Origin: Gammaproteobacteria bacterium
GTDB lineage: Bacteria; Pseudomonadota; Gammaproteobacteria; Eutrophobiales; Eutrophobiaceae
DNA: 64,000 bases
Reading direction: 5' to 3'
NCBI GenBank assembly: GCA_965116495.1
Contig: OZ220696.1
Location: 2,272,001-2,336,000 of the forward strand
In this document: in pieces, positions 1-64,000 of the stretch
Layout of the letters: every line of letters starts with the position of its first letter
Position numbering within the stretch: the first letter of the stretch is position 1
Position numbers and translations under genes: made by a program
The notes under the pieces: generated by a model
Told to the model about the DNA's origin: nothing
What the model saw: the letters and a program-made list of their open reading frames with translations, nothing else
The model's database searches: none

Positions 1-648
1 GCTTGAGACCGAGACACTTCCCGCCAGGGTCTCGCCCATGGGAATATTGACATAACCATTTACGTCGATACGGTCATAACTTCCGGTCGTCACTTCCGCC
101 CTGCCATGGAGGCTCTCAGTCGTCGGCTTTTTGGTGACCACGGAGATAGCGCCGCCGATGGTGTTGCGCCCGAACAAGGTGCCTTGGGGACCGCGTAATA
201 CTTCGATTCGCTCGACATCCGCCGTATCCATCACCTGGCCGATACTGCGAGCAATATACACGCCGTCCAGGTAAACACCGACTCCCGGGTCAACCGGCAA
301 GGCCCAGTCGGCGCTGCCTACGCCGCGAATCATGATAATGGCAGCCGAATTACCGGCAGCAATGGGGGAGGTGAAATCGAACACAACGTTAGGCGTAAAT
401 TCCCCGAGATCGGCAAAATCCACCATGCCCCGTTGTTCTATGTCATCGGCCGTAAATGCGGCTACCGAAATAGGTGTGTCCTGCAAACTCTCCTCCCGCT
501 TGCGCGCAGTCACTACAATTTCTTCCAGGGCGCCGGCTTGTGCCAGCAACTCGGTCGTTGCAGTTCCAAGCAGGCAGGCAAACAAGATGAGCTGGGCAAT
601 ACCTGCTACGGTTTTTCCTGACACATTTGCGGTTTCATGATATATCAT
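1..648 (-). CDS. TonB-dependent receptor (N-terminal part; runs off window edge)
   Basis: Manual minus-strand translation from ATG at 648: signal-like segment, then ALEEIVVTARKREESLQDTPISVAAF (TonB box/plug start), and further on IERIEVLRGPQGTLFGRNTIGGAI. Confidence 0.92.
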   Translation of the reverse strand, partial: MIYHETANVSGKTVAGIAQLILFACLLGTATTELLAQAGALEEIVVTARKREESLQDTPISVAAFTADDIEQRGMVDFADLGEFTPNVVFDFTSPIAAGNSAAIIMIRGVGSADWALPVDPGVGVYLDGVYIARSIGQVMDTADVERIEVLRGPQGTLFGRNTIGGAISVVTKKPTTESLHGRAEVTTGSYDRIDVNGYVNIPMGETLAGSVSVSS

Positions 649-696
649 ATCGGACACCCTAGTGTTGGTTGAAGATATTCAAGAGTTATTCTAACA

Positions 697-720
697 TGGT
701 ATGTAGTATACAGTATACCA
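697..720. promoter_or_regulatory. Putative GntR-family operator between divergent receptor and regulator genes
   Basis: TGGTATGTAGTATACAGTATACCA contains the palindrome GTATAC-A-GTATAC (706-718) in the divergent promoter region. Confidence 0.55.
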
Positions 721-780
721 AAACTTCACATTTAAATTTTACCACACTGAATTTTGCAACCATGAGGTTTGCCCCGGCTC

Positions 781-1440
781 ATGTCTCTCAAGAAGATCCC
801 TCAAAAAAAATCGTTGCGTGACAAGGCTTATGCATCATTAAGAAAAGCCTTGTTCCAAGGCGTTTTCAAGCCCAACCAGAAAATTACGGAATACGAGATT
901 GCAAAAGCGCTGGGTGTTTCCCGCACGCCGGTCAGGGAGGCGCTGAACCTGTTCAGGAGCCAGGGGATATTAAGGCAAAATCGTGGAGGATCGTATGTTT
1001 TTATTCTCCCCACCCTTGAGCAAATTGAGGACATATTCGAAATGCGACGGGTTTTAGAACCCCTGGCCGCAAAAAAGGTCATCGGAAATTGCACTGAAAC
1101 TGATATAGACAGACTTGAAGTAATCGTCGGTAAGGAAGAGGAGGCGCTCGATGTAAAGGACTCATCCGGTTTTTTTCAACTCAACATGGAATTCCGTACG
1201 ACACTGTTTAATCTGTGTGGCAATGAGAGCCTGGCAAAAACAATTAATAGTTTTATGGAGTACATCTATTTTATCGGCATGCTTACCCTGAAAAAGAAAT
1301 CGGTACGCGAACTGGTTATTCAAATCCATACAAAAATTATCCAGGCCTTGAGAAAAAACGATGAGACAACCCTGGTTGTAGTCATCAATGAACACCTGGA
1401 CCATGCCATTGATGCCATCAGAAAGGAATTGACTGCGTAA
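781..1440 (+). CDS. GntR-family (FCD) transcriptional regulator
   Basis: wHTH EYEIAKALGVSRTPVREAL plus FCD-like C-terminus. ATG at 781 chosen over TTG at 769. Confidence 0.92.
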   Translation: MSLKKIPQKKSLRDKAYASLRKALFQGVFKPNQKITEYEIAKALGVSRTPVREALNLFRSQGILRQNRGGSYVFILPTLEQIEDIFEMRRVLEPLAAKKVIGNCTETDIDRLEVIVGKEEEALDVKDSSGFFQLNMEFRTTLFNLCGNESLAKTINSFMEYIYFIGMLTLKKKSVRELVIQIHTKIIQALRKNDETTLVVVINEHLDHAIDAIRKELTA

Positions 1441-1973
1441 CGTGGAGATTATTCCCATGCGCAACATGAATTCCATAGTAGAACCATCTGGTGCTTGCCG
1501 GGAATGCCGGTAATGAGGTCAGGTCGGCGGACTTCGGCGCTTTTGACCACCACTTAGCATCTGCTGGTTTTCAACTGGCCGGACAGGTCTGTCCGGACCG
1601 TGAGGAAACAGCGTTAATCGGTCACATCGAGAAGGCGCTCAAGTTCACTGATTATTGCGAGCGCCGCTCGGGCCTTTGAAGAACGAATATCCGTTACTTG
1701 CTGAGGAACACTACTGTGACAATAATCACCCTTCAGGGACAACCGCATTATCTATCTGATAGCCATGCATTGATAAGTCCAGACTGCATGTCACCAGGCC
1801 GCTTGCCAGCCGTCCAGGCTGGCCGTTGAACTTGCTTTGTCGCGGCTGATACGAAGAAAAGTGCGTCTTGACGACAGGCCTAATCCACGCCACCGTCGAT
1901 AAGTATTCCGCAATCGCAACGTTTCAGCCTCAAGAATTGCAACACTATTCCTTGCCGTTCTAACTAGATATCC

Positions 1974-2092
1974 TGAATCGCCACGGGAATTCCGGAGACC
2001 CGTTAGTGTGAGTTATGCGGCTTTGCATGACCGGTTATTCTCATCACAGTACATCTGTTCGAATTCAGCCGGTGGCACATTGCCGATGGACC
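1974..2092 (-). mobile_element. IS3-family right-end remnant (IRR plus last codons of transposase)
   Basis: Minus strand encodes SIGNVPPAEFEQMY, a typical IS3/IS51-group OrfB C-terminus. It ends GTCTCCGGAATTCCCGTGGCGATTCA, an IS3-like terminal repeat ending in CA. Confidence 0.75.
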
Positions 2093-2242
2093 GCTCCCCT
2101 CAAAAGCCTCCGAGGCGCGGGCCGGCAACCGGCTCTTCCATTGTGTGCTCTGGTTGGCGTGTATATCGACGTGTTCCGATAATTCCACGAGCGTTTTATC
2201 GCCTTACTTTATCTATATTATCAATAAGTTATACAATTAGAC

Positions 2243-2333
2243 TGGCGGAGAGAGAGGGATTCGAACCCTCGATGGGCTTTCAACCCATACTCCCTTAGCA
2301 GGGGAGCGCCTTCAGCCACTCGGCCACCTCTCC
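2243..2333 (-). tRNA. serV: tRNA-Ser(GCT)
   Basis: GGAGAGGTGGCCGAGTGG...CTCCC-CTGCTAA-GGGAG, long variable arm, GGTTCGAATCC, encoded CCA end. Lies downstream of csrA. Confidence 0.97.
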
Positions 2334-2412
2334 GTGTTTACGCGTAAATAGCCATCCCAAGATGCAAGGACCAGGGGTCTGAACCCCCCTGTACAAGATG
2401 ACCAGGTGCTGA

Positions 2413-2649
2413 TTACGTGTTTACGTCATCGCCCTCCGGTTCGTCCATGTATTCCTGAGCGAGTTGGGCTTTCGCCTGCTTTACCTTTTCCAGTTGGATA
2501 CGTTCGTAAATTTCCTCCCGGTGTACTGCAATTTCCTTTGGAGCATTTACCCCGATCCGAACCTGGTTCCCGCGTATTCCCAGTATGGTCACATTGACGT
2601 CATCCCCAATCATGAGGGACTCGCCAATTCTGCGTGTTAATATCAGCAT
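2413..2649 (-). CDS. csrA: Carbon storage regulator CsrA
   Basis: [18 protein letters not shown]...[11 protein letters not shown]. Confidence 0.98.
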
Positions 2650-2769
2650 CTCTATTTCTCCTGTTTTTTCCCTAGGTAATTATTATATTAGCTTTTTCCG
2701 ACGACAATTTCCGTATTTTTTGATGCAACCCATTGAGGAACCGCTGATTAAATCAGAGTTTCCCCCTGA

Positions 2770-4014
2770 CTACCCCGCCGCATCATCGACTATGTCGCCA
2801 TCGCCTTCCAAGCCGAATGCAGAGTGTAACGTCCTTACGCCCAATTCCAAATACTTTTCGGCAACAACTACTGAAATTTTTATTTCGGACGTGGATATCA
2901 TCTGTATATTGATACCCTCACCAGCCAGGGCGGAAAACATCCTGCTGGCGATCCCGGCATGGGAGCGCATGCCCACTCCCACCACGGAAATCTTGACAAT
3001 CCGGTCATCCCCCTGGACTTCCTTGGCGCCCAGGCCCCGGGCAGTTTTATCCAGTAACGCCATGGCCCTGTTGAAATCAGTCCGGTGTACGGTGAAGGTA
3101 AAATCCGTCGTATTGTCCACCCCGACATTCTGTACGATCATATCTACCTCGATACCGCCATCTGCGATGGGACCCAGTATCGCGCCGGCAATGCCGGGCT
3201 CATCCGGTACACCAAGCAGCGTCAACTTTGCCTCGTCACGATTGTGGGCAATACCTGCAATTAGCGCCTGTTCCATTTCTTCATCCTCATCTGCAATCAG
3301 CGTGCCCGGTCCCTCCGTAAAAGAGGAGAGGACCCGTAATGGTACTTTATATTTATTGGCAAATTCCACAGAACGTATCTGCAGCACTTTCGCCCCCAGG
3401 CTGGCCAGTTCCAGCATTTCCTCGTAGGAAATCTTGTCCATGCGTTTCGCCTCCGGAACGATCCGGGGATCCGCAGTATAGACTCCGTCCACGTCCGTAT
3501 ATATCCTGCATTCATCGGCACCAAGCGCCACTGCCATGGCAACGGCAGTGGTGTCCGTACCGCCACGCCCAAGCGTGGTGATATTACCGTTTTCGTCAAT
3601 ACCCTGAAATCCCGCGATGACGACGATTTTATGGCCGGCCAGATCTTTTTTTACACGCGCCGACTCGATATCAACAATGCGGGCCTTGTTGTGAACGTTG
3701 TCCGTGAGGATATGAACCTGGCCGCCGGTGTAGGAAACGGCGGTATAATTTCTTTCCTGTAACACCATGGTCAACAGGGCTATGGTCACTTGCTCGCCGG
3801 TGGACAACAACACATCCAATTCACGGGAATCCGGATTTTTTGCCACCTGGCCTGCCAGGTCGATGAGCCGGTCCGTCTCACCTGCCATGGCCGAAAGAAC
3901 CACTACCACCTGGTATCCCTGTTTGCGCGTGGCTATAACGATATCGGCAACCGCCTTGATCCGTTCGATCGTAGCGACCGATGTACCGCCGAATTTTTGA
4001 ACGATAAGGGACAT
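2770..4014 (-). CDS. lysC: Aspartate kinase
   Basis: True start MSLIVQKFGGTSV (ATG 4014), TTLGRGGTDTTA, ACT domains. Confidence 0.97.
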   Translation of the reverse strand: MSLIVQKFGGTSVATIERIKAVADIVIATRKQGYQVVVVLSAMAGETDRLIDLAGQVAKNPDSRELDVLLSTGEQVTIALLTMVLQERNYTAVSYTGGQVHILTDNVHNKARIVDIESARVKKDLAGHKIVVIAGFQGIDENGNITTLGRGGTDTTAVAMAVALGADECRIYTDVDGVYTADPRIVPEAKRMDKISYEEMLELASLGAKVLQIRSVEFANKYKVPLRVLSSFTEGPGTLIADEDEEMEQALIAGIAHNRDEAKLTLLGVPDEPGIAGAILGPIADGGIEVDMIVQNVGVDNTTDFTFTVHRTDFNRAMALLDKTARGLGAKEVQGDDRIVKISVVGVGMRSHAGIASRMFSALAGEGINIQMISTSEIKISVVVAEKYLELGVRTLHSAFGLEGDGDIVDDAAG

Positions 4015-4024
4015 GGCTGGAATT

Positions 4025-6664
4025 TTACCTGAATTTCTGCGCCACCCAACCGGGCACGCTTGCCAGCGCGCTTTGCAGGCCGGACGGATTATTGCCGCCG
4101 GCCTGGGCAAGGTCCGGGCGGCCGCCGCCCCTGCCACCGACTTGTTGTGCGACATAATTGACCAGGTCGCCGGCTTGCACTCTATCCGTGCTGTCTTTTG
4201 TCACCCCCGCCACCAGGCTGACTTTATCGCCCTTGACCGTACCCAGGACGATAACGGCCGTACCCAGCTTGCTCTTCAACTGGTCGACCGTATCCCGCAA
4301 TGCCTTCGGGTCGGCGCCATCCAGTCTACGCGCCAGGACGTGAATACCGTTGATGATCTCAGCCTGCCTGCTCAATTCCGCGCCTGCCTGGCCGGCCATT
4401 TTTTCCTTTACCTGTTCCATTTCCTTTTCAATACGTCTCGAGCGTTCCAGCACCTGCTCCAGCTTTGCCGTGAGTTTGTTCCGATCAGACTTCAACAACC
4501 GGGCCAGGTCGTCCAACTGCGCTTCTTCGGCTTCAACCAGTGCCAGCGCGCCCAGACCGGTGACGGCCTCTACCCGCCGTATGCCGGCGGCGATCCCGGT
4601 CTCCGCGACGAACTTGAACAAGCCGATGTCTCCGGCGCGCGCCACGTGGGTGCCGCCGCACAACTCCACCGAAAAATCGCCGCCGATGTTCAATACCCGA
4701 ACCTGTTCGTCGTATTTCTCACCGAACAATGACATGGCGCCGGACTTGAGCGCCTGATCCAGGGGCATCATGCGTATTTCAGTATCGATGTTTTCCAGTA
4801 TCTTGCGGTTGACAAGCCGTTCTATCTGCAACAGTTGCTGTTCCGAAACCGGTTCCGGATGGGAAAAATCAAAGCGCAGGCGATCTGGCGCCACCAGGGA
4901 ACCCTGCTGGGTTACATGCTCGCCCAGTACTTCCCGTAACGCGGCATGCAGCAGATGTGTGGCCGAGTGGTTGCGTACCGTATTGATGCGCGTTGACCCA
5001 TTCACCTGTGCACTGACCTGCTGGCCGGTTTGTAATGTACCACTGGTTACCCGGCCCAGGTGAACACAGACATTACCCTGCTTTTTTGTGTCATCGACGT
5101 TGAATACACCCGAATCCGAAACCAGTTCGCCCTGGTCTCCTACCTGGCCGCCGGACTCCGCGTAGAACGGGGTCTGGTCAAGCACAATAGCGCCTGTCTG
5201 CCCCTCTTCAAGCCGGGTAACAGCCTGGTTATCCAGCATCAATGCAGTGACTTTCCCGTTAACGCGCAGTGCATCGTAACCTTTGAAAACGGAGGCAGGG
5301 ATATGGGTGACGGTAGGCTCAGGGACATGGATGCTTACATTCACGCCGTCCGCATCTACGGCAAATTTATTCGCCCGCCGTGACCGTTGGCGTTGCTCCT
5401 CCATACACTGTTCAAAACCCGCCTGGTCCAATTCAAGACCCTGCTCGCGGGCAATATCGGCGGTCAGGTCCACGGGGAAACCGTAAGTATCATACAACTT
5501 GAAGACAACATCGCCCGGGATAGTGCCGGAGACAAGTGTGCCGACGGCTGCCTCCAGGTGTTTAAGACCTTGCTGTAGGGTCTCGGCAAACCGTTCCTCT
5601 TCCTGCTTCAGGGTGTTCGTCACGGACTCTTTTGCCCGGGTCAACTCAGGGCAGGCACCTCCCATGACATCATCCAGGGGCTCTACCAGCTTATGAAAGA
5701 ACGGTTCATTGAAACCCAGTTTGGCCCCATGCCGTATTGCGCGACGGATGATACGCCGCAGTACGTAACCCCTGCCCTCATTGGTCGGTATAACCCCGTC
5801 TGCGACCAGAAAAGCGCAGGAACGGATATGATCGGCAATCACCCGGGTGGAGACGAGGTCCGTCGTATGTTCTCCCGCCAGGGAGTGCACCGCGTCGATC
5901 AGGGGACGGAACAAGTCCGTCTCGTAGTTGTTGCTGGCACCCTGCAACAGCGCCGCGGCCCGCTCGAGGCCCATGCCTGTATCGACGGACGGTCTTGGCA
6001 GGGGATGCAGTTCACCCTGGGCGTCACGGTTGAATTCCATGAAGACCAGGTTCCAGATTTCAACATAGCGGTCACCGTCCTGATCGGCACTGCCAGGGGG
6101 ACCGCCCGGCACTGCCTCGCCGTAATCATAAAAAATCTCGCTGCACGGCCCGCAGGGACCGGTATCTCCCATCGACCAGAAGTTGTCTTTATCTCCACAA
6201 CGGCTGAACCGGTCTTTAGCGACTCCGATCTGATGCAACCAGATGGCCTCCGCCTCGGCGTCATCCCGGTACACGGTGACCCAGAGCCTGTCCTTCGGGA
6301 TGGCCAGTTCGCCGGTGAGAAACTCCCAGGCATAGTGGATGGCCTGTTCCTTGAAATAATCGCCGAAGCTGAAATTGCCCAGCATCTCGAAAAAGGTGTG
6401 GTGGCGGGCAGTGTAGCCCACGTTCTCCAGGTCGTTGTGCTTACCGCCGGCGCGTACACAGCGCTGGGCGGTGACGGCGCGCGGGCAGGCGCGCTGCTCA
6501 AGCCCGAGGAATACCTCCTTGAACTGCACCATGCCGGCATTGGTGAACAACAGCGTCGGATCGTTGGCAGGCACCAGAGGCGAGCTTGCCACCACTTCGT
6601 GCCCTCTGCGCTCGAAATATTCCAGGAACCGCCGGCGAATGTCGTTTGCTTGGATGTACTTCAT
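4025..6664 (-). CDS. alaS: Alanine--tRNA ligase
   Basis: [33 protein letters not shown], editing motifs NHSATHLLH and ELCGGTH. Confidence 0.99.
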
Positions 6665-6672
6665 CCCGTTAA

Positions 6673-7125
6673 TCAGTCACTTGTATTGAATACCCTCTGG
6701 GTCTGTTCGGAGGTAAAACCGCGATACAGCAGAAAACGGGACTGTCTTGCCTGCTCCCTGAAATCGGCCGGTGCCTGCCGGCCGAACTTTTTCTTCCGGA
6801 CTGACTGGATGCGTTCATCCCAATCCAGATCCATTCCGGCCAACACCTGCTTTACAAGCGTCCCGGTAATGCCTCGCTCGTACAGTTCCCGGGAGATCCG
6901 CACCGGTCCATACCCTTTAGCCACACGGCTGAGGATATACGCCTCGGTATAGCGCACATCATCCTGCACCCCCGCTGTTTTAAGCCCTACCAGGACTTCC
7001 CCGACAGCTTCCGGACCGTATCCACGCGCCTGCAGTTTTTGTTGCAACTCCTGTTCGGAATGCTCGCGCCGGGCGAGCAGGTCTATTGCCCGCTTCCTGA
7101 TCTCCGTTGTCCGACCGTAACTCAG
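6673..7125 (-). CDS. recX: Regulatory protein RecX (start probably CTG at 7125)
   Basis: Frame extends upstream of the ORF track call through [20 protein letters not shown] and ends RFLLYRGF. Directly follows recA. Confidence 0.9.
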
Positions 7126-8165
7126 GTCCGGGGCTCCTCCGCCGTTTCCGCCACAGCAGGCTGGGGCAGGATTTTACCTCTCACTGCGTGCTCAATTTCC
7201 GCTGCAATCTCGGGATTCTCCTGCAGGTAATCGCGCACGTTGTCTTTTCCCTGGCCTATGCGCGAGCCGTTGTAGCCATACCAGGCGCCGGTTTTTTCAA
7301 TGATGCCGTGTTGTACGCCCATACTGATAATTTCACCTTCACGGGAGATGCCACGGCCATACAGGATATCGAATTTTGTTTCCTTAAACGGCGGCGCCAC
7401 CTTGTTCTTGACCACCTTGACGCGGGTTTCGTTGCCTACGACTTCATCGTTTTTCTTTATGGCGCCGATCCTGCGGATTTCCATACGCACGGATGAATAA
7501 AACTTCAGTGCGTTACCTCCGGTAGTCGTTTCCGGGTTGCCGAACATCACGCCGATCTTCATGCGGATCTGGTTGATAAAGATTACCAGCGTGTTGGAGC
7601 GTTTGATGTTTGCCGTGAGCTTCCTCAGGGCCTGGGACATCAACCGGGCCTGCAAGCCCATGTGGCTGTCACCCATTTCCCCTTCAATTTCCGCCTTGGG
7701 TGTCAATGCCGCGACGGAGTCGATAATGATCAGGTCTGTGGCGCCGGATCGAACCAGCATGTCGGTGATCTCCAGGGCCTGTTCACCCGTATCCGGCTGG
7801 GAGACCAGCAGCTCTGCAATTTCGACCCCAAGTTTCCCTGCGTAGCTCGGGTCCAGGGCGTGTTCCGCGTCCACAAACGCTGCCGTACCGCCGGCTTTCT
7901 GTATTTCCGCGGCCACGTGCAGGGCCAGGGTGGTCTTGCCGGATGATTCCGGGCCGTAAATTTCGACGACCCGCCCCCGGGGCAATCCGCCTATCCCCAG
8001 CGCCAGGTCCAGTCCCAGTGATCCCGTGGATACGGCGCTTATGTCATGGATAATGGACCCGTCCCCCATGCGCATGATTGAGCCCTTGCCGAATTGCTTT
8101 TCAATTTGCCCCAAGGCAATGTCCAGGGCCTGTTTTTTCTTCTCGTCCACTGAATCTCTCGTCAT
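7122..8165 (-). CDS. recA: Recombinase RecA
   Basis: [37 protein letters not shown]. Confidence 0.99.
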
Positions 8166-8235
8166 CAGTCAGTTAATCAACGTATACATTATCCCATAAA
8201 TCACATCTCGTCTGGTATTTCTTATATGCCCTGCA

Positions 8236-8529
8236 TCACTTCAGATTATTGATAACCAGGGACAGGTTGAAGATTACCAGTAATACCATGATCGCCCGGA
8301 AGACAATGCCAAGAGCGCCACTCTTCGGCGCATACGCCCACATCACGCCGCCAACGACAATGGAGCCGACCAGGAAGGCCAGCGCTGCCGGTCCGGTCAA
8401 AAAATCCACCACCGTCTGAAACGCGTTGGTGATAAAATCCAGCGGCCCTCCAGTCGTGCCGATATCAAATTCGGCGCGCAGGGTACCGGGGGAAACAAGC
8501 AATCCAAGCAAATAGATACAATCACGCAT
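8236..8529 (-). CDS. TrbC/VirB2-like conjugative-type pilin
   Basis: Signal-like N-terminus and two hydrophobic helices with a FLTGPAALA...G motif; 97 aa. Confidence 0.65.
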   Translation of the reverse strand: MRDCIYLLGLLVSPGTLRAEFDIGTTGGPLDFITNAFQTVVDFLTGPAALAFLVGSIVVGGVMWAYAPKSGALGIVFRAIMVLLVIFNLSLVINNLK

Positions 8530-8550
8530 CTTACATCTCCTGATTTGGTA

Positions 8551-8859
8551 TTAGTCGGTAAACATGAACGGTCTGTCAGCGACCCGGTCTGCACACAGGC
8601 AGGTAATCCGTTTCAGCAACCTTTTTCTGATTACATACAACCATACTGCTATACCGTTCGGGTCATTCCGGCAAACGAGGTTAAGCACCAGCAGGCCGAA
8701 ACTGAAAATCACTGAAAACAGTACTAACGAGCGCAACTGCACTCCCAGTAAGGCAGACGCGGCAAAAAGGAATAAAACTGCATTGGCGGGATAGCCAAAG
8801 TACCGCTTATGCGCGGTTAAGGACGACCTGTTACTGTAAGCATCTTCCCTGGTATCCAT
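8551..8859 (-). CDS. VirB3/TrbD-like membrane protein
   Basis: SLT...FGYP, two TM segments, then RNDP; 102 aa; adjacent to a VirB2-like gene. Confidence 0.6.
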   Translation of the reverse strand: MDTREDAYSNRSSLTAHKRYFGYPANAVLFLFAASALLGVQLRSLVLFSVIFSFGLLVLNLVCRNDPNGIAVWLYVIRKRLLKRITCLCADRVADRPFMFTD

Positions 8860-9004
8860 AAACTTCCCTCAAACTCAGTATTGCTTAAATCTCCCTGTCT
8901 GTGTCGGTGTGATACTGCCGATGTATTTATAAACAATTTCCGGCGGGGAGTCAAATTATAATGCCGGTAACGAACCCGGTACCACGGGGAAACGGGTAAA
9001 ACAG

Positions 9005-10300
9005 CTACCCCAGGTTTTTCGCCTCCCTGGCGGCAGCCAGCAATGCGAGCCGGGCTATGACGCCGTAGGAATAAAACCGGTTCGGATGGGCATCCGGTGA
9101 CTGCTCCTTGTCAGGTGAAATACAACACTCATCAAAGGCCAGCCGTTCGAAATACATGCCCGGGGAATTGAGGTTCTCATTCGTGGCCCGTTGCGGATGC
9201 ACCCGGTAAAAACCTCCTACTACGTTCTGGTCTACCAGGTAAACGACCGGTTCCGCCACCATACCGGGACTACCCCAGGTTTCATGGGTGTATATGCCTT
9301 CCTGGGTGATCGCCTTGGTCACTTTTTGTCCTTCCTTGATGGTGGCCATTTTCGTCCTCTGTTTTCGGTTCAGTTCCGAGATATCCTCGGCGCTGTGGAC
9401 GGGCATCACGCCCATGCCGTAAGTGCCGGAATCCGCCTTGATCATTACGAACGGCTCATTGTTTACGCCGTACTCATCATATTTTTTCTGGATGGCATTA
9501 AGCAGTGAATCAACGTTCCTGGACAAACAGGATTCGCCTTCACGTTTCATGAAGTCCACTTCCCCGCAGTTGCGGAACATGGGATCGATCAGCCACGGAT
9601 CAATATCCAGCAACGCGGCAAATTCCTGGGCGATGTCCCGGTAAAACCCGAAATGCACGGACTTGAGCCGATCCGACCAACCCAGGCTGAGCGGCGGCAT
9701 GACCATTTGATCCGCTCCCTGCAGGAACTCCGGTATCCCGGACGATAAGTCATTGTTCAGTATCAACAGTTCCGGCCGGAAGTCGTTGACGACCAGGCTG
9801 GTACCCTCTCGCCGCAACGGTTCCAGGTGGATGGATGAACCGCTGTCCAAATCGATTTGTATTCCCTCGCCCAGGTCCTGCAGCAGCGAACCCAGCCGGG
9901 CCTCGAAGCCGGCCTTTTCAAGTATTCTCTGCAGGACGGCAAGGTTCTCGAGATAATGCCTGTTCCGGGTATGGTTCTCAGGAATGATTAAAATACGGTC
10001 CACTGGCCCATCCACTCGCTCCAGCGCCGATTGCATCGCCTGTATGCACAGGGGCTCGAAAGCCGGGTTAAGATTGTTAAACCCCGCGGGGAACAGGTTG
10101 GTATCGATGGGGGCTATCTTGTAACCCGCGTTTCTCAGGTCGACGGAAGCATACAGCGGCGCCGGTGTCTTACGCCACTGCGACCGGAACCAGGATTCAA
10201 TCCTCACCTGATAGTCCAAAATGGTGCTCTCTATGATGTTCAACGGACCGGTCAGGGCCGTTGTCAGGTGTGGTACCGCTTCTGCTGCAGTTGCAACCAT
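9005..10300 (-). CDS. gshA: Glutamate--cysteine ligase (ATP-grasp-type GshA)
   Basis: VPHLTTALTGPL, SVDLRNAGYKIAPIDTNLFPAGFNNL, KADSGTYGMG, NRFYSYGVIARLA. Confidence 0.95.
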   Translation of the reverse strand: MVATAAEAVPHLTTALTGPLNIIESTILDYQVRIESWFRSQWRKTPAPLYASVDLRNAGYKIAPIDTNLFPAGFNNLNPAFEPLCIQAMQSALERVDGPVDRILIIPENHTRNRHYLENLAVLQRILEKAGFEARLGSLLQDLGEGIQIDLDSGSSIHLEPLRREGTSLVVNDFRPELLILNNDLSSGIPEFLQGADQMVMPPLSLGWSDRLKSVHFGFYRDIAQEFAALLDIDPWLIDPMFRNCGEVDFMKREGESCLSRNVDSLLNAIQKKYDEYGVNNEPFVMIKADSGTYGMGVMPVHSAEDISELNRKQRTKMATIKEGQKVTKAITQEGIYTHETWGSPGMVAEPVVYLVDQNVVGGFYRVHPQRATNENLNSPGMYFERLAFDECCISPDKEQSPDAHPNRFYSYGVIARLALLAAAREAKNLG

Positions 10301-10394
10301 ATTCTAATCTTCCGGGTAGAAAGATTCATTATATCTTAAAGTCTCGCTGGGGACATATTTGAAATCTGTCCCTGCTACCGGCAGAGTCCATACC

Positions 10395-10449
10395 AATTTG
10401 GGACACCCATAAATTTGCGCGTTTCGGTAATTTATGGGTGTCCCAAATT
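10395..10449. repeat. 21-bp perfect inverted repeat (REP-like or terminator) after rsmE
   Basis: AATTTGGGACACCCATAAATT ... AATTTATGGGTGTCCCAAATT. A related GGGGACA..TGTCCC hairpin lies at 10349-10372. Confidence 0.8.
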
Positions 10450-11184
10450 TCAGCGTAAATCGCCCCAGAGCACTTGCAGTGCGGTGATAGCAGCAACCGC
10501 GGCGGTTTCCGTGCGTAGCGTTCGGGGGCCGAGTTTAATCGGGATATATCCCAGTTTTTCGGCGCTGGTCTGCTCTGCTTCCGTCAGGCCGCCTTCCGGC
10601 CCTACCAGGATGCTGACTTCCCGGTCATCCATCACGTTAAATCCGGCCAGGGTTTGCCGTGCTGCCGGCACCAGTAACAAGCACGTTCTATTGCGATCAT
10701 TCGAGACCCACTCGTGCAGCGGCCGCGGGGCACATAACACGGGCAGGGTATTTCTGCCGGACTGCTCACAGGCATGGATCATGATTTTTTCCCAATGCTT
10801 AAGACGCGTCCCCGCACGTTTATCGTCTAGTTTGACGTTGCTGCGTTCAGTAAAGAGGGGAACAATAGCGGATATGCCTAATTCAACGGACTTTTGTATG
10901 GCATAATCCATATGCAGACTGCGTGAAATACCAAGCCCCAGCGTGATAAACAGGGCAGGTTCGGACATGTCCGGCTCAAAACCCAGGATTTCAACTTCAA
11001 CCTCACGAGTGGAACCGGATATAATCCTTCCCCTGTAACTTCCTCCGTGGCCGTTGAACAGGGTAATATCATCATTGCGCCGGCAACGCAGGACCCGCAG
11101 CAAGTGGTGTGACGCCTCTTGGGACAATATAACCCGTGCGGAAACCGCTAACGGGGTATCCGTAAATATTCGGATATTGCGCAT
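10450..11184 (-). CDS. rsmE: 16S rRNA m3U1498 methyltransferase
   Basis: HHLLRVLR, QKSVELG, ACEQSGR, VGPEGG, LGPRTLRTETA. Confidence 0.97.
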   Translation of the reverse strand: MRNIRIFTDTPLAVSARVILSQEASHHLLRVLRCRRNDDITLFNGHGGSYRGRIISGSTREVEVEILGFEPDMSEPALFITLGLGISRSLHMDYAIQKSVELGISAIVPLFTERSNVKLDDKRAGTRLKHWEKIMIHACEQSGRNTLPVLCAPRPLHEWVSNDRNRTCLLLVPAARQTLAGFNVMDDREVSILVGPEGGLTEAEQTSAEKLGYIPIKLGPRTLRTETAAVAAITALQVLWGDLR

Positions 11185-11235
11185 AATCTGCCAGTGTTTA
11201 AAATAGAGCGATAGAACGGCCCGGATACAGGAAAG

Positions 11236-11553
11236 ATGACATTACAGCACGCCAAATTCAATATCGGTCAACTTATCAAACATAAATTATTCGATTACAG
11301 GGGGGTAATTGTCGACGTTGATCCGGTTTTCGAGGGCTCGGATGAATGGTATGACGAGGTCGCGCGCTCCCGCCCGCCCAAGGACAGACCCTGGTATAAA
11401 GTGCTGGTCCACGATTCCGACCAGGAAACCTATGTCGCCGAAAGAAACCTGGATAACGACTTCTCACATGAGCCGGTGGACCATCCGATGATAGAGTCTT
11501 ATTTCAAACGCTTCAACGACGGCCATTATCTCCATACCCAGGATAGAAATTAA
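11236..11553 (+). CDS. hspQ: Heat shock protein HspQ
   Basis: AKFNIGQLIKHKLFDYRGVIVDVDP...PWYKVLV...YVAERNL. Confidence 0.93.
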   Translation: MTLQHAKFNIGQLIKHKLFDYRGVIVDVDPVFEGSDEWYDEVARSRPPKDRPWYKVLVHDSDQETYVAERNLDNDFSHEPVDHPMIESYFKRFNDGHYLHTQDRN

Positions 11554-11595
11554 CGCTACCCGGATCAACCCGGGGTATTCTGCATTACACCTTAA

Positions 11596-12060
11596 ATGCT
11601 TAAATCCATAAAAGAATTCTTTGAACGGGGCATTCAGGACAGCGCCGACCAGGGTATGCCGGGCACCGACAGCCGGGTTGAACTGGCCGCGGCCGTACTG
11701 ATGATAGAGATCAGCCTGGCAGATTCATCCATTGATAACGATGAACTGGCTGTTATCAAAAAAGCGTTGATTGCCCACTTCAATATCGGCACCGGACAGG
11801 TGGATGAATTGATAGACCTGGCCCGCCGGGAAGTCGACCTCGCCGTTTCCCTGCATGACTTTACCCGTATGCTCAATGACAACCTGGACACATCGGAAAA
11901 AATCCAGGTCATTGAATTGCTCTGGCAGGTTGCCTTCGCCGATGCCGTCCTGGACAAATATGAAGAATATTACATCAGGAAAATTGCCGATCTGCTCTAT
12001 ATCTCTCACAAGGATTACATCAGGACAAAACACAGGGTGGCCGACAGGTACGATTCCTGA
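11596..12060 (+). CDS. TerB-family protein
   Basis: LAAAVLMIEISLAD...LWQVAFADAVLDKYEEYYIRKIADLL. Confidence 0.88.
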   Translation: MLKSIKEFFERGIQDSADQGMPGTDSRVELAAAVLMIEISLADSSIDNDELAVIKKALIAHFNIGTGQVDELIDLARREVDLAVSLHDFTRMLNDNLDTSEKIQVIELLWQVAFADAVLDKYEEYYIRKIADLLYISHKDYIRTKHRVADRYDS

Positions 12061-12079
12061 CCGGAAGGCAGGGATTTGT

Positions 12080-12137
12080 GGGGTCAGAGTAAAAACTCTT
12101 GAGATTCACCATTTCGACAAGTTATTACTCTGACCCC
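12080..12137. repeat. REP-like inverted pair GGGGTCAGAGTAA / TTACTCTGACCCC (copy 1)
   Basis: 13-bp perfect inverted repeat. The same pair recurs at 54508-54574. Confidence 0.8.
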
Positions 12138-12169
12138 ATACATCCCTGACTGGAAGGGGACGGGTTATT

Positions 12170-12631
12170 ATGATAGAAAAAATCATTTCCGGCGGACAGA
12201 CGGGGGTGGATCGTGCTGCCCTGGACGTCGCCATCGAATTGCATATCCCCCATGGGGGCTGGTGCCCTGCCGGGAGAAGAGCCGAAGACGGCGGGTTGAA
12301 TTATCGCTACCGCCTGGCAGAACTGGACTCTGCGGAATACGCTGACAGGACCAGGAAAAACGTCGAGGACAGTGACGGCACCCTCATACTGAACAGGGAA
12401 AACCTGGAAGGGGGGACTGCTGTGACCCTGGCCTTCGCCAGGAGTTTCAACAAGCCGGTTATGCTCGTCGATCTCGGCAACCCGCCCGAAGCGGACGTTA
12501 TCCGCAACTGGCTCCTGATACATAAAATAAAACAATGCAACGTGGCCGGCCCGCGCGAAAGTAAACAGCCGGGTATTTACCGCCAGGCATGCCGTTTTCT
12601 CAACCTGCTGCTTGCGCCGGCCGGGGACTGA
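12170..12631 (+). CDS. Putative molybdenum carrier (SLOG-like) protein
   Basis: KIISGGQTGVDRAALD, HGGWCPAGR, NVAGPRES. Confidence 0.88.
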   Translation: MIEKIISGGQTGVDRAALDVAIELHIPHGGWCPAGRRAEDGGLNYRYRLAELDSAEYADRTRKNVEDSDGTLILNRENLEGGTAVTLAFARSFNKPVMLVDLGNPPEADVIRNWLLIHKIKQCNVAGPRESKQPGIYRQACRFLNLLLAPAGD

Positions 12632-12719
12632 CCCCTGCTTATAACCCTGCCTCGGGGGCCAGGGCAGGCATGCGGGGGCATGCTTAAGTCCGTCCCCATT
12701 GTCTGAGTATCACCAAATC

Positions 12720-13505
12720 TCAGTGTTCCGTATATTCGCCGTTCGCCGTGTCTGTTACCTGCCGACTGTTGCCCGGTAACCGGCCGCTGCCTCTCACACA
12801 GCGTAAAAAGGCCTGTTCAAGGTTGACTGCGTTGAAATGCCGGCAACAGGCGGCGGGCGATCCGACATAGTGGATTCTGCCCTGGTGCAATATGGCTATG
12901 CTGTCGCATAGTTTTTCCGCGTCCGCCAGCAGGTGGGTAGTGAAAAAACAGGTAAGACCCTGCCGTTTCAGCTCCGGCAGGTGGGATTGCAGATAGACCC
13001 GCACCCCCGGGTCAAGGCCGCTCATCGGTTCATCCATGATGAGCAGCCTTTTCCCGCTCACCAAACAGGCAGCCAGGCCCAGTTTCTGCGCCGTTCCTTT
13101 TGACAGGCGCACAGCGGGTTTATCCAGCTCTGCAATCTCCAGGTCCAGGATGTCCATCACATCCTTTATCCGGTTGAGCTTGAATTCATTGCCATGCAGC
13201 GCGCCCAGGTAACGCAGGAACTCCCAACCGGTGAGGTAACCCGGCGGCCGGAACTTTTCCGGCAGGTAAGCCAGGTGCGCCCTAGCTGTGACCAGGCTGT
13301 GTTTCCTGTTGAAGACGGCAATCTTTCCCGAGGTTGCCCTGTCGAGGTCCAACAGGCACCTCAACAAGGTGGTTTTGCCGGCGCCGTTAACCCCCACCAG
13401 ACCCATGCAGCCACCCTCCGGCACCACAAGATCCAGGTCTGATAACACGGCTCTCCCGCCACGCTGTTTTGTCAGTCCTTGTATCCGTATGGCCGGAACC
13501 GGCAT
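12720..13505 (-). CDS. ABC transporter ATP-binding protein of the pilus locus
   Basis: GVNGAGKTT, LSKG, DEPMSGLD. Confidence 0.92.
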   Translation of the reverse strand: MPVPAIRIQGLTKQRGGRAVLSDLDLVVPEGGCMGLVGVNGAGKTTLLRCLLDLDRATSGKIAVFNRKHSLVTARAHLAYLPEKFRPPGYLTGWEFLRYLGALHGNEFKLNRIKDVMDILDLEIAELDKPAVRLSKGTAQKLGLAACLVSGKRLLIMDEPMSGLDPGVRVYLQSHLPELKRQGLTCFFTTHLLADAEKLCDSIAILHQGRIHYVGSPAACCRHFNAVNLEQAFLRCVRGSGRLPGNSRQVTDTANGEYTEH

Positions 13506-13551
13506 GGATTAATCCCCTCCTTGCTTCGGCTGATGAAAGACCCTGGTCCGG

Positions 13552-14352
13552 TCAATACAGGAACACCGCATTACAGCGGGTATTGTCGCTGTCCACGTTC
13601 CAGGAAGAACCTGTCGTATCCGCATTATTGATACAGGGCGCGCCGGTCGTAGACGACCACAGTATGACTTCGCTCCCTGCGGTACCGGCGCCGAAGTCAT
13701 CGCCCCCCACCACACTCTCGCCGGTTTTTGCCGTATTCACCGTGCCGCGTACCACACCGCTGCCCGGATCGCCGTCATCCAGTTTTACGTCCAGTTCGCG
13801 CAACAGGGTCGGGGTCACGCCGGCCCCGAACACGTAAGCCAGGCGCACGGTCGATCCGGCTATGGCGCCGCCGTCGTCGTAATCATCGGTAAACCCCAGC
13901 AGGACGGGCTGCTGAAAGGCATTGCCCGGCACCTGTCCCGTCAATACCCCGGACTCATACTGTGCAACCGTGGTTGTGTTCCCGTTGTAACTCCCATTGA
14001 GGAGACGGGAATGTGCCAAGTGCGCCCAGACTGCGCCGGCTTCCTCCCACCGGTCGATCCGCCCATTCTGGTTGCCGCCTATGGTAGGAGTTCCGCCACA
14101 GTTGTCATCCACTTCAGCCGTGATGGCCCTGCACGCCAGTACTGCGGGCATATCGCCCGGGACTTGCCGGAAGCGGTCGATAAAACCGTAATACGCTGCC
14201 TGGATGCCGGAATTCTGGTCAGCCATATTGCGCACCCTGGCGCTGCTGATCAATTGCTGGCCTTTGAGGATGCCGCCCAGCAGGAGTCCGATAAGGACCA
14301 GGACGACTGCGATTTCCACCAGGGTAAAACCTGATTGTTTACGTGATTTCAT
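13552..14352 (-). CDS. Type IV prepilin-like protein (probable major pilin/pseudopilin)
   Basis: MKSRKQSG|FTLVEIAVVL with a GGAGG RBS before ATG 14352; C-terminal Cys pair. Confidence 0.9.
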   Translation of the reverse strand: MKSRKQSGFTLVEIAVVLVLIGLLLGGILKGQQLISSARVRNMADQNSGIQAAYYGFIDRFRQVPGDMPAVLACRAITAEVDDNCGGTPTIGGNQNGRIDRWEEAGAVWAHLAHSRLLNGSYNGNTTTVAQYESGVLTGQVPGNAFQQPVLLGFTDDYDDGGAIAGSTVRLAYVFGAGVTPTLLRELDVKLDDGDPGSGVVRGTVNTAKTGESVVGGDDFGAGTAGSEVILWSSTTGAPCINNADTTGSSWNVDSDNTRCNAVFLY

Positions 14353-14380
14353 AAAGATATCCTCCATGAATTGTTACTGT

Positions 14381-15124
14381 TTAATTGTTATCTCTATTTA
14401 TCAGGTCAGGGCTGATTTCCTGTTCGAGTAGCGCCAGTTTGTTTTTCAAAAACCGCAACTCATTATCATTGCCTGCCAGTTTGCCGCTTGCCAGCAGGCC
14501 GCCGATGATGATTCGTGCGCTCTCGATCTCGCCCAGGTCTTCCAGTACGAATATCTCCATTTGTGTTACCCAGGGGGGAGCGGTGCCGCTGCTCACGTTC
14601 AGACGCAGGGCGTTGGCGTATTTCAAAGCCAGTTGCAAATCCTTGATTCGGTGTTTTGCCACGTAGACTGCATGGGCCAACCAAGGCCAGCGGCGCTCGG
14701 GATCCTCCAAAAAGCGCCGGTGCACGAACTCCAGCATTTGCCGCTTCCCGGCGTCATCCGGCGTTTCCGTGTAGACGCGGCTGGCGGATAGCAGCGGGTA
14801 TTGAAAACGGCCGTCAAGGTCGAGTAACGCGTCCAGCCAGTTTACGACCCTGGCATAGTCCAACCTTGCGAATGGAATACTGACGCCGGGTTGATTATCG
14901 AAAGCCTGCAGCCACAACATCAGGATTTTCGCCAGTGTGTCTGGTTCTCCCAGGCCGTACAGGTGCAGCAGCCGGGTATCGGGTGCGTTCGGCAGGGCTT
15001 CAGCCGTTGCCGCCGCCTGGGGTCGTGCATGGCTCCAGCACACCTGGATTACCAGGCTGGCTATGAATACCGCCAGGACCGGAAGCGGGACCGTTGACAG
15101 TGGTCTTGCTGCGCTATCGTTCAT
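14381..15124 (-). CDS. Pilus-locus accessory protein with N-terminal TM helix
   Basis: 247-aa ORF in operon between the ABC permease and the pilin. Confidence 0.7.
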   Translation of the reverse strand: MNDSAARPLSTVPLPVLAVFIASLVIQVCWSHARPQAAATAEALPNAPDTRLLHLYGLGEPDTLAKILMLWLQAFDNQPGVSIPFARLDYARVVNWLDALLDLDGRFQYPLLSASRVYTETPDDAGKRQMLEFVHRRFLEDPERRWPWLAHAVYVAKHRIKDLQLALKYANALRLNVSSGTAPPWVTQMEIFVLEDLGEIESARIIIGGLLASGKLAGNDNELRFLKNKLALLEQEISPDLINRDNN

Positions 15125-15158
15125 AAGTCGCCCTTGTCTGTCCTGTCGCGTTACTCAA

Positions 15159-15914
15159 CTACAGGTTCTTCCGGTACAGGTCGAACAGGCTGGCGGATAG
15201 CAGGACGGGCAGGTAAACCAGGGTATGGATCAGTACTGTCCCTACGGCGTCGGCATCGACCCCATAGACCAGCCATTCGCTGCGAGTAAACGCGTGCAGG
15301 TCGGGCAGCAGTAGCGTCAGTGCATTCACCACGATATTCATGAAGTCCTGTGAAATAGTGTCGAGTGTGAAAACCGGGCCGGTGCTTAACAGGCGCAACG
15401 CCTCCGTGCTGCGCGACAACAGGTAAAATGCCATGGCTGATGTGAAAGCCAGGCTGATATTGGCAAATGTCAGCAGGCACAGCAGGCTGAAGGCAGCCAG
15501 CAACAGTTGTTCGCAGAACAGGGAGAGCATCCAGCAGCCGACCGCTACGGCGGGGGCATACAGGAACAACGGCAGAGCAGCAAGGATAGCAACGCATAAT
15601 GAGAAACCTGCAAATCCGGTTAATTTCCCGAACAGGTACGCGTGCCTGGGCAGGGGCAGGGACAGGATCAGCTCAAGGCCCTTGTCGTCCAGTTCCCTCA
15701 AGACACTGCTTATAACAAACAGGCAGGTAGCGCAAATCGAGAAAACCCGCAATAAAGAAGCCGTCACAGCGGCCTGCGCCTGCTTGGTCTCCGTGATGCT
15801 TAATTCACCCAGGAACTCCGCTAGGCCGAACGCTACGGCCATGGCTGCAATCACTGCAATAAGCAAACGGCAGCGTACAGCTTCAAGCAAGGTATAGCGG
15901 GCTATTGTGAACAT
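15159..15914 (-). CDS. ABC transporter permease of the pilus locus
   Basis: IARYTLLEA, LSLPLPRHAYLFGK, about 6 TM helices. Confidence 0.85.
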   Translation of the reverse strand: MFTIARYTLLEAVRCRLLIAVIAAMAVAFGLAEFLGELSITETKQAQAAVTASLLRVFSICATCLFVISSVLRELDDKGLELILSLPLPRHAYLFGKLTGFAGFSLCVAILAALPLFLYAPAVAVGCWMLSLFCEQLLLAAFSLLCLLTFANISLAFTSAMAFYLLSRSTEALRLLSTGPVFTLDTISQDFMNIVVNALTLLLPDLHAFTRSEWLVYGVDADAVGTVLIHTLVYLPVLLSASLFDLYRKNL

Positions 15915-15928
15915 ATTTCTGTTCCCTG

Positions 15929-16687
15929 CTACGGCAACCGGCCTGCCGTAACCATCCTGTTAAACAGGCGCGGTCGTGACATCCACACCAGCACGTCATC
16001 AAAAATGGCGCCGGCGCCGGACACATCGCCTCCCTGGTACAAGGGCTCGCCGTCAGGGCAGGATGTGCCGCTTCCCGCATCATAGCCGCTGACGTTTCCA
16101 CAGGGCGCGCCTTCAAAAAGAGTATTCTCCCCATCCGGGGTCAGGTTTGCACCGGTGGAAAAGATAATCGCTACCGGGGTTTCCGTCGGCGCAGTCAACA
16201 GCCTGCCCAGGTTGTCCACAACGCTCAGGTTATCGGCCGATGCCGTCTTCATGCTAATCAAGTCTGCGGAATTGCTGAAATTACGGTCGACGCGGTAACG
16301 CCAATAGCCATTGAACGAGTCTGTATCTGCGCTTCTCGGCACTCCCCACGGATCAACTTCGGGCACGCCCAGGGTTCGCCAGGGAATATACCCTTCCGCC
16401 GCCGAATCACTGTGACAGGCGTCGTTTTCAAGACCATACGTATCGTTGTCCGGGTCAGTGGCCGTTGCCGGACAGGGAAGATACCCGTTTATCATGGCGA
16501 ATCCCACCAGCGCCTCCCTGATCCGTTCCAGTTCGGTGCCCGCCTGCGCCCGCTGTTTTCTCTCCAGTAACGAACCGAGGGGATTAAGCATCCCTCCCAG
16601 CACCAGCGCGATGATCATCAACCCAATCGCAAGCTCGAGCAGGGAGAACCCCGTTTGTCTGGTACTCTTTCCAGGTGATATTGACAT
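15929..16687 (-). CDS. Minor prepilin/pseudopilin; current start codon lies in the MITE terminal repeat
   Basis: MSISPGKSTRQTG|FSLLELAIG, LPCPA, DPWG, DDVLVW motifs. Confidence 0.82.
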   Translation of the reverse strand: MSISPGKSTRQTGFSLLELAIGLMIIALVLGGMLNPLGSLLERKQRAQAGTELERIREALVGFAMINGYLPCPATATDPDNDTYGLENDACHSDSAAEGYIPWRTLGVPEVDPWGVPRSADTDSFNGYWRYRVDRNFSNSADLISMKTASADNLSVVDNLGRLLTAPTETPVAIIFSTGANLTPDGENTLFEGAPCGNVSGYDAGSGTSCPDGEPLYQGGDVSGAGAIFDDVLVWMSRPRLFNRMVTAGRLP

Positions 16688-16927
16688 GTTCAGCGGGTCG
16701 GGAAGCGGTTGAGCGCCAGGCGCGCCGTGCAGGTAATGGCGCGCCCTTGCCAAGCGGCGCAACACCGCGGGCGACCGCTTCCCGACCCGCCCGCAGGGAG
16801 CCAAGCAGCGGCGCCAATACAGCGTTGCAGTCCTTGACAACGACTCGCCATTCTCTGCGGACTGCGCCTTGTCTTGGCGCCGCTGCTTGGCTCTGAACAT
16901 GTCAATATCACCTGGAAAGAGTACTAG
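16659..16927. mobile_element. MITE-like element with perfect 32-bp inverted match at its ends and probable CTAG target duplication
   Basis: GTACTCTTTCCAGGTGATATTGACATGTTCAG (16662-16693) is the exact reverse complement of 16893-16924. Flanks are CTGG (16659-16662) and CTAG (16924-16927), and the interior has two long hairpins. Confidence 0.85.
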
Positions 16928-16948
16928 TAATCATGGCTGGCCCGGATT

Positions 16949-19900
16949 TCAGGGTGAGGCAACGGCGACCTGGTCGTTGAAGGTCGCTGTGATACCGGCG
17001 CGGGTGAAGATGTCATCGCCGGACAATGTTGCATTCTCGCCCTCGTAATAATCGGTAATGGCACCGGTCGAACGATCCTGCGCAGCCAAGGCCATTCCGG
17101 CAGAGACCACCAGCGCTTCCGTGTCATCGGCATGGCCTTGGATAACCAGGCAATCCGATCCGGCTGTGCAATGATTGCCGCCGCCGGGGGCGAAACCACT
17201 GCTGTAAGCGATGTAAAGGAGGTGGTGCCACTTGTTTTTTATGAACCAGGCAGGTAGTTCTGCGGTGGACTCGGACAAGAAATAATCTATGCCGCTGGTG
17301 CTGATGGCACCCGGCGCGCCGCCCTGCAGCACAGTCAATCCGGTCCTGGCCACCATGCTTGCATCCCGTAAGTCCTCGATGATCAGCATCGGCCTGCTGA
17401 TCCGATAGGTATCACCTGCCTCAAACTGGTTATCGTGGCCGCCGTCAAGCGCTCCGGCCGTCAGGAAATGGCGGTTTACCGCCATAACCATCCCCGCCGA
17501 ACCGTCAGTCGTGTCAGACAGCGTATCGCCGGGGACAACGCCGAGTTGAGGAAAGTCCGTGCTCGTATCTTCCAGGGTGAGGCCGGTTGTTGCAGAACCT
17601 GCCTGACCACTGACACCGGTTTCGTAATACGGCAGGGTTGCGGCAACCGGGGCGCCGGTACAATCGGCCCCATAACCCCGGCACACATCACGCCGGCGGA
17701 TGCCGCCGGCTGAGCGGACAGCCAGGTCTCCCCGGTAACGCAGGTTGAATCGGTAGCGGCGCCGGTTTACATAGGCGTAGTACACATTGTATTCATCGCC
17801 TGCCTGGAAGGAATTATCTCCCCCGCCATGCAGTGTGGTGCTGATAATTGAACCGTTGACACCGGTAACCATGCCGAAGGAACCATCGGTTGCGTTTTCC
17901 ACGGTATCACCGGCCAAAACACCCGCCGCACTGAAGTCCTGTTGCAAGTCCTGCAACCGGTTGCCACCGGAAACGCCGGCAGTACCATTCAGGAGCCGGG
18001 TGGCTGTCCGGATGCGGTAATGTTCACCCTCTGCCAGGCCGGGTGGCGTGGGCGCCAGCTGTCCCAGGTTCAATGCCGTCGCGGCAGCGACCCGGGTAAC
18101 GACCGCGGTATGCGGCTGTTCCACCAGGTCGCCCGGTTTTATCCCTGCTGAGATGAAATCCTGCGCGCCGTCCACCAGCATGGAGGCAGACGAGCCGGGA
18201 CCCGTAATCCCATCAAGGAGGGGTGTCACAGCGCTGGCGCCCGTACACTCGACCACCTGCGCATTGAGCCAGGTACAATACCCGTTTTCGCGATCGGCGT
18301 TGATGCTGCCCGCAGGTGCAGAAGATTGCAGCGATCGAATAACTGCCGCGGCATACGCGGATTGCGTATCCGGGGTAAACCCCGTAATTACGTACCGGCC
18401 AAGGTCCGGAATCCTCCACTCCACCTGGAAACCGGTGGGAAAACGCTTGCCCGGTTGATGAACGGCTAACAAGCCTTTCCTGATGTGGTCCCCGGCATTG
18501 AATCGGGGTAACCGGTAAACGTCACTTTGTCGGAATTGGTTATTCCTGCCGAAATTCAGCCCGGACACGGTCAGCAGCGTCGGGCCGGCCACAGTGTCCA
18601 CGCGGCCAACTGAACCATCGCTCAGGTTCTCCACAATGTCACCGCTGGCAATCCCCCTGGCGATGAAGTCCGTGTGTCGGTCAACTAATGTCAAACCCAG
18701 GCTGCCCGGCGCAGCAACGCCGGTATTGGTACGCAGGCGGTAATGTTCGCCGAAATCGAAATCATTTTCCAGCCCGCCGCTGAGCCTGCGTACCGTTATC
18801 GCCGCCTTGTGTACGGTGCTGACCGTGCCGCTGGAACCATCACTCAGGTTTTCAATCACGTCTCCGGGCACAACACCCAACTGCTTGAAGTTGCGGCTGG
18901 AATCGTTAAGGATGAAATCCCTGCTGCCGGCAGTGGCCGTGCCCTGCACGGCCTGTGCAAGGCCGCGCCGTTCGATAAAATAGACGTCCCCCTTATCAAA
19001 ATCGTTTTCCATCCCCGTCCCATGGCCGACCACTTCCAGCGTTTTTTTCGTTACCGATTTCACGGCGGCAACCGAGCCGTCGCTGACATTCCTGACGAGA
19101 TCGTTGGGACCGACTCCCCACTCATTGAAATCCTTGCGTTTGTCGGTGAGTATTGCCGCATTATTATTCCCCGTATGGGAACCGCGTAATATGCGGTTAT
19201 CGGCATGCGGGTCGGCAAACGGCGTTAACCAGGGGTAGGCGGAATGCTCCGCTCTGTAACGCGCAAGTACCGCACGCATTTCATTGACCACGCGTCGCTC
19301 GACCACTGACATCAGTTCCGCCCGGTCGATGATTGCCAACTGATCATTGCCGGCGGTCGTGGAAAATGCGCCATCGCCAACGTCGGCATTGTCACCTTCC
19401 AGGTAATCGGCAGCAGCATTGCCCGGGCGGTCAAATTGACTGGAAACGGGTGCGCCCGGGGCGATGACAACCGCTACTACGTCACCCACGCCATCAACAC
19501 TCAGTTGTCCCGGTGTTTCACTGTTGATAACCGCCAGGTTTGATTGGCTGTTCTTGAAATCAGGCGACAAGGCGTACCATAATCGTTCACCGCTGCTGTC
19601 CCGCGGGTCATCGAGGCCCAGTATGGTAAACGGCAATCGGCCCAATGTTGTCCCCGTACTCATTGCGCAATTCGTTTCCGGCCTGCCGTCGTTATTCCGA
19701 TCGGGACAGGGTAAAAATCCCGGCCCTTTCTCCGGGTTGACGCGCAGGTCGGGATAATTCATTGCGTAATGCAACAAGGCCTTTTTTGCCCGGCTCAACG
19801 CGATTTCAGTGTCTGCGCGACGACTATAAACCCTGGTGTGCCCGTTCAGGTCTGACAGCAACAGCCATGTAGAACTGAGGATCAGCACCAGTATGAAAGC

Positions 19901-19963
19901 CAGCAATGCAGCGCCGGTCGATGATCGGACGCCCGGACCCCGGTTGGAACCAGCATACTTCAC
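16949..19963 (-). CDS. Large pilus-associated protein (PilX-like N-terminus) with six internal ~60-aa repeats
   Basis: STG|AALLAFILVLIL pilin-like helix, LPCPD, GERLWYALS, repeats LxDxxxDF..G...GD.VEN.SDGS. Confidence 0.8.
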   Translation of the reverse strand: MKYAGSNRGPGVRSSTGAALLAFILVLILSSTWLLLSDLNGHTRVYSRRADTEIALSRAKKALLHYAMNYPDLRVNPEKGPGFLPCPDRNNDGRPETNCAMSTGTTLGRLPFTILGLDDPRDSSGERLWYALSPDFKNSQSNLAVINSETPGQLSVDGVGDVVAVVIAPGAPVSSQFDRPGNAAADYLEGDNADVGDGAFSTTAGNDQLAIIDRAELMSVVERRVVNEMRAVLARYRAEHSAYPWLTPFADPHADNRILRGSHTGNNNAAILTDKRKDFNEWGVGPNDLVRNVSDGSVAAVKSVTKKTLEVVGHGTGMENDFDKGDVYFIERRGLAQAVQGTATAGSRDFILNDSSRNFKQLGVVPGDVIENLSDGSSGTVSTVHKAAITVRRLSGGLENDFDFGEHYRLRTNTGVAAPGSLGLTLVDRHTDFIARGIASGDIVENLSDGSVGRVDTVAGPTLLTVSGLNFGRNNQFRQSDVYRLPRFNAGDHIRKGLLAVHQPGKRFPTGFQVEWRIPDLGRYVITGFTPDTQSAYAAAVIRSLQSSAPAGSINADRENGYCTWLNAQVVECTGASAVTPLLDGITGPGSSASMLVDGAQDFISAGIKPGDLVEQPHTAVVTRVAAATALNLGQLAPTPPGLAEGEHYRIRTATRLLNGTAGVSGGNRLQDLQQDFSAAGVLAGDTVENATDGSFGMVTGVNGSIISTTLHGGGDNSFQAGDEYNVYYAYVNRRRYRFNLRYRGDLAVRSAGGIRRRDVCRGYGADCTGAPVAATLPYYETGVSGQAGSATTGLTLEDTSTDFPQLGVVPGDTLSDTTDGSAGMVMAVNRHFLTAGALDGGHDNQFEAGDTYRISRPMLIIEDLRDASMVARTGLTVLQGGAPGAISTSGIDYFLSESTAELPAWFIKNKWHHLLYIAYSSGFAPGGGNHCTAGSDCLVIQGHADDTEALVVSAGMALAAQDRSTGAITDYYEGENATLSGDDIFTRAGITATFNDQVAVASP

Positions 19964-20478
19964 GGGGCATCATCCTTCAGGTCCGTGACTGCACCTGAAT
20001 GCAGGTGATAAGACTGCCCGGGTTTTAATTTCACTGATTTACCGGTGAACGGCACACGGATAGTGACCCCGTTGTCGAGTATCCGGCCTGAGCCCGGTTC
20101 CCGGAAATCCAGAGCAGCAGTCCCCTCGTTTGCATCGACCCAGGCCTTGCGCGCCCTGTCCTTTTTGTATATCAGGCCCTTAAGGGTAATAACGGGTGAA
20201 TTTTTCTTCCCTTGTTCCGTCCCGGGGAAAAATCCGGCCCGTGTTTGCCCGGGCCTCCCTCTGTCGATCAATCCGTGAACACCTGTACCGGTATTATTCC
20301 GCGCCCCCGCGGTGCGCATGTTTTCCTCCCTGACCTCCTGCAGCCGTTGGCGCTCCTCCCCGGTGGTAAACAATCGTCCGAATTGTTGCTCATCGGCTGA
20401 ATAGCAATAACCGGATACAGAGATCACCACGATAAGTACCCACCTCCCGGTTACGCCGGACAGCCGGGCCAGGTTCAT
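19960..20478 (-). CDS. Pilus-locus exported protein
   Basis: Signal peptide, FGRLFTT..ER..L, LKPGQ; overlaps neighbouring genes by 4 bp. Confidence 0.7.
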   Translation of the reverse strand: MNLARLSGVTGRWVLIVVISVSGYCYSADEQQFGRLFTTGEERQRLQEVREENMRTAGARNNTGTGVHGLIDRGRPGQTRAGFFPGTEQGKKNSPVITLKGLIYKKDRARKAWVDANEGTAALDFREPGSGRILDNGVTIRVPFTGKSVKLKPGQSYHLHSGAVTDLKDDAP

Positions 20479-21095
20479 ACCTTTATCTCCGGGTCATCCT
20501 TCGGCCTGATGGAAAACCATTCCAGCAGACAGGTTGCAGTCAGGTTGCCCGCTCCGGGGTTATCCGTCAGTTCCACAAAATTGCGCGTCAATTCACAACC
20601 CGAAACGGTATAGAGACCCCTGGCATGCTCATTCAGCAGGTCCAGCAATGCAAATAAATCCCCTTCATGCAGCAATTGCATTTTCAGAATCATTTCACTG
20701 GCAAAAATTTCATACCTGCCCGGTGGCGCCGGAAGTTGCGGGTGGCGGGGTTTCTGCGCTCTTATCTCATAAGTCAGGGATGGTAGTCCGAGTCCGTCCC
20801 CCGCATCCTGCAGGACTTCAATCCAGTTCAGCCTTTGTTCCTCGCCCAGCAGACCGGTTTTATGCAGGTCCATGAAGCGGGGGAGATACTCCTTTATTAC
20901 ATCCACTTCCTCATCCACTGCCAGGTAACGGCGACTGAGTGCGCGCAACTGATCACTGTTGTCCAGGTAATCCTGTTCCATCCGATTCTCAAAGTAAGCG
21001 CTTCCCGACAGCAACGCGGCAGTGAGTGTACTGGCGCTGATAAACAGCGTTACCGCGCCACGCAAATATTGCCAATCGATATTGTCAGGTTTCAC
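20475..21095 (-). CDS. PilO/GspM-like inner-membrane alignment protein
   Basis: TM helix, coiled region, LLHEGDL..LL, C..W C-terminus; operon position. Confidence 0.7.
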   Translation of the reverse strand: MKPDNIDWQYLRGAVTLFISASTLTAALLSGSAYFENRMEQDYLDNSDQLRALSRRYLAVDEEVDVIKEYLPRFMDLHKTGLLGEEQRLNWIEVLQDAGDGLGLPSLTYEIRAQKPRHPQLPAPPGRYEIFASEMILKMQLLHEGDLFALLDLLNEHARGLYTVSGCELTRNFVELTDNPGAGNLTATCLLEWFSIRPKDDPEIKV

Positions 21096-21185
21096 GCCTG
21101 TTCTCTAAATCGGGCAAGGGGACGGACCCCCGCTTACAACATGCGGGGGCATGCTTGAAATCCATCCCCGCTGTCGTCGACATGG

Positions 21186-22790
21186 CTAGGTTTCACGCCT
21201 GAACTCCAATACAACCCTGATGGTAAATTCTGCCCGGCGTTGAAGAGATTGCGTGTTGCCCTGCAAATCCGTATCGGAACTGACGTCAAGGGGCAGGGAA
21301 ACGATACTGACATCATGCACCGCCGCGCGGGTGCGCAGATCCTCGGCAAACCGGTTTATTGCATCCATGGCTTCCCTGAAATTACCGTTAAAAGGTTCGA
21401 TACGCCCTTCCAGCAGGGCCACCTGGTATACCGCCCCGGCAGAGCCGGCGCCGGAAATATCCAATGCGACCCGTATGTCTGCGCCAGCCGGGGAATCGTT
21501 CGCGGCTGCCCCCGGATTATCGGCAGCAGCCCATGCCAGGCTGCTTAATTGTATGGAAGGAAACCGGTCCAGACCGGCGCTCAGCACGGACACCATGTCG
21601 ATTGGAGACGATTTGTATAGCGCCAGACTATCCGCAATCCGGACTGCCGTTTTCAAATCTGACGGTTCAACCGGTATGTCCGGGAGGCGTTTTCTGGCCA
21701 ATTCATACTTCGCGGCATATATTTGCGTCTGCTCTTTTGCCGCATCGTTTTGCCGTTTGAAGGCCAGGCCTCCCAGCAAGTTCTGCCCGCTCCAACCGGC
21801 GCTGCCCAGCAACAGCACTGTCCCGGCGATCCTTACCGAGTCGCGCAGCCGCCACAGGCTGAAATAGCGCCTTTCCGCCGCCGCTGCATAACAATTTCGC
21901 GGCCTGATCTTCAACAACTGCTGCATGAAATACCGGTCACTGAACGGGCTTGGCGCCGGCTTGCCCGGAGCGGATTCAGCGGGCAGTTCGCCCAGGTCGC
22001 AGAAATGGTACCTGATGGACTCCTGTTGTCCGTATGCGGACTTCAGTTCCCGTAACAAGGCGCCTGCCAGGAGAAAATGGACATGTAACGGTTCCGCGGA
22101 AGTAAGCAGCCGCCGGCTGTTCAGGTAACGCTGGATTTTTTCCACTTCGTCACGGATAAACGCAGTGTATGACGCAGGGTCCGCGCGGGGCGGCTGTACC
22201 AGGCGACTGAGTTGAAATTCCCCATTGTCAAAGTAAGTCTGACGCAATCCGCTGATGCTTTGCATGCTGACCAGCAATCGGCGCCCGTCACTCCGGCCGG
22301 TAATGGGTTTCAGCAGCTTCTCCGTGAACAGGGGCAGTGAACAGATTCCTGCCAGGGGCGCCTTGGCTTCATCCATAAGGGCGACCCACTGCTTGATGAC
22401 GGCAGGATTGGCAAGCGCGGTCAGTAGTACCCGGTCATACCTGCGACCCCCGATTTCCCGGCCCGTCACCTTGTAAAAACAATAAGCGGTGTCCTTGAAG
22501 AGACGCCCGGCCTTGCGCCTGAGCAATGCCCGCCGGTCGCGCCCGGACACATGCGGAACGGTGTCCTGACGATACTCTTCATCAAACACGTCCACCAGCA
22601 CGTAGAACGGAATATCCGCTGTTTCAGTGAGATAGCGCCGAAAGTTTTGCCGCCCCGCCTCTCCCGCGTCATACACCGAAGCATGGCCGGGTCCATTACT
22701 CTCCCAGTGGTATACGCCCACCTGTTGCGCACCGATAAACAGCGCCCTGCGGGCCCTGAAATTAAATCCTGAGACCGGTAATGAGATCAT
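21186..22790 (-). CDS. PilM/PilN (GspL)-like alignment protein
   Basis: Cytoplasmic domain (LVDVFDEEY, GLRQTYF), a TM helix, then a periplasmic domain. Start uncertain. Confidence 0.7.
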   Translation of the reverse strand: MISLPVSGFNFRARRALFIGAQQVGVYHWESNGPGHASVYDAGEAGRQNFRRYLTETADIPFYVLVDVFDEEYRQDTVPHVSGRDRRALLRRKAGRLFKDTAYCFYKVTGREIGGRRYDRVLLTALANPAVIKQWVALMDEAKAPLAGICSLPLFTEKLLKPITGRSDGRRLLVSMQSISGLRQTYFDNGEFQLSRLVQPPRADPASYTAFIRDEVEKIQRYLNSRRLLTSAEPLHVHFLLAGALLRELKSAYGQQESIRYHFCDLGELPAESAPGKPAPSPFSDRYFMQQLLKIRPRNCYAAAAERRYFSLWRLRDSVRIAGTVLLLGSAGWSGQNLLGGLAFKRQNDAAKEQTQIYAAKYELARKRLPDIPVEPSDLKTAVRIADSLALYKSSPIDMVSVLSAGLDRFPSIQLSSLAWAAADNPGAAANDSPAGADIRVALDISGAGSAGAVYQVALLEGRIEPFNGNFREAMDAINRFAEDLRTRAAVHDVSIVSLPLDVSSDTDLQGNTQSLQRRAEFTIRVVLEFRRET

Positions 22791-23967
22791 AAATTGGTCC
22801 CAGGACGGAAAACACGACCCAGCCGATAATGGCACCCAACACCAGCGTCATCAGCGGCTCTATCATCGATTGCAGTTTGCCTATGGCCTCCCGCACATCG
22901 CGAGTGTAGAAATAAGCAACGTTCTCCAGGGATGGCGCCAGGGCGCCGCTGGTTTCGCCGACACGGATCATGCGCAGGATCAGGGGCGGGAACAACCCGC
23001 TTGCCGTAAAGCTGTCAGCCAGGCTTTCGCCGTCCGCCACAGCCCTGCCGACTTTGTTCATCGCCTTCCCGATGGCAAGATTGCCGGCGCTGCGCTCGCC
23101 GGCACTGATGCAGTCAATAACCGTTATACCTGATGAATACATCATGGCAAAGAGGCTGGACAGCCGCGCCAGGATGTGTTTCTCCAGCACCGGACCGAAT
23201 ACAGGCACAGCTAACTTGACCCGGTCCAGCGCGAGCCTGAAGCCGGGACTGGTTCTGCCTCCGACAACCACGAGAATGAGAAGCAAAACCGGTACAAACA
23301 GGATGGCGTACCAGTATCGGGTAATTACCCCGGATAGCACGATCAAAAGCACGGTATGGGCAGGTAATTCCGACCCTGTTGTGCTGACGAACGCGAGCAG
23401 TTCGGGCACCAGGTAGATCATCAGAAAAAACACCACGCCGCCGATGACAGTGCCGGCAAAAACCGGATACATGATCAGCTTGCCGGCCAGGGCTGCCTGT
23501 TCGTCCTGCCATTTCAGGTTCGCCCCCAGCCTGTCCAGTATGTCACCCAGCTTGCCGGTTTGCTCGCCCGCCCGGACCAGGTTGACGAATACCTCGCTGA
23601 ATACGTCGGGAAACTCGCGCATGGCTTCCGATAAGGTCTTGCCGCCCTCGATAGATTCAAGCATTGCTGCACAAACCTCCCGCAACCGGGGGTTGTCCGC
23701 GCTGTCGCGCAGGTCCTGCAGGCTTTCCAGTACAGGCACACCGGCCCCCAGGGTCTGTTCCAGGTGAAAACAGAATAAAATCAGGTCACGCTTTTTCACC
23801 CGGCGCAGGGGCAAGCGTATACCCGGCGACCGCGCTGTCTTGTAGCTGATCAGTTCCAGCCCCATTTTCCTCAGTCGTATTTCCAGGTCCGCCCCGTTGG
23901 AAGCCCTTGTTTTGCCCCTGTTCACACGGCCGCGGGTATCGATTCCCTTGTATTTGTAAAAACCCAT
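22762..23967 (-). CDS. T2SS F-family platform protein (PilC/MshG-like)
   Basis: AGEQTGKL, VGETSGAL, IEPLMT, PIYD. Confidence 0.93.
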   Translation of the reverse strand: MGFYKYKGIDTRGRVNRGKTRASNGADLEIRLRKMGLELISYKTARSPGIRLPLRRVKKRDLILFCFHLEQTLGAGVPVLESLQDLRDSADNPRLREVCAAMLESIEGGKTLSEAMREFPDVFSEVFVNLVRAGEQTGKLGDILDRLGANLKWQDEQAALAGKLIMYPVFAGTVIGGVVFFLMIYLVPELLAFVSTTGSELPAHTVLLIVLSGVITRYWYAILFVPVLLLILVVVGGRTSPGFRLALDRVKLAVPVFGPVLEKHILARLSSLFAMMYSSGITVIDCISAGERSAGNLAIGKAMNKVGRAVADGESLADSFTASGLFPPLILRMIRVGETSGALAPSLENVAYFYTRDVREAIGKLQSMIEPLMTLVLGAIIGWVVFSVLGPIYDLITGLRI

Positions 23968-23969
23968 GG

Positions 23970-25667
23970 CTATGCGTACTTGTCGCCGAGGTCCACCACG
24001 CGCGCGACCTCTTCGGGGCTGGTCGCGCCTTCGATCACCTTGCCCATCCCGGCATCAGCCAGGGACCTGAAACCTTTTTCCAGGGCCATGCAGTAGAGTT
24101 CCCGGGGTGTACCGCGACGGGCAACCAGTTCGTCCATGTCCGGCTCAAACAGCAGGATTTCCACCAGCGCCATGCGGCCCTGGTAACCCTGGTCTGCGCA
24201 GGCCGGACAACCTGTGGGCCGGTAAACAATGGATTGTTTATCGGCCGCCCGCGAGTCAGTGAGAGGACCTTTCATTTCTGCCGGTTTCTTACAATCGCCA
24301 CACAACTTGCGCACCAGTCTCTGCGCCACAACGCCGATGATATTTCCGGCCAGAATTTCAGGTCTGATGCCAATATCCAGCATGCGCGGGATAGCACCGA
24401 CCGCAGAATTTGAATGCAGGGTGGAAAACACCAGGTGACCGGTCATGGCGGCGCGCAAGGCCATGGCGGCAGTATCCTCATCGCGTATTTCCCCAACCAG
24501 GATGATATCCGGGTCCTGGCGCAGTATCGAACGGATGCCGTCAGCAAAACCGAGTTTGGTTGTTGCATTGGCCGGGGTCTGCCTGATCATGGAGGTGGGA
24601 TATTCAACGGGGTCTTCCAGGGTCATGATATTGACGGATTCGGTGTTCAGGTAATGCAAAATCGAATACAGGGTGGTGGTCTTGCCGCTGCCGGTAGGAC
24701 CGGTTACCAGGATGAGCCCTTCCGGACGCGTGACCATGCGTTTCAGCATCGCAAGGTCCGCGTCCGGCAGACCCAGTTTATCCAGAGCAACGACACCTTT
24801 TTGCCGGTCCAGGACTCGCAGGACTATATTTTCACCATGCAGGGTGGGCAGGGTGGACACGCGAAAATCCACCTGCCGGCCCGATAGGGACAGCGAAATA
24901 CGGCCGTCTTGCGGCGCGCGGGTTTCGGCAATGTCCAGCCCCGCCATTACCTTCACGCGCACGGCAAGTGCCGACCAGTAGTCTTTATGCAGGCTGCGTA
25001 CCTGCCGGAGAACGCCGTCTATGCGGTAGCGAAAGCGAAGAAACCCCAGTTCCGGCTCAAAATGGATATCGGAAGCGCCGCACTTGACCGCATCGGATAG
25101 CAGTGCATTGACGAGCCTGACAACCGGCTGGCTGTATTCATTGCTCTGCGCGGCAAGGCTCCGGTAATCGAGTTCGCCCGTTTCTATTTCGTTCAGGATG
25201 CCGTCAACGGACAACTCATATCCGTAGAACCGGTCGAGGGATGTTTCAATTTCCGCCTCAGCGGCGAGTACCGGGACGACGTCCGCCGCGCCGCCGAGGT
25301 GGGCATTAATCCGGTCCAGGGCAACAATGTTAAATGTATCCACCAGCGCCACTTTCAGCAATTTGCGCACCGGTTCATAACTGACAGGCACGGCATGCAG
25401 ACTCCTCGCCATTTCTTCCGGAACCATGGCCAGCGCTTCACTGTCGGCTACACTGGATTGCAAATCAACCCGTTGCTGTCCGAACGCGCCACTGATGACA
25501 TCATGGATGATCGTTTCGCTTGCGAACCCCAGGCGCACCAGTATTTTCCCCAGCAACTCGCTGTTCTTCTTCTGTTCCACCAACGCAATTTCAAGCTGGT
25601 CGGGTGTAATGATGCCTTTGCTGACGAGCATCTCGCCCAGGCGCAGGTGTGGATTGGATATGGACAT
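23970..25667 (-). CDS. GspE/PilB/MshE assembly ATPase with MshEN domain
   Basis: RLGEMLVSKGIITPDQLEIALVEQ, ASDIHFEP, GPTGSGKTT, LRQDPD, GHLVFSTLH, CxxC...CxxC. Confidence 0.95.
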   Translation of the reverse strand: MSISNPHLRLGEMLVSKGIITPDQLEIALVEQKKNSELLGKILVRLGFASETIIHDVISGAFGQQRVDLQSSVADSEALAMVPEEMARSLHAVPVSYEPVRKLLKVALVDTFNIVALDRINAHLGGAADVVPVLAAEAEIETSLDRFYGYELSVDGILNEIETGELDYRSLAAQSNEYSQPVVRLVNALLSDAVKCGASDIHFEPELGFLRFRYRIDGVLRQVRSLHKDYWSALAVRVKVMAGLDIAETRAPQDGRISLSLSGRQVDFRVSTLPTLHGENIVLRVLDRQKGVVALDKLGLPDADLAMLKRMVTRPEGLILVTGPTGSGKTTTLYSILHYLNTESVNIMTLEDPVEYPTSMIRQTPANATTKLGFADGIRSILRQDPDIILVGEIRDEDTAAMALRAAMTGHLVFSTLHSNSAVGAIPRMLDIGIRPEILAGNIIGVVAQRLVRKLCGDCKKPAEMKGPLTDSRAADKQSIVYRPTGCPACADQGYQGRMALVEILLFEPDMDELVARRGTPRELYCMALEKGFRSLADAGMGKVIEGATSPEEVARVVDLGDKYA

Positions 25668-25671
25668 TTTG

Positions 25672-26358
25672 CTAGGGCCGTCGCAGGGAATGGATGCGCC
25701 TGATAACCGGCCTTATATCCAGGTCGGAAGCGCCTGACTCCACCAGTTTCAGGGTGCTACGATAATAATTCAGCGCCTCCTCCCCGTGCCCCATCCTGTC
25801 CAGGCTGATAGCCAGGTTAAGGGTATAAACCGGGTTGGCGGGGTCAATCCGGTGGGCTGCAGAAAAGGCTTGTCGCGCCTCGGGCCAGCGTGTCTGCGCA
25901 GCCAGGAGTTGACCCAGGCTGGCGTACAGAAACGGGTTATCCGTTTGCCTTGTCAACAGTTGCCTGATTACCGGCTCTTCCTGCCGGTTCTGCTGCAGGC
26001 CAACCAGTGCAGCCCTGGACAAGGCATCCTGCGGAAAGGCGCGGATTATCCGCTGATACATGCTTGTGGCAGACCTGGTATCACCTTCCCTGACCGCACA
26101 TGCCGCCAGCCCCAGCATGGCGTCGCGATTGTCCGGATAGACCTGTAACACGTCCGTATACCCGGACTTTGCCGCCATCAGGTCGCCGGCCTGGTAAGCC
26201 CGGTAAGCCGTATTCACCCGGTCATCCATGTCTTCGGCTGCTCCCGTGCGTATGACGCTGATCGGCGCGGCATCCGCTTCGGCCTTGACGGGTCGGAGCA
26301 CTGAGGAAATTGCACAGGCGCCGAAAACAATCAACACAGGGACAATCAAATCTCCCAT
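25672..26358 (-). CDS. TPR protein (MshN-like)
   Basis: TPR helices (NRDAMLGLA, NLAISLD). Start may instead be GTG 26403. Confidence 0.8.
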   Translation of the reverse strand: MGDLIVPVLIVFGACAISSVLRPVKAEADAAPISVIRTGAAEDMDDRVNTAYRAYQAGDLMAAKSGYTDVLQVYPDNRDAMLGLAACAVREGDTRSATSMYQRIIRAFPQDALSRAALVGLQQNRQEEPVIRQLLTRQTDNPFLYASLGQLLAAQTRWPEARQAFSAAHRIDPANPVYTLNLAISLDRMGHGEEALNYYRSTLKLVESGASDLDIRPVIRRIHSLRRP

Positions 26359-26395
26359 CCTTAACACCGGTGCACTGCCGGGTATTCCTGGCGAG

Positions 26396-28066
26396 TTAAT
26401 CACTGATTTGTCCCGGAAAGAACTGCTTATAAGATCTGAAATCACCCTCCAGACTCGGGTTGCGGACGATAAGCGGGCGCAGAAATATAACCAGTTCGGT
26501 CTTTTCGTACTCGCGCAGCGCCATCTTGAAGGCATTCCCCAGGACCGGGATCCGGGACAGCCCGGGAATGGCGTTATCGTTTTTGCGATTGTCATCCTGC
26601 ATCAACCCGCCCATGACCGCGATCTCGCCGTTTTTCAACTGCAACATGGATTCCATCTCGCGTACCCTGATTTCAGGAACCGGACTGGAGATCGACAAGG
26701 CCGGATTCGGGTCGTTGACGAACCGGTTGATGCGGGAAATGCTGGGCCTGATATTCAGGATGATGGAATCGTTTGCCTTGATGTGCGGGGTGATGGTCAT
26801 GACGATGCCCACCGGTACCGTTTTTACGATAGTCTCAAAGGTACTGGCCGCTACGCCCTGGGTGATGTTGCTTTCCTGTTCCACCTCGAAATAGACCACG
26901 TTATCGACCACCTTCAGGATGGCCGACTGATTGTTCAGTGCCATGATCTGCGGACTCGACAACACGCTTACGTCTCCGAACTCCTCCAGCAATTCCAGGG
27001 CGGCGCTGAGCACTCTTTCCCGGTCCGGCTCGGTATCGTCATAACTCAGGGAAAACAGTGAAGCGGCATTGACGGGGTTGGCCGTGATTGTCTTCGTCAT
27101 CAGGTTGAACCCGTCAAGACCGGCCTGGTTGAGCACCTGCCAGTCGATGCCGGCCTGGAACTGGTCGGTCAGGCTCACTTCGACAATAGTCGCCTGAATC
27201 AACACCTGGCGATTGGCGTTGGTCAACGTCTGGCTGATCAGTTTCTGCAGTAATTCATGCTGTGCATGGGTTGCTTTTACGGTCAACACGCCCGATTCGG
27301 GATGAGGGATGACGGCATTACCGGCCATTGGCCTGCCATCGACTGAGCCATCCGAATCCAGGATGGCGGACACGTTCGCTACCAGGCTGTCCCAGAAATG
27401 GTTGGACATGGTGCTGCCGATAGTGGTGGTCGAGTTATTCGTTCCGCCTCCCCCTTCCGTGTTGGTGCCGGTTCCGGCAATCTGTGTCCCAACCTGTACG
27501 ACGTGGGACGTATCCCGCGCCATGTTCAGGTAATCAATCCGGTAGGTACGGAAATACGGCTCATCCGGCGCGATGAATATGTTGTCTTCCTCTACCGAGT
27601 GGCGCAGGCCCGCCTGCCGGGCTATGCGCTGCAGTAATTGCGGCAAGGTCTGTTCCACCGCGTTCATGGTCACAAGGCCGCTGATACCCGGGGCAATATC
27701 GACATTCACTTGCGCATCCCGCGCCAGGGCAAATAACAATTCTGTTACGGGGACTTCATTAACGACTACCGTGTACCTTTCCTCGTGCTGCAGCGGCGCA
27801 GGCTCGGGAACGGGTGGAGGTTGGTTGACGATCGCGGGAATATCGCCGGACAGGTTCGTTCCGGCTGCTACGGTAAGATGCCCTGTGGAAGGCGCCGGCG
27901 GTTCGGGAGTGAATTCTGCGCACGCGGCGCAGACAGTGAGGAAAAACAGACAGGTGACAATGCGCGCCTGTGCGCACCCGTCCCTGAGTACCCGTCCCGT
28001 CCAAATGCGGCATCCCGTCGGGGCCAGCCTATCCGTAAACACGTGAATCCCTTGTGACAACTCCAT
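26396..28066 (-). CDS. Secretin (MshL-like)
   Basis: ELLFALARDA, QVLIQATIVEV, VLSSPQIMALNNQ, IPGLSRIPVLGNAF, KTELVIFLRP. Start uncertain. Confidence 0.93.
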   Translation of the reverse strand: MELSQGIHVFTDRLAPTGCRIWTGRVLRDGCAQARIVTCLFFLTVCAACAEFTPEPPAPSTGHLTVAAGTNLSGDIPAIVNQPPPVPEPAPLQHEERYTVVVNEVPVTELLFALARDAQVNVDIAPGISGLVTMNAVEQTLPQLLQRIARQAGLRHSVEEDNIFIAPDEPYFRTYRIDYLNMARDTSHVVQVGTQIAGTGTNTEGGGGTNNSTTTIGSTMSNHFWDSLVANVSAILDSDGSVDGRPMAGNAVIPHPESGVLTVKATHAQHELLQKLISQTLTNANRQVLIQATIVEVSLTDQFQAGIDWQVLNQAGLDGFNLMTKTITANPVNAASLFSLSYDDTEPDRERVLSAALELLEEFGDVSVLSSPQIMALNNQSAILKVVDNVVYFEVEQESNITQGVAASTFETIVKTVPVGIVMTITPHIKANDSIILNIRPSISRINRFVNDPNPALSISSPVPEIRVREMESMLQLKNGEIAVMGGLMQDDNRKNDNAIPGLSRIPVLGNAFKMALREYEKTELVIFLRPLIVRNPSLEGDFRSYKQFFPGQISD

Positions 28067-28493
28067 GATGCTCCGTTACTTTCCTGCATCTCCTTCCTTA
28101 CAGCCCGCGGACCGCAAGCCAGCGACCAGCGGACTACCCTTTGACTATGAGGATATACACTGATGCGGCATATTGCAAACAAAATTTTTCAGTTTGTCAG
28201 GCAACCCTCAAACGCGCCTCCCACAGGTCATATTCCGCCTGCACACGGACCCACATCTCGGCGCTGGTATCCAAGCGCGGATACATGCGTAAAACATCGT
28301 AGTCCACCTGTTTCTCCGAGACTTTCGCTGTCGCTACTCGCCCCGGCTTTTATTCCTCCCCGCGCTATTTGTCCGGACATCCTTCCTCCAGGCTCATTTC
28401 ATATTGGAAAACACTCCCAGTTTGAGGTCGTGGTCAGTGTCGTAAGATTATATTGTCAATAAAGCGCCCTGCTTCAAGGTATTATTCACCATG

Positions 28494-28985
28494 CTATTTC
28501 CGGCAGGCGGCATACATGCCGGGACAGGCGCGCTCCAGCATATTGAGCACCACCTCAAACCCCTGTGGGCCGCCGTAGTAGGGGTCCGGAACCTGGGGCG
28601 CCTGTTCAGGATTGCCCTGGTGCTCCGGGAGAAACGAGCCCAACAGTCGAATATCGGTTTGCGGCCCGCCTGCAAGCTCTTCCAGGTACCACAGGTTGTC
28701 CCGGTCCATGGCCACGATGAGCTCGAATTCCTCCATATCTTCAGGAGTGACCTGGCGCGAGAGGGACGTCAGCGTGTAACCGCGGTCGGATGCAGCAGCG
28801 CGCATGCGCGGGTCGGCGGGTTTGCCGCTGTGGTAGTCAATGGTGCCTGCGGAATCGATGTGAAAGTTTTCCGCGGCGCCATGCTGATTGACGTAATACC
28901 GGAATACACCTTCCGCCGCCGGCGAACGGCAGATATTGCCCATGCAGACGAATAGAACAGAGACATGTTTTTGTTTCCCGGTCAT
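28494..28985 (-). CDS. Low-molecular-weight protein tyrosine phosphatase
   Basis: VLFVCMGNICRSP, VPDPYYG. Confidence 0.96.
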   Translation of the reverse strand: MTGKQKHVSVLFVCMGNICRSPAAEGVFRYYVNQHGAAENFHIDSAGTIDYHSGKPADPRMRAAASDRGYTLTSLSRQVTPEDMEEFELIVAMDRDNLWYLEELAGGPQTDIRLLGSFLPEHQGNPEQAPQVPDPYYGGPQGFEVVLNMLERACPGMYAACRK

Positions 28986-29018
28986 CAGGACAAAATCATG
29001 ACAGGATAGATTTGCGAC

Positions 29019-29153
29019 TGGATACCGGCTTCCGTCGGTATGACGATGTTTGCGGGTATGGCGTTGTTCGTCGGTATGGCGTTGTTCGTCGGCATGACGT
29101 TGTTTGCCGGTGTGACGTTGTTTGCCGGCATGACGATGTTTGCGGGCATGGCG
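29019..29153. repeat. REP-like hairpin followed by tandem 18-bp degenerate repeats (7 units)
   Basis: TGGATACCGGCTTCCGTCGGTATGACG, then units such as ATGTTTGCGGGTATGGCG and TTGTTTGCCGGCATGACG at an 18-bp period from 29028. Confidence 0.85.
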
Positions 29154-29162
29154 GTTTCAGGA

Positions 29163-30014
29163 TCAACGCAGGTCAAGCGCGTCCCAGATCGCTTCCGATG
29201 CCTCGGCCTTGTTCATCGTATAGATGTGCAGGCCGGGAGCGCCGGCATCCAGCAGTTGTACGCATAGTCGGATGGTGACATCGATGCCGAAACTGCGTAT
29301 GGAGTCAAGATCGTCCCCGAAATCATACAGGCGCTTCAGGATCCAGCGTGGTATTTCAGCGCCGCACATCTCCGAGAACCTGACAAGCTGGGTACGGTTG
29401 GTGATGGGCATAACACCGGGGACAATCGGGATATCTATCCCCATACCGATGCAGCTTTCCAGGAACCGGAAATAGGCGTCGGCATTGTAAAAGTACTGGG
29501 TAATGGCGCTGTCGGCGCCGGCATCCACTTTTCTCTTGAAATTTTCCAGGTCTTTCCCGGCGCTTCGCGCCTGGGGGTGGAATTCCGGATAGCATCCCAC
29601 GTCGATATGGAAGTGCCTGCCGGTCTCAGCGCGGATGAACTCAACCAGTTCGCTTGCGAAGCGTAGCGCACCCGTTCCGGCGAGACCGGAAGGCAGGTCG
29701 CCGCGTAAGGCCACCAGGTGATCAAAACCGTGGTCTTTGTAATTGTGGATGACCCCCCTGAGTTCCTCCCTGGAAGAGCCGATACAGGATACATGGGGCG
29801 CCGCTTCTATCCCGGTCGTGTCATTGACAAACTGCGCTGTCTCGAAAGTCTTGTCCCGGGTACTGCCCCCGGCGCCGAAGGTGACCGAGAAATAATCCGG
29901 GCGCAACGGTTTCAACCTCGCAACGGTCGCGTGCAGGTTTTGCTCTGCCGCAGGCGTCCTGGGAGGAAAAAACTCGAAGCTGAGTTTGAGGGCGTTACGA
30001 TCCAACCGGTTCAA
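29163..30014 (-). CDS. metF: 5,10-methylenetetrahydrofolate reductase
   Basis: [41 protein letters not shown]. Confidence 0.97.
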
Positions 30015-31426
30015 TAGCGATAATGTTCCGGCTTGAAGGGCCCTTGCCCGGGGACTCCCAGGTAAGCAGCCTGCTGCTCGGTGAGAGAAGTCAGTTGCAC
30101 ACCGATACGTCCCAGGTGCAACCGGGCCACTTTTTCATCCAGGCGTTTGGGCAGGACGTAGACGTCCGCCCGGTAGTTATCCCGGTGGCGATATAATTCG
30201 ACCTGCGCCATCACCTGGTTGGTAAACGAGTTGGACATGACAAAGCTGGGATGGCCGGTGGCGCAACCCAGGTTTACCAGGCGTCCTTTTGCCAGCAGGA
30301 TGATGCGCTTGCCGTCCGGGAAGATGACATGGTCCACTTGGGGCTTGATTTCCTCCCAACGGTAATCCTCTAATGCGGCCACATCAATTTCGTTGTCGAA
30401 ATGACCGATATTGCAGACGATGGCCTGGTCTTTCATGGCCAGCAGGTGTTTATGGGTGATCACGTGATAATTGCCGGTGGCGGTGACGAAAATATCCGCA
30501 TCAGCGCAGACGTCGTCCATCCTGACCACCCGGTATCCTTCCATGGCTGCCTGCAGGGCGCAGATGGGATCCACCTCGGTCACACACACGGTGGCGCCGA
30601 GACCGCGCAGGGATTGTGTGCAACCCTTGCCCACGTCGCCGTAACCGAGGACCACCGCGGTCTTGCCGGCGATCATGACATCGGTGGCGCGCTTGATGCC
30701 GTCAACCAGGGATTCCCGGCAGCCGTACAGGTTGTCGAACTTGGACTTGGTGACTGAATCATTCACGTTGATGGCCGCGAACGGCAGGGTGCCGTTCTGC
30801 TTCATCTGGTAGAGACGGTTCACGCCCGTGGTGGTTTCTTCCGTGACACCGATAATATTGTCCCGGATACGGGTATACCAACCCGGTTTTGAACCAAGCC
30901 GTTTTTTGATCGCGGCAAACAGGTATTGCTCTTCTTCACTGGCCAGGTTATCCAATACCGACGGGTCCTGTTCCGCCCTGGCGCCCAGGGTAACCAGCAG
31001 GGTGGCATCGCCGCCATCATCCAGGATCATGTTGGGCGTACCCCCATCGGGCCACTCCATGATTTTATGGGAGTATTCCCAGTACTCCTCCAGGCTTTCC
31101 CCCTTGTGCGCGAACACGGGAATGCCCTGGTCGGCAATCGCGGCCGCGGCGTGGTCTTGGGTGGAAAAGATATTACAGGATGCCCAGCGGACTTCCGCGC
31201 CCAGGGCAACCAGCGTTTCGATCAATACCGCGGTCTGTATCGTCATGTGCAGGGAGCCGGCGATACGGGCGCCCTCCAGGGGTTGCTCTTCGGCAAATTC
31301 ATTGCGCACCGAAACCAGGCCGGGCATTTCAGTTTCAGCAATTCGGATTTCCTTGTGTCCCCACTCTGCCAGGGACAGGTCGGCTACGTGATAATCGGAA
31401 AATACGGTCTGGACTGCTACGCTCAT
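30011..31426 (-). CDS. ahcY: Adenosylhomocysteinase
   Basis: [51 protein letters not shown] 31426 has a GAGG RBS. Confidence 0.98.
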
Positions 31427-31447
31427 CTTTATATTCCTCAAAGTCAA

Positions 31448-31518
31448 GCGAGCGCCGTTATGGATCATGGTAGGTCTGAGCCTGGTGGGACCGTCCCATC
31501 GCAACGCTCCTCAGACCT
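31448..31518 (-). ncRNA. SAH riboswitch
   Basis: Minus strand GGTCTGAGGAGCGTTGCGA...CCAGGCTCAGACC...TAACGGCGCTCG matches SAH riboswitch conserved elements, directly upstream of ahcY. Confidence 0.92.
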
Positions 31519-31556
31519 GTGCCTGGCGGAGGATTATAGCACATCTCTTTTAACGG

Positions 31557-31585
31557 AAAAGGGGACAGAATTCAATTCTGTCCCC
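31557..31585. repeat. REP-like GGGGACAGA..TCTGTCCCC hairpin
   Basis: AAAAGGGGACAGAATTCAATTCTGTCCCC. Family members lie at 10349, 12674, 21145, 33743-33799 and 44039. Confidence 0.75.
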
Positions 31586-31596
31586 GGCTGGCAGTA

Positions 31597-32430
31597 TCAG
31601 ATATTCCTCAAGAATGACAGGGATGCAGCAGTGAATTGTTGCGGCTTTTCTATCATCGCCCAGTGGCCGCATTCGGGGATGATGTAACCCCAGGAGTTTT
31701 CCACCAGTTCCAGCAACCTGTAAGCGCTGCCCAACGGCACAACCTTGTCCAGTTTGCCGTTCACAACCAGCGTCTTTTGGGTGATACGGGCCATATAGTC
31801 ATCTTCATAATAAAGACCTCCCTGGTCCCGTATCCAGCCCATCACCGCGTTATACGCCTGTTTGGTATCCTCTCGTATCGACAGGCCGTGGCGATAATTG
31901 ATGAGTTCATTATCAAACATGAAATCCGGATTGGTCAAGCCGCGCACGATCCTGACCATCCCGTCAGTGGTGTAGTCGTAATTCATTATCGCCTTCAACT
32001 CGTCGCTAATCGGCGCACGCACGCCGGCGCTGCCCATCAACACCAGCTTGTTCACCAGGTCGGGGCGCTCTAGCGCGACCCCCATGGAGGTGCAACCACC
32101 CATGGAGTTGCCGATCAGGCTCACCGGCGCCAACCCCAGCGTCTCGATTACCGCAATGATGTGTTCATTGCGCGCCTGCTGGGTATAGGAATAGTCCCGG
32201 GGATCCGGCTTGTCGGTGAACCCGAAACCGATCATATCGACGGCGTAGACATGATAATGTTCGGCAAAGCTGTTCAGACAGTCGCGCCAGTTGCCGAAAC
32301 TGTCGGCGCCGGCGCCGCCGCCGTGCAACAGTATCAGCGCCTCGCCGGCGCCCGCCTCGTAGTAATGTGTGTTGACGCCGTTAACATCGACGTATCTGCT
32401 GTCCGCGCCGGGTATGTCTCGTGCTTGCAT
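31597..32430 (-). CDS. CarC-like meta-cleavage product (alpha/beta) hydrolase
   Basis: LHGGGAGA..GNW, GNSMGG, WIRDQGGLYY, SWGYIIPECGHWAMIE, recalling the carbazole-pathway CarC family. Confidence 0.85.
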   Translation of the reverse strand: MQARDIPGADSRYVDVNGVNTHYYEAGAGEALILLHGGGAGADSFGNWRDCLNSFAEHYHVYAVDMIGFGFTDKPDPRDYSYTQQARNEHIIAVIETLGLAPVSLIGNSMGGCTSMGVALERPDLVNKLVLMGSAGVRAPISDELKAIMNYDYTTDGMVRIVRGLTNPDFMFDNELINYRHGLSIREDTKQAYNAVMGWIRDQGGLYYEDDYMARITQKTLVVNGKLDKVVPLGSAYRLLELVENSWGYIIPECGHWAMIEKPQQFTAASLSFLRNI

Positions 32431-32433
32431 CGT

Positions 32434-33630
32434 TTATCCTGCTCTCTGTTTCGGGGGTGATTGTATGCCGCGGGCATGATTAATGACCAGTTTGCGCCAT
32501 TCCACGACGAACTGGTCCAGGGAAAACAGGTTTTCCTCCTGCCAGCCTCGTTCGTCTTCATAAAACGGTTCCATCGCTTCCCTGGCAAAGATATCATCAT
32601 CGTTGAAGCCTGATTTCAACGCCAGTTCTTCCCAGCAGTTGTCGTACTGCACCTTGAAGTCCTCTTGCTCTTCTGCGGTCTTACAGGTCCTGGCCAATAC
32701 CTGCCAGTAAACATGGTGTTTATCATCCGTCGGGACATACCATTCGTACTGGGCAAGCCCGTAGACAGGCCAGTTCTCAACATACAACACCCCGGGCAGG
32801 TACATGGTGACATTCAGACCTTCACGGATGGTATTGCCGTAGGTTTTCACGCCCAGGCGCTTGTTTTCCATGACATGGTCCAGGGCGATGTAATCCAGTC
32901 CGATACCCTTGGGCCAGCCCTCATCCCGGATGAGGATGGAGTCCTTATCCTTCAATTGGACCGACAGTGGAAATGACAGGTTTTGCGACAACAGCAGGGG
33001 AGACAGGCGGTGGATCATGATATGACCCGGGTCGCCGCCACTCTCCGCGGCCAGGCGCCAGTTCCCGACGCAGTGCCGGCGGATGCCCAGCAAGACCGTG
33101 TCTTCATCCAGCAGGTACGCGGTCCTGTGTTCGTAATCATCGGCTACGCGGTGCGGCAAATCGTGTGCCAGCGGCTGTCTAGGGTAGTCTTCATCGCCGA
33201 TGAAAACAAAAACCATTCCGTTGACTTCCTTGACCGGGTAGGTGCGCAGTGACACCTTGCCGATCAACGGGTCTTCCTGCGAGGCGATGATATCGCACAG
33301 GTCGCCGCTTTCCAGGTCGTAGGTAAAACCGTGGTACCAGCACGAGATGGTGTCCTTGGTAAAACAGGTGGGGCGGGCCGAAATACGCACGCCGCGGTGC
33401 AGGCATTCGTCCCGCAACGCGTACACCCTGCCGTCGGCCCGGCGCAGGGCGATGGGTTCTCCTGCTATTTGAATACCCTTTACTTCATCCTCTTTGACCT
33501 CATAACTGAACAGGGCCGGATACCAGTGGTTCTTTATCCCCCACCTGGCATTGATGTAGGGCTGCAGAAATTTTAATGGTTTCCGGTTCTTTGAGCTGTA
33601 AGCGGACATGTATCGTACAGATTCTATCAA
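32434..33630 (-). CDS. Homotrimeric Rieske oxygenase, OxoO/CarAa family
   Basis: NHWYPALF, CLHRGV, PTCFTKDTISCWYHG, NWRLAAE..D..H...H, FNDDDIFARE. Start may be the second Met (33609). Confidence 0.88.
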   Translation of the reverse strand: MIESVRYMSAYSSKNRKPLKFLQPYINARWGIKNHWYPALFSYEVKEDEVKGIQIAGEPIALRRADGRVYALRDECLHRGVRISARPTCFTKDTISCWYHGFTYDLESGDLCDIIASQEDPLIGKVSLRTYPVKEVNGMVFVFIGDEDYPRQPLAHDLPHRVADDYEHRTAYLLDEDTVLLGIRRHCVGNWRLAAESGGDPGHIMIHRLSPLLLSQNLSFPLSVQLKDKDSILIRDEGWPKGIGLDYIALDHVMENKRLGVKTYGNTIREGLNVTMYLPGVLYVENWPVYGLAQYEWYVPTDDKHHVYWQVLARTCKTAEEQEDFKVQYDNCWEELALKSGFNDDDIFAREAMEPFYEDERGWQEENLFSLDQFVVEWRKLVINHARGIQSPPKQRAG

Positions 33631-33822
33631 ACGAATAACTTCCCTCTATTCTAAGTCACCTGTTTAATTCATCCAACAGTGTTCTAATCCTGGGGTCGAT
33701 AAAACGAACCACTTCCGCATCCAGGTGCCATTCCTCCCTGGAAAAAGGGGATAGATTTATTTTATCCCGGTAAAAGAAAAATAAATCTGTCCCCTTTTTC
33801 GTGGATTCCCTGTCCATACTTC

Positions 33823-35403
33823 CTAAAACAAGCCTGATTTGATATCCCTGTGCGGGTAGTTCCGGATTAACCCCATGTGCGAACCGACCATGCGTTGGAA
33901 CGGGACGATAGACCACAGGTGGTGATACATGGCGCCGAATTTTTCCGCCGGGTCGCGGGCAATGTTATAGAGTTCGTAGTTGGGTAGACCGCCCCTTGAG
34001 CCGGGTATCATGTGCAATTTATGGTCTTCCATACGCACGGCCTTCAGGTCCTTGCCGCTGTAATAAAACATGTAATCACGGCGCCCGTTGCCTGCGCCGT
34101 TGAGCAGCAGGGGCAACTGATCGATACCGTCTATGATCCGGTCCGAGGGAATTTTGTCTTCTATGCCTGCTACCCTGGCGGCAGTGACGAACAGGTCCGT
34201 TACCGAGATCATATCCAGTGGTTGCTGCCCGGGTTCTATCATGCCGGGCCATACGGCAAATCCCGGCGTACGCACGCCGCCCTCGTAGACCTCTCCCTTG
34301 GCGCCGCGCAGCCAGGAATAGCCGGCGTTGGGCCAGAAGGCATACATGGGACCGTTGTCACTCACCCATATCAGCAGTGTGTTCTCTTCGATGCCTGCTT
34401 CTTTTACAGTATCCAGAAGTTGCTGGATGTAGTCATCGTGTTGGGCCAATTGTGCCGCCTGGTTGTTGCGGTAGTCCTGCCCTTCACCGAAACGGTATTC
34501 CCGCGGGGATGAGGCCATCTGCTGGGCATAACTGGCCCAGTACAGGAAAAACGGCTTGTCCGATTTTGCCTTGTCCCTGATGTATTCCTTGATTTTGATA
34601 ATGGACTGCTCCTCCATTTCCACCATGGATTCGGCAGACATGGGAGCGATTTCCCGGCGGCCCTTGCCCTTGATTCCTTCCAGCGCGCCCAGGATCTCTA
34701 TGCCGTACTTCTCGCGGTAGTCCTCGAAGGTGCCGGGGAAATCATAGAAATGGCCGACGCCGTCCACGGTCTGCGCCCTGTAGAACGCGTCTTGGTTGAC
34801 CCAGGAATAGATGGCGCCGTTGTAGAGACCGTAATAGGCGTAGTCAAAGCCCTGGTTCTCCGGCGCATGGGGTTCCAGGTCGCCCACGTGCCACTTGCCG
34901 AACATGGCGGTGTGGTAACCGGCCGCAGACAGCATCTCGGCGATGGTCACCTCCTCCGGCGCCAGTCCCTGTGTCTGTCCCGGCCAAAGCACGATATCGA
35001 CACCGGTACGCACCGGGTGGCGTCCGGTCAACAGTGCAAGCCGCGTGGGTGTGCAGGAGGGTTCGGAATAGTGGGCGAGGAACTGCATGCCCTGTTTCGC
35101 CATATTATCCAGGTTAGGCGTGGGTGTGCCGCGCAGTTTACCACCCAGGTAGGAGCCCAGTTCGCCCCACCCCACGTCATCACCGAGCACGTAAATAATG
35201 TTGGGCTTTTTACCGAAGCGCTTTTCCAGGCCGGCCAGTTTTTTATCAATAGCCTGATCTTCCTTGTTCCAGGCCCCGGCGTTTTCCTGCATGGCCTTTT
35301 GAAATGGCGCATCGGGTTGGTAGGCGTTCGCTGTGACCGCAACAAGAAGGGTCAACAACAATGTGGACAAAATTGCGGCGATTTGCTTATTCAGGTGATA
35401 CAT
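33823..35403 (-). CDS. Secreted Cys-type (formylglycine) arylsulfatase
   Basis: Signal peptide, KPNIIYVLGDDVGW, SCTPTRLALLTGR, FGKWH, SDNG, YEGGVRTP. Confidence 0.93.
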   Translation of the reverse strand: MYHLNKQIAAILSTLLLTLLVAVTANAYQPDAPFQKAMQENAGAWNKEDQAIDKKLAGLEKRFGKKPNIIYVLGDDVGWGELGSYLGGKLRGTPTPNLDNMAKQGMQFLAHYSEPSCTPTRLALLTGRHPVRTGVDIVLWPGQTQGLAPEEVTIAEMLSAAGYHTAMFGKWHVGDLEPHAPENQGFDYAYYGLYNGAIYSWVNQDAFYRAQTVDGVGHFYDFPGTFEDYREKYGIEILGALEGIKGKGRREIAPMSAESMVEMEEQSIIKIKEYIRDKAKSDKPFFLYWASYAQQMASSPREYRFGEGQDYRNNQAAQLAQHDDYIQQLLDTVKEAGIEENTLLIWVSDNGPMYAFWPNAGYSWLRGAKGEVYEGGVRTPGFAVWPGMIEPGQQPLDMISVTDLFVTAARVAGIEDKIPSDRIIDGIDQLPLLLNGAGNGRRDYMFYYSGKDLKAVRMEDHKLHMIPGSRGGLPNYELYNIARDPAEKFGAMYHHLWSIVPFQRMVGSHMGLIRNYPHRDIKSGLF

Positions 35404-35498
35404 GCATTTCCCCCTGGAAAAATCCTGTACTCTCGATAATAATACTTCCAGGTATCCATTTAACCACATAAAGGATTAAACAGGAGACACTATAGCTC

Positions 35499-36188
35499 AT
35501 GTCTATCGCTCATTTTCTTATCTTCGGCGCCCATCCGTCGGCTGCAAATGAAACAGCTGGGCAATTCCCCGAATCAGAAATTTCCGCCCTGGCGACGCTT
35601 CCCGGCGTCGAACGGGTCGATCGTTATGAACCCACGGAGTTTCCGGACGACCCTTATGACGATGACCGTCAGGGACAGGTGCTCACCATAAAATCCTGTT
35701 ACCGCGATATCGCCAGTCTTGAACAGGGCCTGGCTTCGGCTGTATTTCAACGGCTGGTTAATGCAGCCCACAGTTCCGGCTACAGGTTAACTCACGACGC
35801 CATGGAGATGGTGTTATATCCGGTCGCAGATGAGAGCGAACCCAGGGAGTTGACCGCGCCGATCTCCTACGTGGTGCGCTACCATTATCCGGCAGATGAC
35901 GTAAAGCGGTTTATTGATTACTACACTTCCCATCATCCGGTAATCGAAAGACGCTTTCCGCGCATCGCCGGCATCATGTGTTACCTGCCGATCAAGTGGC
36001 GCGACCCGACTGATTTGCCGTTGTTGGGGTACATGCTGGGTAATGAGGTAGTATTCGAGTCCGTAGAGGATATGAGCCATGCCTTGCATTCACCTGTCAT
36101 AGACGAAATGTCGGCTGATTTTGAGCAATTCCCCACTTTCCAGGGGTGTCATACGCATTATCCCATGCGGCGCAGACGAGTTGGCTGA
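35499..36188 (+). CDS. EthD-like (dimeric alpha/beta barrel) protein
   Basis: FIDYYTSHHP, EVVFESVEDM..ALHSP...ADF. Confidence 0.7.
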   Translation: MSIAHFLIFGAHPSAANETAGQFPESEISALATLPGVERVDRYEPTEFPDDPYDDDRQGQVLTIKSCYRDIASLEQGLASAVFQRLVNAAHSSGYRLTHDAMEMVLYPVADESEPRELTAPISYVVRYHYPADDVKRFIDYYTSHHPVIERRFPRIAGIMCYLPIKWRDPTDLPLLGYMLGNEVVFESVEDMSHALHSPVIDEMSADFEQFPTFQGCHTHYPMRRRRVG

Positions 36189-36329
36189 AATCACTAAAGA
36201 GTTATATTGGTCCGACCCCTGAGGGAGAGCGACCAGAGCGAGCCGGGGCCAGAATATTTGTTAAATAAACTTTACAATATTATTATTTAAGGCTAATATG
36301 TTCAATATAGTTTACATTTATATATTGTC

Positions 36330-36599
36330 ATGACACTGCAAGAACTCGGAAAGCAGATTTCTGTCCTGCGTAAAGAAACAGGCCTGAGCCAAGATGAAAT
36401 ATGCCGGGTTGCGGGGATCTCACGCACCACGCTAAGCCGGCTTGAAAACAGTGAATTGTCTGAGTTGGGTTATAATAAGACGCTCCGCATCATGTCCTGC
36501 CTCAATAAGGATCTGGCGGTGGTGAACAAAACGCCAATGCCGACGCTGGATGATCTTGTGCGTCAGCGGCATGAAGACCTCAATCAGTCAGCTTCATAG
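36330..36599 (+). CDS. XRE HTH antitoxin (HipB-like)
   Basis: LSQDEICRVAGISRTTLSRLEN, PTLDDL; immediately upstream of a HipA gene. Confidence 0.85.
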   Translation: MTLQELGKQISVLRKETGLSQDEICRVAGISRTTLSRLENSELSELGYNKTLRIMSCLNKDLAVVNKTPMPTLDDLVRQRHEDLNQSAS

Positions 36600-36617
36600 A
36601 AACCTTGATGAAAGGGC

Positions 36618-38048
36618 GTGCTTGTGGTCGCAAAGGTCAAGAGATTATTAATCAGTGTCAATCGCATGCCGGCAGGCTACCTGTCCAAAGACGAAACCGG
36701 GCATGGCGAAAAGAAGTACGTTTTCACCTACCTACCCGACATCCGTCCGCAGCAGGCCGTCTCGTTGACCATGCCTGTTCGCAGTGAAAGCTATGTTCTG
36801 GGGTTTCTGCATCCGGTGTTTGAAATGAGCCAGCCGGAGGGGTTGCTCAAGGACCATTTGGTAAATCGATTCAGCAAAATACTTTCCATGGATGATATGG
36901 GGCTGTTATTCCTGACCGGCCGTTCCCGGGTCGGGAACGTCATGGCCGAAATAGCCCCCAATAACACCGATCAAGAACTTGCTGAAATTGCCTGGAGCAC
37001 GTTTCGGCATGAACAGCAATATGTCGTGGAAGCGAAAAAAGTCGTGCAGGCAAGCGAACAGGACTGGGAACCGTTGTTTGAGCGATTGCTTGAGGATTTT
37101 GCCGTCCGCTCAGGGATTGGTGGCATACAGCCGAAAGTCCTGGCCCGGGTTGCTGAAATTTTACCTGGGGATCAAGATCGGTTTATAGCCACTACACCGA
37201 CACATATTGTCAAGGCATCAAACAGGGAGTATCCGTACCTGGCGCTGAACGAATCCCTGTGCTTAGCGGTAACGAAGCAAGCTGGACTCGATGTTCCCGG
37301 GCATCAAATCAGCGATAACGGGCAGGTTATTATCATCGACCGGTTTGATTTGAAGGAAGATGGCAGCCGTTATGCTGTTGAAGATGGTTGCGTGCTCCAG
37401 GCTCTACCGGCCGGTGAGAGATACGAGAGCAGTATGGAAAAACTGGCCAACGCAATCCTGACGTACCTGCCGGATAAAAACAAACCGGCGGCCGCAAAGG
37501 CGCTTTTCACGTTGACCGTGATCAATACACTGGTTCGCAACGGCGATGCCCATTTAAAAAACTTCGCCATTATGTATGATGCAGCAGGGGACGCCGTTTT
37601 GGCCCCGCCCTATGACATCACCACGACCCAGGCTTACGCATCTCTTAGAGACGATGTCCCGGCGCTCATGATGCATAACACCCGGCGCTGGCCGACCATA
37701 AAAGAACTCGTCCGCTTTGGAAAATTGTCCTGCCATCTTAAAGAGACGGAATGCAAACATATCATTGAGAATGTCATTAAGGCGCTATCTGGTGTCGGCA
37801 AAACCATTCCCGCCGTCATTAAGACATATCCGGGTTCTGAACACGTCTGTACCGCCATGGTGTCAAGGTGGAATGACGGGCTAAAGTCACTTTACTTTAA
37901 AAAGGATGGTGAAAAGAAAGCGTTCCGGACCGGGCTTGACAAGGTTGAAGAAGCCCTGCTGTCAACTTACGGTGACCCGTACCAAAACCGGGATAACACA
38001 ACTCGACCTGTTCGACAGGATAACTCATTACGCGCACCTGGATTTTAA
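36618..38048 (+). CDS. hipA: HipA-family toxin kinase
   Basis: VSLTMP, PEG, SGIGGIQPK, IDRFD, NGDAHLKNF, LAPPYDI. Confidence 0.92.
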   Translation: MLVVAKVKRLLISVNRMPAGYLSKDETGHGEKKYVFTYLPDIRPQQAVSLTMPVRSESYVLGFLHPVFEMSQPEGLLKDHLVNRFSKILSMDDMGLLFLTGRSRVGNVMAEIAPNNTDQELAEIAWSTFRHEQQYVVEAKKVVQASEQDWEPLFERLLEDFAVRSGIGGIQPKVLARVAEILPGDQDRFIATTPTHIVKASNREYPYLALNESLCLAVTKQAGLDVPGHQISDNGQVIIIDRFDLKEDGSRYAVEDGCVLQALPAGERYESSMEKLANAILTYLPDKNKPAAAKALFTLTVINTLVRNGDAHLKNFAIMYDAAGDAVLAPPYDITTTQAYASLRDDVPALMMHNTRRWPTIKELVRFGKLSCHLKETECKHIIENVIKALSGVGKTIPAVIKTYPGSEHVCTAMVSRWNDGLKSLYFKKDGEKKAFRTGLDKVEEALLSTYGDPYQNRDNTTRPVRQDNSLRAPGF

Positions 38049-38153
38049 CTCGGGAACACATCTTCGCGCCCGTAGCCGTCCTTGGTCCTAAGGAACAGTC
38101 TGCCTTGTTCGCGCAACAGGTCCGATATCGAGAGAAGCCGCCACTAAAGTTTC

Positions 38154-38378
38154 TCAGGACACTTCTGTAAAGACGTCTTCATCGGTCAGCCAGCCATGGG
38201 CTTCAGCAAACGGCGCCAGGCGTTGTCTGAGGTCATTGAAACGCTCAAGCGCAAGTTGTCGTCTCAGTGCTTCACGGGCGAATTCACTCTTGCGTTTGCC
38301 CGTGCGCGCCGCGAGCTCCCGCAACTCGGAGGCAAGTTTATCATCGATTCGAATGGTCAAAGTCGTCACGTAAGACAA
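38154..38378 (-). CDS. CopG/ribbon-helix-helix protein (antitoxin-like, orphan)
   Basis: TLTIRIDD...KSEFAREALRRQL...PFAEAHGWLTDEDVF. Confidence 0.8.
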   Translation of the reverse strand: MSYVTTLTIRIDDKLASELRELAARTGKRKSEFAREALRRQLALERFNDLRQRLAPFAEAHGWLTDEDVFTEVS

Positions 38379-38549
38379 TGTATCACATGACGCTATGCTG
38401 GTTAAAGAAAATCATCTATCCGGAAGATGGTTTCATTGCCATGAATCCTGAAACTGCCAGTCATACACTACCGGCTTCTCTGCACCGACGTATTGACTTA
38501 TCAGGTTTTTCAGCCCGTCAGGGCATTACGCCGTCGAAGTCAGGAAACA

Positions 38550-40964
38550 CTATTGACCATCCGCATTTTCGACGAAATAGCCAAGGTTTTTGTAGCCTTG
38601 GATACGCTTTTCACTCATACGCCTGAGCATTGGGACAAGGTTATCTACATAATCGTAAACAAGCACTTCCCGTTTTTCGGGATTCGGTCGATGTAGACGG
38701 CCGACATATTGTGCCAGAACCCCCTTCCAGGAAACCGGCATCGCAAGAAACAGTGTATCAAGACGTGCATCATCGAAACCTTCGCCGATATAACGGCCTG
38801 TCGCAATTAATACCCTCTCTTCGGTTTCGCCTATTTCCTCAAGCTGTTGCATCATCTCGCGGCGTTGCCTTACCCCCATACCACCGTGGAGCAGCAGGAC
38901 ATTCTGCGCGAAACGGCTAAGCCTCTCGGAAAGTTGGAAGGCATGGTCCCTGCGTTCGGTGATGATGACAGGCGAGCGCTGTTCGTCCAAGGTCTTCAAC
39001 ACATCATCGAAAATCAGTGTATTGCGTTTCTCGTCCGTAGATAGTTCTGTATAAATTCGCTGAACAGGAATATGCTTTTCCCCGATTTCTGCCGAAAGTT
39101 GGAATTCAGTTGGGCGCAGGACCACTCTGTGTTTGAACGGGCGTTTGCGGGCTTGTGCTTTTGCGGTAGTCCTGAATCGCACCGGGCCACATTGCATGAA
39201 GATGATCGGATGGTGTCCATCCTGACGGGTAATTGTCGCCGAAAGTCCCAGGATATATTTTGCCTTCGCATAGCGGGCGACAGATTCAAAACTGACCGCG
39301 GATATATGGTGGCATTCGTCAACTACCAAATGACCGTAATTGGAAATCACATCATCAACCTCGCCTTTACGCACCAGGCTCTGAATAACGGCAACATCGA
39401 CAATACCACCAAGCTTGCGTTTGCCGCCGCCAAGTTGCCCGATCGAGGAAGCAGGAAGGTCGAGGAACACCCCGAGCCGCGCAATCCATTGTTCCATGAG
39501 CTGACGGCGATGCACCAGGATGAGCGTGTTGGTTTTGCGAGCGGCAATAATAGAGGCGGCGACAACAGTTTTCCCAAACGCAGTTGTTGCTGCAAGCACC
39601 CCGGTATCGTGCGCCAGAAGAGCATCGGCAGAGGTTTCCTGCTCCGGTGTCAATTCACCAAGAAAGTCTGTCTTGATCTTGTGGCCGGGGTAACGTTCGT
39701 CACGTAGATTCACACGCATATCCAACTCCTTAAACAACTGCTCCATTTCTTCGCGATTACCGCGCGGCAAGGCAATATGGCGCGACAGCAGTTCTCCACA
39801 AGAAATAATGCGGGGAATACCGAACGTTGAAAGCCGCATCGCCTGGGCGCGGTAAAAGGCCGGGTTCTGGAAGGCGGCAAGACGAATAAGTCGGTTTATC
39901 AGACTGGGAGGCAACCCGGCACGCGGAATATAAATTTGATTACCCAGAACTATCTCCAAACTACGGGGCAGTGGATCTGTAATCTCGGTTGTAAGTTTGA
40001 GTCGCGAAGGTGAGGCGCTCCAGGGTTCCTCATTCTCCTCATCAAGTGCCCAGCGCAGGTCAATGACCTGATCCTGCCGACCTGCGGCTTCGACGAGTGC
40101 CATCAATTTCGCCAGGCTGAGGCGGGGAAGTGCCGAGAGAAACGCCCATTGATCTCGATAAGGTTCGAAACTTTCATCAAGAAAGACACTATTGCCACTC
40201 TGACGCGGACCATGCTGCAAGGGCAGCGCAATAAGGTTGCCGAAACCGCCGACCGGCATGGTATCCTGGCTTGGAAAAAGTCGGTCGTAGGACTCAAAGC
40301 CGATGTCGGGATTGCGTTGCATGGTCTCTGTAAAAAGATGAGTTCCAAGGCGCCGAGCAAGCGCCACTGGTGCCGGCTCTGCGAAAAATATCCACACGTG
40401 GCCGCCATTGCCGGAACGCGATCTCTCAAAGGCTGACGGTATCTGTTTGGACCGACAAGTTGCCAAAAAGGCTTCCGCGTCCCGTTGCCATGTCTGTTTA
40501 TCAAAATCGGCAGCAAGAAACCAGCAGGCGCCGTCAGTAAGCATGGGATATACACCTATCGTTTGACGCCCACGCAAATGCCCGTTGATTACCTCATTCG
40601 TTACTCTCAAGAAGTCCTGATTCGGGCACTCGCCGCATTTGATCTTGGGCTTGTCGCATATCCCAGGCTTCCACTCATTGCCGCAGGCCGGCGCATAACC
40701 GGCCTTGCCTGTCCTGGCGTTTTGCCATCGTTTCGGGAACACGTCCTCGCGCCCTAGGAACAGAGAGCGAAACAGGGAGATCTTTTCGCTCGCCCCGGAA
40801 AGGTTCGTCACGAGCCCTTTGGTATGCTGTTCGTCTGGTTCAGACGAACTCTTGGTGAGAAGCTCAGCAAGCCGGCTTTCAAGCTCTGATTTTTCGGCTT
40901 CGAGCCGCTTCAGACGCTCCTGAATGGCCGCAATTTCTTTAAGATGCGATGTGTCAACCGTCAA
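38550..40964 (-). CDS. AEP-primase-like domain plus SF2 (ResIII-like) helicase, TOTE conflict-system type
   Basis: LFRSLFLGREDVF, GYAPACGNEW, FLAADFD, RSRSGNGGHVW, GNLIALPLQ, ATTAFGKT, VDECHH, GLSAT, QYVGRLHR. Confidence 0.85.
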   Translation of the reverse strand: MTVDTSHLKEIAAIQERLKRLEAEKSELESRLAELLTKSSSEPDEQHTKGLVTNLSGASEKISLFRSLFLGREDVFPKRWQNARTGKAGYAPACGNEWKPGICDKPKIKCGECPNQDFLRVTNEVINGHLRGRQTIGVYPMLTDGACWFLAADFDKQTWQRDAEAFLATCRSKQIPSAFERSRSGNGGHVWIFFAEPAPVALARRLGTHLFTETMQRNPDIGFESYDRLFPSQDTMPVGGFGNLIALPLQHGPRQSGNSVFLDESFEPYRDQWAFLSALPRLSLAKLMALVEAAGRQDQVIDLRWALDEENEEPWSASPSRLKLTTEITDPLPRSLEIVLGNQIYIPRAGLPPSLINRLIRLAAFQNPAFYRAQAMRLSTFGIPRIISCGELLSRHIALPRGNREEMEQLFKELDMRVNLRDERYPGHKIKTDFLGELTPEQETSADALLAHDTGVLAATTAFGKTVVAASIIAARKTNTLILVHRRQLMEQWIARLGVFLDLPASSIGQLGGGKRKLGGIVDVAVIQSLVRKGEVDDVISNYGHLVVDECHHISAVSFESVARYAKAKYILGLSATITRQDGHHPIIFMQCGPVRFRTTAKAQARKRPFKHRVVLRPTEFQLSAEIGEKHIPVQRIYTELSTDEKRNTLIFDDVLKTLDEQRSPVIITERRDHAFQLSERLSRFAQNVLLLHGGMGVRQRREMMQQLEEIGETEERVLIATGRYIGEGFDDARLDTLFLAMPVSWKGVLAQYVGRLHRPNPEKREVLVYDYVDNLVPMLRRMSEKRIQGYKNLGYFVENADGQ

Positions 40965-41241
40965 AAGGGCACCATTGCCTTTAGGCCGAGAATTATTATA
41001 GTAACAAAAATCAAAACGTCACTATCGCCGAAAATTGAATAAATTGATGCGACCTGATAGGAAAACCGCTTCAATGCCGTTTCTGGCAAGACTTATTCAA
41101 GATATGGAAAAATTGCTGCCTGTTCATTTATGTATAGAACCCCAAGGGGAGTTGTGTATAATTGCAGTTGCTTCATTTTGATCGGACAAACTGCTGTACA
41201 TCAAGGAGCTAAGATTAAGTAACCTTAAAGGGAAAATTAAA

Positions 41242-41772
41242 ATGACCGATAAACGAGAAGGCAACCTGCCGATCATCAATATTTCACTTCTCCAGCGCGA
41301 TGCCTATGTTTTGTTGGCGTTACTATTGGCAGACGAAAAAATCGCTCAATTTGATAAACTGCTTGATACAGTTGAGGAACACTTTGAAGGTTCTGTCAAT
41401 CAATTGCTTATATGGTTATCTACCGCATCCAGACAGATGCTGGAATTGTCCAAGTCCGATATCAAAGATAGCCCATGTGGTAAATTCTGGACAAATCTGG
41501 ATGCAGAACCAATGGAATTAACATTTCATAGGGCTTGTAGCACCATCATCCATGCCACAGAGATAATTCCTTACGAAACAAAAGGAGACAAATCAAAACA
41601 ATTGGGGGAGGAGAAGCAGTTTTATAAGGGTCGATTGACCATCATAGGAAAAAACAAAAAGCGTGAACAGAAAATAGAGCTTGATGGTCGGAAATATATT
41701 GACTCTGTTATAATGCTGTCAAGAATTTTCAATGGCGGAGAAACACATGCCGACAAGCAGAACTACATATAA
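41242..41772 (+). CDS. Hypothetical protein (AT-rich)
   Basis: 176-aa ORF with a plausible RBS; no family recognised. Confidence 0.65.
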   Translation: MTDKREGNLPIINISLLQRDAYVLLALLLADEKIAQFDKLLDTVEEHFEGSVNQLLIWLSTASRQMLELSKSDIKDSPCGKFWTNLDAEPMELTFHRACSTIIHATEIIPYETKGDKSKQLGEEKQFYKGRLTIIGKNKKREQKIELDGRKYIDSVIMLSRIFNGGETHADKQNYI

Positions 41773-41968
41773 ATACCATTTCAAATTGGGCAATAAAATT
41801 GTTCACACCGGTACTACCAACGATATTGTCCGGCGTGAATATGAGCATCAGAGGAAGCCTGGTTGGGAAAAGGGGCATATTTTTCAGATTGGCTACCGCA
41901 CAACCCGTGATGCAGCTTTAGCATGGGAAGATGAACAGCGCCGGAAAGGCAAGCCTACAGGACCTTAG
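41747..41968 (+). CDS. Small protein with a degenerate GIY-YIG-like signature
   Basis: GGAG RBS, ATG 41747; YKY..K...IVHTGTTNDIVRREYEH...A.AWE. Confidence 0.6.
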   Translation: MPTSRTTYKYHFKLGNKIVHTGTTNDIVRREYEHQRKPGWEKGHIFQIGYRTTRDAALAWEDEQRRKGKPTGP

Positions 41969-41979
41969 CCTGGCCTCAA

Positions 41980-42021
41980 ATTGCCGCAGACCGGCGCATA
42001 ACCGGCTTTACCTGTATTGGC
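41980..42021 (-). pseudogene. Relic of a second primase-helicase gene
   Basis: 37/42 nt identical to 40677-40718; encodes ANTGKAGYAPVCGN versus ARTGKAGYAPACGN. Confidence 0.7.
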
Positions 42022-42222
42022 TAAACGCGCGTCTTACTGCTTGAACCGGGAAAAACAGGCATCAATTTCCGGTTTCAGTTCTATACCTGCTTTTCGAAGC
42101 AATCCAATAGAGCCGAATAAACACCGTCGTCATAATCCATTGATGCCGTCCTTCAATCAATCCCCTTCCGATTTTATGGATGTCCCGGATTTATTCCCGG
42201 GTTGAAATCCTTCCGCTTTTGC

Positions 42223-42252
42223 ATGTACGATATACGTACATTATCCTGTACA
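42223..42252. promoter_or_regulatory. Putative YefM operator
   Basis: ATGTACG-ATATA-CGTACAT palindrome and TGTACA just upstream of yefM. YefM operators are TGTACA-core palindromes. Confidence 0.65.
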
Positions 42253-42271
42253 ACATAAACTGGAGGTTGTT

Positions 42272-42523
42272 ATGGACGCAATCAGTTACACTGCTGCTCG
42301 GGCAAACCTGGCAAAGACGATGGAAAAAGTATGTGATGACCATACGCCCGTCATCATTACGCGCAAGCGGGAAGCGGCTGTGGTAATGCTATCCCTGGAC
42401 GATTACCAGGCCCTGGAAGAAACCGCTTACCTGCAGCGCTCCCCAGCCAATGCCAGGCGTCTGTTGGACTCCATTGCCGAACTTGAAGCCGGAAAAGGCA
42501 CGGAACGGGAACTTATTGAATGA
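42272..42523 (+). CDS. yefM: YefM/Phd antitoxin
   Basis: MDAISYTAARANLAKTM, LEETAYL.RSPANARRL. Confidence 0.95.
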   Translation: MDAISYTAARANLAKTMEKVCDDHTPVIITRKREAAVVMLSLDDYQALEETAYLQRSPANARRLLDSIAELEAGKGTERELIE

Positions 42524-42777
42524 AAACCACGTTTTCTTCCACGGCGTGGGAGAATTATCTTTACTGGCAGAAGACAGACAAAGCAACCCTGAAACGAATC
42601 AATACATTAATCAAGGCAATTCAGCGCGATCCCTTCTCAGGAATTGGAAAACCGGAATCACTGAGACATAACCTGACAGGCTATTGGTCCAGACGGATCA
42701 ATGACGAGCATAGAATCGTTTACAAGGTTGCCGATAATCACTTGTATATCGCTCAACTCAAGTACCATTACGAGTAG
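42520..42777 (+). CDS. yoeB: YoeB/Txe toxin
   Basis: YLYWQKTD, GIGKPE.L, GYWSRRINDEHRIVY; ATGA overlap with yefM. Confidence 0.95.
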   Translation: MKTTFSSTAWENYLYWQKTDKATLKRINTLIKAIQRDPFSGIGKPESLRHNLTGYWSRRINDEHRIVYKVADNHLYIAQLKYHYE

Positions 42778-43928
42778 TGGGAATAAATCCAGGACACCTG
42801 CCCACACCCATAAATCCCTCCGAGGAACTCCTTGGCCGGTTCTATTCGCTCGCCACCGGGGTAGGATTTGCCTTGCGCGAGTTCACCGACTACCTGGATG
42901 CGCGACAGCGGTTCCGTTACCAGGAATTTTTTGAAGTTGCGGCTGAGGCTTGCGTCTTTCCACTTGACTTCAATGAGCTGGTGAGGCTGTTTTTCCCGGG
43001 TGATGAGAAAATCGATCTCAAGGCCGTCCTTAGTCCTGAGGAACTGTAAACCAAGGTCGGCGCCGTCCACGTCCTGCGCCCGTTGCACTTCTTTCAGCAG
43101 GGCACAGGCCACCAGGTTTTCCAGCCTGGTTCCCTCGTCTCCCTGCACCATGCCGTTGTCATAAAAATAGTATTTCGGTTCTTTCAACAGTGCCCGCGCG
43201 ATGTTTTTATGGTAAGGGACCAGCTTGAAGATCACGTACAGGTCTTCCAGCAGCTTCAGCCAATGGCGGATGGTATTGGGACTTTTTTGCAGGTCGCGGG
43301 CAAGCGAGTTGGCGGAAACGGGACTGCCGACCCGGGTCCGCAGTAATTCAATGAGGGTCTCTATGGATTGAATATCCCTGACTGCCGTCAGTGTCAGGAG
43401 TTCTTCTTTCAGAATGAGGTCCACGTGTGAACGTTTCCAACGATTGTAGTAAGCTCGAGTGCCCTTGAGGAAAGGTTCCGGAAAGCCGCCTACCGTCATC
43501 AGGCGGGTAAAAATCTCATCCCTGCCCAAATCGGTTTGCGCCAATGCCTCCTTAAGGTCCACCGGGTGCAGGTGAAACTGAAAATGTCTGCCGGCCAGCG
43601 AATCGCCCGTCTTGCGGAAAGCCTCAAGCCTGGCGCTGCCGGTGACCAGCAGCGCCGGAGGCATGCCCTCAACGTCGTAGATACCCTTCAACCAGGCCTT
43701 CCATTGATCCATCTTGTGCAGCTCATCAAAAATCACCAGCGCCTTTTGCCGGTCCCAGCTTTTTTCCATAAGCAGCAGACGGTGTTCTGCCAGGTCATAA
43801 TTGATGTATTGGTAATCCGGGCACAACATCCTGGACAAGGTGGTTTTGCCGCACTGGCGCGGCCCGGTGAGCAGCAGGATTTTCCTGCCCAGTTCTTCTG
43901 ACAGTGCGGGGGTAAGATATCTTTCCAC
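42768..43928 (-). CDS. AAA ATPase with DUF4143-type C-terminal PD-(D/E)XK-like domain
   Basis: GPRQCGKTT, FDELHK, VTGS, GGFPE, KYYFYDNG, EIDFL...IEVK. Confidence 0.88.
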   Translation of the reverse strand: MERYLTPALSEELGRKILLLTGPRQCGKTTLSRMLCPDYQYINYDLAEHRLLLMEKSWDRQKALVIFDELHKMDQWKAWLKGIYDVEGMPPALLVTGSARLEAFRKTGDSLAGRHFQFHLHPVDLKEALAQTDLGRDEIFTRLMTVGGFPEPFLKGTRAYYNRWKRSHVDLILKEELLTLTAVRDIQSIETLIELLRTRVGSPVSANSLARDLQKSPNTIRHWLKLLEDLYVIFKLVPYHKNIARALLKEPKYYFYDNGMVQGDEGTRLENLVACALLKEVQRAQDVDGADLGLQFLRTKDGLEIDFLITREKQPHQLIEVKWKDASLSRNFKKFLVTEPLSRIQVVGELAQGKSYPGGERIEPAKEFLGGIYGCGQVSWIYSHYS

Positions 43929-44086
43929 GGCAAATGACGCGTTCTGAATACGCTGTCATATTTTCACACAACTGACAAAAAGTCAAGACTTTTTGTCAGT
44001 AATATGCAAAAAAGTCGGGATATTGACGAATTCACTTTGGGGACGGACTTGAGTCCGTCCCCGGACCGGCCACAGGCATTCCGATC

Positions 44087-45247
44087 TCATCGCCCGGCAG
44101 CGTCCCGCAACTGCTCCACCTTGTCCGTTTTCTCCCAGGTGAAGTCCGCTTCCTCGCGGCCGAAATGGCCGTAGGCCGCGGTCTGCCTGTAGATGGGCCG
44201 CAACAGGTCCAGGTCCCGGATGATGGCCTTGGGGCGTAAATCAAACGTGTCCTGCACCAGGGCTTCGAGCCGGGTTTCCGGGATGACGCCGGTGCCAAAG
44301 GTGTTGACCATCAGGCTGACCGGCCTGGCGACGCCGATGGCGTAGGCGATCTGGATCTCGCACCTGTCGGCCAGGCCGGCGGCGACGATGTGCTTGGCGA
44401 CGTAACGCGCTGCGTACGCGGCGGAACGGTCCACCTTGGACGGGTCCTTGCCGGAAAATGCGCCGCCGCCGTGGTGGGCGATGCCGCCGTAGGTATCCAC
44501 GATGATCTTCCTGCCGGTGAGACCGGTATCGCCTACCGGACCGCCGATGACAAAGCGTCCGGTGGGATTGACCAGGTAGCGTGTTTTGGCGGAGAGCATA
44601 TCCGCGGGCAGGACCGGTTTGATGATTTCCTCGATAACCCCTTCGGTCACATTGTCATGGCTGACACCGGCATCGTGCTGGGTGGACAGGACGACCGTAT
44701 CGACTGCGACGGGCTTGCCGTCCTCGTATAACACGCTGACCTGGGATTTCGCATCGGGCCGCAACCAGGGCAGCCTGCCGGCTTTTCTCACCTCGGCCTG
44801 TTTCTTCACCAGCCGGTGCGAGTAGGTAATGGGGAACGGCATCAGCACGTCGGTCTCGTTGCAGGCATAGCCGAACATGAGGCCCTGGTCACCGGCGCCC
44901 TGATCCAGGTCAAGCCCCTCTCCCTCGTTCACGCCCCGGGCGATATCCGGCGACTGCTTGTCAATCGACAGCAGTACCGAACAGCCATCGGCGTCAAACC
45001 CCATCTCCGATGAGTCATAACCTATTTCCCTGACGGTCTGTCTGGCTATCTCCGGATAGTCGATGTTCGCCTGCGAGGTAATCTCGCCGGACAGCAACAC
45101 CATGCCTGTCGTGACCAGAGTCTCGCAGGCTACCCGCGCATGGATATCCTGTTCCAGCAATGCATCCAGAATCGAATCGGACACCTGGTCGGCGACCTTG
45201 TCCGGGTGACCTTCGGAGACGGATTCCGAGGTAAACAGGTAATTCAT
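44087..45247 (-). CDS. metK: S-adenosylmethionine synthetase
   Basis: [44 protein letters not shown]. Confidence 0.99.
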
Positions 45248-45575
45248 ACGCGGGGCTCCATAAAGATTGAATGGGCATTCTAACCAGTTCCCGGGGAGTT
45301 TTACAGAGTAACCATGTGCTTTTTTTAAGTGAGATCCAGGATAACCGCATACTATTAAAGGAAGCGTGAGGACTCTCTGAACAGTATCCAGGCCCGTCTG
45401 CTGAACCCGGAGGGGGCTGTTCCTAACACAGGGCTAACACAGGGCTGGGGGAACACTGGGGGACACTGGGGGAGTTGACTTTAATACCTTAATCTGGGAT
45501 AATACTGGCCGTTAAACACTTAGTTAAAGTAGTTTAATCCGCTTATAAAATTTTCAACTCGTGAGGAGGATAGAT

Positions 45576-45827
45576 ATGAAAAGTGGCGACGACATGCTAA
45601 GACAACTCGTTGATAAATCCGCTGCTGACGCGGCGTTCAGGCAACAACTTCTCTCTGATCCCAAGACTGCCATAACCGCTGAGTTGGGCATTACCATGCC
45701 CGAATCGATGAATGTTGTGGTACATGAAAGCGACATGCAAACTGTTCACGTTGCTTTGCCGCCGGATCCGAATATCACCGAGGAACAACTCGAAGCCGTT
45801 TCGGCCGGCCTTTGCTGCTGCTGGTAA
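45576..45827 (+). CDS. srpE: NHLP/proteusin RiPP precursor, core LCCCW
   Basis: AGGAGG RBS; NHLP leader (D.AFRQQLLSDPK, VHE, LPP, EEQLEAVSAG); 5-residue core LCCCW-stop. Confidence 0.92.
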   Translation: MKSGDDMLRQLVDKSAADAAFRQQLLSDPKTAITAELGITMPESMNVVVHESDMQTVHVALPPDPNITEEQLEAVSAGLCCCW

Positions 45828-45897
45828 GTCCACCCCGATAAACAGTCGGTCTGGATTCGGAATATCCGAATCCGAATAGCTTACCGGGACTTCACAT

Positions 45898-45931
45898 GCC
45901 CTCGTCCCTTTCAGGGGCGGGGGTTTTGTTT
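45898..45931 (+). terminator. Probable intrinsic terminator after the precursor gene
   Basis: GCCCTCGTCCCT-TTC-AGGGGCGGGGG followed by TTTTGTTT. Confidence 0.6.
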
Positions 45932-46162
45932 GCCTGCCATAGAACCGATATAGGATCGCCCTGAGTCGGTCGTACCCACAGCGTCCCATGAATTTCCGCT
46001 GAAGGCAGTTCGAAGAGCGATAATTCCTTTCGGGAGACGTTCCCGAAACACATTAGAGGTATTACGGTCAGCGGATAGCTACCGTTGGCGCCGTGACGGT
46101 TGGAATGTTAAGCATTATTACGCCTTGCATCGGCAGAACGGGATCCCCGCAGGTAACGGAAT

Positions 46163-47281
46163 TTACTGGTAAACCGCCCCGGAAAGCACCATAAATACAT
46201 AGGCCTTGGCTTTTCGAAGCTGATTGTCTGATATGACCAGCTTCACATGGTGAATGCCCCGCAGCATAATATAACGCCCGGACTTCGCAAAAAGCGGTGT
46301 CGGTTTTGAGACCCAGCCGGCTAGCGCCTTGATCTTGTCGGAAAACACAATATCCTCATGGTCCAGGGCTTCCAGGAAGGGTGCCCAATCGGTCAAACCG
46401 TCAAGCCAATAGCGCGAATCCTTGGTATATCTCTGCTTTACAATGAGTGTGAGACCAAGCGTCGGACCAATTCCATCCTCCTGCACGTCAATATTCAATC
46501 CAATCCTGACAATGTTCACGCGGTCTGTGAAGCGTGAAATCACTGAATCGACGGCTGTGATCTGACCGGGCCAACCCGTATCTTCCAGGTATCGGGCTAC
46601 CTCCTGCTTCGATTTGAAGCCCATGACAGCGAGGCGAATTGCCCGAGAGCGGGACGGAAATACTCCAAACGAGTCCATGCGCGTATCTTCCGGCTGCGCA
46701 AGGTAAGCTTGTTGGAGGTACTTCCGTTCTGCGTCGTTAATCTCCCAGCCTACGCAGGAAGCGAGTGCGTCACTCACCATAACGACGTCATCTTCCTGAC
46801 CGTTGGCGCCGGTAATCGGGCGTTCGCCGGGCCGCAAGAACATTCCGGGGAAAGAACCTTGTCCCTCCCGCGCAGATCCTATGTCATATTCCAGCATAAG
46901 TTTCTGACCGACAATTTCACGCAGGGGTGAGTTTTCGGTTTCCATTTGCTCGCAGGCCCGCACAATTGCGCCGGCGGTCTCATCTGTGTTATCGGTCCGT
47001 GCGCACTCCCGGAAAAACTCTGCCGACCTGGTTCCACCGGCCAGGGAAGCGCCGAAATCCGCCTCCGGTTTGGGCGAATGCAACGGCAGTTCGAAGCCGA
47101 ATGGCAAAGCGGCCATTGTAATCGGAAGTTTTCCGGCGCAGTCGAGTATGCATTCCCATTCAGATGCCCCGATAAGAACCGGCGAAATCCTGTCCCGAAA
47201 GTGCCCAAGCAAATCACCCATGGTGCCGCCTTCCTCGGCGAGACGTTCCTGGGTAAGAATCACAGCTTCGTCAATATTCAT
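46163..47281 (-). CDS. RiPP-cluster protein of unknown function, possibly ABBA prenyltransferase-like
   Basis: 372 aa, 4-bp overlap with the upstream gene; FGFELPL, LMLEYD, HHVKLV, AKAY motifs. Fold call is tentative. Confidence 0.6.
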   Translation of the reverse strand: MNIDEAVILTQERLAEEGGTMGDLLGHFRDRISPVLIGASEWECILDCAGKLPITMAALPFGFELPLHSPKPEADFGASLAGGTRSAEFFRECARTDNTDETAGAIVRACEQMETENSPLREIVGQKLMLEYDIGSAREGQGSFPGMFLRPGERPITGANGQEDDVVMVSDALASCVGWEINDAERKYLQQAYLAQPEDTRMDSFGVFPSRSRAIRLAVMGFKSKQEVARYLEDTGWPGQITAVDSVISRFTDRVNIVRIGLNIDVQEDGIGPTLGLTLIVKQRYTKDSRYWLDGLTDWAPFLEALDHEDIVFSDKIKALAGWVSKPTPLFAKSGRYIMLRGIHHVKLVISDNQLRKAKAYVFMVLSGAVYQ

Positions 47282-48588
47282 ATGGTCTTCTCCAGCAGGA
47301 ATTCAACCAGACGCTCCAGGGCTTCGATGCAAAATGCGGAAGTCACCGATTCGGAACCATGCCCAATCTGCCCTACCAGACCCCACTTCAACTCCTGATC
47401 GCCAAACGCGAGAAACTCCGGCCAACTGCCGTCCTCACGTTGCGAGTTCAGGAACCTTTTCACCTGGTGTTCTGCGTCGATGCTTTGCAGGCTTCCAATA
47501 TTGTAGAGAGCAGACACTGCCTGGGCAGTCTGGAGGATATTGCCGAATTCCCCCTTCCCGTCGCGCAGGCCGAGGATACCATCCGCAAGCGCCGGGCGTA
47601 ACCGGTCAAGAGCGGACGGCACGCGCAGCAGGGCGCGGGTGATTGCATAGTAGATTGAGATCGAATCAGGATACCACTTGGACGTTCCATCCAGGCTGTC
47701 TTCAATGATCAAACCTTCCAGCCATTGCCGGGCTTCCCTGGTTTCCGGACGCTCACCGAGATAGGCAATGACATTCGCATTAACCACAGGATCGGCTTCG
47801 ATACGAAAAGTAGATACTACATCAGGTTCATCATCCGCGAGTATCCAGGTCTGGAAAAGACCTTTTTCGTCGCGATTTGCCAGAATTCCCGGGACATTCC
47901 TTTCCAGCAATATCCAGGGGTGATTCCCGATGACAAGTGAGCAGACTGTGGAACTATCGAGGTCCTGCGGCAGATGTCGGTAGTAGCGCCATAATCCGGG
48001 ATATTCCATGGTATCGACAAGATACGCCCTGGTGGTGGCACAAATGGCTTTAGCCTTCGGTTCATCACAGCCTTCCAGGGCAAGTACACAGAATGCCGAA
48101 ATAAACGGGGGTCTTTCGAAATGCCTTGGGATGTTCGGGTCGGCTATATTGAAACGGATGCAGTGCCAGGCCCCGTTTTCATCGATCCCGGATTCCAGGA
48201 AATCGAGACCGCGACGGATGCTTTCCCTGCATGCATCGGCAAGCGTCCCGGGCGTGGCGTTGGATAACAAGGCGCCTGCGCCACCCGGTTCGGGAGGGCG
48301 GACAGGCGGCGCCGGATCATAAAGTGTCTTGCGCAGGAACTCGAGTGATTGTGAGCCGGTTCTCGCCTCCTGCCGTTCAGCCGCGCTGAATTTGCTGCGC
48401 GGCGGAAGCGCCAGATGCGCAACGGAAACGGTATCTTCGTGCACGCGAATCTCATGATCTTCGTCCAAGGTCACACCAAGTTCCTCTTCGATGGTTTCTT
48501 TGGGTTTCTCAAGCAAACGATTGCGAAGATCATCGTCTTCGACGGCTCTTGATATGAGGTAATTAATTGTGTGAACAGGATACTTCAC
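47278..48588 (-). CDS. NHLP-leader-like domain fused to a class II terpene cyclase/prenyltransferase-like helical domain
   Basis: N-terminus RAVEDDDLRNRLLEKPK..IEEELG..VHED..HLALPP; then GLWRYY..LPQDLDSST, DPVVNANV and a QW motif QREDGSW. Confidence 0.75.
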   Translation of the reverse strand: MKYPVHTINYLISRAVEDDDLRNRLLEKPKETIEEELGVTLDEDHEIRVHEDTVSVAHLALPPRSKFSAAERQEARTGSQSLEFLRKTLYDPAPPVRPPEPGGAGALLSNATPGTLADACRESIRRGLDFLESGIDENGAWHCIRFNIADPNIPRHFERPPFISAFCVLALEGCDEPKAKAICATTRAYLVDTMEYPGLWRYYRHLPQDLDSSTVCSLVIGNHPWILLERNVPGILANRDEKGLFQTWILADDEPDVVSTFRIEADPVVNANVIAYLGERPETREARQWLEGLIIEDSLDGTSKWYPDSISIYYAITRALLRVPSALDRLRPALADGILGLRDGKGEFGNILQTAQAVSALYNIGSLQSIDAEHQVKRFLNSQREDGSWPEFLAFGDQELKWGLVGQIGHGSESVTSAFCIEALERLVEFLLEKTI

Positions 48589-48595
48589 TTCCGCT

Positions 48596-51544
48596 TCAGG
48601 CGACCTGCCTCTTTACCAGTTCTTTGAATACTCCTTCCTCCTCCATGAGTTCGTTGAAGGATCCGCTCTGCACAACTTTTCCGGCCTGCATCACAAAGAT
48701 TCGATCAGCCTGTTGCAATGAGGACAGGCGGTGGGCGATAACGATCCGGGTCGAGGTGAGGAGCGCCAGGTTCTGCATGACCTCGGCCTGGTTTTCGTTA
48801 TCGAGCCAGTTGGTTGCCTCGTCAAGCAGCATGACCCGCGGGCTGGCGAGCAGTGAACGGGCGATGGTGACGCGCTGGCTCTCGCCACCCGAAAGGACGG
48901 CGCCGCTGGACCCGACCATGGTCATCATGCCCATGGGCATCGCCTTGATTTCCTTTTCTATTCCGGCGGCACGGGCCGTCTGCCACACTTCCTCTGTTGT
49001 CGTCGGCTCGTGGTGCGCGACGATATTGTCCCAAACATCCTGGGGATGGAGACGCACTGACTGCGGCACCGAGCCAACTTTCCGGCGCACTTGCTTCAGG
49101 TTCAGGTGCCTCAGGTCACGCCCGTCATAATAAACCGCGCCGGCAGTTGGCGAATCGATGCCGAGGGCAAGCCGGAACAAGGTACTCTTGCCGGCGCCGG
49201 ACTCGCCGGCGATCGCGATAAATTCGCCGGGTCGCGCGCGAATAGTGACATCGTCGAGGATCAACGGGCCGTCGGGATCGTAGCGAAAGGAAATACGGTC
49301 GAACAGGACTTCGCCGCCCAGACGTTCAACCGGCTCACCTTCAACGGCTGCTTCAGGAACTGTGGCGAGCAGCGGGCGCATCTGGTCGAACGCCGGCAGC
49401 ATGGCGGCAATAGCGCCGAAGGACTCGCCAAGGCGGGCGATTGCGGACTGGAAAGCGATGAAGACAACGTAAACGACGAGAAAATCGCCGACAGGAACGT
49501 TGCGGTCACCCACCGCGGCCACTGCGAAAAGCAATGCCCCGCCGGCGAGAAAGGGGAGCGCGGCAGCGAATGCCCGCGAGTGCCCCTCAAGTGCGCCCAG
49601 TTCGATTTCTGCGCGTTTCTGTTCGCGATAATCCCGGGCCCAGATGGCGAATGCCGACCCTTCCGCATTTTCCACACGCAGCTTGGCGATGCCTCCCACG
49701 ATCTGGAACAGCCGGCCGGATACACGACGTACAGCGCTGATCATCCGCCCGTACGGTGCAACCTGGCGCAACCCAATGGCGACGGTGACCAGCAGGGAAA
49801 CCAGGCTGAAGCCAAGGGCGATGACCCCGAGGGTGGCATCGTAGAAGAAGATGACGCCAAAAACCGGCAACAGGAAAATGATCGACAGCAGGCTGTCGGC
49901 GATGACTCCCTGCAAGCCGTCGCGAAGATTCTGGAATGTCATCCCCGACATGGCCAGGTCGCCGGCCGGATAGCGGTGCAGAATGCTTGACGGTAGGCGC
50001 ATGAGGCGGTCCCAGAAGGCAGCTTCGACCCTTGATGCCGAACGCCCCTCGAGCCGCATCAGCGCCGATCCCTGCAGCAGGTGCAGCAGTGCGCCGAGCA
50101 GGCCGAACGCCGCCAACGTCACGGCCACGGCATACAGCGCGCCGGCGCTTCCCCCCCCGCCCCCGATATGATTCGCAACGAAACCAAGCGCAACTGCCGG
50201 CAGCAGTTTGACCAGGCCGCCCGGAAGCCCGGCCAGCACCAGCCGCAGTAGGTCCGCGGCCGTTCCTTGCATGGCGATCCCCAGCAGGTCTGCCGGTTTT
50301 ACGGGTGCCGACGGCAATGGCCGGTAGAACACCCAGGCTTCGTCCTTCAGCGCCTCAGCACGAGCCGCCGTAACCCGAACGCTGCGCTTGGTGACCGGAT
50401 CAACTTCCCGGTAGCGTCCGAACATTCCCGGTATCAGTGCGACCGGCTGGTCGTCCCCGGCGCGGAATGCCAGTAGTGCGTTGCTGTCACTGCGCCACCA
50501 GTTGCCCGCGGCCTCGAAGCGCACGCGCCGGGCGCGTACCCCTGACGAATCAAGCACGTCTACGAGGCGGATCGGTGAATCCGAAGGTCGGGAGCGCGCT
50601 GGAATCCTGAAATCGATGCCTTCATGACGGCCGACGATTTGCAAGGCATCCGCCAGCACCGTGTCCTCGACGCTGGCCTCCCGGTCGATCGGCAGGTCAT
50701 AGATATTGAAAAGCCGCTGCCGGGCAGCTTGTTCGGCCGTGCGGCGGCTGGTTGTCCGCTCGCGCTCGAGATTCGCATCATCGACCACGGCCAGTCGGCG
50801 ATTAAGGCGTTCCAGGTTAAAGGCAAGCGCGTGAAAGGAGGCGAGCGCCGGCAGCAGCATGCCTTGCTGGGCCAGTGTTTCGGTTGATTTGCCGGAAACT
50901 GTCGCCTCGTCGAACAAGGTGAGCCAGTTCGTCCGCGTCAGTGGTATCAACGCTTCGCGCGAGCCGCCTGTCTCGGCAAGTTGCGCCGGGTCGACCATAT
51001 CCATGAACAGGCTTGCTCCGAGGGACGGTTCGGACACCCATACCACGCCGCGTCGCACGGACAGCGTACAAGGGCCCAGTGACTGCGTCAGACCGGGTTC
51101 GGCCAGCGCAGTCGGTCGCGGCAGGTGGCTGACGAAACGCGAAAGTGTGTCAGTCATGTCGGTGAGCCAGGTATCGGCCTGTTGCGCCAGTTCTGCCGGA
51201 TGAACCTCGGACAGCAGGGATGCCGGCAGCCGTTTCAGAAGGGTGCCCGGCAACCCCTTGGCGATCAGGCTGAGCGTGGTGACTTTGCCATTGTCGTCCT
51301 GTTCGTCCGCTACGACACCCGGCAACAACCTGCCCGATTCGCAACGCAGCAGGTGCTGCGGCGCCGCCTGCTCTACCCCGTCCCTGAATTCGACCAGGAA
51401 CAGATCGACGGCACCCTGGTCAATGAACCAGACATTGTCCGCATCGTCGAGCGTTACCGGCAGGTTGCCGGCGCAAGGCACGGATGTGCCGGAGTGGGCG
51501 GCAAGCCGGCTTATTGATGCGTGTTCCGGCATGGCGTCCTGCAT
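48596..51544 (-). CDS. NHLP bacteriocin export ABC transporter, permease/ATPase subunit
   Basis: Long N-terminal region, TMD (AAFWDRLMRLP), GESGAGKST, LSGGE, LDEAT. Confidence 0.92.
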   Translation of the reverse strand: MQDAMPEHASISRLAAHSGTSVPCAGNLPVTLDDADNVWFIDQGAVDLFLVEFRDGVEQAAPQHLLRCESGRLLPGVVADEQDDNGKVTTLSLIAKGLPGTLLKRLPASLLSEVHPAELAQQADTWLTDMTDTLSRFVSHLPRPTALAEPGLTQSLGPCTLSVRRGVVWVSEPSLGASLFMDMVDPAQLAETGGSREALIPLTRTNWLTLFDEATVSGKSTETLAQQGMLLPALASFHALAFNLERLNRRLAVVDDANLERERTTSRRTAEQAARQRLFNIYDLPIDREASVEDTVLADALQIVGRHEGIDFRIPARSRPSDSPIRLVDVLDSSGVRARRVRFEAAGNWWRSDSNALLAFRAGDDQPVALIPGMFGRYREVDPVTKRSVRVTAARAEALKDEAWVFYRPLPSAPVKPADLLGIAMQGTAADLLRLVLAGLPGGLVKLLPAVALGFVANHIGGGGGSAGALYAVAVTLAAFGLLGALLHLLQGSALMRLEGRSASRVEAAFWDRLMRLPSSILHRYPAGDLAMSGMTFQNLRDGLQGVIADSLLSIIFLLPVFGVIFFYDATLGVIALGFSLVSLLVTVAIGLRQVAPYGRMISAVRRVSGRLFQIVGGIAKLRVENAEGSAFAIWARDYREQKRAEIELGALEGHSRAFAAALPFLAGGALLFAVAAVGDRNVPVGDFLVVYVVFIAFQSAIARLGESFGAIAAMLPAFDQMRPLLATVPEAAVEGEPVERLGGEVLFDRISFRYDPDGPLILDDVTIRARPGEFIAIAGESGAGKSTLFRLALGIDSPTAGAVYYDGRDLRHLNLKQVRRKVGSVPQSVRLHPQDVWDNIVAHHEPTTTEEVWQTARAAGIEKEIKAMPMGMMTMVGSSGAVLSGGESQRVTIARSLLASPRVMLLDEATNWLDNENQAEVMQNLALLTSTRIVIAHRLSSLQQADRIFVMQAGKVVQSGSFNELMEEEGVFKELVKRQVA

Positions 51545-53754
51545 CAGCCTGATTTGACCAGTTTGTAATACATGCCGGCCTGGTCCGCAATCAACTCGTC
51601 GTGGGTGCCGCGCTGCACTTCGGCGCCCTTGTCGAGTACTATGATCTCATCACAATCCCGCACCGTGCTCAGCCGGTGCGCCACGATCAGGCAGGTGACA
51701 CCGCGACGCCGTAAGGCATCATCCACATATTCCTCCGTGGCGGCATCGAGTGCGCTGGTCGCCTCGTCCAGAATGAGCACTGTCGGATTGCCCACCAGCC
51801 CGCGGGCGATTTCCAGCCGTTGTCGCTGGCCGCCGCTGAAATTCGCCCCGCCTTCCTCGACGAGGGTCGCGTATCCATGCGGCCTGATCAGGATTTCCTC
51901 ATGGATGCAGGCATCCCGTGTTGCGGCAATGATGACTTCATCCGGAACGGCCGGGTTCCACAAGGTGATATTGTCTCGCACGGACGCGGAAAACAGCACG
52001 GCCTCCTGGTCCACCATGGAAATGGACCGCCGCAGTACTTCCTCGGGGATCTCATCCCGCGGATGGCCATCTAGCAGTATTTCACCAGACCATGGCTGAC
52101 TGATTCCCGAAACGAGACGCGCCAGGGTCGACTTGCCGGAACCGCTTGGACCGACCACGGCAACCCGCTGCCCCGGTTTGATCACGAGGTTGAAGTCCTT
52201 GATCAAGGGCGGTCGGCTCTTGTTGTAACCGAAGGTGACGTTGCGCAATTCGAGACTGCCCGCAAGCTGTAGCCGGCCGTTGAACGTGGGGATTGCCTGC
52301 GCTTCCGGACTGCGGCGGCTGAACACGGGGTCTTCAGCGGTCCTGGAGATGTCATCCAGCCGTTGCAAATCGGTTTCGAGCGCCTGGCGTTTGTCGGCGA
52401 ACTCCAGAAACCGCCCAACCGGCGCCAGAAACATCTCTGCCAGTATGTAGAACCCGACCAGCGCCCCCAGGGTCATTGCTCCGGTCATGACCAGGCTCCC
52501 CCCAAACCCCAGGATTGCCGCGGCGCGAAATGCCGCGATCAGGCCGGGAAGCGCGCTATTGACGGCGCCCAGTTCGGAGTAGCGTTGGCGCGCATGAAGT
52601 TCGCTTGCCTGCTGGCCGCTCCAGCGCGAAAAAAAACGATCGTCCGACCCTGTCATGCGCAGGTTATCCGCATGACTCAACATCTGCATACCAACGCCGA
52701 TCAGCAATCCCTGCTCGCGCCTCATTGCCTGGCTTCGAACTTCCCTGAGCGCGCTCAGGAAGCGGGCCAGCACTCCGTGCAGGAGAGCCAGCAACAGCAC
52801 GATCAGCGTTAGCAGGACATCGTAGGCCAACATCGCGACAAGCAACACTGCGCTCATGGCCATGTCTACAATGAGCACAAGAAACTGCTCCGTCAGGTTT
52901 TTCGCGATGCGATCGATGGACGAGACCCGGTCGGTGAGGTCGCCGGCCAGCCTGTGTTCAAAAAACTCCACCGGCAGCCGCAGCAGCCGCGACAGGCCCC
53001 GGTTGTAGCCGATCACCGAAACCCGGACCGCGAGCCGCTTGAGGAAACGGTGCTTGAGCAAGGTCAGGACGTATACCAGGATGCCGCCGCCAATCAAGGC
53101 GGCCACCAATCCGCCCCAGGGTCCGTGGTTTTCCAGAACGTCGTCTACGAAAACACCGAGAGTTGCGGGAACGACAAGCGCCAGCAACGTCAACATGAGG
53201 CCACAGGCAATCACCCCGGTAAGCACGCCCCACGATTCGGCGAGCAAGGCGCCCAGTTGCCTGACTAGGTTTGGCCGGTCACCGCCGGGCTTGAAATCGG
53301 GACCGCACTTGAAGCGAAGCATAATCCCGCTGTAGCCCTTGGTAAACTCTTCTGCGCTAACCCTGCGTTTCCCTGTGGCAGGGTCATTCAGGTAGAAACT
53401 TTGGCCATCGAACCCTTCGAGCACAACGAAATGGCTGAATTGCCAGAATAAAATCAGCGGAAGCTCCACCCGTTTCAGCTGATCGGCGCGCAGGCTGAGC
53501 CCTTTGCATTCAAGACCATAGTACCTGGCGGCGCGCAGGATGCTTGCCGCACTGCTGCCGTCACGGCTCACTTCACATTTATCGCGTAATTCAGTCAACG
53601 GCGCCCAGCGCCCGAAATAAGCCAGGACGATCCCGAGACAGGCGGCGCCACATTCCGACGCATGCATCTGCAACAGAACCGGTGTGTTGACCTTCTTTTT
53701 CAAAACGTCCGAAGACGCCTTATCCCTGGCTCCCTTGGGGGCGCTCGATGGCAT
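51544..53754 (-). CDS. NHLP bacteriocin export ABC transporter with C39 peptidase
   Basis: QMHASECGAACL, HFVV, NDPA, GPSGSGKST, FSGGQRQR, LDEATS. Confidence 0.95.
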   Translation of the reverse strand: MPSSAPKGARDKASSDVLKKKVNTPVLLQMHASECGAACLGIVLAYFGRWAPLTELRDKCEVSRDGSSAASILRAARYYGLECKGLSLRADQLKRVELPLILFWQFSHFVVLEGFDGQSFYLNDPATGKRRVSAEEFTKGYSGIMLRFKCGPDFKPGGDRPNLVRQLGALLAESWGVLTGVIACGLMLTLLALVVPATLGVFVDDVLENHGPWGGLVAALIGGGILVYVLTLLKHRFLKRLAVRVSVIGYNRGLSRLLRLPVEFFEHRLAGDLTDRVSSIDRIAKNLTEQFLVLIVDMAMSAVLLVAMLAYDVLLTLIVLLLALLHGVLARFLSALREVRSQAMRREQGLLIGVGMQMLSHADNLRMTGSDDRFFSRWSGQQASELHARQRYSELGAVNSALPGLIAAFRAAAILGFGGSLVMTGAMTLGALVGFYILAEMFLAPVGRFLEFADKRQALETDLQRLDDISRTAEDPVFSRRSPEAQAIPTFNGRLQLAGSLELRNVTFGYNKSRPPLIKDFNLVIKPGQRVAVVGPSGSGKSTLARLVSGISQPWSGEILLDGHPRDEIPEEVLRRSISMVDQEAVLFSASVRDNITLWNPAVPDEVIIAATRDACIHEEILIRPHGYATLVEEGGANFSGGQRQRLEIARGLVGNPTVLILDEATSALDAATEEYVDDALRRRGVTCLIVAHRLSTVRDCDEIIVLDKGAEVQRGTHDELIADQAGMYYKLVKSG

Positions 53755-53755
53755 C

Positions 53756-54307
53756 TTATAGTCGCGTCGTAAGGAACAGTTCTATCGGAGATTGCCTGCC
53801 AAGCCCGATAACCAGCCGGCATTCCCTGCTGGTGAGGGAGTCCGGCTCAAGACCTTCTTCGAGAACGATATCGACACGGTGCAGGGACTCAGGCGCCTCG
53901 GGCAGAAACGCCGACATCCCGCCGGAAATGGGTATAGCGGAAATTGCCTTGACTGCACCGTCCAGTGTGCCTGCTTTTGCATCTTTCGTGTCCAACTCAA
54001 CCATTACCGGCATCCCGGCCTCGATTGACGGCGCGGTGCTGCTCTGCATCCAGACAAGGGCCTGCACAAGCCGGCTTCCTTCAGGTGAGGTTTCACCTTG
54101 TTCAATAAGTATGCCGTTGAACTCAATACTACGGGCTATGTTGCCGAAGAGAAGCCATGCTGAGAGTATTAACAGGAAAACGGCAATTGCCGCGACAAGC
54201 AGGCGTTCATGCGGTGTGGAAATCGTCAGCAGCCGGTCGAGTTGCTCGCGTTCTTCCTTCGCCTCAGCTACCGTATCGTGAAATGATTCAAACGGATTGT
54301 TGAACAT
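53756..54307 (-). CDS. Short NHLP secretion (HlyD-like) accessory protein
   Basis: REQLDRLLTISTP, TM helix, C-terminal SPIELF; only 183 aa. Confidence 0.75.
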   Translation of the reverse strand: MFNNPFESFHDTVAEAKEEREQLDRLLTISTPHERLLVAAIAVFLLILSAWLLFGNIARSIEFNGILIEQGETSPEGSRLVQALVWMQSSTAPSIEAGMPVMVELDTKDAKAGTLDGAVKAISAIPISGGMSAFLPEAPESLHRVDIVLEEGLEPDSLTSRECRLVIGLGRQSPIELFLTTRL

Positions 54308-54432
54308 GGCCGGGAATATCCCCCCAAATGTGTGTAATCCAGTAAGACCAGGAAAATCTTATTCGGCTAACTCGATGATTTGCTTGATGTTAAAATAAAT
54401 CAGCTTTTTTAACAAGCAGTAATTCCGGGGAT

Positions 54433-54574
54433 GGATGATGTGTGCCTTCCTGGCACACACCCTATGGGCGTCCTTCGGACGTCCAAATCGGCTCCTGGCG
54501 GATTTGTGGGGTCAGAGTAAAATATTGAAGCGCATTGCCGGTGGCTGGATCGGTGGTGATATTACTCTGACCCC
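54433..54574. repeat. Composite intergenic palindromic repeat, including copy 2 of the GGGGTCAGAGTAA pair
   Basis: Hairpins TGTGTGCC..GGCACACA, GGGCGTCC..GGACGTCC and CAAATC..GATTTG, then the inverted repeat at 54508-54574. GATTTGTGGGGTCAGAGTAAAA is shared with 12073-12094. Confidence 0.7.
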
Positions 54575-54591
54575 TGCTTTGCAGATGTTTC

Positions 54592-56865
54592 TCACGCAAT
54601 TACAGGGACGGGATTCAGTTCAGCCTCCCCGGTGGGGCAATCCCGCCAGCCCATCTCAACCGGTACGTCATATAGGCGTCCCGGTGCGAAGCGTTCCCAG
54701 AAGTGACGCAGGCCCGGCACGATCACGCGCGCCACGGGCATACCGATGTCAGGCCGGGTCTGGTCGAGCACCAACAATTCCATCCCCCTCACTTCGACCA
54801 ACCCACGGCACCATTCCACATCGTCTCTCAGGTCTTCCGTATCCGGAACCGAATAATCGGAACTCTGGCTCAACCTGGCATCGCCTGCAGGCGCGAGATG
54901 GGGGTGGTCGGCCAGTTTGCCGTTCTTCCACCACCACAGACACATCGGATCATCGACCCCGTACCCGCTTTGAGCATTGCCCGGGCGAGGGACCCAGGTG
55001 AGGCACTGGTTCAATTCACACACGGCCCGCAGCGCCGCAATCCGGGGGTCGGCGTGTGCGCCTGCGCCATAGATGATGTCTTCGGCCACGCCATCGTTGC
55101 TGCGGGACAGTGCAACAAAGGCAGGAATTCCAAGGTCGCCGGTAAGGTCCAGCAGCCACATTTCGCGATTGTATTGATGATAATAACCTGGGGCAGATGC
55201 CAGGTACTCGTCAGCAAAGCTATCCAGGTCCACTCCGGGCCTTTGCAGCCGGTTGTACCACCAGATTGCGACGGCATCGCGTTCGACCAGTTCAAAAAAC
55301 CCCTGCAGAACAGCTTCTTCCAGGGTGTTCCCGGCTGCACAGCCGTTGGAGTCGGACCAAAGCCCCGAGGTTCCCCGCTGCTCCGGAGTCATTCCGTAGA
55401 GGATGGCTGTCGGTAACCAGCATTGCCGGTCCCGGGTGAGCGACCATACCGGAGACCAGTCCAGTTCATGCTCCGGGTCGAAGCGCGCCGGAACGACATT
55501 ATACGGGTGGCCGCGTGCGTTGATCTCTTGCGCATGGTCCAGTTGCCGGTCGCTGAACAACTGGACGTCGTTCGGGTGGATCGCCTCTCCATCCGCCGCT
55601 CCGGAAAAATCCGCCAGGCGCCTGCGGCAACGGATTTCATCACCGTGGAAAGCGCCGGAATAGCGCTCGACCGCTTCGCACAGCGCACTGACCTCGGATT
55701 GCTCCGCGCTGCTGCCCTTACCTGCACTCTTGCTGCGCAGGCTGCGCCGCAATGAGCTCAGGTTCTTGATTCTCAAGGCAAGATTGCTGCCCGCCCAATG
55801 TACATGCAGCCAGGAGTCTGTTCCGGGAGTTGTGCGTGAAACCCAACTGACCACTCCACTCACCGGACTGACCAGGTGCCGGTACTTTTCAAGCGTCTCC
55901 GCAGGTGTAGCCGCCCGCACTCCGCCGCTGTTGCGAAACTGTTTCGGGCTCGCCTGCAATCGCACCGGCGTCGCCGGCCGATCAGTTTTATAGAGTTCCT
56001 CGTTTCCGCAGACCGGGCATTGCGGACGGCGCATGACCCGGTGATGTTCACTTTTCATGCCGACAACATCCAGTGTGATCGCATGGTCATGCAACGGCGC
56101 CGCATCCCCAAGGACAAACCACCTGGCGATCTCAATGGCAACAGTTCCGCTGACGACATCCAATGCCAGGGGTTCGGCTACGTTCGGACGAAACGCGGCC
56201 GCCTCGCCACAGTGATTTCGCACAAAGGAATGGACCTCCTGGTGGTTTCGAATACGGTAGGAAAGGCAGGCCCAACACGGACTTTTCTGCGCAGGCCGGA
56301 ACACAGGGCCAAACAGCGGTCGTAATCCTGCAGGCCGGACCAGCACCCATGGGATGCCCGATTCCAGGTGCTCCCGGTTGACGGCGGCAAACTCATCATC
56401 AAGATAGTCGGAACCTGCGTAAATGGACAGGGACGGGCGGTTTGTACCGACTGTAATACCCATGCCCTCAAGCCGTGTCGCGAGACGGCCGTCGTCACCC
56501 TGGATTACTACCTGCGCTTCCTGCAATCGCTCTTCAACCTGGCGCGGGGATGCACCCTGCGAGGACCAGAATGCCGCCCTGCCCCGTTCCATGTCATAAT
56601 CGCCGGATACGGTGTATCCCCTGGATTCCAGGAAAGTCAGGGCTTTGCGGACATCCGTCTCCGGATGCACCCCGTCTAGCGCATCAACAATACTTTCCCG
56701 GGAACGGCAACCGTCAAGCAACGGCAGGAGATCCCCATATACCTGCCCATGCAGGAGCGTGTTGAATGTTTCGGAAACCAGGAGCACCTGCCCGGCGCCG
56801 ATAGAGCGGTGCTCAAGGTGCGGCGCAAGCACCGGCCGTTCAATCTGGTGCGGATTAACAGCCAA
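54592..56865 (-). CDS. srpC: Fused E1-like/YcaO cyclodehydratase (azoline-forming)
   Basis: RRE-like N-terminus, PCWACL...CPVCG, SAGKG, EAVERY, SNGCAAGNTLEEA, ELVERDA, GRLY, C-terminal PVP. Confidence 0.95.
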   Translation of the reverse strand: MAVNPHQIERPVLAPHLEHRSIGAGQVLLVSETFNTLLHGQVYGDLLPLLDGCRSRESIVDALDGVHPETDVRKALTFLESRGYTVSGDYDMERGRAAFWSSQGASPRQVEERLQEAQVVIQGDDGRLATRLEGMGITVGTNRPSLSIYAGSDYLDDEFAAVNREHLESGIPWVLVRPAGLRPLFGPVFRPAQKSPCWACLSYRIRNHQEVHSFVRNHCGEAAAFRPNVAEPLALDVVSGTVAIEIARWFVLGDAAPLHDHAITLDVVGMKSEHHRVMRRPQCPVCGNEELYKTDRPATPVRLQASPKQFRNSGGVRAATPAETLEKYRHLVSPVSGVVSWVSRTTPGTDSWLHVHWAGSNLALRIKNLSSLRRSLRSKSAGKGSSAEQSEVSALCEAVERYSGAFHGDEIRCRRRLADFSGAADGEAIHPNDVQLFSDRQLDHAQEINARGHPYNVVPARFDPEHELDWSPVWSLTRDRQCWLPTAILYGMTPEQRGTSGLWSDSNGCAAGNTLEEAVLQGFFELVERDAVAIWWYNRLQRPGVDLDSFADEYLASAPGYYHQYNREMWLLDLTGDLGIPAFVALSRSNDGVAEDIIYGAGAHADPRIAALRAVCELNQCLTWVPRPGNAQSGYGVDDPMCLWWWKNGKLADHPHLAPAGDARLSQSSDYSVPDTEDLRDDVEWCRGLVEVRGMELLVLDQTRPDIGMPVARVIVPGLRHFWERFAPGRLYDVPVEMGWRDCPTGEAELNPVPVIA

Positions 56866-57151
56866 GACCCTGTGACATCTGTGTATAACTGGTTAGAGGA
56901 ACCCCGCACATCCGGTCCTGGTCCGACTTGTCTTCGGCCGGCAAACTTGTCAGATGTTGCAAATGGGGAACCAGGCTCGGCCAGCTGCCTTCGCCCACCC
57001 CTATGGTCGGGATGTGGGAGTCGTATATGTGGTGCAGCTCATGATCCGGGTCAGGGTGAAGGCGAGTCACGGCAGCGGCCGCCAAAGACCCTGCGGTTCC
57101 CCGGCCAATCACTGCGATGTTCTTTAACGACTTGCTGCCAGGATTTATCAA
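56855..57151 (-). pseudogene. srpI: Internally deleted flavin-dependent (Trp-type) halogenase
   Basis: IAVIGRGTAG and IPTIGVGEG N-terminal motifs; only 98 codons with no catalytic middle; stop overlaps the YcaO start. Confidence 0.82.
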
Positions 57152-57367
57152 ATCAGGTGATTCTCACAAGTGTCCGTTGAAAGTTCTGCACACACCAACA
57201 ACTTGTGTAATTTTATCATGGTTTTCGGACCATTGTGTTCGGACCACTTTAACGGAATGCCAATCAAGATCAAATGGGCATCAGGCGGCGCAGACCAATC
57301 GTATCCTCGTGACGCAGTCGGGCAAAGCAGTCCGGGAAAGAGCATAAAGGGACCCGGTTGAAACTGA

Positions 57368-58312
57368 ATGAGCAATTCAGCCGACAAGTGGTTATACTAT
57401 GGTGACCATCAGGACACCCCAACCTTGAACACCACTCGCGAAATACCTCTTTCCGAGCATGAACGCTCGGTAATTGAACACTACGACAAAATGACCAGGG
57501 TGTTCTATCTCCAGTGGAGTTCCGAGCATTTTCATTTCGGTGTATTCAAGCCCGGGGAACGCCCCAGGCACAACGAGACTCCGAAAGAATCGGACGGACA
57601 TGCAAGAGCACTGGAGCGCATGGTGGAAGTCATAGTTGCCCCAGCCGGGATTGAGGGACACCATCATGTGGTGGACGCCGGGTGCGGAGTGGGCGGAACT
57701 GCCTTTCACCTGGGCAGGACGCGGGACTGCAAGGTCACGGGCGTGAACCTGAGCAAGACGCAACTGGAGATTGCCAGAAGTAAGGCAGTTAATGCCGGCC
57801 TGGGTGATCGGATAGACTTTAAGTACGCGAACTGTTCCCGGAGTCTGCCGTTCGCAGATGGCTCCGTGGACGTGGTTGTCAATATCGAAAGCGCCCGTCA
57901 CTACAGTGACCGAAGAACATTTCTCCACGAGGTATACAGGATCCTGAAACCGGGAGGAAGCATTGTGGCTTCAGACTGGGTGGTGCATGACGTAATACCG
58001 GACAGCCAGCACAAACGTTACATTCAACCGTTATGCGAGGACTGGATGCTGTATAACCTGGAGTCCCAGTCCTCGTACACCCGGTTGCTGCAGGAAGCGG
58101 GTCTGGAAGTGATTGAATTTGAGGGATTCAACGGAATGGAGTTTGACAACCTGCATCTCCTCACAAACACCTACCAGTCCCTGGGACTGCTGCGAACCGG
58201 TTACATGAAGTCGCCTGTTTTCGCCAAACTGATGACTCAGCTGGAAAGATTGTGTGTTGCCTGGCGACACAGTTACCTGGGCATCAAACGCTACTGCGCC
58301 GTGAAAGGTTAG
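57368..58312 (+). CDS. Class I SAM-dependent methyltransferase (tocopherol/sterol-MT-like)
   Basis: HYD...HFHFG, VVDAGCGVGG, LPFADGSVD, RILKPGG. Confidence 0.9.
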   Translation: MSNSADKWLYYGDHQDTPTLNTTREIPLSEHERSVIEHYDKMTRVFYLQWSSEHFHFGVFKPGERPRHNETPKESDGHARALERMVEVIVAPAGIEGHHHVVDAGCGVGGTAFHLGRTRDCKVTGVNLSKTQLEIARSKAVNAGLGDRIDFKYANCSRSLPFADGSVDVVVNIESARHYSDRRTFLHEVYRILKPGGSIVASDWVVHDVIPDSQHKRYIQPLCEDWMLYNLESQSSYTRLLQEAGLEVIEFEGFNGMEFDNLHLLTNTYQSLGLLRTGYMKSPVFAKLMTQLERLCVAWRHSYLGIKRYCAVKG

Positions 58313-58339
58313 GGATCAGGGGCTGGCCCGGATTTCTTA

Positions 58340-60757
58340 TCAGGCATTGAAGAGTGCGTCGATGTCGGTAGCGGCGCGTGTTGCCGTTACTTTAATCGCG
58401 GCGCTCAGTGCATCGAAGTCGTCTGTTCCGCAGCTTCTGGCAATGACTGTCCTGGCCATCGGCCAGGTGGCATTATCCACGTTGTTATCTTCTCCCAGCA
58501 AGCGCAGGATGCCGCGCAGGTTGCGCCACATTCTTGCCGCCTCAGCCAACCGTTGCGCGCAATCGTCAGGTATCACCTCACCCTCGCCGGCGCTCTGGAA
58601 TACGGAAACCGTACCTGCGGCAATAACCTCCGGCGCCGTTGCAGCATGGGTCACAGTCAGATATGCGGCAGCGCGTTCTACCTCCCGGAGACCGCCGCGC
58701 ATATTCTCGAATGATTGCAGTCCGGCCTCCGGCGTGCCCTCCCCTGCCTGACGCAATTCATTCAGCAACGCATCACGAGCGGCGCCATTGGCCAGGATTT
58801 CAAGGCGCGTATCCTCAAACCGTTTTCCCAGCCCGGCATCCCCTGATGTAAAAACACAGCGCGACCGTAAGAGTTCCAGCAACTCTCCTGTTGAGGAGTT
58901 GCTGTAATGGTGTTCCGAAAAGTCAGCGAGAGAACGGACAATTGTCTCAGCCCTGCCCGGCAACATCGGCTGCAACAGCAGGTTGTCCCGTGACAGGGCG
59001 CGCAACGCGTCGAGAGAGCGCTCGCTCAATGTCCTGTAATAATCGGGTGAGCCACTGCCGTCATAAAGGAACATGATGCCAAGCCCGGCGCCCAGCGTCG
59101 CTTCTCCACTTGCAATCTCTCCCAGAACCACTGCCGCCACACCGCCTTCGAGCCGCCGCTGGGTAAAATCCTCCACCGCAGCCGAGAGAACACCGGCGAT
59201 CGAGGCCTCAGCAATGTTGGACAGCGCCGTCCCCGCTTCAACCGGTGACAGGTTGCCGCGCAATGTGTGCATGGCAACCTGCAGGACCTTGTCGTTCGAC
59301 CAGTTGCGCATGATCTCTACCGCATCTTTCGTGTCCTGCACCGGGATATCTGCAACCTGCTCCTTCATTTCTTCAGCAGTGAATTCCAACGTCCAGTACA
59401 CGCGCGTCAGACCGCGTCGAGCAATTAATTCAAACTCGGGACTCGGCCCGAATCCGTCCGGCAGGTCAAGATCGGTGAATTCCCTGTCCTGAAGGATGTC
59501 GAGCAACGCCGGGGTACGGTTTATCCATTCGGAAAGCCGTGGCGATGCTGCCATGATCGCGGAAATTGTATCGAACATATCCGGACGCGCGTCGAATGCA
59601 GGGCTGTCGTAAACGTTCCAGTCCTTGACCTCCGGATAATAACGCTGCCTCCACTTGTCGACCAACGGGTCCATCGTCTCGAACCAGCGGCGGGGGGACA
59701 TCGCCAGGCCGCCCATTTTGCCGTAGGGCCCGGGCAGTTGCGGCGATTGATCCTCACCCCAGTGCTGTAACAGCGGATAAGGCCGGCTTGCAGCGGCATG
59801 GTGGTCGGCATGGCGCTGCGCGTTGTAATAGATCCAGTTGAAAAACCTGTAGTCGCTGCTCCAGGAATGTTGCGGCTGGGGTCGCTCGAAGCGGCCGTTG
59901 GGAAGGCGGATACGCCGTAATCCGTAATGCTGGACATAGTTGATGATCTTCATTGACAGGACCGAACTGGCGCTGAACATCAGGAATGCCAGGATTCCCC
60001 AGATACCGCCGAACCAGTATCCGAGGGCATACCAGAACGTAACCATGAGGAAATAACGCCAGAACGGATTGGTGTAATGCCAGACCGGGAGGTGGCGGCG
60101 CGCCAGCCTGTCGCGCTCGAAACGCCAGGCTACGACGAGACTGTTCGCCACGTCCCGGGGGAAATATTCCCAAAAGCTCTGCCCCTTGCGCGCCGAGCCG
60201 AGATCTGCAGGCGTGGCGACCAGGGGGTGATGTATATAGACATGCTCCGTGGCGTAGTGCGGGTAGGTGACCGAAGCCAGCAGGAACTCGCCGAACCTGC
60301 GCTCCCATTCATAGCGCTTATGTACCAGCTCATGACCGATAATGAACACCATCTGGGACGCCATGCCGAGAGCAAATATCATCAGCACGGCCTCCCACAC
60401 GGCCAGGTGGCCGCCAATAAAAATCTGCCAGAGTACGAATACGAGGACCACCGGCCACAGTACGGCCCACATCCATACAGCCAGGTTGTATACGTACAAC
60501 TGGCTGTCACGGGTACCCCACGGATCCATGTTGCGTTCTTCCAGGCCTAAATGGAGATCGAGCCTGTTCTCAAGCCAGACAAACAGGAACGGCCCCATGA
60601 TCCACCAGCCCCCGTAAAGCGCTGCACAAATCACCAACGGGAAAATCAACAGGAGCAGGTAATGCGGGAGCGCATTCAGGACCGACGGCTGGACAAACTC
60701 CTGCCCGCCGACGGTTTCGGCGCTCGTGCCACCAGGGTCCGCGCTATACTCTGCCAT
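58340..60757 (-). CDS. AlkB-like membrane di-iron oxygenase fused to a degenerate GlnE adenylyltransferase domain
   Basis: His boxes HELVH, EHVYIHH..VATP.D, NYVQHYGL, QRHADHH. C-terminal half has GlnE-like ALSNIAEA, VVLG..GE....G.G..FLYD and RGGLREVE. Confidence 0.85.
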   Translation of the reverse strand: MAEYSADPGGTSAETVGGQEFVQPSVLNALPHYLLLLIFPLVICAALYGGWWIMGPFLFVWLENRLDLHLGLEERNMDPWGTRDSQLYVYNLAVWMWAVLWPVVLVFVLWQIFIGGHLAVWEAVLMIFALGMASQMVFIIGHELVHKRYEWERRFGEFLLASVTYPHYATEHVYIHHPLVATPADLGSARKGQSFWEYFPRDVANSLVVAWRFERDRLARRHLPVWHYTNPFWRYFLMVTFWYALGYWFGGIWGILAFLMFSASSVLSMKIINYVQHYGLRRIRLPNGRFERPQPQHSWSSDYRFFNWIYYNAQRHADHHAAASRPYPLLQHWGEDQSPQLPGPYGKMGGLAMSPRRWFETMDPLVDKWRQRYYPEVKDWNVYDSPAFDARPDMFDTISAIMAASPRLSEWINRTPALLDILQDREFTDLDLPDGFGPSPEFELIARRGLTRVYWTLEFTAEEMKEQVADIPVQDTKDAVEIMRNWSNDKVLQVAMHTLRGNLSPVEAGTALSNIAEASIAGVLSAAVEDFTQRRLEGGVAAVVLGEIASGEATLGAGLGIMFLYDGSGSPDYYRTLSERSLDALRALSRDNLLLQPMLPGRAETIVRSLADFSEHHYSNSSTGELLELLRSRCVFTSGDAGLGKRFEDTRLEILANGAARDALLNELRQAGEGTPEAGLQSFENMRGGLREVERAAAYLTVTHAATAPEVIAAGTVSVFQSAGEGEVIPDDCAQRLAEAARMWRNLRGILRLLGEDNNVDNATWPMARTVIARSCGTDDFDALSAAIKVTATRAATDIDALFNA

Positions 60758-60865
60758 GGCAACCTCCCGCTCTTATCAGCGTCCAAGTCTCATTCACGGT
60801 TTCATTGTCCATAACGTTGTAACTATGTCAAGCGAACTCACCAGGACAGGAAGTAATCGTCTCTT

Positions 60866-61039
60866 CGTCATTCCGGGCTTGTCCTGGAATCCTGTGGAAT
60901 ACTGCGTCGCCCACGGGGCGACCCGTTGTATTGACTGGATTCCCGCGTACGCGGGAATGACGAAAGAGACGCGGGAATGACGAAAGAGACGCGGGAATGA
61001 CGAAAGGGACGCGGAAGTGACAAATGGGGAGCGGGAATG
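60866..61039. repeat. GTCATTCC..GGAATCC REP-like doublet with tandem 20-bp amplification of the right arm
   Basis: CGTCATTCCGGGCTTGTCCTGGAATCC ... TGGATTCCCGCGTACGCGGGAATGACG, then GCGGGAATGACGAAAGAGAC units at 60951, 60971, 60991, 61011 and 61031 (partial). Confidence 0.85.
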
Positions 61040-61048
61040 TTGTGTGGT

Positions 61049-64000
61049 CTATCCCGCCGTTCTTGAACTGTAAGCCATAAACGTCCGGTACAAGAGTGGA
61101 ATAACGAACAGTGTCAGCAACGTGGAAAACACCAGTCCATACACAATCGCAGTTGCCACGGGCCCCCAGATCAGCGATTCGCCGGCGAAGCCGGTCGCCA
61201 GCGACAGCAGGCCCGCCACCGTAGTTCCAGAGGTGATGATGATAGGGACTACCCGCCTCCTGGCGGCATAGACCGTGGCATGCAGCAGGCTCATGCCGTT
61301 TTCCAGACGGAGGTTCGCCGCGGAGATCAGGACGATGGCGGCGTTGACTGAAATCCCCGTCAAGGCCACCACGCCGTACATGGTAAACAGGCTCAGGGGA
61401 TTTCCGGTCACCAGCAGGCCCAGGGTAACGCCGGTGAATGTCAGCGGCACGGTGGCAAGCACCATGAACGGCTGGAAGTAACTGCGGAACTGGGTGCCCA
61501 GGATGATATAGATGATACCCAGGCCAAGCAGCAGCAAGCGCCAGATGGCATCCAGGCTTTCATCGATATCTTCAAGTTCACCGGTCTGGTCCAGGGACAG
61601 CTCGGGATACCTGGCCTGCAGGCTGTGCCATTTTTCCGTGATGAGATTATTGGCCTGTACGGTATCGATTCGATCCTTGTCAATATCGCTTTCCAGCGTA
61701 ATGGCCCGGCGGAAGTTATAGTGCCGTATGTTTTGCCGGCCGATGCCCGGGCTGCTGATCAGCAGTTCACCCAGGGCGATGGAACGTCCGTCGGGCAGGG
61801 AGATTGTCTGGCGCATGAGGTTGTCGGTATTGATATGCCGGTCCTTTTTCGCCAGCACCCGGACTTTTACTTCCTCGCCTTCATCCTGGAAGTCCGTAAC
61901 CAGTTCACCGTCCACGTAAGCCTGCAATGCCCGCCCTATGACTGCAGGATTCAATCCTGTCCTTTGTATCGCCTCTCCGTCGAGACGCAGCACCAGTTCC
62001 GGGTTGCCGGGACGATAATCCAGGGTGATGTTTCTATACACCTGCTGCTCCTCAAGAAAATCACGCAAGTCATTAGCCGCTTGCAGCATGGTCGAATAAT
62101 CACTGCCCAGAATCTTGGCGCTGACAGCCTTGCGCGCCGGCGGGCCTCCCTTTATTTCCAGGATGGAGACTTCTATGGGTCCCGGTATGTTTCTCACACG
62201 CCGGAAGACCGCATCGGCGATCTCGGAGACATGGCGACCGTCGCTGGCTTGCGGGTTCAGACTGAACATGACCTGGCCCACGGTGTCGCCGAATAACGGC
62301 GCGGTTTCGGTAAACTGCTGCCCCGCAAAACTGACCGACGCGCGCAGTTCACCCGGAAGCAATTCCTTCAGGGCCTGCTCCTCTGCCGTTACCAGGGCGC
62401 GGCTGGTGTCTTCCAGGGATGTTCCCCGGGGCATCTCGAGATTTACGTAAAATATGCGTTCGGCATCGGATTCGAAGAAATTGAAACGAATCAGGCCGCT
62501 GGCTACCGTACCTGCCGCCAGGGACAGGGTCAATACTATGCAAACCAGGGTTATAACCGGGTGGCGCAGGGAATATACCAGCGCCTGGGTATAGCGCAGA
62601 CGCAACCAGTAACTGACCGCTTCCCGCTTCCTGCTTATGGATCCGGGTTTCCTGAAATTGACTTTCAACGCCAGCACGTGGGCCGGCAGAATCCAGTAGG
62701 CCTCAAACAGGCTGACGAGCAGGGCAATGGTCACCACCAACGGGATGACCTTCATGAACTCTCCCAGTACGCCCGGCAGCATTACCAGCGGCAGGAAGGC
62801 GGCGATGGTGGTCATTACCGAGGTGGTAACGGGAGCGAATACTTCCCTGAAAGAATCGATAATGGCAGCCATGGCCTCGGCGCCCCGCTGCAGGCGATAG
62901 TAAACGGCCTCGACGACGACCACGGCGTCATCCACGATCATACCCAGGACGATTACGACGGCAAGCAGCACGGTATTGTTCAGGGTAAAACCAGTGGCGT
63001 TAAGTACCAGAAAAGTGCCGGAAAGCGTGAACGGAATTCCGATGGTGGTCAGAAAGGATATCCGCGTTCCCAGGAACAACCAGGTGACCAGCAGGACCAG
63101 GAACAGGCCGATAAGGGCGTTGGTCTGCATTATGGTAAGGGCTTCGCGGGTACTGACGGTCTGGTCGTCCGCCAGGATGAGTTCTACGCCGGTTGTGTCC
63201 TTGAAACGGTTACGGTTGTCGAGGTATTCATTCAGTGTATCCACCAGTTCCAATACGTTGGCATCCGGGTTCTTGGTGACCGTCAGGAGCATGGCGGGTT
63301 TGCCCTGGTACGTTACCATCTCTGCCGCCTCTTCCCGGGTGCGGGTCAATTCCGCGATGGTCCCCAGGGGCACCACGCCGGCAGCGGTGATGATGGGGAA
63401 ATCCCTCAGGGTTGAAGGGTCGGGGCTGGTTCCCTGCAGGCGCACGACCCACTTACCGTCGGCAGTCTCAAGGTCGCCGGCGGATATGTCCCGGAAATAG
63501 CTGCGGATCGTCTCGGAGATATCCGCAGGGGTCAGGCCCAGTCCCTCGAGGCGGTCGGGAAAAAAAGCAATCTGCAATTCCGGGTCGGTGGTGCCGACGT
63601 CAGCCACCCGGTCTACGCCCTGGATACGTTCCAGGTCTTTTTTTACGAAACGGGCCTGGCGCCTGAGATTTTCATCATCCCCCGCGCTGGTCACCACCAC
63701 CATCGCGCTGGGGAACGCGTTGGAGGTACTGATCTCGAAGACCACCGGGTCTTCGGCATCTTCCGGCAGCTCATCGGTATAGGTATTCTGCACTTCGCGC
63801 CGCAGGTCGATCATCCGCTTGTCAAATCTCTCCTGGTCGATCTGGTTGAAGCGCACCAGGATCATGGAAACATTATCCCGGCTGGTGCTGTTGACGAACT
63901 TGATATCCCTGACACTGCGCCGCAGGGCGTCTTCGAGGGGTTCGGTCACGCGTTTTTCCACGTCGACAGCGGCGGCGCCCGGGAAAACGGTGAAGACGTT
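61049..64000 (-). CDS. RND (AcrB-family) transporter, 5' end outside window
   Basis: VEKRVTEPLE, LGMIVDDAVVVVE, TTIAAFLP, ARRRVVPIIITS, STLLTLFVIP. Confidence 0.93.
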   Translation of the reverse strand, partial: NVFTVFPGAAAVDVEKRVTEPLEDALRRSVRDIKFVNSTSRDNVSMILVRFNQIDQERFDKRMIDLRREVQNTYTDELPEDAEDPVVFEISTSNAFPSAMVVVTSAGDDENLRRQARFVKKDLERIQGVDRVADVGTTDPELQIAFFPDRLEGLGLTPADISETIRSYFRDISAGDLETADGKWVVRLQGTSPDPSTLRDFPIITAAGVVPLGTIAELTRTREEAAEMVTYQGKPAMLLTVTKNPDANVLELVDTLNEYLDNRNRFKDTTGVELILADDQTVSTREALTIMQTNALIGLFLVLLVTWLFLGTRISFLTTIGIPFTLSGTFLVLNATGFTLNNTVLLAVVIVLGMIVDDAVVVVEAVYYRLQRGAEAMAAIIDSFREVFAPVTTSVMTTIAAFLPLVMLPGVLGEFMKVIPLVVTIALLVSLFEAYWILPAHVLALKVNFRKPGSISRKREAVSYWLRLRYTQALVYSLRHPVITLVCIVLTLSLAAGTVASGLIRFNFFESDAERIFYVNLEMPRGTSLEDTSRALVTAEEQALKELLPGELRASVSFAGQQFTETAPLFGDTVGQVMFSLNPQASDGRHVSEIADAVFRRVRNIPGPIEVSILEIKGGPPARKAVSAKILGSDYSTMLQAANDLRDFLEEQQVYRNITLDYRPGNPELVLRLDGEAIQRTGLNPAVIGRALQAYVDGELVTDFQDEGEEVKVRVLAKKDRHINTDNLMRQTISLPDGRSIALGELLISSPGIGRQNIRHYNFRRAITLESDIDKDRIDTVQANNLITEKWHSLQARYPELSLDQTGELEDIDESLDAIWRLLLLGLGIIYIILGTQFRSYFQPFMVLATVPLTFTGVTLGLLVTGNPLSLFTMYGVVALTGISVNAAIVLISAANLRLENGMSLLHATVYAARRRVVPIIITSGTTVAGLLSLATGFAGESLIWGPVATAIVYGLVFSTLLTLFVIPLLYRTFMAYSSRTAG

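Follow-up and report, generated by a model that had tools for sequence, protein, structure and literature searches.

The srp clusters, a widespread RiPP cluster class, are reported to be highly transcribed in sponge symbionts, and an ITEEQL consensus is reported for their precursors (10.1101/2023.06.09.544420). In SrpE the corresponding motif, NLTEEQL, is described at residues 66-72 (PMC10858898), and three thiazolines are reported to form on the core in the SrpC/SrpE system (PMC10286304); the sections of the literature surveyed here characterise only the thiazoline and bromination steps. Hybrids of RiPPs and terpenoids are already published, and NctPC is described as combining an ABBA prenyltransferase with an MstE-like cyclase to modify Trp (PMC13290415). 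With this precedent, the idea of a RiPP-terpenoid hybrid is not new.

We analysed a window of 64,000 nucleotides, meaning the whole stretch of DNA under study, using its open reading frame list and profile searches. Every gene listed by the first-pass annotation lies where it had been placed (Table 1), while the extent it gave was too short: the AlkB-GlnE fusion had been overlooked, and the cluster ends at 60757 and not at 58312. The island between metK and the RND gene covers about 45248-61048; at locus L107 of genome G004, metK directly adjoins the RND gene. Precursor residues 66-72 read NITEEQL, the same register as in SrpE. A second precursor was rejected, the other TIGR03793 match in the genome being a true nitrile hydratase alpha subunit. 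The adaptor is matched over at least 60% of its length in 42 of 80 loci, typically at residues 1-178 of 183. The linked LolA-like/MMPL/DUF1302 trio of many relatives is absent at the locus, with only distant unlinked homologues found (27-56% identity). The sigma-70-like promoter match is weak because six promoter-type sites were found where 6.5 are expected by chance; terminator-type hairpins number 16 against 15.3 expected. Two RNA runs contain only 0.07-0.10 of the words, too few for use.

Table 1. Features of the cluster, with positions in the window
Feature	Position	Strand	Length	Basis or detail
Sigma-70-like promoter match 5' of precursor	45475..45503	+		Consensus match only
NHLP (proteusin) precursor, SrpE-type	45576..45827	+	83 aa	Core LCCCW after SAG; TIGR03793 65.9 bits, E 2e-18
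Terminator-like hairpin 3' of precursor	45898..45924	+		12 pairs
Predicted ABBA-barrel prenyltransferase	46163..47281	-	372 aa	Structure model and Foldseek
Predicted NHLP-leader-fused class II (beta-domain) terpene cyclase	47278..48588	-	436 aa	Drimenol synthase E 2e-8; Foldseek
NHLP ABC exporter 2	48596..51544	-		TIGR03797 671 bits
NHLP ABC exporter 1 with C39 leader peptidase	51544..53754	-		TIGR03796 854 bits; PF03412
Short HlyD-type adaptor	53756..54307	-	183 aa	TIGR03794 partial
E1-like/YcaO cyclodehydratase, SrpC-type	54592..56865	-		PF02624 (E 2e-93), TIGR03604, TIGR03882
SrpI-type flavin halogenase relic	56855..57151	-		Codons 1-71 joined to about 400-424; Lys84 lost
Class I SAM methyltransferase (RebM/MitM/TleD-like group)	57425..58312	+		Longest ORF from 57368
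AlkB-type di-iron membrane hydroxylase fused to degenerate GlnE adenylyltransferase domain	58340..60757	-

Judged from its sequence, the halogenase relic is an internal in-frame deletion of a 424-aa gene and not a truncation; 978 bp are gone, including the codon for the catalytic Lys84, which intact sister halogenases carry at this position as SrpI does. The brominase loss first read from the window is confirmed by this deletion and by the lack of any other full halogenase copy in the 99.5%-complete genome (G000), whose two other PF04820 matches are unrelated flavoproteins and do not provide a brominase in trans. An assembly artefact is ruled out, as contigs of runs X2 and X3 from one study and X5 from another read across the junction with no mismatch; relative to the intact halogenase gene of G014, the X3 contig leaves out 984 bases, with 6 letters in between. 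The brominase is broken in three of eight same-layout sister clusters and full-length in 46 of 50 outside genomes, a contrast (3/8 vs 4/50; Fisher p 0.048) from which we claim no enrichment because kin are not independent. The three relic genomes (G000, G015 and G019) have three different breakpoint sets, and a single clade for them is rejected (p-AU 0.002 for YcaO, 0.02 for the methyltransferase), so that tree tests rule out one shared loss for G019. Since G000 and G015 are sisters on flanking genes, the minimum is two losses; a third is suggested by the different retained pieces and by contigs of run X8, about 98% identical to the window, which run on through the deleted part. Given the X8 contigs, the loss looks recent, and the dN/dS values against sisters (0.2-0.4 for the adaptor, 0.2-0.5 for the methyltransferase, 0.1-0.3 for the other genes) therefore mostly reflect selection before it. 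In all three relic genomes every other compared gene is full-length and without stops, the lone stop in the comparison lying upstream of the likely methyltransferase start.

The 372-aa protein is predicted to adopt an ABBA prenyltransferase fold. Pfam and PDB sequence searches with its family gave no match, while the top Foldseek matches of its structure model (pLDDT 95) are all ABBA prenyltransferases, namely EpzP, PagF, LimF, 6-DMATS and PriB. Scores are modest (E about 1e-5, TM 0.4-0.5, 8-17% identity), the indole prenyltransferases reaching the higher query TM-scores (0.48-0.53), and Atlas leads point to Trp_DMAT/PTase_Orf2 (0.87-0.89); these fold scores fix neither acceptor nor chain length. 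The neighbouring ORF is separate, overlapping by 4 bases, and in relatives YcaO or AlkB genes often sit between the two. Its product is predicted to have a class II cyclase fold with the catalytic residues kept: Foldseek matches are AsDMS, MstE and SHC, and D209/D211/Y306, which align to the AsDMS catalytic D331/D333/Y427, are the same in all 60 aligned homologues. It bears an N-terminal NHLP leader domain (TIGR03793 E 8e-10) and no HAD phosphatase domain.

A relative is encoded on 401 stretches of genome contigs, and the locus falls in the same lineage as the srp clusters found across many symbiont phyla. Among 55 full-flank loci centred on the prenyltransferase, the cyclase is found in 54, YcaO in 49, the precursor in 44, AlkB in 36, a LolA-like gene in 27 and MMPL in 20. 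The two downstream ORFs left unassigned in the first-pass annotation are thus co-conserved (cyclase 54/55, YcaO 49/55), and from gene content the prenyltransferase and cyclase belong to the core gene set of the widespread LCCCW (srp) lineage. Of its claim of terpene-type enzymes, the terpene arm stands with the two predicted folds, while novelty specific to this locus does not, both genes being standard in the lineage. LolA-like and MMPL are lipid-export genes, and their presence in the loci fits a lipophilic product. In trees built with FastTree except for AlkB, and unsure on long branches, the prenyltransferase, YcaO and ABC2 fall with those of pan-sponge LCCCW clusters, while the methyltransferase and AlkB are placed with those of Trp-less sister clusters that occupy the same metK-RND site; because of this split, the cluster is a mosaic. 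Its proposed srp ancestry is borne out by the core, the SrpE-register motif, YcaO and these trees. Prenyltransferases of LCCCW clusters make up a clade of their own (SH-like 100), separate from the enzymes of Trp-less clusters. Since members of the prenyltransferase family sit with the Trp-less cores LCCC, LCCCI, MCTCI and LCCCGL, and the G008 cyclase lies beside a core LCCC, Trp need not be the prenyl acceptor.

The probable start of the methyltransferase is the TTG at 57425 (Table 1), since in three sister genomes the longer frame is interrupted by stops within its first 14 codons. The RebM/MitM/TleD group matches its family profile at E 2e-29 to 1e-33; the best structural matches are the O- and N-methyltransferases RebM and MitM, with TleD fifth after RebM, two MitM entries and a glucose O-methyltransferase. 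On gene content, the methyltransferase belongs to the metK-RND island, being present in 8/8 same-layout sister clusters and in G021. Across the 23 genomes of the genus, 15 have the prenyltransferase family, 15 a methyltransferase orthologue and 14 both, which contradicts an unrelated neighbour and upholds the suggestion that the gene is tied to the cluster. Both the prenyltransferase and a full methyltransferase are missing from seven of the 23, which shows that loss of the island happens. The gene was seen in none of 80 loci with 10-kb flanks because in close relatives it lies beyond the flank; at the Trp-less locus L189 a relative immediately follows the prenyltransferase. Outside, its family was found in only two of 50 LCCCW genomes, in each case as part of a second cluster whose core differs (LCCCGI, WCCCGT), and a metagenome scan with its alignment gave distant generic relatives only. 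The AlkB part of the adjacent fusion matches the alkane 1-monooxygenase 8f6t (E 3e-55) and keeps the His boxes HELVH, EHVYIHH, QHYG and QRHADHH; the GlnE-like part matches 3k7d (E 1e-6), with a variable motif.

These results raise the possibility, which we regard as about evenly balanced, that the product of this mosaic, brominase-deleted srp variant is a bromine-free tris-thiazoline LCCCW with a cyclised, likely oxidised and methylated terpene. YcaO would convert the three Cys to thiazolines, the reaction reported for SrpC/SrpE. The rings are expected to stay thiazolines and not to become thiazoles because the SagB-type dehydrogenase profile TIGR03605 has no match in G000 (control positive in 9 of 14 genomes); the azoline dehydrogenase noted as missing from the window is thus missing from the genome, consistent with the thiazolines first proposed for the putative product. 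The ABBA enzyme may then attach a prenyl unit of C15 or C20, with the Trp indole as its most likely acceptor, after which the cyclase would protonate the terminal alkene via D211 and cyclise the chain; alternatively, the free diphosphate could be cyclised ahead of transfer. AlkB would hydroxylate the lipid, the methyltransferase would act on the terpene or a peptide terminus, and the C39 ABC transporter would cleave after SAG and export the product. From the mass shifts listed in the first-pass annotation, +272 (C20) and +16 (O) are missing, while cyclisation by itself leaves the mass unchanged, or adds 18 Da where water quenches it. The calculated mass of the tris-thiazoline core is 572.170 Da, rising to 708.295, 776.358 or 844.420 Da with a C10, C15 or C20 unit.

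Brominase deletion may instead be the first step of cluster loss, or bromination may be required for later steps, with little or no mature product made. The recent deletion next to about 98% identical contigs that keep the deleted part, the seven genomes lacking the island genes and the full-length brominase of most outside genomes, which suggests its usual importance, would fit early decay of this kind. We nevertheless consider it unlikely: it is always this gene that is hit, at differing breakpoints, one and the same junction recurs in two studies, the other compared genes of the three relic genomes are intact, and Trp-less sister clusters have no halogenase at all. Quite unlikely, in our estimate, is terminal capping as in linear cyanobactins, in which the ABBA enzyme would prenylate a terminus or thiazoline and the methyltransferase would give a C-terminal methyl ester or N-methyl group. 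Relatives of both enzymes do occur together in Trp-less clusters, adjacent in L189, the cyanobactin enzymes PagF and LimF figure in its best fold matches, and aeruginosamide B is C-terminally O-methylated (PMC11285071); however, the LCCCW prenyltransferases form a separate clade, indole prenyltransferases score higher, and the NctPC precedent is described as Trp-directed.

It is improbable that the methyltransferase is a leftover of a displaced Trp-less cluster, inactive on an LCCCW product otherwise as preferred above. Its rarity in outside LCCCW genomes, where it lies in second clusters, and a dN/dS against the closest sisters of 0.31-0.50, the highest among the enzymes, point that way, but the gene is kept in all same-layout sister clusters and G021, and against more distant sisters dN/dS is about 0.2. 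Most improbable is that the terpene enzymes work apart from the peptide, the cyclase turning free FPP into a drimane-type product and the prenyltransferase acting on a small molecule: AsDMS, to which the cyclase is closest in both sequence and fold, does use free FPP, yet the cyclase here has the NHLP leader domain and no HAD phosphatase, and most loci hold it together with the prenyltransferase, the precursor and YcaO.

If the bromine-free terpene-peptide is made, bromine isotope-pattern searches of sponge extracts would miss some srp products. The genus offers a natural experiment, with near-identical clusters with and without the brominase and Trp-less sisters with and without the cyclase, for testing the need of bromination for the terpene steps, the prenyl position and the role of the methyltransferase. 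A bolder version, which we hold to be doubtful, is that of a working natural hybrid, in which the pan-sponge LCCCW terpene arm joined to the TleD-like methyltransferase of the Trp-less sister family would give a C-methylated, cyclised and hydroxylated terpene on a tris-thiazoline-Trp peptide, bromine being repeatedly dropped as methylation or the terpene takes over its role or site. If true, the product would be a RiPP bearing a methylated polycyclic isoprenoid, and srp would represent a single branch within a modular family of terpene-peptides that spans the symbionts.

Compared with known systems, NctPC and ChrPC are likewise RiPP maturases that combine an ABBA-fold prenyltransferase with an MstE-like class II cyclase, but there the two are fused, while here they are separate genes, the cyclase has its own NHLP leader domain and the core is a predicted thiazoline pentapeptide. 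The cyclase shares the beta-domain class II fold and the D331/D333/Y427 equivalents with the AsDMS TC-beta domain and MstE, at about 20% identity and with an N-terminal leader domain in place of a HAD domain. In linear cyanobactins, too, genes for a prenyltransferase and a methyltransferase accompany a short thiazol(in)e peptide; aeruginosamide has the bifunctional AgeMTPT, whereas this locus has separate enzymes, an NHLP leader, C39 ABC export, a cyclase and AlkB. The methyltransferase falls in the same class I group as TleD (5GM1, the teleocidin methyltransferase-cyclase; PMC9715568), RebM and MitM, to which it is only distantly similar; the comparison does not separate O-, N- and C-methylation. 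With srp clusters the locus shares the NHLP precursor with core LCCCW and its LxxxxL motif at 66-72, a YcaO that is SrpC-type at family level and the NHLP transporters; it differs by lacking the linked LolA-like/MMPL/DUF1302 trio, by the extra methyltransferase and AlkB from the Trp-less sister type, and by the deleted brominase where SrpI retains an intact Lys84, because of which the cluster is best described as a derived srp variant rather than a full member.

The locus is real and was spotted correctly by the first-pass annotation, all of whose listed genes for an srp-type (sponge proteusin) cluster were found in the window; the span it gave was too small, the unit being bigger and running from metK to an RND gene. 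Across the genus (23 genomes, including G000, that of the window) the island lies between these two genes, which stand side by side in G004 (locus L107) and, by BLAST coordinates, also in G001, G007 and G009; we therefore count the methyltransferase and the AlkB-GlnE fusion into the island. The azoline dehydrogenase had been called absent, and the G000 genome yielded no SagB-type dehydrogenase. Past metK, positions 42272-43928 hold what we take to be a toxin-antitoxin pair (Phd/YefM-YoeB-like), together with an AAA_14/DUF4143 ATPase.

Features of the island and its metK border in the window
Feature	Position	Remarks
metK (SAM synthetase)	44087-45247	host gene at island border in the genus; flanks the empty site too
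NHLP precursor, 83 aa, SAG-LCCCW end	45576-45827	NITEEQL at residues 66-72
372-aa protein	46163-47281
436-aa protein	47278-48588	leader copy, residues 1-80, with C-terminal end FSAAERQEARTG-SQSLEF, a degenerate double-Gly-type site
Short dispersed repeat	~54370-54570	adaptor/YcaO gap; 18 more BLAST matches in the genome
Halogenase relic	56855-57151
AlkB-GlnE fusion, 805 aa	58340-60757	alkane monooxygenase E 3e-55; GlnE E 1e-6; metal-binding motif of the adenylyltransferase-like half degenerate, variable across 62 aligned matches

The 372-aa protein has no match in Pfam, NCBIfam or PDB sequence searches, while its model (pLDDT 95, from a 98-sequence alignment) matches, among the folds listed, ABBA prenyltransferases only (EpzP, PagF, LimF, 6-DMATS and PriB; E about 1e-5, TM 0.37-0.53). 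In the 436-aa protein, a class II cyclase beta domain comes after an NHLP leader; the protein resembles drimenol synthase in sequence comparison (E 2e-8), and its model (pLDDT 73) has AsDMS, MstE and squalene-hopene cyclases as fold relatives. Its D209, D211 and Y306 align with D331, D333 and Y427 of the drimenol synthase AsDMS, each required for cyclisation according to the available part of PMC12365925, and are unchanged in 60 of 60 close homologues; the motif DLDS is present in all 12 commonest variants listed, which make up 70 of the 77 matches in related loci.

Relatives of the prenyltransferase were found in 401 stretches of genome_contigs, and the best 80 were taken, with MAG titles spanning several phyla. 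In 55 loci the prenyltransferase is flanked by 10 kb on either side; counting matches of at least 60% coverage, the cyclase is present in 54 of them, YcaO in 49 and the precursor in 44, which shows co-conservation of the two accessory ORFs with precursor and YcaO; AlkB-GlnE follows with 36/55, a LolA-like gene with 27/55, MMPL with 20/55 and DUF1302 with 15/55. The LCCCW end occurs in 63 of 78 precursor matches, counted over every locus together with duplicates and the window. Prenyltransferase and cyclase are not peculiar to the window locus, and the terpene arm is common to the whole lineage. An unlinked MMPL/LolA-like/DUF1302 trio also lies at G000:C1:1227432-1233819, with 27-56% identity to the srp-linked trio and its LolA-like match in two pieces. 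At L007:11246-11519, in an otherwise complete LCCCW-type cluster, the precursor match is in two frames (frameshift or assembly error).

The brominase is lost, as had been proposed: the window holds only the relic, and no further halogenase copy was found in the G000 genome (99.5% complete, one contig). What remains of the 424-aa halogenase gene is codons 1-71 and about 400-424, and Lys84, the catalytic lysine of the Trp brominase SrpI in the available part of PMC10858898, is absent. Against the intact G014 gene, a contig of sequencing run X3 skips 984 bases, with 6 letters in between, and the junction is spanned mismatch-free by contigs of three runs from two studies, X2, X3 and X5. The halogenase is intact in five genus genomes (G002, G014, G016, G018 and G022; core readings for this group cover G014, G018 and G022) and a relic in G000, G015 and G019, with differing breakpoints (G015 keeps codons 1-36, 201-246 and 377-424; G019 keeps 1-26 and 373-424). 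Flanking genes rule out a single clade of the three relic genomes (p-AU 0.002 and 0.02), yet make G000 and G015 sisters; thus there were at least two separate deletion events. Overlapping contigs of run X8, about 98% identical to the window, cross the deleted part gap-free, judged on gaps alone, so the G000 deletion looks recent. Beyond the genus there are 74 more distant loci; in the genomes behind 50 of them, picked for long flanks, the brominase match is full-length in 46 (one of them, G066, with one TAG), split in one and absent in three. In the available part of 10.1101/2023.06.09.544420, where the completeness of the bins is unstated, halogenases adjoin 66 and YcaO 116 of 191 such clusters.

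The methyltransferase has no match in the best 80 of the 401 loci; in close relatives the gene sits past the flank. An orthologue (at least 47% identity) is present in 15/23 genus genomes, as is the prenyltransferase family, and the two occur together in 14/23, the exceptions being G021 (77% complete; partial methyltransferase at a contig end) and G007 (88%). Of 50 genomes outside the genus, the methyltransferase turned up in two, in both cases as part of a second cluster whose core is LCCCGI or WCCCGT. By structure it lies closest to RebM, MitM, a glucose O-methyltransferase and 5GM1 (TleD, in the available part of PMC9715568), followed by prenyl-diphosphate C-methyltransferases. In trees, the window prenyltransferase and ABC2 (SH-like 100) and YcaO (95) fall within the LCCCW clade; AlkB nests with clusters of G008 and G012 whose precursor core lacks Trp (100/99), and the methyltransferase among enzymes of such Trp-less clusters. 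The trees show mixed ancestry of the cluster genes; at the metK-RND site, an LCCCW arm may have displaced the left-hand portion of a Trp-less cluster already resident there. What is the window locus' own is the recent, recurrent brominase deletion and the mosaic right arm.

Sister clusters, Trp-less or otherwise cored, occur in L088-L098, L188, L189 and L190 (LCCC, LCCCI, LRCCI, MCTCI, LCTCV, RCCC, LCCCGL, LCCCGI, WCCCGT, LSSGCG and FGVALCC). Those of L088-L094 and L096-L098 occupy the metK-RND site, with 1-2 prenyltransferase paralogues, 1-3 methyltransferases, YcaO and mostly AlkB, without halogenase, and with a cyclase in G008 only. Two Trp-less clusters contain genes (L092:2888-4294 and L091:10185-11612) with an N-terminal FAD-binding motif, presumably amine-oxidase-like. 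Elsewhere, L086:764-2052 (G000:C1 about 2988500-2989800) encodes genuine nitrile hydratase alpha and beta genes, and L082 and L083 hold a near-identical flavoprotein pair (412-413 aa, spaced 27 kb) that we assume to be sulfide:quinone oxidoreductase-like.

In the pathway we consider most likely, at about even chances, YcaO would form three thiazolines on the core, a C15 or C20 prenyl group would be transferred, probably to Trp, and class II cyclisation would follow; oxidation by AlkB, then methylation, would precede C39 cleavage and export of a bromine-free product. Trp as acceptor is open to doubt, because family members occur with Trp-less cores and the G008 cyclase with core LCCC. Early decay of the cluster is an unlikely reading; dN/dS is 0.1-0.3 for precursor, prenyltransferase, cyclase, YcaO, ABCs and AlkB, an argument weakened by the recent deletion in G000. 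Terminal capping in the style of linear cyanobactins seems rather improbable, an idle methyltransferase quite improbable, and terpene chemistry separate from the peptide would surprise us most.

Among the papers listed, no title or abstract opening ascribes terpene enzymes, loss of the brominase or a methyltransferase to srp clusters; Nguyen 2021 and Hubrich 2024, or their supplements, may already annotate the genes. The supplementary files of PMC10858898, as available, contained no cluster map. The proteusin clusters in the available part of PMC11832590 hold several function-unknown genes, and further comparison literature, likewise available in part, comprises PMC9426513, PMC10286304, PMC12615548, 10.64898/2026.08.03.742642, PMC11285071, PMC12715784 and PMC12426817. 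The window precursor's NITEEQL has the same register as NLTEEQL in the srp precursor SrpE (PMC10858898, available part). Because the brominase test failed, we class the window cluster as an srp variant, a descendant of that lineage without an intact brominase. Its terpene enzymes are predicted to act similarly to NctPC, the RiPP maturase combining an ABBA prenyltransferase and an MstE-like cyclase (PMC13290415, available part), although in the window the two are unfused.

Follow-up and report, generated by a model that had tools for sequence, protein, structure and literature searches.

An srp-type gene cluster of a Gammaproteobacteria bacterium encodes a predicted class II terpene cyclase fused to an NHLP-leader-like domain

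Gene content and organization of the cluster

The window (i.e. the whole 64,000-nucleotide stretch of DNA analysed) contains an NHLP precursor gene of the SrpE type on the plus strand (45561-45827), which encodes an 83-aa leader and the core LCCCW. Next to it, the minus strand encodes a 372-aa predicted ABBA-fold prenyltransferase (46163-47281), whose start overlaps by 4 nt the stop of a 436-aa fusion ORF with a GTG start (47278-48588). The fusion consists of an NHLP-like domain and a class II terpene cyclase beta domain. The same strand carries genes for an NHLP-system ABC transporter without peptidase (48596-51544; TIGR03797-like), a C39 peptidase-containing ABC transporter (51544-53754; TIGR03796 above cut-off), a short HlyD-like protein (53756-54307; partial match to TIGR03794) and a fused cyclodehydratase-YcaO of the SrpC type (54592-56865). 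Beyond these are a 98-aa remnant of a SrpI-type flavin halogenase (56855-57151, minus strand), which compared with a 425-aa open frame of locus L001 has an internal deletion, a SAM-dependent methyltransferase (57368-58312, plus strand) and a conserved cluster gene for a fatty-acid-desaturase-family domain fused to a GlnE-like nucleotidyltransferase region (58340-60757, minus strand). In a tblastn search of the genome with the 425-aa frame, the remnant is the only match at E 1e-5, and no intact SrpI-type brominase was found there. Among the 80 loci kept out of 111 found, the transporter without peptidase lies directly upstream of the fusion in 68, while the methyltransferase is near the fusion in only 7.

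The presence of a precursor with an LCCCW core, a YcaO cyclodehydratase and an NHLP transporter pair places the cluster in the published srp type, an affiliation that the original prediction had not recognised. Such clusters occur in MAGs from many phyla of sponge bacteria, and the available text of the corresponding studies (PMC10858898, PMC10286304 and bioRxiv 10.1101/2023.06.09.544420) names no cyclase or prenyltransferase in srp. The available part of the last of these describes the srp precursor genes as highly transcribed and the role of the product as unknown, and that of PMC11832590 calls extra srp genes 'of unknown function'. Promoter and terminator scans gave results at chance level (4 found versus 2.5 and 4.1 expected), and one RNA run contained 6% of the words, as short pieces from related organisms, which speaks neither for nor against expression.

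The fusion gene is a single ORF that joins a leader-like domain to a cyclase-like domain, as had been predicted, and the motifs RTG|S (residues 76-79), PQDLDS (207-212) and QREDGSW (383-389) are found where that prediction had placed them. Residues 1-78 (48355-48588; this and all following parts on the minus strand) form the NHLP-like domain, which is collinear, without gaps, with the precursor leader and keeps its core residues, with Arg, Ala and Thr at positions -7, -4 and -2. A conserved segment (residues 79-97; 48298-48354), predicted to be helical at 79-88 and containing a Pro motif, occupies the position of the core peptide and is followed by a variable linker (residues 98-115; 48244-48297). 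The predicted monodomain class II terpene cyclase, an alpha/alpha barrel, spans residues 116-428 (47305-48243). It includes D209-x-D211 (47956-47964) and Y306 (47671-47673), which are aligned to the catalytic D331/D333 and Y427 of the drimenol synthase AsDMS, and a QW-type repeat at residues 383-389 (47422-47442). The Pro-rich linker was originally thought to follow the leader copy directly, but the conserved segment intervenes. Mean pairwise identity is 0.77 for this segment and 0.76 for the catalytic domain versus 0.33 for the linker, and dN/dS is 0.13 for the segment and 0.68 for the linker (all 63 rows).

Fusion homologues of 428-459 aa are present in all 80 retained loci, and in loci selected through the prenyltransferase 15 of 15 cyclases carry the leader copy. 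Contigs from three runs of one study, possibly the window's own source, span the junction of leader copy and cyclase (47900-48700) without a single differing letter. Together these observations rule out an assembly artefact or chance read-through. Two separate genes can likewise be rejected as the usual state. Split forms of the leader-like domain and the cyclase may occur occasionally: 18 shorter proteins of 71-219 aa, among 34 candidates, match residues 1-100, two of them marked as partial in their source. The leader copy (pooled dN/dS 0.24 for residues 18-63) is an obligatory part of these cyclases and is under purifying selection. Residues 1-105 gave no usable match in the Atlas search, and the literature searched, i.e. 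sources other than Nguyen 2021, Hubrich 2024 and the MstE paper, gave no description of a cyclase with a fused NHLP domain.

The cyclase domain and the neighbouring prenyltransferase

The AF2 model of the fusion has a pLDDT of 87.7. Structure comparison, which covered residues 110-436 only, matches the cyclase domain to AsDMS TC-beta (Z 31.6, rmsd 2.3 over 282 residues) and MstE (Z 27.6, rmsd 3.2 over 306 residues), whereas non-terpene barrels score Z 19.0 or less; a Foldseek match to a terpene-cyclase barrel has E 4e-12. D209, D211 and Y306 are conserved in 81/81 fusions, and D209 and D211 also occur in 76 and 77, respectively, of 77 leaderless rows. This supports the original proposal of a class II cyclase with an acid motif, the fold being a single alpha/alpha barrel. 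A squalene-hopene cyclase proper, with two domains and ~630 aa, can be discarded, because TIGR01507 gives 16.7 bits against a cut-off of 431 and only one barrel is present. Judging from the modelled fold, the fusion is very probably an active class II terpene cyclase. Leaderless relatives of about 300-340 aa are also numerous, which indicates that the barrel does not require the leader-like domain.

The adjacent 372-aa protein (model pLDDT 91.8) was identified by fold and Atlas searches only; Pfam and PDB sequence searches gave no identification. All 50 matches listed by the fold search are ABBA prenyltransferases, and the best among those listed is the indole prenyltransferase MpnD (Z 17.2, rmsd 4.3 over 301 residues). 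This gene shows the tightest co-occurrence with the fusion (60 of 61 full-flank loci) and is the direct downstream gene in 18/80 loci. Furthermore, two of 150 representatives, P0233 (hhalign probability 93.9) and P0225, are Rosetta-stone proteins that join a homologue of the prenyltransferase to a homologue of the cyclase, and the 372-aa protein is homologous to the N-terminal half of such fusions. On these models, the predicted prenyltransferase, which the original prediction had not noted, would supply the substrate of the cyclase. NctPC is described in the available text of a review (PMC13290415) as geranylgeranylating Trp and then cyclising via an MstE-like domain. The predicted ABBA prenyltransferase adjoins the fusion and is found elsewhere in one chain with this type of cyclase, so the srp cluster likely carries an NctPC-like step of prenylation and cyclisation that is split between two genes.

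Presence of the cyclase follows that of the Trp core: it occurs in 12/12 LCCCW loci of at least 16 kb versus 0/10 Trp-less loci. This link may stem from one evolutionary event and so is not independent proof. The prenyltransferase family is retained in 14 loci with Trp-less precursor cores, while the cyclase occurs in 0/14, which suggests that Trp need not be the prenyl acceptor.

We lean slightly towards the cyclase acting after prenyl transfer. The reverse order is that of mycobacterial Rv3377c/Rv3378c: the cyclase would convert free GGPP (or FPP) to a bicyclic diphosphate, which the prenyltransferase would move to the peptide, and the leader copy would couple the two enzymes. AsDMS, the closest solved structure, uses a free diphosphate, and the genome encodes two polyprenyl synthases. 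The invariant basic residues R145, R155, H156, R262 and K304 could bind a diphosphate, and R262 and K304 (81/81 fusions) align with or lie close to the residues R378 and R425 that bind diphosphate in AsDMS, which fits a free prenyl diphosphate substrate. However, the C-terminal carboxylate of a peptide would also explain basic residues, and the phosphate-binding Y373 and Y426 of AsDMS are Trp in 81/81 fusions, although W248 is also common among leaderless relatives (71/77). Characterised RiPP systems also cyclise after transfer, according to the available text of PMC13290415. The reverse order, with the leader copy as a coupler of the two enzymes, appears unlikely.

The leader copy and its possible partners

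Residues 1-78 align with the precursor leader (45561-45827, plus strand) without gaps and with 24/78 identities (E 5e-13). In a shuffle control the real precursor reached 48.9 bits, against 23.5 for the best of 1000 shuffled precursors. TIGR03793 (NHLP) matches residues 10-66 (E 8.2e-10) with 38.4 bits, under the cut-off of 50.9 that the true precursor exceeds (65.9). The fusion-family profile matches MprE7 (8tb1; E 5.7e-7) and nitrile hydratase alpha (E 3e-10), which contains two leader-like repeats. The N-terminal homology to an NHLP leader, as first proposed, is therefore almost certain. Helices are predicted at residues 5-17, 19-27 and 29-37 (block pLDDT 85-91), and residues 41-70 have pLDDT 54-79. 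A recent in-genome duplication of the precursor can be rejected: fused domains and precursors are split across one branch (support 93/78, unstarred) of an unrooted tree of 45 rows, which included 14 precursors and 14 fusions drawn at random from the loci. The nitrile hydratase repeats form long, uncertainly placed branches, so this tree yields neither a root nor an order of events.

Judging from these alignments, the leader copy appears to retain the folded core but no longer carries the recognition code. Position -7 is Arg in 81/81 fusions versus Leu/Met in 69/69 precursors, position -4 is Ala in 80/81 versus Ile/Val, position -2 is Thr in 72/81 versus Ala, and position -12 is Phe in 37/81 fusions. 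The second Leu of L(X)4L is missing, and conservation within the leader copy is lowest in helix 1 (identity 0.43 versus 0.77 in precursors). An L(X)4L motif with a double-Gly-type cleavage site and a short core is absent from the leader copy, which is followed by 358 residues of protein.

Loss of this code disfavours two roles that the original prediction had considered, namely an export tag cut at RTG|S and docking on the YcaO RRE. As an export tag, the leader copy would be cleaved after G78 by the C39 transporter and the cyclase secreted. G78 is invariant (81/81) in exact register with the cleavage Gly of the precursor, and the fusion gene adjoins the transporter genes. However, G78 may be a mere helix-break residue, and prenyl substrates are cytoplasmic. 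The C39 protease LahT150 is strongly impaired by Leu-7 to Lys and also impaired by Leu-12 to Phe (PMC6363468); together with the residues found at -7, -4, -2 and -12, this makes an export tag barely credible. Canonical docking on the YcaO RRE depends on one face of helix 1 as well as on the two Leu residues of L(X)4L (PMC12455567), and the loss of the second Leu and the low identity of helix 1 argue against it.

Alternatively, with the same chemistry, the folded nucleus of the leader-like domain could dock the cyclase on the prenyltransferase, the cytosolic domains of the transporter or YcaO, and so replace a covalent prenyltransferase-cyclase fusion such as the single chains of P0233 and P0225. 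The nucleus is the part that the leader copy conserves, and some enzymes bind NHLP nuclei as folded surfaces, according to the available text of PMC12455567 and PMC12537861. The fusion gene also directly follows the second ABC transporter in most loci (68/80), but operon gene order is weak evidence and the prenyltransferase is directly downstream in only 18/80. The face of helix 1 that contacts YcaO is degenerate and L(X)4L is no longer intact; on the whole, we regard such docking as unlikely. An intramolecular lid or stabilising subdomain, formed by the leader copy and residues 79-97 with no partner in trans, seems very unlikely. It would suit a segment 79-97 as conserved as the catalytic domain and the drift of helix 1 and the recognition motif, but leaderless relatives are abundant, the variable linker stands between both parts and a complex model weakly favours precursor binding.

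That model bears on the original proposal that the leader copy recruits the precursor. The predicted complex of the fusion with the precursor scores 0.48 versus 0.00 for the best control, and at least 82% of contacts are shared between runs, with a partner pLDDT of at least 67. Of 157 solved complexes, 116 reached the pass mark, as did 2 of 215 mismatches. The score of 0.48 falls in a weak band, reached by only 18 of the 157 solved complexes and by both passing mismatches, in which a pass is more often wrong than right unless binding is likely beforehand; likeness to nitrile hydratase could also generate such a score. Binding is thus weakly favoured, whereas the contact site is unsupported: the prediction returned no interface and so does not identify the leader copy as the contact. 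Recruitment by the leader copy is our best guess from the models, as yet unproven. NHLP-Burk peptides occur as tandem or fused pairs (available text of PMC2887384), and no leader-leader dimer is reported in the NHLP-structure literature examined, the word 'dimer' being absent from PMC10858898.

Proposed mechanism and comparison with known systems

We tentatively propose, at somewhat under an even chance, that the cyclase closes rings in a prenyl chain attached to the srp precursor and that the leader-like domain is a permanent, uncleaved handle for binding this precursor. YcaO would convert the three Cys of LCCCW to thiazolines, as shown for SrpC in the literature. The ABBA protein may transfer a long prenyl group, most simply onto the C-terminal Trp by analogy with NctPC. 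D211, aided by D209 and Y306 (residues assigned by alignment), would protonate the terminal double bond and set off a cation cascade. The leader copy could bring the leader-bearing substrate to a higher local concentration, perhaps through pairing with the precursor leader in the way conceivable for the two repeats of nitrile hydratase alpha. Sequence and published mutants suggest that the C39 transporter would cut and export the precursor and spare the enzyme, because the leader copy lacks the -7, -4, -2 code. The product is probably a peptide with a cyclised isoprenoid; that the handle itself binds the precursor is a possibility to which we give less than an even chance.

In its fullest form, the proposal is that a RiPP tailoring enzyme has domesticated a copy of its substrate's leader and recognises the substrate with this copy, which pairs with the precursor leader like the nitrile hydratase alpha repeats and delivers the prenylated thiazoline peptide to the cyclase. 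With the protease and RRE codes erased, such a copy would be neither cut nor competing. We consider this form rather unlikely. If true, it would represent a new mode of leader recognition, in which pairing between leaders takes the place of an RRE, and it would mean that a cluster widespread in the sponge microbiome makes a peptide-terpenoid hybrid. A natural leader copy borne by an enzyme would widen RiPP enzymology and could serve as a portable engineering handle. The prenyltransferase and class II cyclase assignments give specific masses to seek and a defined gene set to reconstitute, with Trp-less sister clusters that retain the prenyltransferase as a natural control set.

The fusion has a single alpha/alpha barrel, as do AsDMS TC-beta (9mhs, 9m7f) and MstE (6sbe), at about 20% and about 15% identity, respectively, and conserves equivalents of AsDMS D331, D333, Y427 and F509. 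In contrast to AsDMS, it has no HAD phosphatase domain, Trp replaces Y373 and Y426, and His replaces F518; it differs from both enzymes in a longer conserved hairpin (393-411) and the N-terminal leader copy. Three N-terminal helices (predicted in the copy), conserved core residues and an LPP motif are common to this copy, NHLP leaders (TIGR03793; MprE7, 8tb1) and nitrile hydratase alpha, and the register with NHLP leaders is gapless up to the Gly at -1. Unlike those leaders, the copy lacks L(X)4L, a small residue at -2 and a core peptide; its helix 1 is variable, and it is followed by a conserved helix and then an enzyme.

At the cluster level, the window has in common with srp clusters (SrpE, SrpC, SrpI; Nguyen et al. 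2021; available text of PMC10858898, PMC10286304 and bioRxiv 10.1101/2023.06.09.544420) the LCCCW NHLP precursor, the fused cyclodehydratase-YcaO, the transporter pair and the flavin halogenase, of which only a remnant with an internal deletion is left here. NctPC and ChrPC (Hubrich et al. 2024; available text of PMC13290415) likewise combine an ABBA prenyltransferase with an MstE-like cyclase beside a Trp-containing precursor, a likeness drawn from descriptions and not from direct sequence comparison. They are, however, one polypeptide, whereas the window and related loci have two separate ORFs, and the window's cyclase carries an NHLP-like domain of its own.

The leader–cyclase fusion gene

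The fusion gene (47278–48588, minus strand) encodes a 436-aa protein whose residues 1–78 align without gaps to the SrpE-type NHLP precursor (45561–45827) with 24/78 identities (E 5e-13). This pair scores 48.9 bits vs 23.5 for the best of 1000 shuffled precursors, and TIGR03793 matches residues 10–66 (E 8.2e-10; 38.4 bits, under its cut-off of 50.9). These results confirm the original prediction of a leader-like domain fused to a cyclase-like domain, and the acid motif and QW-type repeat lie at the positions it gave; its interpretation of the protein as a whole is supported in part. Contigs from three runs of one study span the domain junction with 0 differing letters, but are not independent because that study may be the source of the window.

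A word search with the fusion retrieved 1101 homologues from 7999 candidates, the best 120 of which share 69–100% identity over 90–100% of the query. A genome scan found 111 loci, and in all of the best 80, which were retained, the ORF is 428–459 aa long. These 80 come from MAGs labelled Gamma-, Alpha- and Deltaproteobacteria, Gemmatimonadota, Acidobacteria, Nitrospirales, Nitrospinota, Opitutales and Chloroflexota, among others. Because they were picked with the fusion itself, a second set was picked via the neighbouring prenyltransferase: 15 of these 43 metagenome loci contain the cyclase, and all 15 cyclases carry the leader copy. Pooled pairwise dN/dS values across 63 related rows (pairs non-independent) are 0.24 for residues 18–63, 0.13 for residues 79–97, 0.14 for the cyclase and 0.68 for the linker. 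No description of an NHLP-leader–cyclase fusion was found in a literature search of text without figures, so an earlier annotation of the gene is possible; the accessible parts of PMC12615548, PMC9426513, PMC12537861 and PMC12426817 do not mention one.

The top solved-structure sequence match of the cyclase is the TC-beta domain of the drimenol synthase AsDMS (E 1.9e-8; profile E 6e-30). In an AF2 model of the fusion (127-row alignment, pLDDT 87.7), the cyclase domain matches AsDMS (Z 31.6, rmsd 2.3, 282 residues) and the monodomain cyclase MstE (Z 27.6, rmsd 3.2, 306 residues), with non-terpene barrels from Z 19.0 downward, which supports the proposed class II terpene-cyclase fold. AsDMS requires D331, D333 and Y427 (PMC12365925, in part); by sequence alignment these correspond to D209, D211 and Y306, each present in 81/81 fusions. 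F395, equivalent to AsDMS F509, is invariant. The substrate head group is not readable from sequence, because the phosphate-binding Tyr pair of AsDMS is replaced by Trp, yet R262 and K304, at or near AsDMS R378 and R425, are invariant.

More distant cyclase relatives are mostly leaderless (about 300–380 aa) or joined to other enzymes. In the proteins P0233, P0225, P0190, P0238, P0231, P0262 and P0267, the relatives are fused to ABBA-like domains or to UbiA prenyltransferases, the latter with TPR or PhyH domains; in P0238 the N-terminal domain is helical and, judged by eye, similar to a trans-IDS-type prenyltransferase. These seven are candidates for more prenyltransferase–cyclase maturases.

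Recognition sites and possible binding by the leader copy

We compared the leaders of 69 precursors and 81 fusions, set in register on the cleavage-site Gly (-1). The copy retains the leader core (i.e. F21, R22, L25, P29, E36, G38, V49-H50-E51, H58 and L61-P62-P63), and its AF2 model has three confident helices, with residues 41–70 poorly predicted. By contrast, position -7 is Arg in 81/81 fusions but Leu or Met in 69/69 precursors, position -4 is Ala in 80/81 (Ile or Val in precursors) and position -2 is Thr in 72/81 (Ala in precursors); position -12 is Phe in 37 fusions and Leu in 32. For YcaO to engage an NHLP, the two Leu residues of L(X)4L and a single face of helix 1 are required (excerpt of PMC12455567). 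Mapped through 8tb1, this face is conserved in precursors (e.g. Gln/His at -69) and variable in the copy, with a helix-1 identity of 0.77 vs 0.43. Canonical docking of the copy on the YcaO RRE, as originally proposed, is thus argued against by the lost -7 Leu and the variable face, and its use as a C39-cleaved export tag by the substitutions at -7, -4 and -2. The fixed nature of these substitutions suggests that selection acted against cleavage of the copy and against its competing for the modifying enzymes. Despite its homology to NHLP leaders, the N-terminal domain lacks their defining motifs, and so should not be classed as a precursor. We regard it as a conserved, probably uncleavable leader paralogue that the srp pathway carries on one chain with a predicted class II terpene cyclase.

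The remaining proposal, that the copy recruits the precursor by leader–leader assembly, fared better in part. Complex prediction with the whole fusion and the precursor (each with a 63-row alignment from the same loci) gave a score of 0.48 against 0.00 for the best control; runs concur in at least 82% of contacts, with a partner pLDDT of at least 67. The mark applied is reached by 116/157 solved complexes and 2/215 mismatches, and passing scores of 0.60 or less comprise 18/157 solved complexes and both passing mismatches. This is weak support for binding between the fusion as a whole and the precursor, as the prediction gave a score without an interface. Pairing with the precursor leader is plausible by analogy, because nitrile hydratase alpha holds two leader-like repeats and paired NHLP-Burk peptides, in tandem or fused, are known (PMC2887384 and PMC4603692, in part). 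The same likeness to nitrile hydratase alpha means that the score could stem from predictor memory. Nearly invariant among 63 precursors yet different in the fused copy, the leader loop HESDM(Q)TVH is a candidate binding surface. An ABBA-fold lanthipeptide prenyltransferase requires the leader in cis (available text of PMC12715784), which would make tailoring before leader cleavage reasonable in srp as well. Outside the window, a nitrile hydratase alpha-like frame of 206 residues (genome C1, minus strand, starting near 2989811) matches both leader profiles twice, i.e. has an internal repeat.

The srp cluster and its neighbours

The fusion gene is accompanied by two ABC transporters, the first of the C39 type, as well as by a short HlyD-like protein (53756–54307, minus strand; 183 aa vs a 421-position model), a fused cyclodehydratase–YcaO, a desaturase–GlnE-like fusion, a methyltransferase and the NHLP precursor with core LCCCW. 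The cluster is of the srp type. In known srp clusters, SrpC makes three thiazolines in the SrpE core LCCCW and SrpI adds bromine to indole C6 of the terminal Trp (PMC10858898 and PMC10286304, in part). Such clusters are widespread, with high transcription of the precursor gene in sponges (excerpt of bioRxiv 10.1101/2023.06.09.544420), and the accessible part of a 2025 survey still assigns no function to several of their genes (PMC11832590). Here the SrpI-type halogenase is a 98-aa remnant (56855–57151, minus strand) with an internal in-frame deletion relative to the 425-aa frame of a related locus (L001). As this remnant is the sole match in the genome and no second copy was found, the product of this strain is likely not brominated.

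Among 61 loci with full flanks, the prenyltransferase is present in 60, the precursor in 59, the second transporter in 57 and the YcaO in 52. The fusion gene directly follows the second transporter in 68/80 loci and directly precedes the prenyltransferase in 18/80. The desaturase–GlnE fusion (58340–60757, minus strand; a fatty-acid-desaturase-family domain and a GlnE-like nucleotidyltransferase region) occurs in 42/61 full-flank loci and is kept in clusters with and without a core Trp. The precursor gene lies on the plus strand, opposite to and convergent with the operon, between a sigma-70-like site (45475–45503) and a strong hairpin with a T run (45898–45924). Some LCCCW clusters are adjoined by a second, divergent precursor with core MCCCGI, WCCCGN or WCCCGQ (L056:19649–19909, L067:20356–20616, L069:18594–18848, L073:18411–18665 and L086:14538–14930). 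A MetK gene (44087–45247, minus strand) flanks the cluster here and in 6/80 loci, all close relatives, and is probably an insertion-site neighbour. Left of the cluster, a lower-GC stretch holds plus-strand ORFs that by eye we take to be a HipB/HipA-type pair (36330–38048) and a YefM/YoeB-type toxin–antitoxin pair (42272–42777).

The predicted prenyltransferase partner and comparison with NctPC

The adjacent 372-aa ORF (46163–47281, minus strand), which overlaps the fusion stop by 4 nt, has no match in Pfam, NCBIfam or PDB sequence searches. Its model (pLDDT 91.8) matches ABBA prenyltransferases alone among the 50 structure matches listed, the best being the indole prenyltransferase MpnD (Z 17.2, rmsd 4.3, 301 residues), and Foldseek is concordant; we therefore predict an ABBA prenyltransferase.

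Trp-less precursor cores (i.e. LCCCGI, LCCCGF, LCCCG, LCCCT, LSCCL and RCCC) occur in 14 of the 43 prenyltransferase-selected loci (L102, L105, L107–L110, L114, L115, L117–L121 and L123), while 10/43 have no precursor in view. These sister clusters keep the YcaO and the ABBA protein (conserved His, Lys, Arg and Tyr residues included), mostly the desaturase fusion, and often one or two methyltransferases; neither cyclase nor halogenase was seen within the available flanking DNA of the 14. Two ABBA genes each are present in L105 and L120, and HlyD-like frames of about 290–320 aa occur in Trp-less clusters. In loci of at least 16 kb, the cyclase is found in 12/12 with LCCCW and 0/10 without Trp. 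The cyclase goes with the Trp-ending clade, perhaps through one event.

NctPC, a known RiPP maturase, joins an ABBA-fold prenyltransferase to an MstE-like cyclase; it first geranylgeranylates a substrate Trp, with cyclisation following (review PMC13290415, in part). In 2/150 representatives (P0233 and P0225), a homologue of the partner is likewise fused to a cyclase homologue. Retention of the prenyltransferase in Trp-less clusters weighs against simple transfer of the NctPC model, and the prenyl acceptor may not be Trp. Given the two fusions and the NctPC precedent, the srp prenyltransferase–cyclase pair looks like a split version of an NctPC-type maturase: NctPC has both domains on one chain, whereas srp encodes them as separate genes, so that the fusion protein is predicted to act as the NctPC cyclase half does, but not as a fused maturase.

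Follow-up and report, generated by a model that had tools for sequence, protein, structure and literature searches.

An AlkB/pseudo-GlnE fusion gene linked to srp thiazoline-peptide clusters and its possible role in prenyl-chain oxidation

The window analysed here, a 64,000-nucleotide stretch of a closed gammaproteobacterial genome (GCA_965116495.1, contig OZ220696.1), contains a proteusin-type RiPP cluster and, beside it, a gene for an 805-residue AlkB-like/pseudo-GlnE fusion (58340..60757, -). The NHLP (proteusin) precursor at 45576..45827 (+) has 83 residues, with the leader motif ITEEQL and the core LCCCW. The 372-residue protein encoded at 46163..47281 (-) has a predicted ABBA prenyltransferase fold (AF2 pLDDT 89.9); its top Foldseek matches are EpzP, IptA, DMATS, CloQ and PagF (best E 5e-6, TM 0.4-0.55, 9-16% identity), and PDB and Pfam hold no sequence match to it. 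The next gene (47278..48588, -) combines an NHLP-leader domain (TIGR03793) with a class II terpene-cyclase-like domain that matches a profile of drimenol synthase 9MHS (E 4e-7). Three secretion genes come next: a second NHLP ABC exporter subunit (48596..51544, -; TIGR03797, E 2e-201, below cut-off), an NHLP ABC exporter with a C39 peptidase (51544..53754, -; TIGR03796, above cut-off) and a short HlyD-like secretion protein (53756..54307, -; partial match to TIGR03794). The remaining genes encode an SrpC-like YcaO cyclodehydratase of 757 residues (54592..56865, -; PF02624, E 2e-93; TIGR03604), a truncated flavin halogenase corresponding to the first 96 of 425 residues of an SrpI-like brominase (56855..57151, -), and a SAM methyltransferase that is a variable cluster member (57368..58312, +).

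Clusters of this kind, termed srp, were reportedly described by Nguyen et al. in 2021 (JACS). In the accessible portions of the literature they specify sponge-derived RiPP proteusins, with SrpE as precursor, SrpC as YcaO enzyme and SrpI as brominase (PMC10858898, PMC11832590, bioRxiv 2023.06.09.544420), and are reported to be widespread and highly transcribed across sponge-symbiont phyla. The LCCCW core is that of SrpE as given in the available text of PMC10858898, and excerpts of PMC11832590 describe a YcaO enzyme with two transporters. The brominase is reduced to its 96-residue stub, with no other copy in the genome at E 1e-8, and is full-length in the near relatives L001, L002 and L004. Available sections of bioRxiv 2023.06.09.544420 count 66 halogenase-linked against 116 YcaO-linked precursors; the brominase is therefore a variable srp gene. 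For the fusion, the ABBA-fold protein and the NHLP-cyclase, the accessible text of the same three sources gives no function, and a term search of four supplements of PMC10858898 returned no srp gene annotation. Full-text literature searches likewise yielded no fusion and no prenyl or terpene step in srp clusters; the 2021 srp paper or the bioRxiv supplements may already name the gene.

The sequence-only reading had described one continuous frame running from AlkB histidine boxes into a GlnE-like part, and this is borne out. The frame starts with ATG, and a ribosome-binding-like GGGAGG lies at 60763-60768; the single promoter-like site at 60804-60831 is within chance, with 2.2 expected. Pfam assigns FA_desaturase to residues 120-341 (E 6e-25), GlnE to 459-648 (2e-11) and GlnD_UR_UTase to 687-796 (1e-4), so the domain search proposed earlier recovers both families and a GlnE-fold C-terminal half. 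The NCBIfam GlnE model PRK14108 aligns its positions 574-976, the C-terminal (AT) half, with residues 390-797. The AF2 model of the whole protein has a pLDDT of 87.9 and a pTM of 0.84. The fusion is not unique to this assembly: the best 120 of 877 homologues cover 95-100% of it at 55-100% identity, and in trees the AlkB part and the GlnE part of the family each form a single clade. A 1171-nucleotide contig from run X1, possibly the source sample, spans both the junction and codon 560 without a difference, and a 196-nucleotide contig from a separate study (X5; 59458-59653) crosses the junction, also without a difference. Since contigs from two studies bridge the junction, the fusion is not an assembly artefact. 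Two neighbouring genes joined by an assembly or gene-calling error would be at odds with the near-full-length homologues, these contigs and the single clades, no point in favour of such an error was found, and its likelihood is negligible. The fusion is real and conserved. In RNA run X19, one short contig has 3 differences and a second has 16; both are a relative's sequence, and the run provides no expression evidence for this gene.

The N-terminal half is an AlkB-type membrane di-iron domain (residues 25-375; 59633..60685, -), as the sequence-only reading had proposed from four histidine boxes early in the frame. It matches AlkB 8F6T in sequence (E 3e-55), and model residues 22-388 superpose on that structure with Z 38.5 and rmsd 2.7 over 355 residues; the Z scores are 36.3 against 8SBB and 5.7 against SCD1. 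The boxes lie between residues 142 and 320. Box 1 is HELVH (142-146; 60320..60334, -), with H142 and H146 each present in 118/118 homologues of alignment A1. Box 2 is HVYIHH (60227..60244, -), within EHVYIHH at 171-177, and its H172, H176 and H177 are likewise kept in 118/118 each. The NYVQHYG box (273-279; 59921..59941, -) contributes H277, and box 4, HADHH (59798..59812, -), within QRHADHH at 314-320, contributes H316, H319 and H320 (118, 117 and 118 of 118). All nine iron-binding histidines, as listed in the available text of PMC10113152, are thus retained in 117-118 of 118 homologues and in 37/37 de-duplicated locus copies. The AlkB part evolves at a dN/dS of 0.16 (10 orthologues), and its closest tree neighbours are Rhodobacteraceae-type AlkB proteins, to which it is sister.

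Two features set this domain apart. Excerpts of PMC10113152 place a glutamate beside one iron of FtAlkB, just before the HYG histidine (E271/E281); the fusion has Gln276 at the position of Glu271, as do 116/118 homologues, and its chemistry may therefore differ from AlkB hydroxylation. Gln276 as a diagnostic family-specific switch was considered and rejected: among scored representatives, glutamate occupies the position in 90/117 that lack a GlnE-like half and in 5/22 that possess one, while glutamine also occurs in 27 representatives without that half, some of which are fusion fragments. The second feature is the electron supply. Rubredoxin (PF00301) was not found in this closed genome (G000, 99.5% complete), and among 26 other fusion-bearing genome handles it has clear matches in three, one of them a duplicate, against 2/2 ordinary-AlkB controls. 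Alphaproteobacterial AlkB hosts are also often without rubredoxin, according to accessible passages of PMC10654063.

Genomic context connects the fusion with peptide biosynthesis. A YcaO gene lies within 7 kb in 15/21 genome loci from several phyla and nearby in 26/30 metagenome loci (the four exceptions are contigs no longer than 4.3 kb); the gap is about 50-240 nucleotides in many loci. Across 23 genomes of the genus, the fusion and YcaO occur in 14 each, the prenyltransferase-fold gene in the same 14 as YcaO, and all three in 13, while eight have no full-length copy of any. Outside the genus, 0/38 genomes from the rest of the family or class have the fusion, and 61 genomes of a single alphaproteobacterial family, searched without preselection, added one more, which likewise sits in an srp cluster. 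Exceptions occur in both directions: the fusion is intact in the Terriglobia genomes G061 and G062, where YcaO and prenyltransferase-like genes were looked for and not found and the precursor profile matches weakly at best; G065 has its fusion about 1.07 Mb away from the cluster; the prenyltransferase-like genes closest to the fusion of G064 are at a distance of about 40 kb; and G011 has YcaO, precursor and prenyltransferase with no fusion. The six most distant fusions (36-46% identity; P0138-P0140, P0145-P0147) are sequences without genomic context. Viral contigs contained no relative, and an 861-residue open frame in G121 was rejected as high-GC read-through. With few exceptions, srp thiazoline-peptide clusters include the gene, and it travels between bacterial phyla inside them. 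It has a single origin, probably in Alphaproteobacteria; birth from adjacent alkB and glnE genes was considered, but no glnE was found next to Rhodobacteraceae-type alkB in seven stretches of 14-18 kb.

The best-supported reading is one that the sequence-only reading had offered as an aside: the fusion may be an oxidative tailoring enzyme of the RiPP cluster beside it. More specifically, the fusion would hydroxylate the predicted prenyl chain on the srp peptide, with the inactive GlnE domain serving as a docking module; the odds put on this proposal are slightly below even, about 0.45, and its prenyltransferase assignment depends on a fold prediction with modest scores. A lipid-type substrate fits the ABBA fold predicted for the co-conserved protein, and available sections of PMC12171333 report terminal hydroxylation of isoprenyl acetate by AlkBs. 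Trp-less cores such as RCCC, LCCC, LCCCGI and MCTCI also occur with the fusion, and Trp-directed oxidation as the function of the family was rejected for that reason.

In an unlikely alternative, the substrate would be a free lipid or terpenoid, self-derived or from the host, that is made or handled alongside the peptide pathway, and the fusion would be inherited together with the cluster while the peptide stays untouched. Its neighbours, which include MMPL/sterol-sensing transporters, a cyclopropane synthase, methyltransferases and a terpene cyclase, would suit such a role, as would descent from an ordinary Rhodobacteraceae-type AlkB and the persistence under selection of orphan copies in G061, G062 and G065 (purifying in the first two, dN/dS 0.25-0.33). 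However, the AlkB part has a higher dN/dS in the orphan pair (0.33) than in cluster copies (0.09-0.16), and the very tight YcaO linkage holds across phyla despite rearranged gene order, with pairwise identities of fusion and YcaO co-varying over 29 loci (rho 0.82, partly through kinship). The NHLP leader-like domain on the cyclase also counts against it, since this domain connects the terpene chemistry with the machinery that handles the peptide.

The peptide itself could be the substrate, through thiazoline-to-thiazole oxidation, desaturation or C-terminal oxidative decarboxylation; this is rather unlikely. Tandem cysteines are the most constant core feature, the fusion often abuts YcaO, and a SagB-type dehydrogenase is not recurrent among cluster neighbours, with none found in G000, G064 or G066. 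The enzyme class offers precedents, and glutamine replaces the AlkB glutamate near the iron. UndB, of the membrane di-iron superfamily, performs decarboxylation. Members of this superfamily can also desaturate, according to excerpts of PMC10110569. Against this, AlkB is described in the accessible parts of PMC10110569 and PMC10113152 as a tunnel enzyme for alkyl chains, its site lying at the end of a narrow hydrophobic passage; Gln276 is not diagnostic; a flavin amine-oxidase-family protein in nine loci is another candidate for such steps; and the published SrpI substrate is the thiazoline form (available text of PMC10858898).

The C-terminal half (residues ~379-804; 58346..59623, -) has the fold of a whole GlnE adenylyltransferase half, which bears out the GlnE-like features seen in the letters: from about residue 380 the model superposes on 1V4A with Z 33.6 (rmsd 3.1, 379 residues) and on 3K7D with Z 30.3 (rmsd 3.3, 352 residues). 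In a quick tree it groups with the only two alphaproteobacterial AT halves sampled (SH-aLRT 99). The degenerate G-X11-D-x-D motif, as defined in the available text of PMC12409994, runs from G546 to G558-L-G560 (59078..59122, -). The sequence-only reading had called this motif devoid of both aspartates; residues 546-560 do read GEIASGEATLGAGLG, but the loss is private to this strain. Codon 560 is GGC here and GAC or GAT in 9/9 close orthologues, and 74/118 homologues have two acidic residues at 558/560 (DxD 14/118, ExD 56/118, ExE 4/118). The earlier claim of a dead domain thus holds as to pseudo-enzyme status, though on other grounds than the DxD. The GKLG lysine, Lys547, is lost in 118/118 homologues, with Asp or Glu in 102/118, Ser in three and no Lys or Arg, whereas all 32 canonical halves start the motif with G[KRS]xG. 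DxRLRP occurs in 0/118 against 31/32 canonical halves, the lysine before GG..D.E is lost family-wide, and L064 and L081 show separate in-frame C-lobe losses of about 130-145 residues within otherwise intact clusters. As the GKLG lysine and DxRLRP are gone throughout and the C-lobe is deleted in two lineages, the domain is probably catalytically dead across the family.

Alternatively, the C-terminal half might be a domain that has diverged but still binds nucleotides or metal, or a transferase with a new reaction, and in either case gate or assist the oxygenase. In favour of this, G546 never varies, position 560 is acidic in 111/118, two acids are kept in 74/118, GG..D.E (G688, G689, E694) is conserved, and the core dN/dS is still about 0.23; SelO, in accessible passages of PMC12409994, is a precedent of an apparent pseudo-enzyme with a new activity. 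Such a role is improbable in view of at least 12 different residues at position 558, the loss of Lys547 and DxRLRP, deletion in two lineages of the lobe bearing GG..D.E, and retention of the gene in this strain despite the loss of both acids. Conservation is concentrated elsewhere, in a family-specific insert of 27 residues (~427-453; 59399..59479, -) whose first half is acidic. No other part of the protein is as conserved, and the canonical GlnE rows of the alignment lack this insert. Columns conserved at 95% or more make up 53% (17/32) of residues 427-458, 24-29% of the flanking helices and 8-9% of the nucleotidyltransferase core and C-lobe; dN/dS is 0.12 for the insert/helix region against 0.22-0.23 for core and C-lobe. 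Together with the C-lobe losses in L064 and L081, this pattern favours a docking role for the domain.

The sequence-only reading's suggestion of a tie between alkane or lipid oxidation and nitrogen status, taken here with the GlnE relic as a sensor for glutamine, PII or glutamine synthetase, finds some footing in the relic's descent from a GlnE AT half with the helices before the AT core retained, yet it is not supported and is very improbable. This genome has a normal two-domain glnE elsewhere, and 5/5 other fusion hosts tested keep GlnE or its two halves, so a nitrogen link is unsupported. Neighbours common to at least three loci include no recurrent nitrogen-assimilation gene, alkane-degradation genes do not recur nearby, and rubredoxin is absent from this closed genome. 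The conserved surface is the new insert, not a GlnE feature, and the distribution tracks the RiPP cluster.

For the preferred reading, prenyl-chain oxidation with docking, a five-step route can be proposed. YcaO would first convert the core cysteines to thiazolines and the brominase, where present, would brominate the terminal tryptophan, as is in print for the srp system. The ABBA-type protein, as predicted from its fold, may then add a prenyl chain, which the class II cyclase, C-methyltransferases, cyclopropane synthase and MpaB-like oxygenase may modify. The chain would enter the AlkB tunnel from the membrane and be oxidised with O2 at a terminal or allylic methyl; a non-rubredoxin carrier of the host, probably a [2Fe-2S] ferredoxin, would supply the electrons. 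The helical front of the pseudo-GlnE domain and its 27-residue insert would keep one of three molecules beside the iron site: the precursor with its leader, a partner enzyme or the electron carrier. Judging by family assignments, the C39 ABC exporter would finally strip the leader and export the product. It is possible, if doubtful, that the fusion represents a membrane non-haem di-iron monooxygenase acting in RiPP tailoring whose pseudo-AMPylase and acidic insert capture the leader-bearing precursor, all without rubredoxin.

If this is true, the actual srp product would be a thiazoline peptide that is oxidised and decorated with a prenyl or terpene group, and not the bare brominated tri-thiazoline on which work has centred to date; in the accessible literature, the cyclodehydratase and the brominase are the only srp enzymes characterised. 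Counting an AlkB-type oxygenase and a predicted prenyltransferase among the conserved srp core genes alters the product mass and polarity to seek and yields a compact set of genes that can be ordered for reconstitution. To enzymologists, the fusion offers an AlkB with glutamine at the iron-adjacent glutamate, a third kind of fusion partner and no rubredoxin. The protein also presents a clean case of a signalling enzyme turned structural module, with catalytic decay and selection shifted to a new insert.

Compared with known systems, the oxygenase half shares the membrane fold, nine histidines and HYG box of Fontimonas thermophila AlkB and AlkB-AlkG (PDB 8SBB, 8F6T), and among unfused proteins the Rhodobacteraceae type comes closest to it (for example Jannaschia rubra WP_281826498.1). 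It keeps five of the six AlkG-docking arginines (R148, R153, R220, R289, R292), and with them a basic surface on which an electron carrier could dock, and differs from FtAlkB in Tyr174 for Arg169 as well as Gln276 for Glu271. Excerpts of PMC8918992 list only rubredoxin and ferredoxin/reductase partners for AlkB fusions; unlike the rubredoxin of AlkB-AlkG, the C-terminal partner here is a 425-residue GlnE-fold domain, with a CxxC motif in 0/118 homologues. Canonical GlnE consists of AR and AT halves, whereas the fusion carries one half only, closest to AT. Relative to the E. coli AT half (3K7D) and AR half (1V4A), it keeps G546, E552, RxR at 631-633 and GG..D.E, but is membrane-anchored by its AlkB part, has the new insert and has lost the C-lobe in two lineages. 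With srp clusters, the locus shares the NHLP precursor with LCCCW core and ITEEQL, the YcaO, the two transporters, a spread over many phyla and several genes of unassigned function, and it differs from those with an SrpI brominase in having only the stub of that enzyme.

The fusion gene (58340..60757, minus strand) is a single 805-aa frame. It contains the four AlkB His boxes named in the sequence-only reading, and the motif quoted there, GEIASGEATLGAGLG, is confirmed at residues 546-560. Pfam matches FA_desaturase at 120-341, GlnE at 459-648 and GlnD_UR_UTase at 687-796. The anticipated GlnE fold of the C-terminal half was also recovered by NCBIfam (residues 390-797 map onto the C-terminal half of GlnE models, PRK14108 best), by sequence matches to solved structures (E. 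coli GlnE AT domain, 3K7D, E 1e-6, besides a match of the AlkB part to Fontimonas thermophila AlkB, FtAlkB, 8F6T, E 3e-55) and by an AF2 model with 118 homologues as input (pLDDT 87.9, pTM 0.84). In that model, residues 22-388 align with 8F6T (Z 38.5) and about 380-805 with GlnE halves (1V4A, Z 33.6; 3K7D, Z 30.3). Of 7997 candidates scored in the homologue search, 877 proteins had an E value of 0.001 or lower. The best 120 of these, the fusion itself included, show 95-100% query coverage and 55-100% identity, and in 115 the precomputed Pfam annotation has a GlnE or GlnD-UR match beside the desaturase match; 118 were aligned, two shorter ones being left out. The N halves of fusions form a single clade (FastTree support 98), as do the C halves (quick tree, SH-aLRT 100). 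With this coverage among the homologues listed, and with contigs of two runs, X1 (possibly the source sample) and X5 (another study), crossing the domain junction without differences, a fusion unique to this assembly or unsupported by reads is excluded; it is not an artefact. Some copies of the fusion are frameshifted, in the N half at locus L007 and in the C half at L016 and L075; these copies, like the chimeric C39-ABC/AlkB protein P0252, may be assembly errors or decay.

The surrounding cluster is of a known kind, srp, whose sponge association is taken from published srp papers and not from the present analysis. The fusion gene heads the srp block in the window, followed by a methyltransferase, a halogenase stub, YcaO, HlyD, two NHLP ABC exporters, the NHLP-cyclase (47278-48588, minus strand; NHLP leader-like and class II terpene-cyclase-like domains, DLDS motif), a 372-aa gene (46163-47281, minus strand) and an NHLP precursor of 83 aa that has LCCCW at its end. 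The stub is an SrpI-like brominase cut short to 96 aa (56855-57151, minus strand), and no further copy was found in the host genome. This gene is whole at loci L001, L002 and L004; at L003 (L003:9434-9742) it has an internal deletion different from the host's truncation. Bromination thus appears to have been lost repeatedly and recently among close relatives. A 20-bp tandem repeat (4.6 copies, 60949-61039) lies between an RND transporter and the fusion gene. At the other end, metK directly precedes the cluster, and it also flanks it at L065, L066 and L091. Between ahcY/metF-like genes and metK sits a low-GC stretch (36330-43928) with HipA/HipB-like, Phd/YefM-Txe-like and DEAD-helicase-like ORFs, as judged from sequence. 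Farther out, a Rieske ring-hydroxylating oxygenase and, after it, an alpha/beta-hydrolase-like ORF (31597-33630, minus strand) suggest aromatic or steroid catabolism.

The fusion is predicted, at a probability of 0.45, to oxidise a prenyl chain attached to the peptide. This activity is favoured over four alternatives because of an ABBA-like model, a drimenol synthase match, the cluster neighbours, Trp-less cores, and the tunnel and isoprenyl acetate activity of AlkBs. For the 372-aa protein, of a Pfam-blank family, neither PDB nor Pfam gave a sequence match. Its model (pLDDT 89.9) has a predicted ABBA prenyltransferase fold, and Foldseek gave ABBA prenyltransferases throughout the matches listed (EpzP, IptA, DMATS, CloQ, PagF; best E 5e-6, TM 0.4-0.55). 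Several genomes (G005, G006, G020, G064, G066) hold two to four copies of this family, often with two precursors. The NHLP-fused cyclase domain matches drimenol synthase (E 4e-7). Variable cluster neighbours include methyltransferases, a cyclopropane synthase, MMPL transporters and an MpaB/Lcp-family oxygenase; MpaB cleaves a farnesyl chain. Other recurrent neighbours, exemplified at L070:497-2011, L077:17199-18377 and L021:12122-13006, are a flavin amine-oxidase family (nine loci), a Rieske ring-hydroxylase (four) and a LolA-like protein (three). Since Trp-less cores (RCCC, LCCC, LCCCGI, MCTCI) accompany the fusion, Trp is not its common target. On informal inspection, the NHLP-cyclase seems to occur mostly with Trp-ending cores in loci showing both.

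Linkage to srp genes was surveyed in 21 genome loci titled Gammaproteobacteria, Nitrospirales, Binatia, Terriglobia, Paracoccaceae/Rhodobacter, Gemmatimonadetes and others. YcaO lies within 7 kb of the fusion in 15 and about 11 kb away in L015; in L014 part of YcaO stands at the end of another contig, the contig of L020 is short, and in L019 the srp cluster is about 1.07 Mb distant. Neither YcaO nor a prenyltransferase-like gene was found in L010 and L011 (Terriglobia), where precursor-profile matches were weak only. That such orphan fusions are under selection speaks for oxidation of a free lipid, a reading we hold to be unlikely. After these orphans (L010:8188-12664, L011:8185-12892), the place of srp genes is taken by genes for NHL and YncE beta-propellers, an HpcH aldolase and a PAP2 phosphatase. 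YcaO is present in 26 of 30 metagenome loci; the other four are contigs of at most 4.3 kb, two carrying the NHLP-cyclase. Across 23 genomes of the genus, the fusion occurs in 14, YcaO in 14 and the 372-aa gene in the same 14 as YcaO, with all three in 13; G021 (77% complete) has the fusion alone, near a contig end, and G011 an srp cluster without it. The fusion was absent from all 38 genomes sampled farther out in the family or class, and 61 genomes of one alphaproteobacterial family held a single newly found fusion, within an srp cluster. Pairwise identities of the fusion correlate with those of YcaO (rho 0.82, 29 loci) and the 372-aa gene (rho 0.66, 27 loci), values inflated by kinship. No SagB-type dehydrogenase recurs in srp clusters, which argues for oxidation of the thiazoline core by the fusion, itself an improbable role.

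In favour of prenyl-chain oxidation, the preferred reading, AlkBs take alkyl chains in a tunnel (PMC10110569, PMC10113152), and terminal hydroxylation of isoprenyl acetate by AlkBs is described in PMC12171333. The nine iron-binding His of FtAlkB (PMC10113152, in excerpt) are all present in the fusion, in 117-118 of 118 homologues and in 37/37 de-duplicated locus copies. The Glu that adjoins one iron in AlkB (E271/E281; PMC10113152 and PMC10110569, in excerpt) is replaced by Gln276, with Gln in 116/118 homologues. Gln276 is nevertheless not diagnostic of fusions, because in a wider search, with 150 representatives, Glu stands there in 5/22 scored proteins with a GlnE-like half, and Gln in 27/117 without one, some of them fusion fragments. 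Five of six rubredoxin-docking arginines of FtAlkB are retained, yet no rubredoxin was found in the closed host genome (99.5% complete). A clear rubredoxin occurs in only three of 26 other fusion-bearing genome handles, one handle being a duplicate, and a weak fourth match contains a stop. Both ordinary-AlkB control genomes have one. The sister group of the N half is Rhodobacteraceae-type AlkB (FastTree support 91), which includes a Jannaschia rubra alkane 1-monooxygenase (P0144). Rubredoxin independence was probably inherited, because alphaproteobacterial AlkB hosts are also reported to lack AlkG (PMC10654063, in excerpt). The host genome has 26 Fer2 matches, and we infer a ferredoxin as electron donor. 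The host has a second membrane di-iron gene of AlkB/XylM type, very divergent, about 32 kb past the window's right end (G000:C1:2367892-2368995, minus strand). It encodes 368 aa, has a VQHYG box and stands about 2 kb from a gene for a small Fer2 ferredoxin (C1:2365793-2366005); several relatives in the genus carry similar di-iron genes some 40 kb away from the fusion.

The C-half profile scores the AT half above the AR half in 13/13 non-redundant two-domain GlnE. Its top scores are two alphaproteobacterial GlnE, with whose AT halves it groups (SH-aLRT 99, a quick tree with thin sampling). The sequence-only reading had called the site dead for want of both metal-binding Asp. That loss holds in the host (G at 558 and 560; codon 560 is GGC, against Asp in 9/9 close orthologues) but is no family trait, since 74/118 homologues keep two acids (56 ExD, 14 DxD, 4 ExE). 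A dead site is instead indicated by family-wide losses: the GKLG Lys (column 547) is Asp or Glu in 102/118 and never Lys or Arg, DxRLRP occurs in 0/118 versus 31/32 canonical GlnE halves, and the Lys preceding GG..D.E is mostly Met. The deepest-branching fusions have degenerate motifs too, and a C domain that is still active is quite improbable. The share of columns conserved to 95% or more is 30% in the AlkB part and 53% in 427-458; it is 24-29% in the helices on either side of that segment and 8-9% in the nucleotidyltransferase core and C-lobe. Among 10 orthologues, dN/dS is 0.16 in the AlkB part, 0.12 in 376-530, 0.23 in the core and 0.22 in the C-lobe. An insert at about 427-453 is missing from the canonical GlnE rows aligned, and in L064 and L081 the core is joined in frame to the last helix, so that the protein lacks about 130-145 residues although each cluster is otherwise intact. 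From these patterns, we read the C half as a pseudo-enzyme probably retained for its front helices and insert. Nitrogen sensing, the role first proposed for it, is very improbable; a true GlnE is encoded at C1:3827088-3829709 in the host and in 5/5 other fusion hosts tested, as whole proteins or two halves. The AT half of host-family GlnE reads GR(M/L)AG with MIFGSDLD or MTFGSDLD (L051, L056, G000:C1:3827088-3829709) and forms a long branch, separate from the AT halves of other Gammaproteobacteria; in L035/L044 (G067) and L039/L043 (G069), GlnE is split into two single-half proteins (about 555 and 775 aa) whose motifs are intact.

Excerpts of a review (PMC8918992) give only rubredoxin and ferredoxin/reductase as AlkB fusion partners. 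Neither an AlkB/GlnE fusion nor a prenyl step in srp was described in a full-text literature search; the founding srp paper, outside that search, may annotate the gene. The fusion poses a real, testable question within a known kind of cluster. Compared with AlkB, it would work alike apart from the two tested features in which it differs, the iron-adjacent Glu and the rubredoxin partner. Compared with GlnE, it has the fold of one half, yet it is not a GlnE.
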